A DNA stretch of 62,480 bases, the filler included, from Sphacelaria rigidula (taxonomy: Eukaryota), in assembly GCA_964200075.2 (NCBI GenBank). It is 8 parts of 8 records of this genome, joined end to end, with 100 filler letters (N's around TTAATTAATTAA, not from the genome) between each part and the next. Parts side by side here need not be neighbours in the genome. Positions count along the whole stretch, not along the records: positions 1 to 7,724 come from CAXNAA020013663.1; positions 7,825 to 15,547 come from CAXNAA020013664.1; 6 more parts are not named here. One strand, 5' to 3'. Within the stretch, counting starts at the first letter, position 1, and every line of letters starts with the position of its first letter. The notes beneath the pieces are model-generated. The model worked only from the letters and a program-made list of their open reading frames with translations, searched no databases and was not told the DNA's origin. Shown here piece by piece: positions 1-62,480 of the stretch. A program made the translations under genes and the position numbers.

Positions 1-131
1 CGAGTCGCATGAAGGGTGAGCTGCACCCTGCTAAGATTGTTCGGCCCGAAGCCTACTGATTATCTTGCATTCGGAGGGGTGGGGTGTACTCATAATCTTG
101 CATGACATCGTCATATGACCATTGGCTTCGC
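1..131 (-). mobile_element. Two fragments of LINE family B (ORF2-end piece 1-71; 3' tail 86-131), separated and flanked by G-rich tracts
   Basis: The reverse complement of 1-70 matches 6310-6378 and ~50780-50850. The reverse complement of 86-131 matches the family B tail (...CAATGGTCATATGACGATG...ATGAGTAC). Confidence 0.75.
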
Positions 132-1012
132 GGAGGGGCGGAGGGGAGGAGGCGGCAAGGGGTACAGCACCGATTTGTCATAGCCAACATAGCTATATCC
201 TCTTCAATTCCGCGGAGCTATCTTGCTGGTGACTGTTGGAGGGGGGGGGGGCGGGGAGCAGAGCGTGCGTAGTTTCTTTCGACTTCAACGATGAAAACAA
301 CATCTGAACATTGAAAGTTCTCCACCGGTACGGCGTGTTAGTGTTGCACGCGCGAGACGGTGGATGTTTGATGTGGACGCTCTGGTTCTCTGCATACTAG
401 CCTCGTACTCACCTACCTACCCCTCCTTGATCCTGTGAGTGAAAGGGAGGAAACCGTCTGAGTTTTTTTCAGACGATCTTTACACGCAATAAGTGACATA
501 GCCACAACGATTTGTTGGTGAAAAAAACATTCTGCGTCCGTCCCGTAAGTCTAGGTGGTAATGGGCTGCAGGTCTTTTCTCTCGAACGGGGGTGCCTACG
601 GTTGGTGGAGAGATCAAGTTATTTATGAGCGTCTTCATAAGGCACGATTTCGGGCAAGATTTTCCCCAATGTTGGCCACTGCAAATCCAATTTTAGCCAA
701 ATTCGACCGGTTTTGGCCATTTTCGTGCCGGGCGGAAGTGATAAGGCAAACCACGTGGTTCAGGACTAGACGTAGCTAGCCTCTGTACAAGAAGCAGGCT
801 AAAACTAACCAAGAGTTTTTGCCCTTTCCTCCCCTCCCCCCTTTTTTGTTATTTTTGCCGTTTTTCTCTGTCTTCTGGCCTTGGAGACGGGGCGAAGTAC
901 TGTTATTTTCGGGTCGAATGATTTTTTAACGGTCGGACCGTCCGGCCCCTTGCGTCAAGCACCAGTTGTCATGTTTATGTATAAGCAGAAGAATCAAATC
1001 GGGAACAATTAA

Positions 1013-1469
1013 AACAGTCGACCACCAAAATTGAGGGTGGAGCTTTTCATTGAGGATGATAATCTGGAGGATTAAAATCTTCGAATCCACACCAAAACTT
1101 CGAAACATGGCCCCATTCCTTCTCCTACAGGTAATATCTAATAAAAATAACAGGTAGCTATTAGTGACGACTTCTACACGCCCTAGAAACTTGGGTATCG
1201 GTAACCGAAATCTTGGGGTCCTAGGTGAAGAAATAATTTTGAGGAATGTATGTAATCCGATCGGATCGCCGAAATTCCCCAAAACTGTTTTTTCATCTAG
1301 AACCCCAACATTTCGGTAATCGAAATCATAATTTGTATAACGTGTAGTAGTTATCAATAGCTACCAGTAGGTGAAGGGATGGAACCATATATCGAGGATC
1401 TGATGTGGATACGAATATGTTAACCCTCCGGGTTCTCAGCTCCGTCCTCAATTTCGATGATCGGCTGTT
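1013..1469. mobile_element. Foldback (whole-length palindromic) MITE, copy 1
   Basis: Ends are AACAGTCGACCACCAAAATT...AATTTCGATGATCGGCTGTT, the centre is ATCCGATCGGAT near 1260, and TTAA flanks both sides. Homologous to 8036-8478. Confidence 0.85.
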
Positions 1470-2594
1470 TTAAGGGCCCGTACGAACAAAGCCGTCCAGG
1501 CTTATGGGGCAGAGAGGAAGTATATTGATATCACATATTATCATGACGTTGAAAGGCATTTGTCGCCATGCCTTCGCAGACCCGTGGATTTGCTACTTGA
1601 CATTATATTTTGTAAGGACTTGAGGTCTGACTAGGCTTGATCAGCAGGCGAGTTTGATGGTACGCTCTGTTGCTAGCGGCCCCACGTAGCTCATTTATTC
1701 TCACGAGAAGCATTCTGTCGGAAGCCACCCAACCCGGTAAGGCCAGTAAGATCGCATTGAACGAGCGTTACGGAATAAAAAGGACAGCGATCATTTGATC
1801 AGGAACGCATTTAGACTTCCTGCTGCGTGATTTAAAGAGCACTGAGAAACAGGTGGTAATCGGCTATCAGGAATAGCTCACAGAACACGCAGCAGATCAT
1901 ATCGTGCGGTCGCTACTCTGTGCATCGCTGAGCGTGTTTGTCTACGCGCTAGCTTACCCCTTCACAATATTGCGTTTGGAACAAATAATACCCGACCGGT
2001 GTCATAGCATGGTATTGCGAGACAACTGCTTACAATCGACGTTTTTAGTCGTTCATTTAAACATTTCCCGTGGCGATTCATTTGAACAAGCAAAATCCCT
2101 TGCCACACATTGGCATATATATCTTCGAAAGGACGAAGAATATTTGCAACTACATCGCGATCGCTGACGATTTACGCGTCGAAATGTACGTTCCATGTGT
2201 TACCCAAGAAAAAACGTCCTGCACCGCCCTTTAGATAATACACCTCGAGCACATCCTGGAGCCCTTGGTCGCAGCAGCAACATTATTCACATCTATGTTG
2301 TCCGACAACATCTTGTGAGGTCGCAGCTACTCCTCGAAAATGGGTAAGCGACAGAAATCGATTCCGATTCCCTGATATTTCTCACTGTGAGGAATCGACA
2401 AAACCCCTGTGCCTTTGTTGAGTATTTGCCGGATTGACAACTTCGACACACAAAAACGCGCCGTTCCTACGAGTTCGGGCTTGAACTCTTTTCCAGGGCT
2501 GAGTTGATTCAGCAGTCCGTCGCTCAGGTCAGAATCTTGTGGAGATGTCGAATAAATACGGATCTGAGAAAAAAAAAATGGAGAAGAAAGGGTC

Positions 2595-3321
2595 CAAGGG
2601 CAGGTCGAGTAGAGTATGTACTTTTGAGTACTCGAGTAAAATACCCGAGTATTTACTCTACTCAAATTTTAAGTAGGTCGAGTACTGCCTCAAATACTCT
2701 ACTCCAATTTTGAGTAGGTTGAGTACGGCCTCAATACCCTACTCAAAATTTGAGTGAATCGAGTACGACCTCCAATACTCTACTCAAATATTGAGCAAAC
2801 ACTCTTGGTAATACTTTAGTGTAGAGTATCACTTTGGTATGACTTCAATACTCTACTCAATTTTTAAGTAGGTCGAGTGCGGCCTCGAATACTCGACTCA
2901 AATTTGAGTAGATTGAGTACGACCTCCAATACTCTACTCAGAATTTGAGGAAGCACTCTCAGTACTACTTTAGTATAGAGTATACTTGGGTATGGCCTCA
3001 ATACTCTACTCAATTTTTAGGTAGGTTGAGTATGACCTTCAATACTCTAGTCAAAATTTGAGTAAATCGAGTACGACCTCCAATACTCTACTCAAATTTT
3101 GAGTAAGCACTCTCAGTAATACTTGAGTATAGAGTATCACTTGGGTATGACCTTGATACTCTACTCAATTTTTGAGTACGTCGAGTACGGTCTCAAATAC
3201 TCGACTCAATTATTGAGTAGATCGAGTACGGCCTCAAATACTCTACTCAAAATTTGCGTACTAAAAAAATGACTCTTCAAAACTACTGAGTATTGAGTAT
3301 ACTCTACTCCACCTGCCCTTG
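2595..3321. mobile_element. Non-autonomous hAT-like element filled with a tandem hairpin-repeat array
   Basis: TIR CAAGGGCAGGTCGAGTAGAGTAT / ATACTCTACTCCACCTGCCCTTG. The 8-bp flanks AAAGGGTC and GAAGGATC match 6/8, consistent with a decayed hAT-type TSD. Interior is ~40-bp units like AATACTCTACTCAAATTTTGAGTAGGTCGAGTACGGCCTC. Confidence 0.75.
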
Positions 3322-5088
3322 GAAGGATCTATATTTCATGAAAACTTTGATGTTTGTGAATGGATACGGAGGTCAATACGAAAGTATGAGATGCCACGAA
3401 CTAAACACTTTTGCGTGTAATTATTTATTGTTTTCGCAGTGTATTTCTTCAGCAGTCAACACACACAGGCACACAAGATGAAACGATACGCGGAGAAGTG
3501 ACCGAACGAATTCACATTCCCTCTTACAAAGAGACTCATGCATACAGATCTATACATAAATGCCTACGCACACCACGCTCGTTAACATTTCTTGTGTCAT
3601 CAAGGACACGTGTGCGGTCGCGCTTTGTCCGAAGAACGGCGCAGGATGCGTGACAGGGACGGGAAAAGAGTGCGGGGAACGGCGGGTGCCACGTGGCGTT
3701 GGCAGGTATCTTTAGTTGGGACACAAATGGCATACGGTAGATGGGCCGCCATGAAAGTATCCCAATATGAAGTTCTGGACTCACTGTATGCATAATACGT
3801 ATTTTGTGGGGGTACACCCCCATTTTGTAGGAATGGAGTTTACAGAAAAAAGTATGGGGGCAGCCAGTGTCTGAAAAAACACAAAATACTATGGTAACCA
3901 ATACGAAACGTGCTTCATAGGACACATCCAATACGTTTTGAAAGGTCTACCTGCTGTATACCGGTACGCTGCTGCCGGTTAGCCTGGTACTAGACACATG
4001 CGTGCCGATTGTCGACGGTATCCGTGTTCGTTTTCTGTTTTGTTTTGCACGAATAAGATGAAGGCGACTCCACAGCACACGCGTGGCGCTACAATGTAGA
4101 GTGAGTTTACGGTAGGGGTTCACGTTTTTGGTCCAAACGTTTTCTGAGGCTGCACACTACTGATAAGGCTCACATGTTTGTCATCGAAGTGCTCCTTAAG
4201 TAGTGCAGGGCCTCACGACAAAACCGAGCACCCCTAGAATAAAAGCACGCTTCAGCCAACGAATATTCATGTTTGAGGCTGGGTGCAGGCACACCGTGCC
4301 ACCGCTATGTAGAGGGGAGCTTCGCAAAGTCGTAAAACGACTCGTGGAGAGAACACGGTATCATATCCTCTTGTGTCCTGTGTGTCCGATCTGGGCGCTG
4401 TAGCCTAGGCCCGTCAACGCTACAACTCCTTTAATCAGCTCACACGGATGGGCGACAAAAGACGCTCGCCCTAAGCCGGGACCCAACACGAAAACAAACC
4501 GTACAAGCATAGCAATGAAACCGGACAACAAGCAGCGACAAGTTTGTTCGCACTACTTACTGTTCTGAAAAGACGTTTTACGCCCTGCTAAAAACTTACT
4601 CTTCTGACAGGGCGTTATAACCCCTACTAATGAACAGACTTTTTTACGAAATGCTCACAGGATATGATCCCCCCCCCCCCCGCCCCCCAAAACGCCAGGA
4701 AAAACAACCTTACTTGGGAAGAGCTAGGGAAACCCTGTCGGCTGTGATACATCTGAAGTACCGATCCTCGGCCGACGGATGGTCCGCATGGCGTGGGGCC
4801 CTACAGCGCGAATAATATACGAACAAGAAGCGTAGAGAGAGAGAGAGGTAGGGAAGGCATCGACCTGTAATCGGGGTATGGAACCGAAAAAGCAGGACAT
4901 GGTATAAGAATAGGGTAAACAAACGGCGTTGTTGATAATGGTATGGGCACAATGTTTCACGTGAATGTCTTGAGATCATTTGAAGCCTCTTTTACGATAG
5001 AGAAGCCCACTTGGTTCTAGTGTACCGACGACAAGGCTAAAAACTCACCAAATATTGTATGCTAGGGCCGTGCGAAGGACACACACGC

Positions 5089-5109
5089 ATATATATATAT
5101 ATATATATA
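5089..5109. repeat. (TA)n microsatellite
   Basis: Direct reading; a second (TA)n tract lies at ~5736-5759. Confidence 0.9.
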
Positions 5110-6199
5110 CCTGTACGGCTGTATGTCTCGTAACCACAGAACATTAGCGCCAGGTTGATTGGTGGTTCTCTGCGGTCCTTCCAGCCCGCCGCGTCGGCGC
5201 AAACCTTTTCCCGGAAGCACGAACAAAACCCACACCGTACTCATGAGAAGAGGAGACGAAACGGGCAGCCGGGGGGGCGAACGGAATAGCTCAATTTTGG
5301 AATATGACTATGGCCCTCACGTACGGCGTGTGACGTCTTGCGCATCCGGGTCTGACTCATACACTGCTACGTTGCGCCAAAGTAGCGCGTTTTACAATAT
5401 GTACGCATTTGCACCCACGACAATGTCGCGGTGCGTTGCGACGCTGGGGCCGTCGACTTACTGCCGTGGTTTGATGACACGAAAAAGTGGAACTTTCTCT
5501 GAATCAGGGAATAGTCACTCTCTCCGGTGATGGAGGTCAATGCTCAATGAACGTACATCCATATAATCGATTGATTGTCGCATTTTGACTGATGCCCCAA
5601 GATTCCATTCATGGTCATTATCCACATGACACAGTAGACGCATCCGACATGAAAATGAAATGGAAACGCACGCTGAAAACAAAAGAGGAGAGGGAGGGTA
5701 GAACAGACAGGGTAGACTAAGAAAAGAAAAAAGGAGTATATATATATATATATATATATCGCACTTTATTACTGATAATGGTGAAACCGCTTCCATATAG
5801 AGCCTAGCACACACACATTTCGAGATAGGTATCCGCGCCAGTTACTCTCGTCGGATAGGTTCGTTCTTGCCTACTGCCCACGGTAGATCGCTCTATTGTT
5901 TATGTGCGATCGTCGGCCAGACCTAGATCCTCGACATCCAAGTCAGACCTTCGAGTTGCCATTCTAAAGTCACATTGTTGACAGTATCTACTATCTTGTT
6001 CACTTTTTTTTCCCACATGCATTTCCCAAGGAGTATCTATATGTCAATCCATCAATGCAATATTGCTGAGATTAGTCGTCAAAAGTACCGTAAGATTGGC
6101 CTGCTGAAAGACGTTTATATCCTGATTCTCGCGGACATAACCCAATACCGCCTCATAACCTTGTGGCAGGAAACTGAATCGATTTACCCTCCCTCCCGT

Positions 6200-6520
6200 C
6201 CCCGGGTGAGACACCCATGAGGCTATGGGAAAACCTCATGGAAGCCGTGGCTGTCTCTGGAAGTGGTGATACCAGAAAATTAAGCAACTCATCAGAGGGT
6301 GTCATCCATATGCAAGATAACCGGTCGCTTCGGATTGAACAATCTTCGCAGGGTGCAGCCCACCCTTCATGCAACTCGCCAAACACACCACAGCGCTTTG
6401 CGCTTTGCGAGTGATTGCGAGCCTGGTCCGATAAGAACTCGGCGTGCTCCATCCCGGCTTTTTAGGGATGCGAGGTCAATGTTCATATGACGACGGCATG
6501 TGAGATCATGAGTACCCCCC
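6200..6520 (+). mobile_element. LINE family B, 5'-truncated 3' end ending in GAGTAC + oligo(C)
   Basis: The ORF ending ...EQSSQGAAHPSCNSPNTPQRFALCE* (stop 6414) is homologous to ...EQSQQGAVHSLCDSPNASRRFALGE* near 50810-50885. It is followed by the conserved tail. LINE identity is inferred from variable 5' truncation and the tail shared with RT-encoding family A. Confidence 0.7.
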
Positions 6521-6527
6521 AACCCCT

Positions 6528-6600
6528 CGTGCTCCGTCTCGAAAGGAATGCGTGGTCAACGGTCAAACGACTAAGGCAAACAATAAATAACCACGCGCCC
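6528..6600 (+). mobile_element. LINE family A, tail-only (~70 bp) copy between two C-tracts
   Basis: GTGCTCCGTCTCGAAAGGAATGCGTGGTCAACGGTCAAACGACTAAGGCAAACAATAAAT matches the 3' end of the RT-coding copy at 9232-9294. Confidence 0.8.
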
Positions 6601-6617
6601 CCGCCCCTCCCCCCCCC

Positions 6618-7724
6618 GACATCAGGTTTGATGTCCGCAGATGGTTTTGTGGGGATTTCAGGAACAGCAGAAGGATTGCAACAACAGATAAACAAGGCTC
6701 TAGAATACACTAGGAAATGGAGAGTGACAGCGAATGTCAAGAAATGCGCGATACTCGTCTGTCACGAAGATAAGAGGAATCCGGTAAAGTTTAAATGGGA
6801 GTGGGGAGAAGAGGAACTGCCGATCGCAGACTAGTACACATACCTTGGCGTAGAGATCTCAAAACGCTGTTCTTGGGATGCACGCATACACAAAGTAATA
6901 GAAAAGGGCAAGGCACAGATAGGCAGGATGGACGTGATCCTCAGAGACTCGCACCTAGACACTATGATTAAAAGATGTATCCTGATGAACGTGACTGTAC
7001 CAAAGCTGGAATATGCAGGAGAAGTATGGGAGGGGAACGTGAAGTTGGTGCAGAGGTTGGAAACAGTACAGATGGCAGCAGCTAAAAAGATACTTGAATG
7101 CTCGACAACGACGAGTAATACAGCACCGAGAGCAGAGTTGGGAATGTACTCACTAAAACCAAACAGAGACATGAGGGAGTTTAGATGGCAATATAGCGTA
7201 AACAACATGCAGAGAAAGAGACTGCCAGCTATAGTCGATAAGGCTGTATGGAAGAAAAGTACGAAAGGGCATGCTATAAGGTGGGATAGAGAAGTCGAGA
7301 AGATATGGAAGGAGATAGGCGGAAACCAAGACGAAATACTGTACATAGGTGAAGACGCGGGGTACAAGGCAAAAGTAAGAGAGATGATAGAAATAAGGGG
7401 GAAAGGAGCGCCCAGACGCAAGGTAGACGAGGAAGAACACCTGAAGATATACAGGGGGGAGTGGTTGAGAGAGGGGATAGGGATGGAAAGATATCTGAAT
7501 GGTCCCATGGACGTGGCAGACAAATTAAAACTGCGATCTCGGGTTGGGGACCTGGACCTGCCAGAAAGAAGGAAAAGATATACCAGTCGTCGAAAGGAGG
7601 AGGAAGTAGATGGACAGAACTGCCTCTGTGGCAAAGCGATAGGGAGCAGAAGTCATATAGTGGCAGAATGTGAACTATACGAGGAGGAACGGGACGTGCT
7701 AGAGGGGACATGCGGGACGTGAAC
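6618..7724 (+). mobile_element. LINE family A ORF2 remnant (RT C-terminal half, thumb, CCHC zinc knuckle); pseudogenised, cut by contig end
   Basis: GLMSADGFV (decayed FADD), LQQQINKALEYTRKWRVTANVKKC, YTYLGVEIS, VPKLEYAGEVW and CLCGKAIGSRSHIVAEC, all typical of non-LTR retrotransposon ORF2. In-frame stop at 6832-6834. Confidence 0.92.
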
Positions 7725-7824
7725 NNNNNNNNNNNNNNNNNNNNNNNNNNNNNNNNNNNNNNNNNNNNTTAATTAATTAANNNNNNNNNNNNNNNNNNNN
7801 NNNNNNNNNNNNNNNNNNNNNNNN
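7725..7824. other. Artificial contig spacer
   Basis: 44 N + TTAATTAATTAA (stops in all six frames) + 44 N. Confidence 0.98.
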
Positions 7825-7887
7825 AGTACTATTTTAGGCTTGAACCTTATCTCGGAGTTAAACCTCAATTCGCACAATTTGTTGTTC

Positions 7888-9294
7888 AATGCTGGGATAT
7901 GCAGGAGAAGTATGGGAGAGGAACGTGAAGTCGGTGAAGAAGTTGGAAACAGTACAGATAGCAGCAGCTAAGAAAATACTTGGATGCTCGAAGACGATGA
8001 GTAATACAGCATTGAGAGCACAGTTGGGAAAACATAACAGCCGATCATCGAAATCGAGGATGGAGCTTTTCATTGAGGATGAGATCCCGGAGAATTAAAT
8101 TTATCGTATCCACACCGAATCTTCGAAATATGTTTCCATTCCTCTACCTACTGGTAGCTATTGACAAGTGCTACACGCCCTACAAACTTGGACTTCGATA
8201 ACCTAAATGTTGGGTTTCTAGATGAAAAAACCATTTTGGGGAATGCAGATGATCCGATCGGATCGTCGAAATTCCCCAAATCTGGTTTTTCACCTAGGAC
8301 ACCAACATATCGGTTATCGAAATCCAAATTTGTAGGCCGTGTAGCACGTGTCAATAGCTACCACCAGGTGGTGAAATGGAAACATATTTCGGAAATTTGG
8401 TGTAGATACGAAAGTTGTGACCCTCCGGTTTCTCATCCTCAGTGAAAAGTCCAACCTCAAATTCGATGATCGGCTGCTATATTCACAGAGACATGAGAAA
8501 CTTGCGATGGCAATATAGCTTGAAGAGCATGCAGAGGAAGAGATTTGCTGTTGTAGTTAATAGGGCTGTATGGAAGATAATTACCAAAGAGCAGGCTGGA
8601 ATATGGTGGGATAGAGAAGACGAGAAAATATGGAAGGTGATAGGAGGAAACCAAGACAAAATACTGTCCATAGGTGAAGGTGCGGGGTACAAGACAAAAG
8701 TAAGAGACATGATAGAAATAAGGGGAATAGGAGCGCTCAGACGCAAAGTAGACGAGGAAGAACACCAAAAGATATACGGGGGGTTGAGAGAGGGGATCGG
8801 GAGGAAAATATATCTGCATGGCCTCATAGACGCGGCAAAATATTTGAAACTGCGATTTCGGGTGGGGGACCTGGACTTCCAGAAAGAAGATAGATATACC
8901 AGTAGTCGGGAGGAGGAGAGAGGAAACGCACCGAATTGCCCTTGTGACAAAGCAATAGAGAGCAGAAGTCATATAGTGGCAGAATGTGAACTATACAAGG
9001 AGGAGCGGGACGTGCTAGAGCGGGAAATGCGGGAATGTGAACGAAGGTGGCATGGAATCGTTTCATGCATTAGGCAGCAGCGAAAAACCGATGGCTATAC
9101 TAGGAAATAGATGGTGGCATCAGACGGCGAAACAGGACGAGGATACGATATGTGAAATGATTTGATGTAATGCATGAAAAAAGGTAATGGGCACCTTAAT
9201 GTGGGAGGTGCCTCTATTCGGAGCAGGAACGGTGCTCTGTCTCGAAAGGGAGGCGTGATCAATGGACACACGACTAAGACAAGCAACAACTAAG
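7888..9294 (+). mobile_element. LINE family A, 5'-truncated copy reaching the 3' terminus, interrupted by a MITE and followed by a long poly(C)
   Basis: LGYAGEVWERNVK...AAAKKILGCS and LKLRFRVGDLD...CPCDKAIESRSHIVAECELY are collinear with 7005-7724. Tail at 9232-9294, C-tract at 9295-9332. Confidence 0.92.
8036..8478. mobile_element. Foldback MITE, copy 2, nested in a LINE
   Basis: AACAGCCGATCATCGAAAT...ATTCGATGATCGGCTGCT with centre GATCCGATCGGATC. The near-identical ORFs 8161-8445(+) and 8148-8354(-) reflect the palindrome. LINE sequence resumes on both sides. Confidence 0.9.
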
Positions 9295-9332
9295 CCCCCC
9301 CCCCCCCCCCCCCCCCCCCCCCTTTCCCCTCC

Positions 9333-9404
9333 GCGAGCCTGGTCCGGCGAAAATCCGGCGTGCTCCGTCCCGGCTTTGTAGGGATGCGAGGTCAATGGTC
9401 TCAT
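9333..9404 (+). mobile_element. LINE family B tail fragment directly after the poly(C) of a family A copy
   Basis: GCGAGCCTGGTCCGGCGAAAATCCGGCGTGCTCCGTCCCGGCTTTGTAGGGATGCGAGGTCAATGGTCTCA matches 6417-6485. Confidence 0.8.
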
Positions 9405-10753
9405 GTGGAAGTATAAGCAACTACCGCAAGCAGTAGTGCCGTATACACCGAACGCAAACTAGCCACACCCTTGTGGGGTGTAGACAGGCGGTCCTGTTTC
9501 CGACTTGCTAACCCAAACTGTTGTTTCACTCTCTCAATACAATAGCCCAGCTGTCAAAGTGGGAGCAGCCCTAAAGCCAGCAAACAAGTAACAATGGTGA
9601 ATGAGGGTGATAGTACAGCACAGCTAAGACTCACGTCAATAAGGCTGTGGACTCGCGACACTGAAGACAGGAGATCGGTGGGTAGCTGATGAGTAAAGCT
9701 CTTCTTTATATCTAATTAGACCTGAAGACTGTAGTCGAGGTTTTCGAGTGAAGACAGGTGGGACAGCTGCCCATATGTCCGTCTGCCCCGCTTACAATCT
9801 CGCCATAAAACAAAATCACCGTGACGCGCCGTACCTTTAGGTAATCAAGGCTGTAGTAGCAGCAGGTACACGCGGCTAATCGGGTACAATCCATCTACCT
9901 TCAACCCGCTGCGTCAACAATACAAGGATCGAATCCTGTCTCATACAAACACACATTCGACTAGAATCTTTCCATACCCGCTGGTCTTTTCTGGAGACCC
10001 ATCTGCGGATCCCAAAGAACGCATATATTTCTGGCACGCAGTCATTTCCCATCACACACGTGACAAAACAAATAATCAGCCATCATGATGCGCGCTGGGT
10101 GATGCGCGCTGGGAGCGACGCGCTCGTGCTCACGCTTACGACGACACATAGGTAATCAAGCTACGGAGACCACTACAGTGGTTCCCACCGCGCTTGGGTA
10201 AGGTGAAGAAACGCAAGCAGTCGAATTATCAAAAATAACCAATGTACTCTTGACCATGGCAGGTACCGCGCAAAAACAACTGCGAGAAACAATGCTGCTC
10301 AGGCGGGAATTTAGGTTCGGCGTGCGTACTGCTGTAATGAGCGGAGATTGTAAATGTGCCGCCAATGACGTGAGCCAGTGAGCCCATACCCAAATAAACA
10401 ACAGTATGATCTCGGGATATTGTATGTCAACAGTGACTCAACCGAAACATGAATTGATACAAGAGCTGAGGCTTCGAGATGAACCTCAAGACTAAAGTCC
10501 ATCCGGGTGTGCTTGCACCACTTGAAGATGCGTGTCCACAACGTTAGCGTAGCGATATCGCTCACAGCGTGACTTCGGAGGTGGCTATGCGCTAGTCCTG
10601 TGCGTGATGCCATTTGAGTAAAGTAAAACGGCGTGCCTCCCACGCAGTTCGATTCGATGCTCTTGCAGGTTAGAGTCAGAATCTTCAGCTATTCTTGATT
10701 AAACAGGAAGCGCGGAGTTGATGTCGGAAGGCATGAGTCTCTACACGCTGTAT

Positions 10754-11207
10754 CCTTTAAATGCAACAGCTGCACGCACGATTTTTGACGAGTAATACAG
10801 CTGGCAAGAGCAATGTAGCGCTGTATGCACCCATGATGTTGCCCACTGGATTGTTACACGTGAACGCCGCCCCGGTTAAATGCACTATGCCCCACATAAT
10901 TACCGTCCCCTATTGCGCGACACTGACACATGAGGTCGGTGTTACATCGAATGTTGCCAGATTTTACTGGCACCGCTCGTTGTCTCCTTTAAATGCAACA
11001 CAGCCGCGCGCACGATTTTTGACGCGTGACCAACTGGCAGGAGAAACGTGGCGCTGGCTACACCCATCAGCAAAAAATGTATTGTTGTACGTGAACGCCG
11101 CACCGGTTAAAGGAACTCTGCATCACCGAATTGCTGTCCGCTAATGCGCGACACTGGCCCAGTGGATCGGTGTTATATCGAACGTCATCAGATTTTAGTG
11201 GCAGCGA
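10754..11207 (+). repeat. Diverged tandem duplication (~233 bp x2), probably a decayed coding repeat of ~77 aa
   Basis: Both units begin CCTTTAAATGCAAC and share GCACGATTTTTGACG, ACGTGAACGCCGC.CCGGTTAAA, TGCGCGACACTG and CAGATTTTA.TGGCA. In the blocks compared, many differences fall at third codon positions of the + frame. Confidence 0.8.
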
Positions 11208-12479
11208 TGGGGCGAAGAACCGAAACAATCAGGAGGGTATTCACAGCAAGAAACTGCTAATGTGAGCTATTGATTAGGAGTGATGAGCGCCGATGTGTGC
11301 GTTACACACCAAGCCGATACTGCTGTTATACCCTCCCGTTTGGTTCTCGTGGGAAAACCGAGATGCCGCACCTCTGTCATGAGGATGCATACTAGCCTGT
11401 TGTCATGCCGCTTCAGACCCGTTGTCGAAGCCTGGCTTTCGTTGTCGAAGTCTGGCTTTCGGTAATATTGGGAATCCCGGTAGATAAGGAACCCCGGTAG
11501 ACAAGACTACAGGTTTGTTCAGAGTTGGTCGGATACGAATGTGAACCTGTACAATTACAGGGATGGCTTGTCTTCGATCGTGCTTCACGATCAAAGCCCC
11601 CCCCTACCAACCACTATCAACTGCTCCCCTCTGCTAGCCAGCAAAAGGAAGTCTAACCATCGGTGAGAGATATTGGCTGGTTTGGGTTGGATTGATCGAG
11701 TGGGTATCGGATTTAAAATCAAGATAATTAAGAGAGAAGTCAAGAACCTATTGCGTGAACCTCGGCTGATATTTGAATACTGATCAGGTTACACGGTATC
11801 TACAAGTTGTAACAGCCTGACGGTCGTACACTTGCCTGCCAAGCTTGTGCCCTGGGTTGCAAGCTGTGTCCTTGCATTATACTGTCGCTTGCTCTGTATC
11901 ACACCTCGCTTCATGCTTTGAGTGACACGAGTACTCCTTCGAACAAGAGCCGGATCCAGTGGAATAGATTATTTAGACAGGTCTCAAATGAGGATGCTTG
12001 GGTCTTTATGCCGCTGCACCGGTTGTCAAATCCACCCCACGCAACAGCTGCGGTGCGCTCGGTGATAGCCGCGCGATGCAGCTTCTAGGAGCAATGTTGT
12101 GTTATCTTTAGCCATCATGTGACGGTTACGGTGAGATACCTGTGATCTGCGATGGCGCTCGAATGAAGCAGGGATCACGGGGAAACAGTAAAACAAAATG
12201 AGGGTATCTTTGCCAAGTACGGTTGAGTTATTCCGAAATGAGGGGTGGTGATGTCAAATTCATCCTTTCAGCAGACTGTACTGACTGTCGCAACTACAGT
12301 ACAATACAGGTGCCCGACGCACGGCACTAGCGCGACAGAGCGTTGTTCGTCTCACCGAAAACGAAAGAGTCCACATACCCACGAAGTTTTTAATAAAAGT
12401 ACAGACAGCACTGCGCGCGACTAAGATTGTTTTCGGTAGGGACGAACACAACAACAGTATTACTGCTCATGCAATCCAA

Positions 12480-14080
12480 AACAGTGTACGTGATTCGTGA
12501 ATGCCCCGCAGCAGGACGGGCAGGAAAACTTCGACACCTGAGAGGGCTTGAAGGCTTTTGCTGTGAGACAGTAGGGAAACAAGATGTTCCATGATTTAGT
12601 CCTCCGGCTAATTGTGGAAGGGTCTTCAAATTGAAGCCAACGCCAAGTGAACCCTCCACTATAGCCGCACTTCATTCCATTCACCTAGGATTATCCGGAT
12701 CGGTTTGGGAAGGTTGACGTGAGATGCGAGCTTCACACGCTACTTAATTAAGCAGATTCGGGCCCGGCACATCTTCGTTATCCCGACTTCTGTACACCAG
12801 GCGGTCAGACCTCTGTCAATTACCCCACACTTGCATCTGGGCAAACTGATTATGTACACAGGACCATACCCATGTTATCACACGGTAATGGGGTGACTGA
12901 GCTGTATTGAAATGCACTGAAATTCGGTACCGCTGCTTCCGTACAGCTTTACGACAAATACTGTAGCGCATCCAGGCGGGCAGTCAGGTTGTGGTGACGC
13001 TACATCAGCCGTTCGCCAACGCCAGCCATGCTTGAAGGGCCGTATTTCAAAACCTGATATGTTGACTGTGATGCGGCTTCACAACGCCGCCGCATACCGT
13101 TACTCGCCATGTACATGCAGGTTCACAGTGCTACCGCGTGTCTGGTAAAAATGATGTAAAAAAGGTGGCGGTTAAAACTAACGATGCGCGGTAGATCGAA
13201 ACGTTCCGTCTATCAAACCCTAAAACTTATCACGACCTGCCTTAGCGAGTCTCTATCAACTTATTAATTACGCCTGCCGACAGACTGAGTAGACAATGTC
13301 ATTAACGGGAACTTGCGAAGTTTGAATGGACGAAACGAGGCACCCTCCCGGTCAGGGAGGGCAGGTCATTGAGTTGCGGGAGGTTCACTGTTATGAAAAA
13401 TGGATGTATACCCCTCGCAGTTCTCCCTGCTGGATAGTTCGAGGGCTGGGGGTTATCTGCTCCGATACTAAATAGAAACCAGACCCAACCGTGTAGTTTA
13501 GTTATGTCCACAACTTTTGAAGAAACCCAGCAAACAATCATCGGTTATGGTTTGCGATATATATGAGGATTGAGAGGTGAACGTTTCCGTTCTAAAACGG
13601 TCGATAGTCTAACGGGAAGCTCCTGTCGCGCCACCAGTGGGTAGTGCAACTAGCCCTTGCTGGTGCATGTTGTACTAGTGTGTAGCAATCATGACAGTAT
13701 CTACTAAAATGTACACACCTTTTCGATTACCCGCTCCATATTATCGAAAGGAAATAACACGGTGAATCAAGAATGATCCACCATCAGTCATCAATAACTC
13801 AAGGAATGGGATCACTTACCTATGTTCACCCTGGCTAGGATGATCAATTCAACACTGCCACGATTGGGCAGCTACGGAGAGTGCTGCGAGACAAGATACC
13901 TGCACGAGGCCACCAGGCGGACACTACACCATCTCCCGTTGTTTGTCCACTCTGCACCTATCGACAATCAAATTCCAACGCGGTTTGTCTGTCCGTGCAT
14001 GTTATGACTACCATCAGACAAGGCTGCGTTTGTCTGGGCAGGGCTTCTGGTCTTGAGGGTCTACGGGTTCCACATATTCC
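12480..14080 (+). pseudogene. Heavily decayed, intronless PIF1-family (SF1B) helicase
   Basis: Motif remnants occur in correct order across frameshifts: Walker A-like 12511-12530; IGLG 12699-12710; LIM..IPMLS 12846-12880; GG.Q..CGD.HQ 12975-13008; VLPRVW 13128-13145; NG.L.YV ~13805-13826; LPL..K.Q.GLS 13933-13990; RQGCVCLGRASGLEGLRV 14016-14069 (cf. GQAYVALSRARSLEGL). Confidence 0.6.
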
Positions 14081-15547
14081 TTTTGCCGATATATACCGAG
14101 AAGAAACCGACCAGGCGGTTGGCTGGTACTGAACAACGAAAGTAATAACTGTAGGCATTATGCACTATGCTAGCATGGAAGCCAGACAACGTGTGAATGA
14201 ATTGGGGAAAGCGCGTGAGTCCGGAGTATGCGTGCGTTATGCAATAGGCTCACCCACAAGCAGGCAGGAAATCACTACATACAGGGAAATATGATGTGGC
14301 ATGAAGCTAGGGGGGGTATCACCTGCGACCACGTAAAATACCATGTTATGCTATGCTTGCTTACACCCGGTGGCAGGTCAAATATTTCGCACACAGCAAT
14401 GGAACCGTTGAAGCGGTGTGATCTCCCTTACGCCTTGAAATAAAAAACTTGCCCTCACGGGTGAGTACACAGGGTCGAAATGTGAAAGCCGATCGTGCAA
14501 GGAGCTGTGGGATGAGACAGCTTCATGCTTGCTTTATAGCCGTGACAGGTCGAATCTTGTCGTGTAGACCTGAATGAGGAGAGTCACGGTGGATGCTAGG
14601 ATTGCATGACTCTCTAGACTGCTTTACTAAATCAATCCATGCAACAGCTGCTGTGTGCTTCCTGCTATGTGATGCAGCTGAAAAGAGGAACACAACACTA
14701 TGCCGTCTTCACCCATTAAGCTTGTGCTTACTGTATTTATCATACGGGAGTTTTCATCACGTTTGCACACCAGAAACGGGATGGTGTATACAGACGAGGT
14801 TGACAGTAAATATGAGTTGAACTCTTACTAATTCGACGATAATCTATATTCGTGCGCCGCTAGACGGACTAACGTTAGACTTGTTCACAACTGACGCTAC
14901 TGTTGCTGTACGCTATGATTTTTGGAGTTTCATACAGCTGACTGAAATGGAACCACGGTACAAAACAATATGCTGCTCCACACAGACTCAAGCTCGACAA
15001 GACCCGCTGAATTAAAAATCGCTTGTGTCTCCACACATTGAGTTGCGATAACACCCTTGGGTTTTACGACATGCTACCGTTTTATTTATTGTGATGCTGT
15101 TACAATATGGCTGTACGAGATGACGGTGCTGACTGATTACGGCCTGCACCATCTCCTGGATGAAATCGTTCACTTTGTACTCAGTCTAACAGTGCATGAG
15201 TAATGTGTTTTCACTGTGGGCACAAAACTGTTCCGAATCACCATCGAATATCCAATGTCGGACTATGCATGCGGAAGAATCTCTGCCGTATACTGTCTAT
15301 TCGAGACTAAACAGCCGATCCTAATTTTTGGGGTTGAAACGAAAAATGAGGTTGAAGCCCCATTTCTCTAGTGCAGGGAAGATACAAAAGAGTAACACAG
15401 AGCGAAAGTATCTTCCCCCCCCAAACCCCGCAGAAGGGCTTAACCGTCAGACCGCGAGAGTAGATCACCTGCTGAATCGGCATCAATATTCACTTGGAAA
15501 AAGTACACGTGGTCCAGATCGACTACCAACACCGCGGTCCAAGGGTT

Positions 15548-15647
15548 NNNNNNNNNNNNNNNNNNNNNNNNNNNNNNNNNNNNNNNNNNNNTTAATTAAT
15601 TAANNNNNNNNNNNNNNNNNNNNNNNNNNNNNNNNNNNNNNNNNNNN
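15548..15647. other. Artificial contig spacer
   Basis: 44 N + TTAATTAATTAA + 44 N. Confidence 0.98.
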
Positions 15648-16094
15648 GTATCACCCTAGGGTATATCAGGGTACGACACTGTACTCGAAGGATTGTTTAC
15701 CGCCTGCCTGCTCCTCGGCTTCATGCACGAGAACGCAGTACCACACTCACGCAAAAAATGACGGTCTGTGAACAGAACCGTTTCGCAAATCTGTGACACT
15801 GTACCGCCTGTGCCATGAAATGGTTACCCCGATTTTGACTACACGAATTTGAGTCCCCCCGATTTTTTAAAAAAAGAATCGGGATTCGTTTGCCATGAAA
15901 GTAGGTCTAACCCCTTAAAACGGCGTGAAGTTTTGCCGATGAGTGTTTTGGTTTTTTTTTCAGTGAATCAGCCTGTATCCTCGTGTTGTTGTAAACCTGT
16001 GTACAGGTGTACAGCAACGTCAGCCATAGGTGTGTTGTAAAATGTACTAAAGCGCTACGAGCTGGGCCAGCCTACAGGCTGCATGAAAGTTTGC

Positions 16095-16370
16095 AGGCGG
16101 ATCCGCCGGGCAATATTTGGAGTTAGACCCTGAAATTCGGTATGGATAATGCACAGGGCATAATAAAAAATTGGGAAGAAGCACATGAAGGTTTTTGTTT
16201 TTTTTTCTTGAGTTAAGGGCGTTTTGCTGAAACCTGAAAACTGATCATTGCTCTTAACTCACGAAAAAAAAAAAAATCATGCGCTTCTTTCCGATTTTTT
16301 ATTATGCTCCATGCAATGTCCATACCAAATTTCAGGGTCCAACTCTAAATATTGCCCGGCGCATTCGCCT
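16095..16370. mobile_element. Foldback MITE (~276 bp)
   Basis: Long inverted arms AGGCGGATCCGCCGGGCAATATTTGGAGTTAGACCCTGAAATT... / ...AATTTCAGGGTCCAACTCTAAATATTGCCCGGCGCATTCGCCT, pairing over ~120 bp. Confidence 0.88.
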
Positions 16371-17459
16371 TTTAAGAATCGGATCGGTAGAAATTCGGAA
16401 CAGTATTTCGAAGGCCACCTACCGGCCCACGTTTGGTCGTGTGTATTGAAATTCTGTGTGGGCCCTCGTCAGCGCATAATTAACAAAACTCAGTAGTCCA
16501 TATTTTTCTAGTCATTTTTCCACTGGTTGAGGGCGTTTTGGTATAGTAAAGACCATTTCTTCACGATAACGCCCTGACCTCTGTGAAAAAATAAAAAATA
16601 TGAAGGCCCATTTTTTTTTTTACCCGGCGCTCTTTTGCGGTCCTCCATGCTAACTTTTAGGTCAAAATTCGAAATCTTGAGCTCAAACATTGAGACAAGG
16701 CCCAACAGCGATGTACATTTCTCCTCAAAACTCCACTAAAAACACGAAAAAAATGAAAAAAAAATGAAGAAAAATTATAGAGGTAACAAGCTGTTTTTAT
16801 TTATTTCTACTATGCACTAGCAGTTCACCACACGAAATTTTATGGAACAACTCTCAAAAACTGAGACGCGATAGCCAGATTCAGGGCATCTAGTGCCTCT
16901 GCTCGTCGTATATTGATTTTAGTATACAAACTTATGTGCGCCATATCACGGGATAGATAACGAATTAGGTGAAGGTGAAGGTATCTGTCGTCTCACCTTG
17001 CTCCAGAGAATGTCCACACCGAAATTCGTTGCCATCCGCTAAATGCATCGATCGGGGGTTCCATAGAGATTTCAGTATAGGCGCTATCTCCCTTAGGTAT
17101 AGGAATCACTAGACATGGGGTTAAATCAACGAGAAAATATGGGCCCAAAATTTCAAGCAGATGGGCACCTTCCCCTTGATTAGACAATTAATACGATATG
17201 CCGATCACGGCCCAACTCGTCCGTGTCGATGAGATATTGCTTTTCGAGCTTAAATCCGTTTGAAGGCTGGCCCAGCTCGTATAGTAAATTTTGCATAAGC
17301 GCCGTTGTCATTTCGAGTGAACTTGTGATCGATACTGATTGGTTCATTCCAGCTATATAGTGCCCAAGGTCGGTCCCCAATCACCCCCATAACAGTGTAG
17401 TGAAAGGTTCCGTGGATGAAAGAACCATGAGTGTGTGCTGTGTGTATTACAGTTAGTGA

Positions 17460-17691
17460 AAAAAAACGACTCAACGGTCGACGAGGGAAAGGGATTCATT
17501 CATTATTGCCGAAGCCCTTTCGTGATATAGAATAAAGGCGAGCACCGGAGAGGAAAGGTGAGGTACAAGAAACAAAAAGAAAAAAGGAAGCTCTTGTGTT
17601 GACCTTCCTCCTGTGTGACCCCGGCTGGTGCGCCCACATATACCGAAAGGTGTAGACCGGCACCCAGAATAGATGGGGCGACAACACACAC
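17460..17691 (+). mobile_element. tRNA-derived SINE, 5'-truncated copy
   Basis: Homologous to 51245-51460 and 53195-53424; ends ...AGAATAGATGGGGCGACAACACACAC. Confidence 0.8.
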
Positions 17692-19061
17692 CCTCCACGA
17701 GTGAAAAAAAGTGACATGCCAGCATTGCAACTAGCGCTTGGAGAATCACGGGCTGCCCACATGTTTCAGAGGATATATTGACATTTATTTTGTTGATGGG
17801 GCGAGGTTCTTGCGTTGATTCACGGTGCCAAGGACGTCATGTCGCCTACCTGCACAGAGGCACGCCTGCTTTCAGCGACGATCGGCAAGCCGGAACAATG
17901 CATACCAGCAACCAGGACCAAAAACGACCGAGTGATTCGTTTTCAGCTTCAGTGACTAACGATCCATCTGCTCCAGGACGGGATTGACCGTAACATTGGG
18001 CACAGGCGGCACATAGTATCATACTTCACAGATACTGAACAAGTCACTGAGACCGTTATCTTCCACTGCGGAGATTCCAGGGATGTTTACCGCAGGAACA
18101 CTCTACAGAAACTACAGTACACCATAAGTTCACAGTGGCACAAACGGGCTAATCGACCTCTCGCTGTTGAAAGGTTCATGCAAAGAATGTGGTAGCAGCA
18201 GCACAGGTGACGAAAACAAGCTTAGTGCCGCGGATATCTATCCCCGAAACCCAGTCGGGATGTATTTCAAGTTCATCAAGTTGTCAAATATTCGCATAAA
18301 TTCACGTATCCCACCTGAAAATTCGACGCACCGGGTGACATACGTTTGACCCACCCCGTCGCCAACATCCTAACGTGGCGCATACTTGTTTGTCCAACCC
18401 TAACCCTAACCACAACCGCAACCAAAAACGGAGAACTCTCTGGCATGGGGAACGCAGAGGCTGCCCTACGCCAAACCTGAGCTGGCCGAGACAAAATCGA
18501 CACTGCAGGCGCCGATCTAACCAAAAACGCGTGGTAAGCACGGCGACAAGCGCCTAAGCCTTTTCACCCCCGAAAGATCCAAGTGTCGTCGTCTACACTC
18601 AGAAGCAATAACTCTTCAACCATGACATTTGGTCGCGGGTTGGGATATGAACTTCGTTGCTTCGGAGTAACCGCTGGAGGAGCTGGAGCTCCCTATGGCT
18701 ACTGCGCCTCCCCACGGGAAGGGGTTGGCAGCTACACCCGTCGCCTCGATAACACTGCATGCGCTCGAAGTAAAAGATTTCCTACTCGGTAGGTGTGTGG
18801 GCTTCGACTATTATTGAGGGAGGGTGAGGATTTTGAACGGCAGTCAAACATATAAAATATAAAAGTGAAGAGTAAACCAGGTGCTGGTGGTGACAAGTAA
18901 CACATCTCAAGGGTTAACCTTGTTGACTTCTAAGGCATCTATCTCTCTGTATCCATGTATGTCAATACGGACATTTTGTGAATCGGTTTTCACGTAAGGA
19001 TGCTCCTGTAGTGGGGCCCGGAAATGTTTACAGTCGCGGAAGAGTTGAGGCTAGACCTCAC

Positions 19062-19202
19062 CTTTTTTTCTCCAAGTTTGGTCATGCCGACCTTCATCTC
19101 GTTGCCCATCTCCTTGAGCCTATTGGCGAATTTTGTCGACGTGGATGATCCACTTCCGCCCCCACCACCGCCTCCGCCCCCCTCTTGTTCATCATCCTGG
19201 TC
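19062..19202 (-). CDS. HEATR5: Coding exon of HEATR5-like gene (acidic/Gly linker: DQDDEQEGGGG...KLGEKK)
   Basis: TCTGCAG acceptor, AAG|GTGAGG donor, 141 bp, phase 0/0. In phase with the upstream exon 21721-21970 in the same contig. Confidence 0.7.
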
Positions 19203-19754
19203 CTGCAGACCAACGGAACAGAGAAAAAGTATGTGTAACACAAGGAATATATGCAAATAGGAACTGTCGAAACAGATGTATACAAGGGAAGCCTGCAAAA
19301 AAAGTAGCCGTTGTCATATGCATCCCACACAGGACAAAACAAGACAAAACGAAACGAAACAAATGACTACCATGAGCGCATGTCTCTTTGTCAGACTTGT
19401 ACTTCTCGTCCATTGCTTCAGCAGCGCGCTTATTCACTCTTGGACGACACAAAAAAGTGGCGAGAACTGCAGAAATGATGTCCCTTTTGCGAAAAAATCT
19501 AGAATTTATTTCACCGCGGACACATCTTCCGCCCGCTTTCATGCCATATCTAGCAGTTGCCGTGATGTTCTTGGTGCGGCAGAACCCCGAAAAGCATCCC
19601 AACGACCGTTTTCAAGAACTCGTCTTAGGAGTACAACCTACCTTAGCTTGATGACTTGCGTGGTTTTGATAGTAGAACTCAACACCGGGGAGCATTCTGA
19701 TGGTACCAGCCAACAATGATCCCCTCACACGTACTCTGCGTAGCACTACCACAC

Positions 19755-20085
19755 CGCGGAAGTAGGTTAACCGGAGTTGGCCTACATTTCATCCATGGTT
19801 AACACATTTTACAACTATCGAAAACCCTGACCCTAACCCCAATCCAAGGCATACCGAGAACCCTCGGGCAAGGGAGGTACATAGGTCTCCCTAGGCAAAG
19901 GGTGGCGTTGGTGGACCTCAAATCGGCGCCTAATGGCGCCGATTTCGACAAAAACGCGTTCTGCGCACGCTAGGAGCACACGGGACCTGTCAAGTCCAAC
20001 GAAGAGATTCAATTCTCGTTGTTCACTCTCGAATCAAGAAATCCAACTGCGTAGCCCAACTCCGGTTAACTTTACTGGCACCGCG
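19755..20085. mobile_element. MITE with degenerate TIRs
   Basis: AGTAGGTTAACCGGAGTTGGCCTAC (19761-19785) is inverted relative to GTAGCCCAACTCCGGTTAACTTTACT (20051-20076). Internal ACCCTGACCCTAACCC motif. Confidence 0.65.
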
Positions 20086-21720
20086 TGTCCGATCAGAACA
20101 CGTGCGTCATCAAAACCGTCCACTTCCAACACGTTTCACTTTTGAACGTGCCATCGTTACCCGTTACTGCACCCAAAATCGCGGGTGGTAGTGTTACGAC
20201 GCAAGAGGCTCTAGCGCACACAGCAGAACAGACCGCCCACGATTCCTCGTTGTACTTTCGCGCGAACTCTTATCAACAAGCTTGCTTCTCTCCGCTATAG
20301 CTATGTTGACTCTGTATCAGTTTCCAGTAAAGAATAGGCAAGGCACCGAGCCATCGATCTGCAGCGATTTCCGCATTTCCCCACCAAAATGCCTTGTAAC
20401 ATGAAATCAGAGGGCAGGCTTGATTGCTTCCATCAAAGCAGCAACGAACGGTGAGTGTACCATGCCCGCCAGAGTAAGACCAGCACCGCATCTCGTGGGG
20501 AGTGTCCAGCATGCTGAATCTCTTGTGAGTCAGCCCTAGTTCTTCATCCAAACGACGCCAGATATCCGCGGAAAGTGCTCTGTGACTACAATCAGTATGA
20601 TAGACCGTAGTCTGCAGTCTTGACCTGTGTATAGAACCACTGACTTGTGTGTAGTGAAGGTTGTGTGTGTGTGTGCGCGCGCGCGCGATATGTGTGGCTT
20701 GCTAAAACTCGTGGAAGCGGAGGGGGGAACAATTGCAAGAGAGCTACGCATGTTGAGGGCCACCGTACTGCGCTAGGATCCGAACACGGCCCCAGCCGTC
20801 CCGACTCATTTTGCCTCGATTTGCCTATCGGTTAGGTTCGCAGCACGCAGCGAAAGCACACAAGATTAAAGCTTCTGCTGCCAGAAGCACAGAAGGGCGT
20901 GTGACAACATTCTCATATATCGAAAGTTTTGTCAGCACGCAAGATTCTGGCGTCCTGGTTGGTTAGTTTAAGTTGTCGGAACTGACTGGTCGAAATGCCG
21001 TTGGACATGTTTTAGGCAAAACGGAACCTATGTTGACTAGGCCAACAGTGTGACAGTTGTACGCTGAATACCACTGCCCTGAACAGTATATTCGGCTGAT
21101 ATGTCTTGGCTACTTTTAACACCATGCCGATACCTCAGTGCTACACCGGGGTACGTTGGATACCACCCTGGAACAAGGACCCCAGATAATGTCTTTTGGG
21201 GTCTTCACAGCTATCACCATCCACGTGTGTTACAATACACCATGCGCCGCTTGACACGTGCCCAACCATCGACAAATAACTGCTCGTTGAACCATCCAAC
21301 ACCTTTGGTTGAGAAAAGACAATATATTTCTTGTCGGAGATCGGAGTGCTCCGCTCTGCATCTACTACTCTAGGCCTGACTGATTTGCTCCATTCCGAAG
21401 GATACGCTCGGCAATCATTGGATCGCTGGATCGCTGAAGCATCGCAACGCATATGCACACAGACTACAGCGCGCGTTCAAGACTAACCTCTCACCACCAC
21501 GACAGCCCAGGTTACGCAACATCACAACACTCACCCTACACGCCTGACCCTTCGTAGTAACCAGCCGTCAGTGTGTTCATTCTCAGCAGCACTACTTTCC
21601 ACGCCCACAGCAAGCGAAGCGCAACAACAGCCACGAACCTACAACCATAGTCCCAACCACAGTAGAAACCTCTCATCCACCATCCCCCCCCCCTTCCGAT
21701 CACGAGCAACGTCAACAAAC

Positions 21721-21970
21721 CTGATCTCTAGCGGCTATGACGCCCAACCGTTCGTTCTCGGCAGTACTGCCCTCCACGCCCATAGAGAGCGCAGCGCCCG
21801 TGGCAGCCGCCGCAGCCAATCTAGCAGCAGGGGATTCGTCGTCCAAACCCCTTACGCACAACGCCACCAAAGCCTCCAATGGCACGGGGGACGTCGGGGC
21901 GGCGAGATTTGGGGCAGCTTCGGCCAAGGACAGACAGAGCTTGTACGCTTTCACCCGAACATCGGGACAC
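21721..21970 (-). CDS. HEATR5: Coding exon of a HEAT-repeat protein, HEATR5A/B-SWEETIE-Laa1 family (N-terminal region)
   Basis: TTCAG acceptor, CAG|GTTTGT donor, 250 bp. CPDVRVKAYKLCLSLAE...LEALVALCVRGLDDESPAARLAAAAATGAALSMG follows the family pattern D...VR.....CL......L......C...L.....VR.......G..L (recognised from memory, not searched). Confidence 0.8.
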
Positions 21971-22967
21971 CTGAATGATATCAATTGATGAGTAAGAAGA
22001 CAGAAAATATATACATTCATCGAGGTGATATCTAGAAAAGGGTGTCGTGGCGTTTTTTCAGGACATGGATACCGTGAACTCGACGGATGGAATTGCGAAG
22101 GTATAAGTGGAGAGTCATGTTCTAGAAGAATATCGGCCAGTGCTTAGAGAGATGCAGAGCTGATGCACCTCTACTTGCACGTCAGGACACCTGCACGACG
22201 TGTTTACTCGGTAGTTGAGCGACAAAAAAAAATAATGCTCCGGGCAATTTTCAAGAGATGTGGTTACTGTGAACTTGGATGGAGAACGCTTAAGGTAGGA
22301 GTAGAGAACATCTGTGCAAAAAAGCATCGATCTTCGAGAGAGATGATGCTTGCATGCCTTCACTCCCACATCGGAACACCCCCATGATGCCAAATTGGTG
22401 GGGGGGGAACCTTGAAATCCAGGAGAATCATATACTTAGACTCCAAGCGCCCCTCTTATGTAACAAACACGAATGAAACGCACTGTCAGCGGTGGTCATG
22501 ATCACTCAGCGCACATCATAATCCAGTCCTAGTCCTCAACTCGCACACAGTTCCCATCTGTGAAATACCCGTAAAGGGTGAAACGTCGCGCCCAACAGTC
22601 TGCAGAGGACTGAGCACCCTGTTCACAACGGCGTCGCTTGTCGAACTATCCACCTCGGGGCCATGGGGTCGTCATTTCGAATTGGGCTTTAATCATCACA
22701 TAAACGAAACACCCGCCAGAGTTGAGCGGGCCGCAAGAATGCCGACGAGCCCAAGTTGAAGTCACTACCATACCATTGTACTTTGAAGTAGTACGGAGAA
22801 AATTCCGACACAACGGCATGAAGGTGTGGATGTGGCACAGTCCGCACGGATGAAGACTGCAGATCGTGAACGCAAAAGAAGTACAAAGTCATCATCCTTA
22901 GCTGGTCATCACGATTACCCCCACAAGCCCCTCGTAAAAAGAGCAGAGATACACGCAAATTTCGGCG

Positions 22968-23049
22968 GAAGGGGCGGGAGGGGGAGAGGGGGGGGGGGGG
23001 GGGGGGGGCACCCACAGCGCCAGGCGCCGAGGGGGGGGGGGGGGGGGGG

Positions 23050-23088
<39 letters not shown>
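22968..23088. repeat. Poly(G) / G-rich tract array
   Basis: Several G runs, the longest ~37 nt. Confidence 0.9.
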
Positions 23089-23092
<4 letters not shown>

Positions 23093-23308
23093 CCTACAAA
23101 CGACGAGTCCACGAAATCTGCAGCGGAGTTGACACCCTTTTCACGGCTAGATAGGGTATATAAGCACCAATATACTACGATGACAGTGACACCCAGACTT
23201 TTCTTGTCAGTGCCAAGATAACGAGATCTTGTTCATACACGAAAGCACCGCAACTGCAGGGCTTCCCCCGCCGATGAAAATCGGGGTTGAGAGAATTTTC
23301 AGGGGCAA

Positions 23309-23370
23309 GGGGGGGGGCGTACTCATTTGTTGCTTGCCTTAGTCGTTTGACCATTGACCCCGCATCCCTT
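23309..23370 (-). mobile_element. LINE family A 3' tail with oligo(C), cut by contig end
   Basis: Reverse complement reads AAGGGATGCGGGGTCAATGGTCAAACGACTAAGGCAAGCAACAAATGAGTACGCCCCCCCCC. Confidence 0.85.
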
Positions 23371-23470
23371 NNNNNNNNNNNNNNNNNNNNNNNNNNNNNN
23401 NNNNNNNNNNNNNNTTAATTAATTAANNNNNNNNNNNNNNNNNNNNNNNNNNNNNNNNNNNNNNNNNNNN
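23371..23470. other. Artificial contig spacer
   Basis: 44 N + TTAATTAATTAA + 44 N. Confidence 0.98.
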
Positions 23471-23920
23471 TACTCATTTGTTGCTTGCCTTAGTCGTTTG
23501 ACCATTGACCACGCATCCCTTTCGAGACGGAGCACGGGGGGGGGCGGACTCATTTGTTGGTTGCGTTGGTCATTTGAACGTTGACCACGCATCCCTTTCG
23601 AGAAAAAGCATTTTCTTACTCCTGAGAGAGACACCTCCAACATTTGGGCGCCCATTACGTTTCTTCCATACATTACACCAAAATCCTTCACATATCCTAT
23701 ACCCTTCCTGACTCGCCGTCTATTGTCAGCATCTATCTCATAGTGTAGCGATCGCTTTATCGCCATTGCCTAATGCACCAAACGATTTCATGCCACCTTT
23801 GTCTACTTCCCATATTTTCCCCCTCTAACTCGTCCCGTTCCTCATTGCATAGTTCACATCCTACAATCATATGAGTTCTACTTTATTGCGTTGCCACAGC
23901 GGTAAGTCTGTGCATCTACG
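23471..23920 (-). mobile_element. Two stacked LINE family A 3' ends (truncated copy ~23546-23920, oligo(C), then a tail-only copy 23471-23535)
   Basis: Reverse complement is collinear with 8925-9294. G-run at ~23536-23544 lies between the two tails, and G-rich 23922-23933 lies at the 5' junction. Confidence 0.85.
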
Positions 23921-25416
23921 TGGGGAGGAGGGGATAGGCACGCGATGTGTCGGTGAGTAGTGTCGGTGAGTAGTTTGTCAATCACGTGCCCAAATGTCAC
24001 GTCCCAACTCGAAAATTGAGTCGCCCATGACGGAATTTCTGTTTTGACTGAAATCTTCGAGCGGAGGATTCGCCAATATCGCCACGCGCAGATCAATTTG
24101 ATACAGTTGGGGCCCGAAATTTTGACACGCGACAAGTAAGGTATTCGCCGGACGCATAGCGAACAGTCCTGTTTGCCGACACGAGGATGCGGGACGCGAT
24201 AGCTCCGAGAATACCTTACTTTCGCGTGCGAGGTTGCATGTTACCGCGGGGCAGCCCCGGGGCACATCTTGAGCTGCAAAGGTTCGTCTCGCAGTGTTTT
24301 CATCTCGCGGTACCGGTCACCATCGAGGCTCCTCTGCCGTGCGCATGTTATCGTGGTTGTGCGTGCGTAAAAACAACGAGAATGTTCTCGATTGGATCGG
24401 TAAATAGCAGCCACTCGACTAAGCACACAGAAAAAATGCACATACTGCGGCATATCGACATGGGGGAGCACATCGGCCAAGAACAAAGCTGGGAAGCTAA
24501 GGATATATATTTCAGCAGGAAACCGTGCCTTACTTGTTCTTGGCACACTTGCAAAAACCAAATTCGTATTCTCCCGTGTATCGCCGCGTTTCTATTTCAT
24601 CACGTTTTGGTGTGGTGTTGTGTGTGCCTTGTTTGCTATGTGAAGGGCAAGCAGATCCTGATACAGCAGTACACGGGAAGGACCGGTACACCCGCTGCGA
24701 TTTCATTCAGTATTGCACGCAACGGAGTCATAGCACAGGGGTGTGATGTGTGCGTTGAAAATACCAAGTATCGCCGACATGCTATTATTCAGTATTGAAC
24801 ATATCGGAGCTATCCTACAGGCGTGTCCATAAAAATATAAATAGACGGAACCAAATGATTCACTTCAACTCTGCACAGCAGTCGAAGCCATCGTACAAGT
24901 CTGAGCCATCGCACATGTCGGAGATATCACAGAGGGGCGCGATAAAAGGCACGTTAGGGATTAATTTTCAAAAAACGATCGCGCACTGCGCACTGACTCG
25001 CTGTTTTACGGGTATCAGTGCGCCTGGATCGGACGATTACGTCAATACCTTCATTTACATCGACCGAGTTACGAACATCCGGCACATGGCTCTCTCGGCC
25101 AGCCCAGCCAGCAGTCTCGAGTTGTACGGAGCCCGTCGTTCTCAATTTGCCATATAGCCCTTGGATTGTACGTACAGGGACTCGACAGAGACGTGTGCGC
25201 GTATTCTTAAGATGAATCGTCCCGATAAATCCCCCAAACAAAGTTCGTTCGGACACACAATGACTCAAGTACAACACATCGAAAATGGGCCGGAGGGCGG
25301 GGTGGGTTATTCCGCAAGGAAGCAGAACATAACATTCACATGAAGGACGCGAGACGAAGAACAAGTTGGCTGGTGCAGTAGGGACAGTAGCGTGGATTTT
25401 GGAATACAGACATGGA

Positions 25417-25490
25417 GCTCTCGTAGCTCAGTTGGTTAGAGCGGTTGCTTAGTAAGCAGCAGGTCCATGGTTCAACTCCGTGCGGGAGCT
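25417..25490 (+). tRNA. tRNA-Thr-AGT: tRNA-Thr (anticodon AGT)
   Basis: Full cloverleaf: acceptor GCTCTCG/CGGGAGC; D-arm GCTC-AGTTGGTTA-GAGC; anticodon arm GTTGC-TTAGTAA-GCAGC; T-arm CATGG-TTCAACT-CCGTG. Followed by T-runs (Pol III terminator). Confidence 0.9.
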
Positions 25491-25509
25491 TTTCCTTTTC
25501 GATGCCGCC

Positions 25510-25584
25510 GCGGCCCGGTGGTGTAATGGGACAACCGTCGCCGTTCGAGTCGGGGAAACGTGGGTTCGACTCCGGCTAGTTGCG
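25510..25584 (+). pseudogene. tRNA-like pseudogene or SINE head
   Basis: A box TGGTGTAATGG and B box GGTTCGACTCC at tRNA spacing, but acceptor, D and T stems are poorly paired. T7 run ~11 nt downstream. Confidence 0.55.
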
Positions 25585-26214
25585 TCTAGTTCTGCTTTTT
25601 TTCTAAAAAGACGTTTGATTCTGTGTTGAGAAAAAATGGCGCTTCGAGTAGGAGCGTGTAGAAATCTCACAGATGTTTATGCTGGTTGAAGTATGCCGAG
25701 ATCATTCTAGAAAACATAACATGAGCCTTTTGGAACCCTCCCCTCCCGTCCCCGGGCCAGACGCTTCATTATTTCGGATTCTGACGAAGACAATATGGAA
25801 ACAAAAAAGACCGACGGCAAACATTTTTACTGTGCACCGAAAATAAAGCCCCGGAGCGGTCGGGTTGGGTTTGTCCAATAATACCATGCAACGGGCGAAG
25901 TGTGTCCAATTGTATGCATCGACAGAACCCTCGAAAAACAGTACAAGCTCTCGTATGTGATCGTCAGTGGGATATACGTCAAATTGAGTTCGGTGCACGA
26001 ATATGCCACATCAGTGTACTTGAACTTGAAGTGGTGCACTAGTATACTCGAAATTAGACTGGTGCATCGTTTCGGTGGGCTGCATTCGCAAGACTTGACG
26101 AGCGTACGAGCTGGTTCACGGTGAACACACAAAATTGTGAGGACAAAATTGTGTCACCAGTCACACCAAAATTATGTCATCAGCTAATGCCTTCCGCAAT
26201 ACGCACCCAATAGC

Positions 26215-26390
26215 CGCATATATAGTATCATACTGACTGCAATGAAGAGACGAAGAGGGTGACATGGCCAGATTTTTGTTTGAGGCCGTAGCGGTGGCGC
26301 TATAAACGAAAATGTGTCTCAACCAATCAGCGCCCTTCAAACTGTTTCGAGATCGAAATGACGAATTCCAAGCCCAATTTTCACATAATC
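26215..26390 (-). repeat. Interspersed repeat shared with ~47980-48150
   Basis: Reverse complement aligns with GAAATTCGTACATTTCGAGAACAATTTCAGGGGCGCTGATTGGTCGAGGCACC...GCGCCACCGCTATGGCCT in another contig. Confidence 0.75.
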
Positions 26391-26699
26391 TCCACATGCT
26401 TCAAATCGTAGTAACCGTCATCGGCACGGGAGTGGAACGAGAAAAACGTATTTTTTAAACGGTTACTACGGGGTCGAATTATACCCAAAACCGTGATGTT
26501 TCGGTGATGCCGGGTGTTGGCGTCGTCTCATTTGCACCGATGATATGGCCGAAAAAGCCACGGAGCCTCGTCACGGTGTCCCCTATAGATGTCGTAGAAA
26601 CGCTCAGATCGCCCTCAAACTTGGCAGATCCGTAGGTATTGATGCTCAAAATGAAAAATTATAATCTGGACAATATTTCATGGTTTCTCCGTTCTCTAC

Positions 26700-27780
26700 T
26701 GGCTTCCGGGGGTCCCAGTGTGAAGACCCCCGGAAGGTGGTACAGAATGCCCTGAAAGTAAAATAACAAAATAATGCATCCCCGGATAGTCCGACGAACG
26801 CATGTATGAAGTTTGGTGGAGAAAATCGAAAAGCTCATCCAGTTTTTCTTGCCTTGACGTCAAATTCACCCCAAAATTAGGAGTTGCACGTTTCAAGCCC
26901 ACGTCCTCCACAAACGCGCAAACTTTCACGCCGTTATTAGGAGTTAGATCCTGAACCTTTGCACAAATATGCCATGTATCATGACGCAACTTGCTACGAA
27001 CGAGTTTTTTTTACTTCTTGACTTTTCCACCGTTTTTCGGGGGTCTGACGGGATCAAAGTCGTTTCCCGAAGTAGTCTCCATTCTGGGACCCCGGAAAAT
27101 CGGCACCACCATTTTTCTTCTTCATTTTTTCGCGCACAATTTGTCACCGCATAACCCAAGGAAGGGCCCCACAAAATTTCGGCGCAGAACTCCATTAACT
27201 GATGCTTGAATCTCCATGTACACGTCGAAAAAGGCTCAAAGACGCCGGTTTGGTACAAGAATCAAGTAGTTTGCGGTTTCACTGCGGTACGCCACGGTTC
27301 ATCGCACGAAAGCGAAAAGCCTCACGCCGTTTTAAAGAGTTAGACCCTGAATTTTTGCACAGCTGTTCTATGGGTCGGCAAGCACAGATTTTTGCGCACG
27401 AACGTTTGTTCAGCGGCCAGTCTCGAAACCTCGGAGCCAAGCGAATCTGAGGAGCTGACTAGGCTCCCCTCTGTGCGGTGATGCAAAGTGTCCGAGACGT
27501 GTGTTGGCGGTTTTCCCTGTTTAGGGGTCAAAAGGTGGGTCAAACGTACCACAAGGGAACAATCCGTGGGCCAAAAATCTGTTTGCCACAACATCCTGCC
27601 TTGGGCGCTGAAATTTGGACACAACATTTTCATCACTACGCACAACATTTCTGGGGATGCCAAGAAAAAAAAAACAGGAAACTAGAGCAATTTGAAGTTT
27701 CTGCAAAAACTATAAAAATGCTGTTAACTCCGTGAAAAAAAAATATGCGGAGGCATCCCCAGAAATGTTGTGCATCCTTG
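26700..27780. mobile_element. Cluster of nested, decayed foldback/MITE pieces
   Basis: Inverted pair TTCCGGGG(G)TCCCAG at ~26705 and ~27085-27098. Perfect 22-bp inverted pair GCACAACATTTCTGGGGATGCC at 27640-27661 and 27752-27773. Motif GAGTTAGAYCCTGAA shared with the 16095 MITE. Confidence 0.55.
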
Positions 27781-27923
27781 TGTGGAGGAGATCCTAGGGC
27801 AATTTCGGCCAGAAAAAAAAATGAAATTTGGCACAGCATCCAATTAGTCGCGGGGCACGCGGTGGTCAAACTGGTAGAACCGCCTCTTATTACAGAGGTC
27901 ACGAGTTCGAAACCCGACACGAC
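27781..27923 (+). repeat. Interspersed repeat with an internal tRNA-like B box; second copy at ~55450-55598 (-)
   Basis: The copies share GTGGARGAGATCCT..GCAATT.CGGCCA, GAAATTTGGCRCAGCATCCAA and GAGGTCAYGAGTTCGAAWCCCGAC. Confidence 0.7.
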
Positions 27924-30900
27924 AATTTTGTTTTGGCGCATCATCTGGAATAGCGCCTCGCATCTGGGGGGTGTATAGCGCAGTTTGAGGGAGTGCTTCT
28001 CCCTCTTACGGTGGTAAATGACCGTCGGCTAGGAGGTTCTTTCCCATGATGGAGTTGTTGACGACCTTGATGCCATCTTGCAGCACTACTCGTACCAGTG
28101 TGCTTTTGCCTACGCATGTCGAGTCTTCGCGCGTCTGTCCGGCGCAATTCCCTACCGTGATTCCACCGCATTTCGTGAAACAGAACGTCTCCAGACACGC
28201 TATCACGTAACGAAACCACACGTTCCCGGTACTCAATGCAGTACGAAAACATCACCGCCAAAACTTCGCAAATCGACCAGAGGGGATGCCGTGCATCACT
28301 AGGGTTGGTCTGCAGTTCACAGCGATATGCTCAAGTCGAGCTGATTTCGTAAACTTGAGTTATGGTTTGACATGCACATGCGAGATGTATTGCTGGCCCA
28401 GCTACTTGCAATAAAATTTCTGCTGAAAGAGGTGGCTGAGAAGTAAGGCCAGGACGCTGCAAGACGTTTCGCAGAAGAAGCTGCAAGAGCGGTTGAGGCA
28501 GCCCATTGCCCCCCGGCGCACACCGCCCCTCCCACTCGCCTACCCCACGTGAACACAAAAACCGCGGCGAAAGAAACCGCTGCGAGGCACGTAGGATTAT
28601 ATCGGCGACACCAGGCGGGCGTGATTGCAAGCGTCCACACAGGCGATATAGTAGCAAACGGTCGACAACAGGCCGGGGCAGCCTTTCGCAACCAGCCAAA
28701 CTAAACTACAACTACAGTCAGTAAACACACTTCATTTCTGTCCAGTATAACTGAATAACGATGTTACGGTCTCCCATGTAAGAAGACACAAGGTGTCTAA
28801 TGTCATTGCATGAAACCCCAACGCCGCCCACGAGGACAGACGATCCGAACGCGAGAGCGCCAACCGGAGCAATACACCTGACGCAGCACAAAGTACGGCT
28901 GTGTAACGTTCAGGCGTGATCTACCCGCAGTAAAGAGATGGCGTCGTGGAAACGTACAGCACAAAGCACAGGATAAGATATGCCGTGCGATCGCAGCCTA
29001 TGAATTGACAGCCTGTATCGGATACGCCAAAGTGACGGCCCCCGCCTATGGTGCACCAGGGGTGTGTATCACGGCAGGGTACATGACATCCACGTCGCCG
29101 TTATGGGATGATCAAACCGGAGTATGGTGTCGTATAAACGCGCACGACGGAGTACAGTAGCGTGCATGACGTGAGTTTACACTTAAAAGACGCTGAAAAT
29201 ATCATCATAATCACACGCAGTATAGAGGAGTAGGTAAAACACATTCCCACAGGGCCTCACGGCGACTGTCTCCGCATACAGACAGTCGACGGGGGCATAA
29301 CTGAGGTGAATGTGCCGTCGGCGTCGCCTTTGCCATTGCAACTTGGGCGCAGCCTTGTTATGATGCGGCACAAAGCATCAGCTACAAGGGGGAGGGCGTG
29401 CAGGTGCGGCGTGAAGATTGCACGGTTAGGACGACTTAACTCGTGATTCAACTCATGTTCATCATTTCAACGAATAAATCATACTATTCGTACATCAATT
29501 GTATTTCAAATAGCTTCTCAGCCCGTGCGCCGTGCAGTACATGTCAAAGGTACCTTGCTTCTTACCTTCCATGACTACTAGGGTAAATAATGGGCACATA
29601 GTCAACCCCTGCACTGCAAATTTGAATCTATCGATTGTACATACCGCGCACTTCTCACCACCATGAGTCGCGAACGTCATGTACAACTTGCTTGACGAAG
29701 TCGTTCGAGGTGGGCCCCCGTATATTTTTTCCACTTTCGGGCTAATGCGGGACCAACAACTTGTACAGGTTGAATCTTCACTTCCGATGGGCCCTGAACC
29801 NNNNNNNNNNGTTATCCACCCTCGACTCAGCGGGACCAACAGTTTATACAGTATGACTGCTTTCACATCATGAGGAGTCGACTCGTATGAACTCTGATTC
29901 GTCCTAACCGTGGATGATTGCTTCACGGAGGCCAGCCGTGCACTCTGGTCGGGGTTAGAAAACACCGACGGGTCGAACATTCCACCAAAACCGTAGAATA
30001 ACAAACCTTCTTTACTTCCACGTTCCATTCGCACAGGTCTGAAAAACCAAAACGATTCGGACGAATCGTTTGCTCGAAGGCTGTAGAAAAACAATCATTT
30101 CTTACCCGAAAAACCTTCATTTGTAAATCGTCAATTTTCCATGAACGGTCCCAAAGAGGGTTCATTTCCTTGAATAAATGTGTACTTGATTAATGCACCC
30201 TGTACAAATGTTAGGACAAGCCCCGCTCAGTGTGGGGAGCAGACGTGGGATGACGGAGGGGGAAGGTTACTTACAGGTGAGTGGTGATAAAGAAAGTGGG
30301 ATTCCAGTCGAGGTTTTGCGAGAACCGGGAGATGGTTGTGGTGTGACTACCAGCTGATGCGAGCACCTCGATTTTTCGTTGCGAACTACATGACGTCCAC
30401 ACAAGCGTCAACGGAAGCTGATGCCGCCGGAGGTATCTGAACCCCGCGGTTCGTGTCGCCTTTGTTTGAGTTTTCCTCTCGTCCTCCCGTGGTGACTTCT
30501 GAGGCTGGAGACGCTCATCAATGAGTTTTGTTTTTGCTGTGTCGCGGGGCATGGCGGCACGGTTGGGGGTTCTTCCCCCGGGAATCGGATTTCCCCTCAC
30601 AGCGGTTCTTACCGAGGGCTGGGTTTCCCCGCAATCGTGTTCGTGATGGTATTAAATCCGCTGTTTTTATCTTGTTCGAGCTGACGATTTGAGTTTCCCG
30701 TCCGCCTTCCTCTGGATGTGTGTGAGGCTGGGGACGTTTGTATTTAATTGCGTTGTGCCTCCTGGCGCCACTGTTGAGGGTATTCCTCCCTAGGAATCGG
30801 GTTTTCCCTCACCAATATTTTCACCGACGGTCGGGTTCCCCCCCCCGGAGTGTCGGCGTTGTGGTATTCTGTTTTTCGCACATGTTTTCTGACCACCCGC

Positions 30901-31193
30901 CCGATGCTGTCGACGGAAGAAGCGACACAGGAGAGTGTTTTGATGGCAAGGTTGAACAGGCACGTGTTTGGTTATGGAGTCGGCGTTTCCTGCGATGGCA
31001 ATCCTTCTGTAGTCGTGTGCCGCTCGCCCTCCCGTGGTTGTATATGAGGCTGTGGACAATTTCATATTCTCGCGTCGCGGCGCATGGCGCCACTGCCCAG
31101 GAAGGGGGGGGGGGGGGGGGCAAATGCCAAAAAACTCATGGCATGTTACAAGAAGGTGACACAACGGTCGGCCACAAAACCGGACGCGGCCCC

Positions 31194-31293
31194 NNNNNNN
31201 NNNNNNNNNNNNNNNNNNNNNNNNNNNNNNNNNNNNNTTAATTAATTAANNNNNNNNNNNNNNNNNNNNNNNNNNNNNNNNNNNNNNNNNNNN
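31194..31293. other. Artificial contig spacer
   Basis: 44 N + TTAATTAATTAA + 44 N. Confidence 0.98.
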
Positions 31294-31668
31294 TTCCGAT
31301 ATGGTTCATGCCTATCTGTTCCTGCGTGAGGTCCAGCGGACCCCGCGCACGTCGACCTCCACCAAGTCGACCAAAAATGTGGATCTAATGAAGTGCAATA
31401 CACCCCACAATCACAGTACACGGTAATGCCGTGTGGTGATACCTAACGATATAGTCGATATTGCGAGAACAGTGCACAGTGTGCGACAAAGGTTCACGAG
31501 TGCAGTGTCATTCATCGCCCTTCAAGCCAGCGACAGCAGAGGGTAGGATATGACAGTACCGTCTGCTGTGGTTCACACAGACATTAGCGCAGTGCAGCAT
31601 GAAATATTACCATCGCGCCAGGGTACGGCGCCAACACTTCTTATTCGCTTCTTAAACCCCGTGCGAAG

Positions 31669-31925
31669 CGTATTCCTTGGCTCAGGCACAGGGTAATGGT
31701 TTCAGATCTTGTAGAGAAGAGCACCCACGTTCTACTTCAGCTTGGGAGGGTGCTGATGAGATTGTGGATAGATGAATTAGAATGATCAAAGGTGGCGGAC
31801 TGCTCCGTTGCTCTCAGCCGTACTGTACCACATTTGCACACGCTTGACTATCGGTACTCGTACGTCACCACGACCCCCGGTTCTACGTAGATCCATCATT
31901 ACTGGGTATCTGAATCACTAGAACA
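31669..31925 (-). repeat. 3' LTR
   Basis: Minus strand reads TGTTCTAGTG...GGAATACG. Ungapped match to 37631-37887 with 24 mismatches by hand count (~91%). Preceded by AGGGGGGG PPT. Confidence 0.95.
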
Positions 31926-32231
31926 CCCCCCCTGATCGGATACCTCAACACTCAAAGCTAAAAAAACAAATTAAGGAGGTAACTCGGCCTTCCGAGAAAA
32001 AAACCCCATCACACAAACTCCACCGCTTGTGCTCAAAACAAACAGCCCTTTTTCACAGACGCCTAGGCCAGGGCACCTGCACTCAACAACGGGAAACGCC
32101 CTACCAACCCATGCCCTACAAAGTAGCGTGAGCGGCTTCACCCGATGTAAGCGCAGATGCATTACGGAAACGATGACCTGAAACATCTCGAGCTGAAAAA
32201 TCGAAAGACATACACAAAACAAAATATGTGT

Positions 32232-35200
32232 CTACTCGCTGTCCCCAGTGTTCATCAAGGCGCGACGGTGCCTGTTGAACAGCGTGAATGGGGGCGGCTT
32301 AGTAAGGATATCAGCGTGTTGCCACTCCATATCCACATGAACAATTCTTACTGCTCCCGTCCTAACCGAGTCCCTAATAAAATGCCACCTCACGTCGATG
32401 TGCTTACTTCGACCTGAGCTAAGAGGGTTGTCGGCTAGAGCCTTAGCCCCCTCATTGTCTTCAAAGAGAACAATATCGTACTCGACTTGTCGTCCCAACA
32501 CGACATTCGGTCGTAGGAAAGATAGTACCGACCTGACAAACATGCATTCTTTCGCCCCTTCCGCCATAGCTACGTACTCGGCCTCGGTGGTTCACAGGGT
32601 AACGCAGTGTTGTGTTCGGCTAGTACTTGATACTGCTATTCCCCCGAACATGACCGCTACACCGGTGACTGACCGCCGGTCTGTATCTTTCTTGGCGTAA
32701 TCAGCGTCACAATAAACTGTGAGCCTACTCTCCCCTGACCTAAACGTCAGACCGTACTTTCTGATCGTGTTGAGGTACGCCAGAACTTTCAACACCCCTC
32801 GCCAGTGTTTTTCACATGAGTCATGTGATTGTCGGGCCAAGTCTCGGGCTGCATTTGCTATGTCAGGCCTGGTTACCCCAGCTAACCACATCAAACCTCC
32901 CACGGCACTCCGGTATGGCCTATCTAAAACCTTGTCACCTTGCTTCACTTGTCCCAAATCTACAGACACTGATGCGGAATTATCAGAAAATTCCGTAACC
33001 TCGAAATGCTTCAGTATGGTGTCGACAAAGGTCGTCTGATTCACGTACATGGTACATCTTTTCCAATTCCTTTCTATGGCACCCCCCATATACCATTGGA
33101 CTTCACCCAAGTTGCTCGTCGGGAATCCGTTGCTGAGGATATTACATACCCTGTCCACTCTTTTCGTTTCTCCCCTAATGAGAATGTCGTCCACATGCAC
33201 AACAAGTATGACACACACTTCCCCCCTTTCCTCCAGTCTGTACACACACGGGTCAGCCTTACTTTGCGACATTTTTACATCCTCCATCAGGTTTTTGTTC
33301 AGGAGGAGGGACCATTGCCTTCCTGCTTGTTTCACGCCGTATATAGATTTTTCTAGCCTTACCGTGCTACCTGTCAGGGGGTCACACCCTTCTGGGAGCT
33401 TCATGATCACGTTCGTGTACATTTTGGCTCGTACAAAAGCCTGGGTAACATCGAAGTGATATAGTGGCTATCCTCTTTGTACTGCCACGTCCATGACCAA
33501 TTTTATTGATGTCATGGCCGGGGTGGCTGCGAACGTCTCAAAATAATCCACCGCGAATCTCTAACCAAACCCACGCGCCACTAATCTAGCTTTCGCTTTA
33601 GTTACAGTACCATTAGCGTCGATTTTCCAGAACACCCATTTGGCTGTGATTATGTTTACTCCTTTTGGAATTCCTCTTTTTAAGAATGTACCGGCGGTTT
33701 CATGCCCGTTCAGTTCTGCACGCATGGCACTCAACCATATTGCCTTGTATTCCGACTTTTCTCTGTCTTCTACTGATACAGGGGGAGTTTCTACATCTCT
33801 CACGTGCAGACTGATGAGGGAACGCAAACCAAAACTGGGCTCCTCCTCCGTCCCGTTTTCGGCTGAGAAACGAAAATACTCCTGCTTCTTCGATCAGCAT
33901 GGCCGCACTGCCTCCCACCTCTGGTCCGGCTGCTGCAGTGATCAGCTCCGTCATCCCGCACTTATCCTCTGCCATTCCACACAGCACAGTCTCCGCTTGA
34001 GCCTTCGCCTGGACCCTTGCCATCGCGCGGGAGGAAATTTCGTTTCTTTCCCACGCCATCATTCTCCTCAGTTCGTCCTCTGCCGCCGATGCTAGCTCGT
34101 TTTGGTCGGCTGCCGCTCTCGTCGCACTGCGCGTGCGACCTCCCATTTGTGGAGCCAGAGACAACTCATCGTCGAGTGCAAGACGGCGTAACTCCGTCCT
34201 TGGGATTTCGGGAGCTCCACCCCCACCCCGTTGTTGCGCTCGGGGGTGTCTACGGTTGTCGACGTTGTTGCTATCGACGTTGGCAGCGGCGATGTGGCTG
34301 TCGGCGGCGGTGTGGCTGTCGGCGTCGGCGGCGGTGATGTAGCTGCCGGTGGCGATGTGGCTGTCGGCGGTGATCCTCCGTCATCAACGAGATGTCGGAC
34401 AGGGTTGCGTAAAATCCTGCGCCCCCCCTCCGCTTCTGCAAGGAAACGGCGGGGTCATCTCACCCCCCCCCCGCCAATAGCGGGGGTCTGTTATGCCGCT
34501 TCTGCGTCCAGCTCTGGGTTGGGGAGCAAGAACGACACGTGCCGTGAACCGCGGGGTGAAGCACGCGCCTCTGGAGTTTGCCGTGCCGCGGACTCGCTGC
34601 CGGCCGTCCGGCCCTCAATCTTGTCACCCCTCGCTCCGTCGGGCGTCAGGATTGCTTGCTGTGGGGCAGGGCGAGAAGTATGGGGGACATACGCCCATGT
34701 TACGTGCCTGGTCGTGAAAGTTTGTCCTGTTTCCGCCATCACTCTCATAGCATCGCGCGGGTATCCTGGGGCTGGGCTAAGGTACCAGCACCTCTGAGCG
34801 TTTCTTTGTAACTTGTCTGTTCTCTGAACTCTACAAAATCCTGGCTTTAGAAAAGGGAAAAGGTTGTTTTCCGGTGGAACTCGGTGCCATATTTCGTGTG
34901 GCGTCTTGTTTCCCGGGTTAGCCGAGGTCGCAGTACAGTTCAAAGCATGGCATGCTCAGTTAGCCTGTTCCGCCCACAGATTCTTGCTCGTTGGGATGTT
35001 CTGGTTCGGGTACATCTCCGATGCCTGAATTTTGGCTGCAAGGCCGGCCGACTCTATGATGCCAATTGCACGCTCCGCTACGCCGTTGAACTGTGGGGAG
35101 TCAGCAATTGTTTTCTCTTGTTTCACTTTCTCTCCATCACATAGCTCCTCGAACGCCCCCTCCGAAAATTCACCTCCACCATCACTGCGGGCCTTCTGGA

Positions 35201-37605
35201 TTTTTCGCGCGTGAATTTCTGCGATGTATTTTCTAAAGTACGTTACGGACTCGTCCTTGGTGCGCAGAAAAAACAATCTAGTGTGCCGCGAGCAATGATC
35301 GCGTACTATCATCATGTACGACCTTCCTCCCCGAGATCTTACTGGGTTTGGGCCTGTGAGATCAACAAACACTCTGGAAGCTGGCTCAACTGCTCGTGTA
35401 TGGGTCGATCTTGGGATGAACTGCCGAAATCCTTTCCCTTCCGAGCATCCGCGGCACGGTCTCAACTCGCCGCGTAGCTCCACTCCGAGCTGCTTTGCAG
35501 TTCGCCGGAGCAGGTCCTCGTGAACATGCGCATGTTTGCAATGAAAATCATTTATGTCTTCAACTTGGGAGTTGGGAAGTTTCCCCGGGGCAATCACAGC
35601 GCAGACTGACGCATGCTTGTCATGACCATTCGGAAAGATGCGGTGGGCGTACATTAATAGTTGTATGTGTTGACCGGGGATCTTCAGGGTATTACCTGAC
35701 TAGACCCAATGTAGGTGTGACCCGCGTTGGACATCCTGGTCAGTGACAACAGATGGTGACGGACACAAGGTACGTGGTCTACATTTTTCAAATGCAAGAC
35801 TATATCGCGTCCGTCAGATCGTAAAGATAGAGCCAAGTTTCCTCTTCCTACGATCGGGTAGGCACCGCCGCCCGCGCACCGTAGTACCCTTCCACTGCAT
35901 TTTCTATAGTCCGTCATCATACCTGAATACGGAGAAAACTGCGAAATGACTCCCGCATCAAGTACCCGCGCTTCGCCCCCATCTGACTGTTCTACATCCC
36001 CCTTCCCAGTCGCACACGCATACTCGCCTGTGTTGACCTCGTCCACCGTCATGTCGAGGCTAGTGAACGCTTCTGCATCAGCATCCGAACAGACGGAGTC
36101 GGCGTCCACCACGTCTTCCGCCACGCCCATCACAATCGCCGCGTCCTCCACAGTCGCTGCGTCCTCCACAGTGCTCTAACAGTCAATCGAACTATGCCCT
36201 CTCTTCCCGCACCTAACACAACGCCTGTCTAGACAGTCTCTAGCCCGATGTGTGGTCATCTTCTGACAAACGTGGCACCTCCACGGAGTCGCAGCCCCCG
36301 ACTGGCTCGTTGACGATGAAGCCGGCGACTGGTTGTTTTTCCCCTGCCCCCCGTCACCTGCGCGGCCTGGGTTCTGGGTCTTCCTCGGTATACCTTTCCG
36401 GTGTGAACCGTTAGGTTTGCCGAGATGGCCCTTGACAGCAAGGGCCTTGTCGCCCAGGAGCCTTCTTCCTCTCGGCCAGTTCCTGCTTGTAAAGTGCCGA
36501 TTCGAAACGTTTTCGAACCGACGTCACTACGATTGTCCTCGTGAGTGGACCTTCGCGCTCCTCCAACGCCTGTTTTTGATAGTTATACTCGCAAGGAAGC
36601 GCATCTACAAATTTGAGGAGGCTTTGCGCCTCCGTCAGGATGATTTTGGTGTCGTATGATTGTAACTCTCTCGCCACCTCTTTCATCACGATACGTTTTT
36701 GAACAGGATCATCGCGAACTCCAATCTTCACGTGATCATACTTTTCTAGAAGAGCTAATCTAGCTCCGTTGGTCTTTGAGCTTGCGACGGTTTAAGAGGG
36801 CGCTGACTGATCAGTAGTCTTGTTAGTTGTCTCGTCAACCGTCACAGGCTGTAGAGGTCATTTACCTCACGCCACACGGCTGCTGGAGACGGAATTTGGA
36901 ACAAAACATCCCTGTCCCGTTTATGTTCGAGACTTGCCGCCAGCATTCGCCTCGCTCTCACGTTTGCAGCTACAGTGCCCTTTCCGTGCCTCCCTCCAAG
37001 ATAACTTAAGGATAACGCCTTGTTTCCCACCTCCACATCGTATGTCCTATCCTCTGACACAGTAAACACCCAATCAACTGCTTCGCTCCTAGCAAATATG
37101 ATAAGTTCGTGACTGAAGTGTTGAACTCTGAACCCTTTACAGAGAACTTAGGTACCGTTGCCTTGAAAACCGGGACCCTAGAAATATTTCGGACACTTTG
37201 TCGGTCGTGACCGAACATTGCGACGGACTCACTTGCGGGGTCTGCACCCCTTACTCCGTCGCTCACTGTCCTGTGGTCGCTCCCGCTCGGAGCTCAACGC
37301 TCGCCCTCTCGGCTACCTTGTCGCCCGTGAGGTGTGCTGTGGCTGGCTGAGTTGTCAGTCTGGTGTTGTTGTGTTGCTTGATCTTCGCTGTCGACGACGC
37401 CACTCCACCTCGCGCCTCCGGATTCACGACCTTCGATGCCATCTACCCTACCCTGTACTACAGTCTGTGTAGATTGTACATATTTTACCATCTCTGTCAG
37501 TGTGCTGAACTGACCACTGAAGAGACTCATCATACTTTCAAGCTGACTCGTCAGCGCGTCTAATCTTCCTTCTGAAGACGGAGCGTTACCATCGTTCCTC
37601 GCCAT
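32232..37605 (-). pseudogene. Copia gag-pol polyprotein with multiple stops and frameshifts
   Basis: Gag start MARNDG (37605); twin knuckles CHVCQKMTTHRARDC and CVRCGKRGHSSIDC; protease VLDAG; integrase HCKHAH..CRGC, VFVDLTGP, RSDGGGEF, NGVAERA; RT KARLVARGF, YGVKQAGRQW, VHVDDI; RNase H YCDADYA, EAEYVA, RSKHIDVRWHF, QHADILTK. Confidence 0.96.
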
Positions 37606-37630
37606 ACTTGCTCAATCGATTGATCACTAG

Positions 37631-37887
37631 TGTATTCCTTGGCTCAGGCACAGGGTAATGGTTTCAGAGCTTTTAGCGAAGAGCACCTACGTTCTACTAT
37701 AACTTGAGAGGGTGCTGATGAGATTGTGGGTAGATGCATTAGAATGATCAAAGGTGGCGGACTGCTCCGCTGCTCTCAGCCGTACTGTACCATATTTTCA
37801 CAAACTTGACTGTCGGTACTCGTACGTCACCCCAATCCCCGGTTCTACGTAGATCCAGCATTACGGGGTATCTGAATCACTCGAAGA
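37631..37887 (-). repeat. 5' LTR
   Basis: Minus strand reads TCTTCGAGTG...GGAATACA; matches the 3' LTR. Confidence 0.95.
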
Positions 37888-38104
37888 AGACCCAACTGTC
37901 AAAAGGTTTCGAGGTCACCAACTGAGCCACCGGGGCGACCGGCTTTGTGTATTTTGTGATCGCGGGTTACCATTTCTATTTGTTTTTTGGATGATGAGGT
38001 ATACGTCTGCTGCATCACTTCGAGGTGTATAGTAGTCAGCATCAGAAGTCTTCATAATTCGGAGTTGTTGTAGTTTTGGAGTTTCTCGAGTACTATTCTT
38101 CATT

Positions 38105-38680
38105 ACTACTTGAAAGTGCTAGCGCCGGTAGATGTAGGGGGAAAGCGTAGGCCGCGCTCAAACTGTGGTGTCCAAGTTGGTGTTGTGGGGGCAATACGGA
38201 CTAGATACCCCGTTCATCAGGAGGGTGTCGTTGGTCGTTTTCGATCCAATGACGAAAACAATTTTCCGTCTCTTCCGCAACGTAACGGGAAATATTCAGA
38301 TAAATGAATACATACACAATCCTTCATAATAACGATCGAGATGAAACGGTGAATATTCGGATAAATGATTACGTATACAATTATTCGCAACAACGAACGA
38401 GATCGTGTTTCCCTTCTATACTGCACAGATCTCGGCGTAGCATTTTCTGCGGATGGCCTCTTCTCGGGGTTTTCTGACATCCCATTTTCCATGAGCACTC
38501 GAAAGTGCTAGCGTCGACAATTTTGGCAAAATAAGCAGACCGTGCTCAAATCACAATGCCCAAGTTGGTGTGTTCTGGGGGCGATACGGAGTAAAGACCC
38601 CGTTTATCAGGAGGGTGTTATTGACGCAAATGGTCCAAGAAACATAGTTTTCTGGCTTGAGCGCAATGAACAGGTGGGAT
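38105..38680. repeat. Diverged direct repeat (~170 bp, ~390 bp apart)
   Basis: GAAAGTGCTAGCG, CCAAGTTGGTGT and ACCCCGTTYATCAGGAGGGTGT occur at both ~38112-38230 and ~38501-38620. Confidence 0.7.
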
Positions 38681-39016
38681 TTCAACAAAAATAATCATTT
38701 CTGAGTCTTTACTTATATGATCGAGATCGAGTCGGTCCACCGAAAATACCGAAAAGCTAGAACCTGGGGTTGAACTTTTGCAGGACCCTCGAAGGTCGGT
38801 CCAGCCCGTAAGTCACTCAATATTGATGGCAAATATTTTTTCTTTTAGTATTCGTCAAGAAGGTTCAAATATCTCCAGAGTCATCCTGCGATAGGGGGGG
38901 GGGGTATTTGGTTGCACGACAAACGAGGCTCATAAGTGTGTCAGACATCCTTCGACACTTGCGTTGCGCTTGTATTTGGTTCCAACGGTGTCAGGCAGTA
39001 TGGATGAGCCTTATTG

Positions 39017-39116
39017 NNNNNNNNNNNNNNNNNNNNNNNNNNNNNNNNNNNNNNNNNNNNTTAATTAATTAANNNNNNNNNNNNNNNNNNNNNNNNNNNN
39101 NNNNNNNNNNNNNNNN
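39017..39116. other. Artificial contig spacer
   Basis: 44 N + TTAATTAATTAA + 44 N. Confidence 0.98.
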
Positions 39117-39632
39117 CGGGTTGCCTTGCTTACGTAGTGAGTGGCGTATTTTATAGCGTCATCGCCAACCGACGCCAACCCCATCGGGGTTCCATAAGGG
39201 GGGGGAAGGAAATTGTTCGTAAGAGGCGGGCGAATTGTGAGCCTACTACTTTGCACCGCGCCATGTCATCGCTCGGTTCATCGGGAGCATTGAATGACAG
39301 AGGAGAAACAAGTGGTGGGAGAAGGCACAGCTCGAAGGGTAAAGCTCTCGAGGGCTGCGGCAGGATGCTGGTGCGCGCTTATGCATCTACGTCAGCAGAG
39401 TGAAGTGGAGGCTCCCCACCCGCTTTCGTTGAATCATTCCGCGAACCCCAACTCAAAAAGGATGATCAGAGAAGTCACGGTATGCTGACACTCGAGGCGA
39501 TACCTCAACAGAGCTGTGTGTATGTCAAAATATCGATTTCGGCGCAGGATGCTTCCAAAACGGAGTCGTGTGTTGAAACATAGGAGTCGCCTACATGATC
39601 TCCATTTATCACACCCCGCGCAGTTTACCCAC

Positions 39633-39710
39633 TTCTTTGATCCCTGGATCGAGGTATAGCCTCTCCACCATCATCACGGACAACTCCACGAAGAACGACA
39701 CCACAAAATC
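39633..39710 (-). CDS. Multipass membrane protein, exon 5 of 5 visible (DFVVSFFVELSVMMVERLYLDPGIKE)
   Basis: GTACAG acceptor, GAA|GTGGGT donor (an alternative GTAAAC lies 4 nt further), phase 0, continuing the previous exon. Absent from the ORF track. Confidence 0.75.
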
Positions 39711-40398
39711 CTGTACAGATTCCGAGTGAAGCAACAAAGGCAGGGAAGGACCGTCAAAGAGAGAAAGGTTGCGTTTTAAAAATCACTTTCGAAGGGAAAA
39801 AACGAAGCTAGAAAAAACAACACGTGTACAAGGTGCCTGAACAAATTGCGTACCAGCACGGTTGAAAGACTCAGGGCGAATGCTATCCACTAGTAATTAC
39901 ATGGAATCTCCCACCGGCGTACATCCTGACTACAAACACCGTCAATCCTTCTGTTATTGACGTCTCTGAACAGAGGGGAGGGAGCAAGGCGCGACGATTG
40001 TGGGGATGTGATGGGGTTGAAAAGCAAAAATGAGTTCGTTGCCGGTGCACGAAGTAGAACACGCGTTTGGGATCATCGCGATGTGATAGATGAGTATATG
40101 GCACTGTTGAGCGCACGTAATTCGCGCTGTCTACTCCGCACTACGATGTGTCTGCTCCGTGTGAAACGAGGCGTCCAAGATTAGAGCATTTTTCCTACTA
40201 TCCGTTGCGCTCGACATTCACTCTTTCGGCTGCGAGTGAAACGGGCCACTCCCGTACTACCCACGACGCAGGCAGTTATCGCGTCCAACGAAATGTGTAA
40301 AGACCAGTGCCAGCACAATGAGTACACCGCTTAAGGTTATATGCTCGGTACAATTCCGAAAGGTATGACTCAGTTTTGATTCCGAGATTGAAGGTCAC

Positions 40399-40515
40399 CT
40401 TGAAATCTTCAGCGCCCATCGTAACCAGCTGCTCTGTTATCCCAATTATCACGAGCAAAGGGGACACCATGAGATGTTCCCGCAGGAGGCCCTCCAGGGC
40501 AAGATCCATGATCAT
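40399..40515 (-). CDS. Multipass membrane protein, exon 4 (MIMDLALEGLLREHLMVSPLLVIIGITEQLVTMGAEDFK)
   Basis: GGCAG acceptor, AAG|GTGACC donor, 117 bp, phase 0/0. Confidence 0.85.
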
Positions 40516-42377
40516 CTGCCAAGGTGGAATGTGCGAAAAAAGCAGGCGCTTAGTGTTGCCGCACTTTGCTTTCCATGGTAGTTACATATATATTCGATCT
40601 CTTAATTCGCACAGCTTCCCGAAATGGGGCAACAAAGCCGTCGTCCATTCGCAACCGTTTCAGGAGGTTTCAATCAATGCTTGCGGTATGCAACGGTGGG
40701 GCAGAGAGCTGCGCACGTAGGAGGCCGTCGGGGATAAAGTGCATGAAAAGCTGCGGCTTTACACTGCAGATCGTGAGAAATTTGAAGCTGGCGCTAGTTC
40801 CAATAGCAGCACGTTTTTTACCATTGTGCTCAGCTTCTTTTTTTTTTTTCGTCCCCCACAGAATTGGGAACCGAAGTCGACGGAAATGAAGATCACTATT
40901 ACTCTTCATTGGCTTCATCCCCGTCTTTCTTAATCACTATTTCATCCAGGGCTCCTCTCCACCCTGACCTCGAAAACGACCTTTTGTTGCAGGAGGTATT
41001 CACGCAGGAGGTCGTGCCTAAGGGCAGTTGCGGTCGACCCCTAACGCGCCTTCTATTATAGTGTTCGAAATCTATTGATTAATTGATTTTGATTGTTGCA
41101 CTTCAACTGACCACCCATATGGGTCCAGCCGTGGTCGCATGATAGGCATACCCAACAAAAGCAAAACTGAAAACACTCGTTCGAGAAAACAAAGGAGCAG
41201 AAAAAAAGTCGAACAGAACGACATAGTAGACTAAGATAATAGGTCCAAATACATGTACCCACTGTTGAACGTGCCCTTGACTCCTCGAGTAAAACATGAA
41301 GTGAGGAGGATGCATCAGCCGGTATGGCTCGTTATCAACGACAGCGTGATGCGCTGCATCCTTTGTACGTTTTCCGTACTGTCTTTTTGGCTTCAAATTT
41401 TACAGCGAAGCCGACCACGCTCCAAACAGTGTTCATTTTCATCGTCTTTCGACGCTTTCCGATTCTTCCCTTTCGACCTCAGATTCCCTCGGCCAAAACA
41501 AGATTCGAACCGGCAGGAGTGGAAAACGGGACTGAGCTACATCAAACGTTTCGTTCCACATTCCACGATACTGGACGAGAAGAACCCTCCGAAATCTTCA
41601 CAGGCAAGGGCTACGAAGGGGGCAGGTTGCTGAGATATGGGACCATTCCCTCGCAACAAATCTTCCTTGTTATATCCAGTAACTCTCCATTACGACGTTT
41701 TGGGAGTTGTCAAAAACGTCTGTGGAGTTCCCCGACAAGCTCGGGCTTGGGAAAATACGTACGTAATCGAAGAGATACAGTAGTTCTTGAAAAACCTTGT
41801 CATCCTTCTCCGGGGTTAAGTAATGGAGAAAAATATTTTCCTTGACAAGGTCGCATTTAGAGACCACCATGTCGAAAGGCGCCTCCGTTTACTACCAGAA
41901 GGAAACGAAGTGTTTGGTGGTAAAGAGATGAAACGCAATGCGTTCTGCTTTTTTGATATGAGACAACCGGTACAGTAGGCTTGATTCATTGAGCTATGAT
42001 AGACACCGATGATCATCATATCGAAATAGTCCTTACGTTTACTACAAAAAGGGAACGAAGCCGTTGAGAGGTGAAACCATAGAGGGCAAGCGAAATACGT
42101 CGTGCTGTTTGGATGTTAGACAATCGGTACAGAAGGTGTTAGTCGACACCCCTGGTCCTGGCACACTCGTCTGTCCTGCAGTACGGCGGATTTTTCAAGG
42201 ATGATTGACGTGAACTGACTAACAAGAGAAGAGCTGCTGTTTCGTGATACACATACAAACAGATACACCCCAACCTCGTATTGCTCTCCTCGGTCGATAT
42301 TCAAGTCTGCGACACGATCAGAGATGCTGTGCAGTTTCTTGTGATCCTGTTCAGCACCGAACGACGCCAGTGCGTAC

Positions 42378-42548
42378 CTGTGCAGCCTTGAACCCAACGA
42401 TGAACTTGTACACGTGTAATGCAAAGGTATTGGAATAGGAGAACTCCCAAATTCCAAGTAGCAAGCATTGCATGAGCATTGACGCCCACAGTAGGTGTGC
42501 GCGCTTCCACTGCATTGGTGCGAACACTGGAGACGGTGGTAGTTCGTC
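42378..42548 (-). CDS. Multipass membrane protein, exon 3 (DELPPSPVFAPMQWKRAHLLWASMLMQCLLLGIWEFSYSNTFALHVYKFIVGFKAAQ)
   Basis: CCCCAG acceptor, CAG|GTACGC donor, 171 bp, phase 0/0. This frame is not shown in the ORF track. Confidence 0.85.
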
Positions 42549-44926
42549 CTGGGGTTCGATAAAACACGGGTGGACGGGGACACATCACCACAGCGCGAGA
42601 GAAGACGACGAGCCAACACAGGAGGCCGCGCCCAATACATCGCTAGCAGAGTATTGAAACATGGGAATTCAGCAGACCAACCCCATTTTTGCACGCGCAT
42701 GCAAAAGTTTAACGGCACCTGCTCGCCTATTTCTTCCTCTTTACGTAAACCGCCCTCGGTTGGATACAACTTACCGTGAATCGCATACCTGCGTATGCGA
42801 TCATACAGGGTGGTTCCGCCCGTAACACAATACCTACTCACCACAACAGGCTGCAGTATACGTTACCGGTGTCCTTCATGCTTAGGTCAAAACGACTGAG
42901 ATACGCTATCGGGCTACTGAAAGAGTCTCATTGTTCACATGTGGGTATTGAATTTTAGAATTAAAGAACATGTGGTGCTTACGGTGGACTCGCATGTGTT
43001 TTCACGAAAATGGAATCAAAATCAATCTGAAAATATGGTCGTGGCGGACATGTCCTGTAACCCATGCTTCTCAGCCGAAACAAAACGAAACAGCAAGCGA
43101 AAACTGAAAAGTGCGCTAAGGAACACGACGTGCACTGAAAACAACATCCGCAGTAATAACAGCAGAACAGCGCCCGACAGACGCCGAGGAAGAGATGAAT
43201 AACGACCGATGTACGCCGACTTTTACAAAGATTACAAATGGTACACCAAAAACACTAGCAGCCCGCTGATGCCCCCACTGCCAATCATGGAAAGCTGTAC
43301 TGTAAGGGATGGAAGTGGCACGTGAGTCGCTGCGCTCATATTTGTACGATTTCAGGTGATTATCACTCGACATGGCCAATGTGTTTCGCGACAATGAATC
43401 TTCCTTGGTTTCGCGGGAAAAGCTGATGTTTAGGCGGTTCCGTTCAGGAGCGATTGTCTTGGGAAGGTGTCCTCCAATCCATAACCCTCAGCCTGCTCCA
43501 AGGTCGTGGTCAGAGAATGGGGTTCCGAAAGCAAAGCATGTGCGACCACGGAGTGGCATGATCTCCCAAAATCCAGACTTTCCCCGACTGCGAAACTGTT
43601 TGTCATGATGAGATTTGATTGGTTTCGGAATATGTCTCAAGGCCCTTGACGGGCAATCTTGACAGTTTATACAGGCTGTTGATCACGGCCTCAACACAGA
43701 TCCACCCATGATGTTGAAGGTGATCAACGGAAGAGATACCATTCAAGACTGTCGGTTTGGATCATATAGGTGATTCCGCTACGCGACAATACGCCTCGAA
43801 GTGTCGCTGTGAAGTGAGAAATTTGGAATCACAGTCTAGATCATCAGGTGTAAGTCTATAGCTGTTTCTCCTTAGCTCTGCTACTGTATTGTTTCCAGGG
43901 CTTTTCTCGTGCGGGGTAAGCTATGGCATGGCCATCTTTGAACCGAATGGGAGAAGAGAAACTCTCACGTGGCCATCTCTGAACCGGGCACAAGTCTCGC
44001 CTCAAGATAATTATTCAGCCAAAGGGTAAAAAAGTGGGGGATCACAGATCGCCATTTTTGAAGTGTTCAGGACAAAGTACATGTGAAACAACACGGGTAA
44101 ATCTCCAGACACATGGATAGCTGCCAGTGCCAAGCTCAATCAAACCAAATATATTTTTCGCTAGAGGTGTACGTGCCAACGGCATGAAAAGTACACAAGA
44201 AACCTTGACATTGTGCATAAAGAGATATGATGAAAAGTAAACGTGCCGATCATAGGGGAAACGCTTGTGCACGCGCAAAGGTTTATCGTGTACGTGCTTT
44301 GCGTGCTTACACAAGATACACGAGCTTTCAAACTCTCAATTCAGTCAGTTATACTTGGTGTACACTTTTACTATACATAGTGAGCCTACCCTGGAAAATG
44401 TTCAAAACTCGAAGGCTGCCAACAATATTTTTCTCTTGCCGATAATACTTGCGGCAAATTGTTGTATATGTTGTGCTGGAGGAGTTTCGAGAAAAGGAGT
44501 TCAGCTGACATGTCGATATTCCAAAAATAGGAAATGGTCCACCCGGTTCATAGGGAAAGACACATGGCAACACTATCGCTCGACATCCACGTGATTGGCT
44601 CCGTCAAGAATATTCTTATATGACCTTCTCCAAACCGAGCACAAGTCCCAGATGGCCATCTTTGAATAAGACGGCAAAAACGAAACACCGATACGACTAT
44701 CTCTGCATGCGGACACAACTCTCACGCGACCATCCTTGAATCGGACGGCAAAAGTGAGGATGCCGCATGTCGATCTTTGGATCGGTTCAGGAACATCGAC
44801 AGGTGAAACAGGCACGTGTCGTGCCGGTCATGTGGCGCACCTTGATAATTTTCCTGCCTTTGCACAGACAACAGTGGTCTACTGCACATGTATCACCACG
44901 CATCGGATCAACATGAAACTCGGTAC

Positions 44927-45125
44927 CTCGTCGTCGTCGTAGTACACATCCTTCGCGAAGTTGGCATCAGGCTCCGCATGGCCCTCCGCAGACCAATCCG
45001 GAATAATCAAATCCACAGAAAGTAATGAGATGTACAGCATCGCGGCTATCAGGCACACTCCAACGCGCCCGGTGCGATACATGAGCACTCGGTCAGTGGT
45101 GAGGGCTAGGTTGTCGCCCCAGCTC
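44927..45125 (-). CDS. Multipass membrane protein, exon 2 (SWGDNLALTTDRVLMYRTGRVGVCLIAAMLYISLLSVDLIIPDWS...YYDDDE)
   Basis: TGGCAG acceptor, GAG|GTACCG donor, 199 bp, phase 2/0, completing the GG|G codon of exon 1. Confidence 0.85.
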
Positions 45126-45478
45126 CTGCCAGGGTAGGTGGGACACATGAAAACACGGGAGACAAGAAACACTACACATAAAAATAGCAAAAAGACTACA
45201 GAAACAGCTGGTACACGAGTCACGTGCTTTGCCAAAAATCGAAAAGATGATACTGGCGGGATAACAGGCGATGTGTGACTATGTCGGGCGTGAGCTAAAT
45301 ATTGAAATTGCATCATCACGCAGTCTATCGACCACTCAGCGTGAAATGTGCATTTGCCACACGCATCTCAGCTCGCCATGCTGGCAGGACACACAGCCAT
45401 CACCGTAGTTTGAAACACCCTGAAATGACCGTCATTCTAGCGTCTGCAACTACTCTATATTTCCTTGTACAGACATAC

Positions 45479-45736
45479 CCCGTGACCCCTTCAAAGTTGA
45501 GCGCCGAGGGATTCTCCACAGGGTCCGAAGAAGCGAGGAAGCTGTCTTCCCCAAACCACACCCACACAAAGAAGATGGTGAGAAAGGCAGGAATTGACGC
45601 TAAGAACACCCCTTCCGTAGGCGCCTCAGCGACGATGTGGAATAGAACCGATCCGTGGAACCGTGGTGGATGCCGTAGCTTGGTGAGGAGTCGGTTGATT
45701 CCCCACACGATCACGGCTTCTGTCACAGCAATAATC
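45479..45736 (-). CDS. Multipass membrane protein, exon 1 visible (IIAVTEAVIVWGINRLLTKLRHPPRFHG...FLTIFFVWVWFG...NFEGVT)
   Basis: CTCTTCAG acceptor, GG|GTATGT donor, 258 bp, phase 2/2, hydrophobic segments. The gene extends beyond the contig on both sides. Confidence 0.85.
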
Positions 45737-46673
45737 CTGAAGAGCAAGTGTATGACCGATAAACAGCGGCTTTCGTGTTGGAGTCGTTCAAAGCTCAAAG
45801 GGGAGTCAAAATCGCCATTTGTTTTCACAAAGTCGAACAAAAGGCGTTTTCATCACTGCCGGTTGTGAACAAAGAAAACACACGACGTGTTGTTTATGGA
45901 AATATCCATTCTATCGTTCCACCCGACTAAACACATCTCTGAATCCCTGCGAGCTCGTTCCACGGAATAACAACGACTATCACTTGGACAAAACGATTGA
46001 GGATACGGGCGCGGCGGGGACGATGCTGAATTCCCCCCTTCCCTCCACCTCTATCGTTGAACGAGTCATTGTTTTGTTGTCCCCGAAGAAATGGAACGCT
46101 ATGGTGATGGCTGTGTCATGAAACAAATGAAAACCTGTTCCGATGCCGCAAAATACCACCTTCGGGCGCAAGACGATCAAAAGGACCAAAGCTCGAAAAT
46201 GGTGTCAATGCCAAACTCAGACGATAGCGTCGATGAAACATTTGCGAGAAATAGTCAAGTCCAAAAGAAACCCAGCAAATTATCATGGGGGCGGTACGTT
46301 TTGCAGGGTATTCGGGCAAGATGATATGTTCTCTCTATGTCCTACAGGATGAACCAGACCGATTGACTCCCCACACAGGATTATTACAGTCTCCATCAGC
46401 ACGAACATCCGTGGACAGGATTTACGACCGATAAAACACGCGGTTGAGCGGGCATGCGATTGACCCGTGGGTGGCGATGCGGTGACGACCATTGGCTCAA
46501 GACGTCACAGATAAGAAAATCCGCACAATCATTCGCTGAGACCACTACTATACGAGCAATAAAGTGCCTACCGAGAGCTCGGACCTTTTGGAATACCGGT
46601 ACGGTTGAAGATTATTTCCACACTGGTGATAGATTGTATGGACAACAAGGACCATATGGCGCAGTAGGAGAGC

Positions 46674-46800
46674 GGGGATGTACTGATTGTATTGCTTGCC
46701 GTGATCTTAACACCATTGGCCTCGCATCCCTACACAGCCGAGACGAAGCACGCCGGGTTTTCACCGGATCATGCGCAGTAGGTGGGGGGGGGGGGGGGGG
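46674..46800 (-). mobile_element. LINE tail, variant subfamily (B-like start, A-like end), with poly(C) at the 5' junction
   Basis: Reverse complement: C17...TCCGGTGAAAACCCGGCGTGCTTCGTCTCGGCTGTGTAGGGATGCGAGGCCAATGGT...GGCAAGCAATACAATCAGTACATCCCC. Confidence 0.75.
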
Positions 46801-46838
46801 CGAGGAAGGCAGGGCGTGCACTACACGCTGAACGGAGC

Positions 46839-46938
46839 NNNNNNNNNNNNNNNNNNNNNNNNNNNNNNNNNNNNNNNNNNNNTTAATTAATTAANNNNNN
46901 NNNNNNNNNNNNNNNNNNNNNNNNNNNNNNNNNNNNNN
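46839..46938. other. Artificial contig spacer
   Basis: 44 N + TTAATTAATTAA + 44 N. Confidence 0.98.
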
Positions 46939-49723
46939 GCACAGCAGGTGCGGACCGTGCTTGCGAAAACAGGATATTTGCCATCATCCAACGCTTTTCA
47001 CCGTTTTTCGCGGAGGCGTTTAAAAGACTATTAAAAAAAAGAAAATTTCCCCCGGCGTAACACTGTGTATCTTGCGAATAATGACCCTGACTGGGTCATG
47101 ACTCCTAGGGGATCAGTTGATGTATGACCATCAATCGAACTAATCAAGAGGCACAGGCCAGACCGACTCCCAAGGTGTAGACATGACTTGACAGCAGCAG
47201 CGTGTGAAAACAGTCGGGTAGAATATCCAATTAGGCGCAAAGCAACTGGGGGCGTCGTGTGGATCACATATTCGACTTAATACGTAACCCTGCCTGAACA
47301 CAGAATTCAACTACTGGTATTTTTATTTTGAGTGACCCAGGAGATACAACAAAACACTACACTTCGCGAATTATATTCTAGACCCTGTCTTGCCGAAAAG
47401 AGAGAAGAAAAAGAGTTGAAGCAAAAAACGAAACAAGCGTCCAAAAGCAGCACGTCGATCGATCGCCGGGCGGGTCTAAATGGTTGGGGCGACTGGTCGA
47501 TATGCTGCTCCTGGGTGTTCAGTTCGTTTCACCACGCTTCTTTCGTCTCGATTGAAACGGCCTTAATGTGACATGCATGCATTTTGAGACAAGGTAGCTC
47601 ACGATCACTTGACACGAGACTACTACGCCAAATAATTTCAACAGAGTGAACATCAGCAACAACAAAAAAAATCAGGGAAATATGGAATATACGCTCATCA
47701 CGTCTATAGTAGACTACTTGCTACATTGTCGGAGATGAGAAGTGAGTTGAGGCACATCATGGTTAAGGTATTCCTATGGGGCGATGCTTCCTTTCTTCCT
47801 TCTTTTCTGTGACTACAGTATTGCTTCTGTCTTTTTTCCATTCCTGTCCGTTACAGTATGGTTTTGCTCTTTTTTTGTTCCTCCTGACCACGGGCTGGAT
47901 TGTTGCAATCAGCTAGTTTGAGATCATAAATAAATGAAAGCACAGCACACTCAGCAGTTTCGTAACCAAGGTCGTGTTTAAATTGTGTTGGAAATTCGTA
48001 CATTTCGAGAACAATTTCAGGGGCGCTGATTGGTCGAGGCACCTTTTCGCCTCAAGCGCCACCGCTATGGCCTTGAACGAAAATCCAGCGATGTCACCTA
48101 CTTCATGCAGTTTTTCGCGGAGGTCAGTCTCACTCCATGTATGCGACTATTTGTCAGGGCTGCCCACGGTACTTGCTGATGAGGGGATCTGGGCTTAAAA
48201 CCGTGGACCAGCCAGTATTACCTGGAGGGGCATTTCGGTAGGGAGGGAAGCTATTTGAGGCATCAATCGACCGTTTTTGGACAAGTGGAGTTCTAGATTT
48301 CTGCTGATTGACTAGGCCAATGCAATCTCTCTCTCCCTCTCAATGTAGATTCATCTATAGATTGAATTTATGACGCGGTTAAGAGCTTTCATTCAAGCTG
48401 TTCCTCGACTGACTCGGAGAAGTGTCTCTCATGAATCACCAGTTGATGAACCGACAGAAAGTTCCGTGTCATCGTGTTGTAACTTTTGACCTCGTACTTC
48501 ACTCTCAAACCGACGAAAACAGTGTTGTACTGGGAGCATCGTACAGCCAGCCCCCTGGGGTCTGGGGTTGCATCCTGTTGAAGATATATGCAGCCTAGAA
48601 TGTGAAGTAAAAATAGTCTGACAGAAACAGACATCCCTCTATGACTAACGCGGGTGTGCCGCAAGTAGGAAACCGTCACCAGGTATATTTTTTTCGTGTT
48701 TTCATTGTTGTGAAATGTCTCCTTTACTCTTGTACACTGCTAGTCACCCCCCCCACCTTCCCCCTCTCTCGCTCACTGACCCATCCAAAGATCTAACCGT
48801 ACATCACACCACGGGGGTATCATCGGCATCCCGAACCGACAACCATTGCAACGCGCACCCTCAGCAAAAATCCACGAGGCAAGAGAAAGGACGGACAAAC
48901 CAGGCGAATGGCAAGCAAGCAAGCAAGGACACACGAATTTGATGCTCCTTCCCCCGCACAAGCCAAACTTGCCTCAACCACTCCCATGACCCTCAAATAA
49001 CGAAGGAGCCGCCTGTCTGTCTGATTGTCCTCATATGTTCACAGACATGGGGGCTCATTTTTGTTATAAATTTATGCGCTACAAAGCAGCGTCTCCGGGA
49101 GACGTGCATCTCAGGTCTCATCTATTTATCGACTAAAACTCACCATTTTGCCCGCAATAAAATCCGCGGGAAAACAAGGCAATTCAAGAGTCCCGAAATT
49201 GGAAGCAAAGGGAGAAGTATGATAGGCCCAATTTCTTCTGAAATCTTCTGTGAGAGATCACAGGCCCGTGGAGGGGCGCACAAACAAAACACAACTCAGG
49301 TAGCAGGATACCGAGAAAAGTTGGGAAATTTGGAACAGAACAGCAGAGGAAGGGTAACCACGACGGAGTCTTACTCCAACATTCCCGATGTAGCCAAGGT
49401 GGAGGGGCGTGCGCTTCTCGTGCGGTATCGTTCTCCTGAAGATTTTCGTGTGTTCCGATCACTCAGACCCACGGTCACAGCGAAGGACAACAAAGTTTCC
49501 GAAAGGACAGAACCAGAGATCACACACATACACACACATGCACCACAGATACAACACACACACCCTGCGCACTATCGATCATTTTATCGTGAAGTTTGTT
49601 TCACCCTGCCAGCTAGCCAACGACAAAGAACGTAGAACCCTCGGGTAGAACATAATCAAGACATTCGCATAGCACTTTCGTGCTGCTTCAGTTCCCCCGC
49701 CCCCTCTTTTTCTCATCATCGCC

Positions 49724-49825
49724 TCAGCCGTCGATTGTGCGCTCCGACTTGATGGTGGCCATCATATTCACCAGGCGATCTTTCCTCTGGAGCCGGTCCA
49801 TGAATTCTGAGAACTTCCGGCTCAC
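49724..49825 (-). CDS. CAND1: CAND1 terminal coding exon (VSRKFSEFMDRLQRKDRLVNMMATIKSERTIDG*)
   Basis: TCTCGATAG acceptor, phase 0, TGA stop. Length and amphipathic helix fit the CAND1 C-terminus. Not in the ORF track. Confidence 0.8.
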   Translation of the reverse strand: MSRKFSEFMDRLQRKDRLVNMMATIKSERTIDG

Positions 49826-50681
49826 CTATCGAGAATGAATTGCGGGGAAATTTTCGTGACGAGATATTGCGGCACGGAAATGAAATATCCGGGCATATAC
49901 TTGGCGGCTAGCAAAATTGAACAGGATACACACTGGAGGACAAAAAACAAGAAAAATGGGACGCGACGCACCTACAGTGAGGAAAGACGGAAGGATACGA
50001 AGAACAGAAAACCGTGGGAAGTGATATCTTTCTGAGGTGTGAGTGCAGCATCTCATACATAGAATAGCACAAATCATCACAGTTTTCCACACGCTGGCCG
50101 ATGACAATAAATGGTCAAGATGTGCAACAGACAAAATATGTACTGGGTAAAGTACAGCCCTACTGCAACTACTGTCGACATATACGACCAATAGATGCAA
50201 TAGACAAATATGTACTGTGTCAAGTATAGGCATATTGCAACTTTTGTCGATACTTTACACAGTACATTTCTTTAATCTATAGCACCTTTTGACCATATAT
50301 CGTCCAGGGTGTACAGTCTTCGTCTTCGGACTATAAGTCATGACGGGGAGAGCCAAGACTCAAACTGACCACCAAACACTCGAGACCACACACGGCACCA
50401 AAGGCATGCATTTTCCCCAGGTTCATACTTTCAAGGACCGGATGATGCAACCGCAAGGAAATCCAGACAGTGCTGACAAAAGGCTTGGTATAAGGGTGAC
50501 TGGCTTAAAGTTCGACACATGAATTTCTGTGTTCAACATGAACTCTATAAATATTTTTTGACAATTGTTACTGGTGAGCTGGGAGTACGCTCAGGATTCT
50601 CGATAATTTTCGATGCATGGGCGACCGCCGACAACATTATGTAATTCGGGCATACAGGTCAATCCCCCCTCGCCCCTTCCC

Positions 50682-50993
50682 TGTATATGGTTAGACATCC
50701 CATCGGGCAGTGTAACCCGTGGCTCTCTGGAAGTGGCAAATACTAGAAAATCAAGCAAGTTATTAGAGGCTGTCATGCATACGCAAGATACTTCGTACGC
50801 TTCGAGCTGAACAATCTCAGCAGGGTGCAGTTCACTCCTTATGTGACTCGCCGAACGCATCACGGCGCTTCGCGCTTGGTGAATGACTGAGAGCATGGTC
50901 CGGCGAAAACCCGGCTCGCTCCGTCTAGGTTGTGCAGGGATGCGAGGTCAAATGGTCTCACGACGGCATGGAGTACCATGTGTACACCCCCCC
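50682..50993 (+). mobile_element. LINE family B 3' end in a CAND1 intron, with C-rich tracts on both sides
   Basis: Collinear with ~6250-6520. Preceded by CCCCCCTCGCCCCTTCCC and followed by CCCCCCCTCCCTTC. Confidence 0.8.
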
Positions 50994-51107
50994 TCCCTTC
51001 GTCCTGAAGCGCTGCAAATTATCGGCTACTTGTGTAGGATGCGTGTAATGCTTATGGCAGGTGCGACTTTTTCATGTACTGCAGCGGGTGTACTACACCA
51101 TTAACCA

Positions 51108-51460
51108 GTCGCTCCGGTGGCTCAGTTCATAACCTCGATGCCTTCTGACGGTTGGGTCGTGGGTTCGAATTTCGGTGCAGTCACACGATCAGGGATTTTT
51201 CTCACACAATGCCCAACAGTGGAGAGCGGCTATGTCGTGGGTAGACAAAATTCGACTTCACGGTCGAGGAGGGGAAGGGACTACCAAACCCCTCTCGCGA
51301 TAAAAAATACGGAAAGCACCGCATACGAAAGGTGGAGAATTACAACAAATAAAAAAGAAAAATCTCCCGTGTTAGCCCTCCTGTGTGACCCCCGCTGGTG
51401 CGCCCACATACCCCGAGTGGTGTAGACCGACGTCCAGAATAGACGGGATGACAACACACA
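51108..51460 (+). mobile_element. Full-length tRNA-derived SINE (~350 bp)
   Basis: A box GGTGGCTCAGTT and B box GGTTCGAAT. Body shared with the 17460 and 53139 copies; CA-repeat tail. Confidence 0.85.
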
Positions 51461-51606
51461 TCAATCGGATTGCCGTGCTCCTTGGGGGTTAACTTTAATA
51501 TCCCATGCAGTGCATCTCCAAAACGTGAAAACTCGAGTTGGGCGGGGAAAAAAAAGAAGTAGGAATCGATCAAAATTCGCGACACTGACAGGTAAGGTGA
51601 ACTCAC

Positions 51607-51732
51607 CATAACTTGTTTAAGCCCGGGTTCATTCGGCCCGTCGATTTTTTGGATGGCCACGACACATCGAAGGGCGCTGCGGATGAGGTCGTTTGCCCTT
51701 TCCACCTCCGTTCCCACCTGCTCGGTCTTCAC
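51607..51732 (-). CDS. CAND1: CAND1 penultimate exon (VKTEQVGTEVERANDLIRSALRCVVAIQKIDGPNEPGLKQVM)
   Basis: TCCGCAG acceptor, ATG|GTGAGT donor, 126 bp, phase 0/0. Matches the CAND1/TIP120 motif K...V..E.E...+L.RSA.R.V.A. Confidence 0.92.
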
Positions 51733-53138
51733 CTGCGGAAATCAAAGACAAAAAAACAAAGAAAACGAGACACATGCACAACGCACCCGAAGGTGTGTGA
51801 CTGCTTCAAAGTGCAAACCTTCGCGATACCCTTCGTGAGGTGTCTTATGTACCTCTGCCGCGCTAGGCTGACGGGCTGGCGAATAACTCACACAAAGGAC
51901 ACCTCACGAGCTATATACCTGAGATGACTAATCGAAAAGGATTCTCTGAAGCGCGCTACCTTTACGCTACTCCCGCATGCTCGGCGCCCAGCGTTGTACG
52001 GAGAAAATGTGAAAAAAAAGGGGGCTTGATGAGCTGGCTTATGATCCAGATCATGACACAAGTAACAAGTACTATATTCAGGGTAGCTCCTGAGCTGTCC
52101 GTTCTGTGGACTGATTGCCGGAGGCCTTGTCGAGCACAGGAGACTACCCAAGTGACGAAGGCATGACAGCACCATACTGAGAGGGCCATTGCAAACTGCC
52201 TGCAACACGGCTGTATGCAGCGATCGAACGGCGCGCAATGTGTTTTTTACGACACTTATGAAACAGCAGAGCACAAAACCACAACAAACCGGCCAGAGCT
52301 GAAATGAAGGGAGAATGCCCCCGGTACCCCGTTCCACAGTTAGGCAGCACCACCCCCTCAACATAAAACAGTTGAAAATTGAGCATCGATCTATTTTTTT
52401 CCGTTCTCTCAAAAATATGAGGACTTGAGCATGAATTGTGATGCCCGAACGAGAACCCCACACTGAGATCTATGAGGTGATCATAGACCATGGGCAGCCC
52501 ACGAAAAAGTAAGAATTCGTGCATCACGTCAAATAAAAGGTGCTTAACTAGCGTACCGCTTGGCCTCGAGGGTAGTCCATCTGGATCACGCATACGTTTG
52601 TTTTCAAGTGAAATTGATGCCGATTCCATTGATGACCTACTCACGTCCGTCGAAGGGATAAGATGTGGTGCTACTTGAAAAAAAGACGTCGTGAGTAAGT
52701 TTTTCCAACGCCTAGAAAGAAGCTAGTGGTCAAAACTATTCCGATTTCATGTGTACGGTGGTCCATTCCAGGTGACCAGCTCCCCCCCCCCCCTCTGAGG
52801 GATGGGTTCAAGTCGATTAGGATTAAGTATGGGGGTTCGATTGCCAGCAGAAAAAACACTCGGCATTTTTTCTCCTTGCTCGGGAGCATCTTTTGTCCGT
52901 CGTGGGAAGCGGAAGGAGGATACGAGTAGCGAAATAAAATTAGGGGACGTACGACGTAGTGCGGCAGTGCTGATCGAGTCCGTGATCCCGAAAATTCGGG
53001 CATGTATAAGTGCCGCGAGAGAGATGGGTTGATCGATCCGTCGACGCTACAGTCCGGACTCATCTCGAGGGAGCGAAAGGGTTTGAAAGTAAGAAGTATG
53101 ATGAGAAAACCAAAAATAAAATTTGCGAGAAGATATTA

Positions 53139-53424
53139 GATTTTTTACTCACACCATGGTCAACAGTGAAGAGCGACTAAATATCTCGCGAGTACACAAA
53201 ATTCTACTTCACGGTCGGTGAGGGAAAGGGACTGCAGAACCCCTCTTGCCATAAAAAAAAAAGGTAAGCACCGCAAGAGGAAGGTGAGGTACTGAATCAC
53301 AATATAAAGACAAAAAAACAAATCCTGTACTTGCCTTACTTCTCTGTGACCCCGGCTAATGCGCCTATATATGCCGAAAGGTGTAGACGGGCGTCCCCAA
53401 TAGATGGGATAACACATACACACA
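53139..53424 (+). mobile_element. tRNA-derived SINE, 5'-truncated copy
   Basis: Collinear with 51192-51460. Confidence 0.8.
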
Positions 53425-54261
53425 ATCGCTCGGAAAGGTGGCGATACTAATCCTCACAGGAAATGGCGCGGATACCACCGCTAACTCCTACTTACACTCT
53501 TGCTCTTTGAATATTTCAAAATATGTATGAATACAGCCATGTTGTCTTGGGCATGTGTACCATGTTACCACGGCTGGATCCCTCAAGAATCAGTTGAAGT
53601 GTGACAATCAAGCAATCATTGAGCCAACAGGTATCATGCTCACGTGAATGTCACGGTGGATAGCACACCCTCAGGTGGAGATTTTTCTTGAACCTCGATA
53701 CCCATTCAAGATAATGAAGCTGTAGCAGCATTCAGTGTGACGGAAAATATAGTGGTACCAGAACTTGTATCATTTGACAGAAAGAAAAAAAAAACGATAT
53801 CTGTTTACAGGTATATATATATATATATACATACGACAACTCAGGGTCCTTTTTTGGCACTTGATAACACTTGATAATTGCGCAGTATAAACATTTTCTT
53901 CACCAAAACCTAACTGGGGAAATATGTTTCACTTGGATATCGTGTCACCCGTGACACATCTACGGTACGATACAAGCGTTACCTGTACTTGAGTCGTTTC
54001 CCTCTCCTCCACATACTTACTGTTATTAGTGACGTCATGTCTCTTTCCTCAATATTTCCATGTTTCCCGTGTGCAGTTCGTCACAGAGACAATCACGGCG
54101 TGCGTGCACTGACTACTGTCATGCGTTGTACCAGGTCTGCTTCGGAGCCCCCGGCATGCTTCCTCACTCGACGACAAAAGAACAGAGACTGTTATGCCCT
54201 GCGATTGTCCCCTGCAGTGGCGCACAACACGATGTTGATAGAGCGAGCACGAGCCACGTAC

Positions 54262-54399
54262 CTGCTTGTTGCAAGTCTTTTCGAGCGGGTCGATGATCGC
54301 GTCCAACGAGCTCAGCACGCCGCCTGGAGAGTACTCGCTGACCTTGGCCACAATCTGATGGCACAACATCTGCACATCCGGCTTCGAGTCGCCCATTCC
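54262..54399 (-). CDS. CAND1: CAND1 exon (GMGDSKPDVQMLCHQIVAKVSEYSPGGVLSSLDAIIDPLEKTCNKQ)
   Basis: GTGCAG acceptor, CAG|GTACGT donor, 138 bp, phase 0/0. Matches the CAND1 pattern G..D..D+.M.CH.I..++....P..VL..LD.++.PL..T. Confidence 0.92.
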
Positions 54400-54659
54400 C
54401 TGCACAGTCACGTAAAAAAACCGTACCATGTACATACCCCCATGAAACGCGTCGCAAGGCGGGATACAGAAACAGACAGACAGACACGAAAACCTAGAAC
54501 GGTTCGGACGAATCATCGCCGCTTCAAATCACCAAATCCACGATTTTTCAGGCCTGGTTGCTCGAAAAAAAAAAAAAAACGGTGACCGCAGGGCAAAAAA
54601 GGACCGACGCAATTTTTGCGCCGGTGGAAGCAACCACACTAAAAACAACTACTTTCCCA

Positions 54660-54759
54660 NNNNNNNNNNNNNNNNNNNNNNNNNNNNNNNNNNNNNNNNN
54701 NNNTTAATTAATTAANNNNNNNNNNNNNNNNNNNNNNNNNNNNNNNNNNNNNNNNNNNN
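54660..54759. other. Artificial contig spacer
   Basis: 44 N + TTAATTAATTAA + 44 N. Confidence 0.98.
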
Positions 54760-55655
54760 CGTCTCTCTGGGACCAAGGCCTCAACAATACAATACATCTT
54801 TTTCTCCAGAAGCCACGAGTCTATCAACAAAACAACTTTTTTTCTTCTTGACTTCATCGTTGGAAAATCTATCACGTTACGTAAACGCTGCAGTTGTACG
54901 TTCGTCCAAGAACTATGAACGTCAGTCGAGTTTAAAATAAAGTGGTGGTCAGATGTAGAAATCCACGACAGTTATCACCTTGTGTCGACTGTTGTTGACC
55001 AAAAGTGGTAGTCAAGTGGAAACAAATCTACGACTACCGGAAAATGCGAACGTGACACGGATTGTCCCTCCGGAATTGACCATCTCGGCAGACGAGTGTA
55101 TGTGTAAAAAACAGAAATCTGCCACGACCAGAAAAAACCAAGGTATCCTCGAGTTTTTTTTCCCACGAGTACATGACGCCATTAGAAACCGCCGATACCC
55201 CCTTAATCCCTTTCGGACGCAAAATGGTACAGATGAACAAAAAAGTAGTGCCACGAGCTGGGCGAGTAGTAAATCCCGATTTGCCTCTCACACCGTAAGC
55301 TATCTAATTTTCGAAAATCAGATCGCCTTCAGCATATCGCTATGACCTGCCGACCAACTTGGTAACGCACGGGGCCGCCGCTGAATGAAGAAAAATGAAA
55401 AAATGTACTGCATAATGCACCACCTAACCGACGCAATAAATAAAAGGGCATCCGTCGGGATTCGAACTCATGACCTCCATAATTGGAGTCAACTGCAGCG
55501 CTTGGATCAAAGGAGCGCAGCCGTGCCACACGAAAAGTTGGATGCTGCGCCAAATTTCTGGAAGTTTTGGCCGTAATTGCACCAGGATCTCTTCCACTGA
55601 AGGACGCACAACTATAATAGCGATGCCCACGTATTCATTTTTTTTCACGGGGTTA

Positions 55656-56133
55656 GGCCGCTTCTTACAGACTGGAAAAAAAAATGTCTGAGAACTGCTT
55701 TTGAACCTTTCATCACGGATTATTGGCGGAATACGGGCCTTGGCTGATTTGGCCCCCTCGGAAAGATTTGCTCTATTTTTCAGGAGGATTCCAGCACGCT
55801 TGATCAATATTTCGTACTCCCAGTTTTACTCTTGGCCGGGTTTTGGATTTTTTCAGTCACATGAAAAAACTTCGAGTTGTCGGGAAAAAGTACGTTTTTT
55901 TCCCGATAAGTGGACAATTTTCCCGGCGACTGCAAAATTCCAGAATCCGGACACGAGTAAAACTGGGAGTACGAAAGATCGGACAAGCGCGCTGTAATCC
56001 TCGTGAAAAATATAGCAAATCTTTCCGAGGGGGCCAAATCCGCCAAGGCCCGTATTCCAACAATAATCCGAGGTGAAAGGTTCAAAAGGGCAGTTCTCAG
56101 ACAGATTTGTTTTTCAGTCTAAAAGAAGCGGCC
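55656..56133. mobile_element. Foldback MITE (~478 bp), possibly PIF/Harbinger (Tourist-like)
   Basis: Arms GGCCGCTTCTTACAGACTG... / ...CAGTCTAAAAGAAGCGGCC pair over >200 bp, giving mirror ORFs 55701+ and 55804-56085(-). Flanks TTA and TTT. Confidence 0.88.
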
Positions 56134-56374
56134 TTTACAGCGTTTTTCTAGTTTTTGGAGAAACTGTAAATCGCTTGAAGTGCAGATATATTTTATTTTT
56201 CGTGGCATCCCCGGGAAGGTTGTGCGTTGCGATGATAGAAATATGGTGTCAATATTTCAGCGCCCAACGCTTCGGATTACCCACCACTCGGCCCGGATAC
56301 ATTCGCAAATCGCTGTCAGCTGGCCCAGCTCGTACGGTATTTTATTGCGTTGCTTGTTTGCCATGAGAACTGAC

Positions 56375-56709
56375 CTTGGACGCGGAGGGGTCCCGGCGTC
56401 GCTGACGACAGTATGCTTGTGTTTGCACACTATGTTTTGGCCAGCGACCCCGCGCGCCACCGCAGCTATAACGGCATGCGCCTGCTTGAACTATCTTCTC
56501 TGCTGACGGGCAACGCTGTTGTTTCCATGAAAGAGGGTGGGAGAATATATTGACGACTACGAACACAATTGAACGCGGCGCAATTGCCGCCGGCTCCTCT
56601 TGGATACCAACTTTCTTTGTACTCGGGAGTATCTGATGCGCTTTTCCACCGCATCTCATGTGTTCCAACACCCCCCACCAAGATGGCAATATCTCAATAC
56701 ACACAGCAG
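56375..56709 (-). CDS. Possible next exon of the F-box-like gene (may be decayed)
   Basis: TCTTTGCAG acceptor, open in the phase-1 frame required by the upstream exon, candidate AAG|GTCAGT donor. The translation is not recognisable. Confidence 0.35.
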
Positions 56710-57316
56710 CTGCAAAGACAAATCAAATTGTTCTGTGTAGCTAAGATGCATCTCCATCAGCCCTCGACGTTACGACTGCGCGTATCCTTGCCGTGGATGA
56801 AAATGTTGATGTGTAGTAAGGTTCATCTTTCGCGATTTCCGCACGATCCCGGGAACTAATTAGCGCGAGTTGGATGTTAAACGATGGCTATTATCAATTA
56901 CTACTCGCCTCTTCAGTTTTAGTGGGCTGCCAGTCCTCCAGCGCGAGTTATCTGCGATAGCGTGTAGGTCGGCCATATTGGAAAATGGCTTGTGGGCTTG
57001 TACAGATTTCCGTGGCCTTTTTCCCGGTTATCCGTCGATCGTTCGTATGCTGTACTGGATGGAATTGAACCGGACTTCGACGGAGGGGTAGTGAAGGATA
57101 ATTATTACAGCTGTGCATCAGCATAGTTGTCATTTTTCTGCCCTTTCGACTTACTTCATTTTACCAAGTCGCGTTTTGGGGGTGGTGGTGAAAAACGTGA
57201 CACTAAACTGAGCGTAACACTGAAACTTGGTGCCGCAACAAAATGATGTTCAGTGACGGTGTGTACTTTGTACATTCGGTTTCCCGTCGTTTGCACGACA
57301 AAAAACATGACCTCAC

Positions 57317-57587
57317 CTTTCTGAAGAGCACCGCCCAAGGAGTGACACACCCCGATGCATGAGACCAGGCAGTCCGAATGAAGGAAGGCTAGCACCAGGC
57401 CCAGCTCTTCGTCACTCAACCGCTCAAATGCAACAGCTTGTTCCTCCTCTGGCATCATGCCTCCAGGAGCCGCTTCAAGATCATGCTTTCCTTCGTCATT
57501 CCGGGGCGTATGTGCCTCATCGGTAGTGCTTCTTCCATCCGGCAAGGGCCCCATCTTCTCTTCACCTCCACTCTCCGAATTCTGCAT
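57317..57587 (-). CDS. Exon encoding a disordered N-terminus and an F-box-like motif
   Basis: FERLSDEELGLVLAFLHSDCLVSCIGVCHSL fits L..E.L..+..FL....L.....VC. AAAG|GTGAGG donor; ATG at 57587, with an acceptor-like TCGCAG 20 nt upstream. Confidence 0.7.
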
Positions 57588-58213
57588 GGATTTATTCAAT
57601 AGTAGGCTGCGATAACACAGCAGAGCAGGCTGTTTCGGGCTTGCTTTGCTGAAGTAGGGGCTACAGACGGTAGTGGATGTTCATATTTTTGTCTTTTTCT
57701 CCTATGATCATCTGCTCAGACCCGCAATTATACTCCAAAAGAGACGTGCTAACTTTCCATCACCACCCCGTTGACGCATTCTCGGTTCAACTCTAAATCC
57801 TTGAATCTCTCCCGATCCGAGGCATACCATGAAACCTCGGGCAAGTGATATGCGGAGGTTGTCCGAGGTGAAATGTGCGTTGATAGAGCTCGGCGTTGAT
57901 ACAAGCGACATCGCAAAACATGTGTGCTCCGCGTGATCGGCGTGCTCGGGACCGTCAGAAGTCAGGATATTTGAATCTGATGAGTTGCGGCAGTCGCATC
58001 AAAAAGAACCCCCCTAGCGTAAAAAGTCGATCTTCCATACTAGTGTATGTGCACCCCTTGCCCGAGGGAAGCTGTGTACCGTTGCTGGGTAGACTGACAG
58101 CGAGCCGCCCGTAAATCGGTGTGATGTAGAGTGCAGCCGTACTGCGTTATAAATTCCCCATGTTTTCACAATTAGTACTTGCACCTTTCTAGCGCGATAA
58201 TATATTGACCTGC

Positions 58214-59880
58214 AATCCATGGTCGCCTGGCTTCGAAAAATTAACTGCCAAATTCGAAAAGTTACGCCGAGTCTCGATGACTGCTGGCTTTTCATTATAG
58301 CCCTTGTGACATGAGCCACCGAGAGAACGCCATCATTCGGTTAGTCGAAAGATAGTCCACATCGATCGTGCACATAGAATGCCGCATCAGCCGAGTGGGT
58401 AATTACCGCTGTACTGTTGACAGACGAATGAGACCGCGCCCGGTTGCGCTGAGGAGTTCAATAGACGCAAACCCGGTGCAGTACCAATTGTGGGCGAAAG
58501 ATGGAAGATTCAGATTCACAGGCTGTCTTCTCGCATGTCTGAACTATCACGCACTCGCCAAAATAGTTAAATCACCGGGAGGAGAAGGAACAGCAGAAGG
58601 GGTTCGGATGCCAATCACATAGCAGGGAAGGTTTTATTGTAGAGGTGTGAGATATTCATTTCTCTCCTGCAAGTCTCCCACTGTATTGCCCTCCTGCTTG
58701 TGCCTGATCATCCAAAGCATGCACGTTCCGGAGCTACACTACGGCTGAGTACACAAGAACTGAACGCTTCGGAATCAGACCCGCGGTTCACCGCTCTTTT
58801 CGAGGGGATCCGAAACGGAGATGATGAGAATGTTGTTGAAAACCTTGAACAAACGCAACGGTTTTCTTCTTCACAGCGTGCCGTCGTCCTACTCCCGAGC
58901 CATAACAACCGCACGACCTGAATTGTACCGACGGCACTGCTCTACTGTTGTGCTACATTGCCACCTAAGCCCAGCCACATCTACTACAGTCACCCTGTAG
59001 GTGTAGCTGACTGGTAACCGCACCCGCCAAAGTAACATCTATCCTCCCTCCAGTCCTTCAAGGAAAGGAGAGGGGAGGGAGAGAGTGAACAACGCACTAC
59101 ACAGACGCACAACAGGGCAGCCGGTTTCCACCGCCTGTGTCAAAGGGGTATTCGGTGTTACCAGCTCGATCACGTCACAGGGGGCACGAAACTCCCACAA
59201 ACTGATCTATTATTCAGTATCTGCGCCGAGATTTCTAGAACGCGTCAGCAAAGGTTCTGAGAGTGTTGGGATGCGCATTTGGTTCGCTGAAGGAGCGTAG
59301 GTGACAGAACACAAGCTTGACTGGGGGTGGGTGGCGGAGAAGGGTGGTAACAAGCTTAGCTGGCCATCATTGGGTGCAACTGATCGGTCGGTTACGGTTC
59401 ACGGGAGCAAGTAAGTGGCGAAAATTCTTAAGCATCTTCGGCCAAGGAGAGATCGGCCAGTCCGCATCCCCAAGACCATCGAATGCTATTGGCCAAGTCC
59501 GTGCACGCAGCACATCGGGAGTCAGGTGAGGTCTGTAGGTGAATATCCCATGTGGTGCTGTGGTGTAACATTCCCCGGCAATCATTCCGTCGCTCATCAT
59601 TACTTTTTTTCGTGAGTTTTTTGCTTGTGTGTTCGTGTATCGTTGGATGTGGATGGTTTTGTTCGGATGGACGTGATGCCCCAATTCTTACAGTCTATTG
59701 CGGGGATGTGCTCCTCAGACTAGGGTGCGTTGTACAGCTCAAATCAGGGGCTGATTTGAGCCAAAACAAGGGCTGATGACGAGTTGGACGTAAACGCTCC
59801 CTTCTCATCCCAGACCGTGTCGGCACTTGTGACCCCCCCCACCCCCCCCCCCCCCCACCGGCTGACATCCGCATACTGGT
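58214..59880 (+). pseudogene. Second heavily decayed, intronless PIF1-type helicase (Helitron-like)
   Basis: Ordered remnants: IHG/SPGFEK 58215-58240 (Walker A-like); W...ALAKI ~58490-58566; V*DIHFSP 58645-58668 (cf. GDFHQLPP); DPRFTALFEGIRNG 58778-58819; RAVVLLPSHN 58877-58906; FAEGA*V 59283-59303; LGCVV..K.QGL 59720-59757; LDVN 59784-59795; ADIRIL 59860-59877. Confidence 0.5.
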
Positions 59881-62480
59881 ACAACTCCAGATTGCCTGCC
59901 AAAGAACTNNNNNNNNNNGTGTTGAACGACAAGGCAAGGGAGGAGGTGGCTTCGGCTCCCCCCTCCCCCTCCCCCACCCGGCCCTGCCCTTGCGGGCCCC
60001 CCCCCCCCCCCCCCCCCCGAAGATTCGAACGTGGTTGTACTGAAACCACGTACCAAGAAATGTGTCCAGTTCGCGTAAACTCCCCCCAGAGCCACTTTCC
60101 CTTGTACGGATCTTTCTAGCCACCATACCGACAATATCGACACCGTTAGCCTTATCCTCATAGTCTGAAACGCAGTTGACTGGGAACCCTCGAACCTTGC
60201 GCAACGAAATGGACCTCTACAGTGCCTCATTCGGGCTGGTGAAACTTGGCGTTCAATGCGCTGGTAGAGGGTTCTCCACGGTAACTCCATCTTGTATTGT
60301 CAGCATCGTTGGCACCTCGAGGGCCGTAGAGCTGGGTCGGGAAGGAACAACGAACTGTGGAGCGAGCCTTTGCATCTAGGAACGATTCGTCACTAATTTC
60401 CGTATATTACGACAAAGCGCCCCCGACTTGACATGGAGTAGCAGTCGTGTTGGGCCAACCTGTGCACACTCGGTAATTTTTTTAGTACTTGATTACGCTG
60501 ATTCAACAGATGACAGTGCTCCCGGCCATACGGTGAGACCACTGCGCCCATGTGTGTGACTGAAAGTTGAAGAGTTCGGTCACTGGTGTAGCTCGTCCGG
60601 TCCATCATTCTTGAGTTCACAAGAGATTCAGAGTAGTGGGGGTCTCGGTTACGAAGCAAATGACGACTCAATGAAGCACGAACCCCGGGGACTTTTACCC
60701 CGTAACCTTCTGTCCTAAGAGACTCGCCGCGAATTTTGTCGTTCGCTCTTGCACCTACCGGACTGTGAGACGGGAGAACAGTACTGGTGCAGTTGAACTG
60801 CACTCTACGGTAGGATATGATACTGTATGGCATGTATGGTCCGTGCAATACCCAGCTGTAGCTCGATACATTCAGCGTCAGCGCTATGTTGAGACGATAG
60901 GCCTTTCAAAGTTTTCGAGACACCCGGGACGTGCTCGGGACTCGATAAAGAACCGACCGTCAGTCAACTACATGCTCCTTGGACGGCATGTCACACTCTT
61001 CCGTTATGTGACCCTGAAACCGGTAGAGTTTGTCCGAGGAAGGTGCTATTGAATCTCATGGTTGATTTTGCTTTGTTTGAGTCGAACGATGGAGATTCGG
61101 ATCTTCAACGAGGCTGACGGTCCCGCATGCATCATTGCGTCCGCAGACGCGTATTCGTCCACTTGGACGCCACAGGCGCCGATTTGACACCTGCCAACCT
61201 GGGCTGAGGGGCTTAGGTTACACTTTTTCCAACGACATACTTCGCACCCCTGTGCTCGAGAGTTCTCAGTATGCCTAAGTTTGCAGTTGGGTCGAGTTTT
61301 ACCGCTGTTTCAAAAATATGTTCTCCATGAATATACACTTCATGGCCCCGAACTGCGACACGACACGTTGTCATGTTGTGAAGTGACAACTGTCGTGAAG
61401 GACAATTTTGAATCATTGACGGATCTGATCCAGAGCCCGTTGCAATTCCCGAGATCTCACATGGAGCCTTTTTTGTTTCCGAGGGAGATGTGCCTCACAC
61501 CGACTCTTCTCTTGGGATAGTCGCGTTAGAGAAAGAAGCAGTTCGATGACCCGGTCGCCTGCAGTCGCTTGTGAAGAAATAATTGATATTCTGAACTGTT
61601 CTGGGCTGTATAGCCAGCTAGCGGAGGGAAATGAAGCCCACACCGGGCCTGGACAGAAAAAGAACGCGAACGATTCAGTCTTATCGACTTCTCTGGAGTG
61701 CATGGGCCTTGAGTAGCGCACGTGTCCACCAACACACAGGAATCCCGGGTTGAATCCTTCGAGAATCATGTAGAAAAGCGAAAAGTAAGCTGAATTGAGT
61801 TCAATTATTATATAACGACCCGTACCCATAAACTCGGTGCCCCAACATTGTTCTGAAATGTTCCGTCGCCAATAACTCACGTAAGAAAAGAAAAAACATG
61901 GAGAAAAATCTGGTCTTCGCGCATCCGCCCTGTATTTGCTGTTAAAAAATCTTCGAAAAAGATCAATGGTGGGACAAATAATGACTCGTCTGAAAATATT
62001 TGATTTTAGACTGACTGATTCGTACCGTACGAATCAACCCATAGGCTTTGTTTTCAGCGTTGCAACCCAGGTCCACGCAGCCCAGACACGTGAAATGGTG
62101 CAAAAGTTACGTGGTCCCCCCTTGGACGAGCCGTCAACTTTTTTCTTCTTTCTCCCTTTCGGGCAATCAGGCCGAAGAAATCGTGATCGTGGATTTGGTG
62201 GTTCTTTAGTCGTGATGATTCGTCCTAACCGTGAAAAGATCCAAAATTGAGCTCACGACTCGCGTCATTCCGTCGACAGCCGGTCCCTATAGTGTGCAGT
62301 ATGTAGATGGGCCAGTTTCGAATAATTCAGAAGCATATCTGCTGTTCAATTTCAAGCTGTTTTCGATAAATTTTTGTCACAAAAGACAGGACGCAAACGA
62401 GCACGCGACGACCCCTTCTTTACCACCCCCCCCCCCCCCCCTTCTCTCTTTCTCCCCCCCCGCTCCACGTTCGCTGTTCC

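Follow-up and report, generated by a model that had tools for sequence, protein, structure and literature searches.

The locus examined here raises the question of why truncated copies of two repeat families, which we term A and B, lie one behind another in the same orientation with runs of C at their ends, and whether these elements choose C tracts, including each other's tails, as sites of insertion. The window, i.e. the whole 62,480-nt stretch of DNA that was analyzed, is not contiguous DNA: it comprises 8 separate pieces (7721-7724 nt each) linked by N44-TTAATTAATTAA-N44, and all four chains of copies described below are confined within single pieces. Searches with a tail profile (nhmmer) detected 10 family A and B 3' modules in it, the remaining matches all having E >0.3. 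The evidence suggests, with a probability that we place at about 0.65, that decayed copies of an RTE-X-type LINE, family A, and of a short partner, family B, both of which target C tracts, have piled up in this region; taken by itself, the C-tract targeting is supported but unproven.

Intact relatives of family A, as characterized by tblastn and Pfam searches, encode a single long protein of 1333-1412 aa that combines an APE-type endonuclease, a reverse transcriptase (RT) and a CCHC motif. In the protein P0004, which the copies in the window match over residues 911-1360, an Exo_endo_phos domain (170-392, E 3.4e-12) precedes an RVT_1 domain (740-989, E 9.8e-31), and the best solved relatives of this protein are L1 ORF2p and R2. 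The copies start at its residues ~911, ~1034, ~1251 and 1342, with the 3' module being common to all, and Pfam searches with the window's own fragments returned only a sub-threshold RVT_1 match (in the copy A-RT1, see below). An endonuclease N-terminal to the RT, 5' truncation at varying points with the same 3' end throughout, and target duplication, observed in one of the two copies with both flanks visible, together identify an APE-type LINE. The ORFs of L002 (754-4992) and L081 (1146-5147) are the only plus-strand ORFs of at least 80 aa in these sequences, with none upstream, and such a single EN-RT ORF without an ORF1, combined with a very short 3' UTR, is a feature of RTE-X elements. The ORF runs through the conserved 66-nt 3' module and ends ...AAA TGA GTAC G, after which the C run begins, the stop codon thus lying 5 nt before the run. 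The nearest named proteins come from Ectocarpus (65% and 48% identity) and are not necessarily those of the annotated (C)n RTEX families of that alga. We consider family A to be probably an RTE-X-type LINE of a brown alga, with the label being taken from the annotation entries for Ectocarpus relatives in PMC12477816.

Family B is, as judged from its sequence, a non-autonomous partner of family A of ~310 nt, which has the 3' module in common with it and appears to have no coding capacity. The tails of the two families are 79-82% identical over ~57-125 nt, and a single profile detects both. Two near full-length copies are present on the plus strand, namely B1 (6205..6515), which spans 311 nt, ends ...ATCATGAGTAC (nhmmer E 9.5e-20 for the tail) and is 76% identical to 50711-51005 in self-BLAST, and B2 (50683-50986), which was recovered by self-BLAST and nhmmer and has C-rich flanks at 50663-50682 and 50987-51006 (50663..51006 in all). 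The 3' module is predicted to form a hairpin in which 4 of 12 pairs are kept through two-sided changes, and the motif TGCGWGGYCAATGG is retained in relatives at 36-40% protein identity. We also considered a closing stem, GUGCUC/GAGUAC, which is seen in single folds and is missing from the consensus fold; its arms are nearly invariant, so that covariation is uninformative, and it was not retained. The head of family B is not tRNA-like, as ARAGORN finds no tRNA in 6100-6700, and it has no Rfam match at E <=1 in the same interval; a reading of the family as a canonical SINE was hence set aside, and it is a SINE only in the broad sense that covers non-autonomous LINE partners. About 12 nt, GGTGAGAYACCC, are common to family B and the 5' region of the LINE, and as BLAST recovered no 5' match between the two we claim no similarity there. 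For RTEX-N1, a short Ectocarpus family, the authors of PMC12477816 were similarly unable to assign the head.

To score 3' ends we required four or more consecutive C within 3 nt after the element end, which occurs in 1.27% of 123,312 12-nt windows of the same stretch, itself rich in families A and B. Such a run follows 8 of the 9 testable 3' ends in the window, the tenth module (23471-23535, minus strand) being cut by a piece boundary. These runs are located at 6516, 6596-6617, 9295-9322 (C28) and 50987 on the plus strand, and at 23309-23317, 23536-23544, 46674-46677 and 73-84 on the minus strand. They are the very positions at which the earlier note had claimed that intact A and B 3' ends are followed by C and not by poly(A), and the copy B3 (9333 to ~9437), which has a degenerate terminus without a C run and is the sole exception among 13 testable ends, had not been listed there as intact. 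Four more 3' ends in metagenome and MAG contigs carry C8, C10, C13 and C10, bringing the total to 12/13 testable ends in the window and independent contigs against a background of 1.3%; the binomial P of 1.6e-20 was computed for 11/12 ends against the 1.27% background. The tails vary in length from 4 to 28 nt. At other loci, the loose-end consensuses are GAGTACA+C14 (41 contigs, X5) and AAATGAGTAC+C14 (13 contigs, X6), and contigs of four public runs contain the same tails and stacks elsewhere in the genome. Exact-pattern scans returned only the already known contig among assembled genome contigs and no match among viral contigs, and in the MAG containing L081 a BLAST search recovered the L081 contig and no other copies.

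All four same-orientation chains named in the earlier note are present in the window; the C tracts that join their members were delimited from the sequence itself. On the plus strand, the C-rich tract CCCTCCCTCCCGTCCCCG (6187..6204) lies directly upstream of B1, whose tail CCCCCAACCCCTC (6516..6528) forms the 5' junction of A1 (6529..6595; tblastn, P0004 residues 1342-1360), a mini-copy that consists of the LINE A 3' module only, starts GTGCTCC and has diverged at 8/66 positions from the young consensus. The A1 tail CGCCCCCGCCCCTCCCCCCCCC (6596..6617) is in turn the 5' junction of A-RT1 (6618..7724), a 5'-truncated LINE A that spans the last part of the RT and continues past the CCHC motif (P0004 residues 911-1270, 70% identity), contains an in-frame stop codon (TAG, 6832-6834) and breaks off where the piece ends. 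On the same strand, A2 (7862..9294; P0004 residues ~1034-1359), the 3' part of a LINE A that is interrupted by a foldback element (8036-8476), has a tail of C28 followed by TTTCCCCTCC (9295..9332), which is the 5' junction of B3, a 5'-truncated B (9333..9437; nhmmer E 2.2e-15, with the alignment ending at 9435). On the minus strand, a C-rich tract (23921-23940) precedes A3 (23536..23920), an old 5'-truncated LINE A recognized by protein homology, and directly behind the C9 tail of A3 (23536-23544) starts A5 (23471..23535; nhmmer), a young 3'-module mini-copy that begins GTGCTCC and has its last base cut by the piece end. A further LINE A 3' module on this strand, A4 (23309..23370; nhmmer), consists of a module (23318-23370), which the end of the piece interrupts, and its C9 tail (23309-23317). 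The fourth chain, also on the minus strand, includes a C-rich tract (132-152), B5 (85..131; nhmmer E 2.1e-9), which is a 47-nt 5'-truncated B ending GAGTACA, its tail CCCCACCCCTCC (73..84), and B6 (1..72), a 5'-truncated B that runs off the start of the stretch (self-BLAST of 1-70 vs 6378-6310, 86% identity). B6 starts directly behind the C tract of B5.

We also examined the DNA in front of these copies. At all 11 determinable 5' junctions the preceding 20 nt include 10 or more C, compared with 2.5% in the background drawn from the same stretch, and at 8 of the 11 they include 12 or more, compared with 0.67% (P 6.6e-16). The earlier claim that 5'-truncation points are mostly preceded by C therefore holds throughout this set; the exception that it had made for 7888 drops out of the count, since protein homology reaches 7862 and the piece starts at 7825, hiding the 5' end of A2 and leaving no determinable junction. 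Six of the 11 junctions lie on older tails, directly behind another copy, and at the 5 solitary copies the C tract is found 0-11 nt from the element. Joints at other loci likewise show a B tail, then CCCCACCCCC..., then B, or an A tail, then ...CCCCC, then A; one joint, seen in 4/4 runs, connects an A tail to A sequence via CACTATACGGGG without a C run, and among the joints listed none skips B1, A1 or the A copy behind them in the manner of an empty site.

C on both sides of a copy would also result if the elements possessed C tails and made no choice of target, with the RT adding or slipping on G at the start and the end of the cDNA and the stacks arising in one event by a template jump to the C tail of another RNA. 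End-to-end template jumping and non-templated addition are indeed established for the RT of the R2 LINE. The variation in sequence and length among the C-rich tracts at solitary 5' junctions, the range of tail lengths, and the B2 flanks, which are indistinguishable from non-cognate C-rich pairs, are all in line with such a process. So is the position of the C-rich tracts outside the repeated unit: the tract upstream of B1 adjoins single-copy DNA, and the summed contig depth (run X1) is ~60 at 5900-6143 and climbs only from 6205, where it reaches 1.9 million. However, of the two copies chained at 23471-23920, the mini-copy A5, which lies downstream, differs from the young consensus at 1/65 positions and the upstream A3 at 9/63 of its tail module, and this difference in divergence implies that the stack was built in two events, A5 having inserted afterwards at a tail that was already there and not jointly with A3. 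Likewise, the 5' junction of the copy B4 abuts its target duplication without any added C, and the C17 run there belongs to the DNA that flanks the insert. We hence regard tailing without target choice as an unlikely account of these copies.

A still less favorable view must be taken of the stacks and C runs as artefacts, whether of the collapse of homopolymers in assembly or of unequal crossing-over and local tandem duplication. Homopolymers are prone to sequencing errors and the 8 pieces of the window were joined artificially, but each chain is inside one piece, and four runs as well as unrelated metagenome contigs show the same tailed ends and stacked joints. The stretch 5900-6268 is matched with 0 and 1 mismatch by contigs of two runs that come from separate studies, and the loose-end consensuses carry C14; the C runs are not products of assembly. 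Moreover, the copies stacked on each other come from different families and are truncated at different points, as duplication would not produce. We therefore give an artefactual origin hardly any credence.

Further evidence for insertion beside C tracts comes from B4, which along with B2 is one of the two copies with both flanks visible. The full B4 insertion (46659..46800, minus strand; from flank comparison and sequence) comprises, in order, C17 (46784-46800), a single A, the target duplication CCTACTGCGC (46773-46782), a 5'-truncated B (46678-46772), the tail CCCCGCTCT (46669-46677) and, once more, CCTACTGCGC (46659-46668). The duplication is an exact one of 10 bp that begins CC and starts 1 nt after the C17 run; the longest common substring of the flanks is accordingly 10 nt, and a value of 10 or more has a P of 0.0028 in 20,000 control pairs. 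As the 9-nt tail sits between the element and the duplication, it belongs to the insert itself. Since the minimal duplication does not include the C17 run, B4 does not demonstrate priming by a long stretch of G. A candidate duplication around B2 was not counted, its flank similarity of 23 falling inside the range of non-cognate C-rich pairs (14-24). The proposal that the elements insert into poly(C)/poly(G), including each other's tails, is thus strengthened by A5 on the older A3 tail and by the B4 duplication beside C17, and it has no empty site in its favor.

Under the reading that families A and B target C tracts, the element protein would bind the 3' module of its own RNA, and its endonuclease would nick the G-run-bearing strand at or beside a C tract. 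The G-rich primer exposed in this way could then pair with the C tail of the RNA and serve as the starting point of reverse transcription. An early stop of copying would yield 5'-truncated copies, among which the bare 66-nt module would be a frequent form. Since each insertion leaves a new C tract, old tails would become targets in their own right, and this would generate same-orientation head-to-tail stacks. For the solitary insertions we infer that a C tract was present beforehand. A bolder form of this scheme is conceivable, and we offer it tentatively, as somewhat doubtful: the RTE-X lineage might be an obligate C/G-homopolymer LINE whose own RT, and not the cell, makes the tail, with the tail then acting as the preferred site for the next copy. 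Such self-made targets could produce head-to-tail arrays and G-quadruplex/i-motif-capable G/C tracts across brown-alga genomes, and the 66-nt module, being at once coding sequence and RNA handle, might be the minimal mobile unit.

The origin of the C runs themselves is a separate matter. A recognizable A or B 3' module precedes only 4 of the 26 C/G runs of at least 8 nt, which speaks against the previous suggestion that the elements generated the G/C runs of the genome. The 22 module-less runs include the longest ones (C37, C21 and C21 at 22988-23089, and C22 at 59997), and among runs of at least 15 nt 9 are C/G and 1 is A/T. These counts are in keeping with C runs that came first and arose independently of the elements, for instance by replication slippage, with the LINE having adapted its tail to them and contributing few of its own. 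On the other hand, other tailed families or decayed modules could precede the same runs, and we regard the chances of this order of events as evenly balanced. It bears on the origin of the runs only, and is compatible with the targeting of C tracts by families A and B.

Homopolymer tails other than poly(A) are uncommon among LINEs. In the case of L1 the poly(A) tail pairs with a T-rich nick, TTTT/AA, and the present families resemble it in a homopolymer tail complementary to the putative nick primer, in their 5'-truncated copies and in the probable mobilization of non-autonomous partners; they differ from it in the use of C instead of A, in having one ORF and not two, and in the likely recognition of the RNA via a 3' module common to the partner and not by the tail alone. 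Waldo, Mino, Kibi and Koshi target microsatellites, and Zepp of Chlorella and Zorro3 of Candida target A tracts and their own tails. These elements are similar in that the tail equals the target repeat, the repeat is found on both sides and head-to-tail nests have one orientation, but they belong to the R1, Tx1 and L1-like clades and use other repeats; we know of no C/G-homopolymer example among repeat-specific or tail-nesting LINEs. As a C tail does not derive from ordinary mRNA polyadenylation, it furnishes a natural test of how LINE tails are made and used.

Our literature searches found no LINE described with a poly-C or oligo-C tail, although the notation 'poly(C)' is unsearchable as written and such a description may be missed, and the Phaeoexplorer preprint is without text on LINEs. 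The notion of a possibly undescribed poly(C)-specific clade is superseded by entries for Ectocarpus in the supplement of PMC12477816, in which RTEX-1 and RTEX-2 are recorded with '(C)n 3'', '(C)n termini/TSD' and a 'C-rich' TSD column. According to entries of the same source, RTEX-N1 'can be present in tandem', and the best blastp matches of the Ectocarpus (C)n families are RTEX-4_NV and RTEX-1_BF. Like RTEX-1, -2, -N1 and -N2 as annotated there, the families described here have endonuclease and RT in one ORF, (C)n at the 3' terminus and C-rich target duplications or flanks (12/13 ends, 11/11 junctions). They further resemble the RTEX families of those entries in having a short partner with a ~60 bp common 3' end, tandem copies and very high copy number. 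Unlike its listed counterparts RTEX-N1 (607 nt) and RTEX-N2 (188 nt), family B measures ~310 nt, and the host, a different brown alga from Ectocarpus, has a CAND1 exon that is 76-78% identical to that of Ectocarpus and 82% to that of Ascophyllum. The families are hence a further member of the Ectocarpus-type (C)n group and not a new clade; the one-line notes of PMC12477816 on that group describe no mechanism, no stacking on older tails and no ORF running through the 3' module.

A related signature is known from RTE-clade LINEs and SINEs, in which a homopolymer lies upstream of the target duplication and the first base of the duplication is the repeated base of the tail, and it has been proposed that the tail guides cleavage or primes by base pairing (Nishiyama and Ohshima 2018, PMC6007223). 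The B4 duplication, starting CC 1 nt past C17, is of this form. In the RTE-clade elements of that study, a T stretch is found at a distance of ~10 nt upstream and the tails resemble microsatellites, for example (GGTTTT)n or (CAA)n, whereas here the tail is C and a C stretch lies 0-11 nt from the element in the 5 solitary copies. If the proposed pairing of tail and target is true, it would explain the tandem copies of Ectocarpus, provide a source for some of the long G/C runs in brown-alga genomes and extend the RTE-clade homopolymer-upstream signature to C, an incremental gain given that the trait is already recorded. In practical terms, homopolymer-rich junctions break short-read assemblies, and annotators of such genomes should expect stacked tail-to-head fragments as well as bare 66-nt modules, the latter being found in at least two places in the window.

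Two families of elements in the window were delimited by self-BLAST and tblastn. Family A, a LINE, matches in tblastn the C-terminal 450 residues of P0004, a 1360-residue protein in which an apurinic-type endonuclease and a reverse transcriptase are combined with a CCHC motif; among named proteins, those nearest to the LINE protein come from Ectocarpus (65% and 48% identity). Family B, its short non-autonomous partner of about 310 nt (copies at 6205-6515 and 50683-50986), gave no coding match, and its last 60-80 nt are common to family A. A profile of this tail region recovered 10 modules in the window and no other match below E 0.3. RTE-X LINEs and the non-autonomous RTEX-N1 are the most abundant elements of Ectocarpus (PMC12477816), and entries in the supplementary annotation table of that study describe: 1) RTEX-1a as 'single EN-RT ORF; (C)n 3'', its TSD being entered as 'C-rich'; 2) RTEX-2 as '(C)n termini/TSD'; and 3) RTEX-N1 as 'can be present in tandem', with '60 bp 3' end 83% RTEX-1/RTEX-2'. 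These entries agree point by point with families A and B, and put on record a trait for which the earlier note knew of no described clade. The observation is real, and elements of this kind had been recorded before: in a new host, the region contains copies that belong to the brown-alga (C)n RTE-X group together with copies of their partner, the RTE-X label being taken from PMC12477816 and not from a labelled reverse transcriptase tree. In the portions of that paper drawn on here we found no treatment of the mechanism of (C)n RTE-X elements, and the literature searched yielded no further account of a LINE with a C tail, a weak negative as 'Poly(C)' is unsearchable as written.

Of the 10 modules, eight are followed by a C run, one is cut by the end of its piece, and one (B3, 9333 to ~9437) has a degenerate terminus with no run. 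Four independent 3' ends from metagenome and MAG contigs read TGAGTACG followed by C8, C10, C13 and C10. In all, a C run, and not poly(A), stands at 12 of 13 testable ends, as had been claimed, against 1.27% of random 12-nt windows. Two contigs with intact copies, L002 and L081, each contain a single ORF (754-4992, 1412 aa, and 1146-5147, 1333 aa, respectively) and no other plus-strand ORF of at least 80 aa. These ORFs end in ...AAC AAA TGA, followed by GTACG and the C run; as 5 nt separate the stop from the tail, the final 66 nt serve at once as coding sequence and as conserved 3' module. This module has two predicted hairpins, in which 4 of 12 predicted pairs are kept despite changes on both sides. 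Its motif TGCGWGGYCAATGG persists in three relatives at just 36-40% protein identity (L004, L006, L083), whose tails are A/T-rich repeats with no C runs, and another group (L016, L030, L055) ends in (CA)n; this distribution suggests that the C tail is one lineage's form of a variable tail behind a putative conserved RNA handle. Two mini-copies, A1 (6529-6595, plus strand) and A5 (23471-23535, minus strand), consist of the 66-nt module alone and begin at the identical base with GTGCTCC, the GTGCTC hexamer pairing with the terminal GAGTAC in single-sequence folds; in contigs from other loci, too, this start is found behind another tail. The contig L081, with its intact brown-alga LINE, belongs to a MAG labelled 'uncultured bacterium', and represents algal DNA that was assigned to a bacterial bin.

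The proposed C-rich tract before 5'-truncation points is borne out at all 11 determinable 5' junctions, each with at least 10 C within 20 nt upstream (background 2.5%); 8 of the 11 have at least 12 (background 0.67%). The supposed exception at 7888 falls away: homology extends to 7862 and the piece begins at 7825, so the 5' end of this copy (A2) is not visible and was left out of the count. Six junctions lie directly behind the 3' end of another copy and five elsewhere. Divergence from the young consensus is 1/65 positions for mini-copy A5 and 9/63 for the upstream copy A3; hence at least one stack arose in two steps. Contigs from four public runs of three studies were compared with 5900-7724 at 80% likeness. 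The flank upstream of the family B copy B1 is single copy (summed depth ~60 in run X1), and from 6205 on contigs pile up (75,363 pieces in X1); the summed depths there, 0.4-4.9 million, do not represent a copy number. Among the loose ends listed, consensus sequences at other loci read CATGATCATGAGTACA+C14 (41 contigs, run X5) and GCAACAAATGAGTAC+C14 (13 contigs, run X6), and the A module is preceded by ...CCAGTACCCCCC in at least 22 contigs of X6. Stacks at other loci, among the joints listed, run from a B tail through CCCCACCCCC... into B and from an A tail through ...CCCCC into A; at least one joint, A tail to A sequence, has no C run and recurs in 4/4 runs. As a whole, the C tails, C-rich junctions and stacks were well observed, and agree with the annotations in PMC12477816.

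In the family B copy B4 (46659-46800, minus strand), an exact 10-bp duplication, CCTACTGCGC, starting 1 nt past a C17 run in the flank, surrounds the element together with its 9-nt C-rich tail (P = 0.0028 for such a 10-nt match, 20,000 control pairs). Since the duplication encloses both, the tail belongs to the inserted DNA. For the copy at 50683-50986 (B2), the two flanks show no greater similarity to each other than unrelated C-rich tracts do. We propose that the endonuclease would nick at or beside a C tract, that the C tail of the RNA would pair with a G-rich primer, and that every insertion would deposit a new C tract for use by later copies, a scheme resembling the published model for RTE-clade elements (PMC6007223). 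Non-templated addition at both junctions, combined with template jumping, might instead produce the C tracts around solitary copies; the A3/A5 pair and B4 argue against it as the whole story. We put targeting of C tracts at about two chances in three: insertion into such tracts and older tails is favored by the later arrival of A5 on the A3 tail and by B4 beside C17, and falls short of proof as no empty (pre-insertion) site appeared among the joints listed.

The further idea that these LINEs generate the G/C runs of the genome fared less well. Of the 26 C/G runs of at least 8 nt in the window, only 4 are preceded by a recognisable A/B module, and one more adjoins the B4 duplication. No such tail stands ahead of the longest cluster, C37-T-C21 then C21 (22988-23089, minus-strand sense), of C8-A-C15 and C22 (59833-60018), or of C16 and C8 (62426-62461). 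Hence, a LINE role in creating most runs is unsupported here, and the reverse, in which the runs supply insertion targets, is equally possible.

The eight pieces (7721-7724 nt each) are separated by 100-nt spacers of N44, TTAATTAATTAA and N44 (7725-7824, 15548-15647, 23371-23470, 31194-31293, 39017-39116, 46839-46938 and 54660-54759), so that neighbours in the window are not contiguous in the genome; each A/B structure reported is confined to one piece. At 29801 and 59909 there are N10 gaps, two in all, that resemble ordinary scaffold gaps. Public runs matched by piece 7 also contain piece 1 with 0-1 mismatches, which indicates that the pieces are of one organism. This organism is a brown alga distinct from Ectocarpus, to judge by the identities of the LINE protein given above and by a CAND1/TIP120 exon with 82% identity to Ascophyllum, 76-78% to Ectocarpus and 90% to a Logan protein. 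Other features include exons of the CAND1/TIP120 gene (51340-54585, minus strand), the closest matched one about 350 nt from B2; a Copia-type LTR retrotransposon interior (32592-36523, minus strand) with the Pfam domains RVT_2, integrase core and Pol beta-barrel; a tandem array of ~150-nt units, 82-92% alike (2654-3303); and the sole tRNA gene found in the window, tRNA-Thr (AGT), at 25416-25491. A palindromic element of ~440 nt, foldback or MITE-like (8036-8476), interrupts LINE copy A2, and has a relative at 1013-1469 with 72-74% identity in both orientations.
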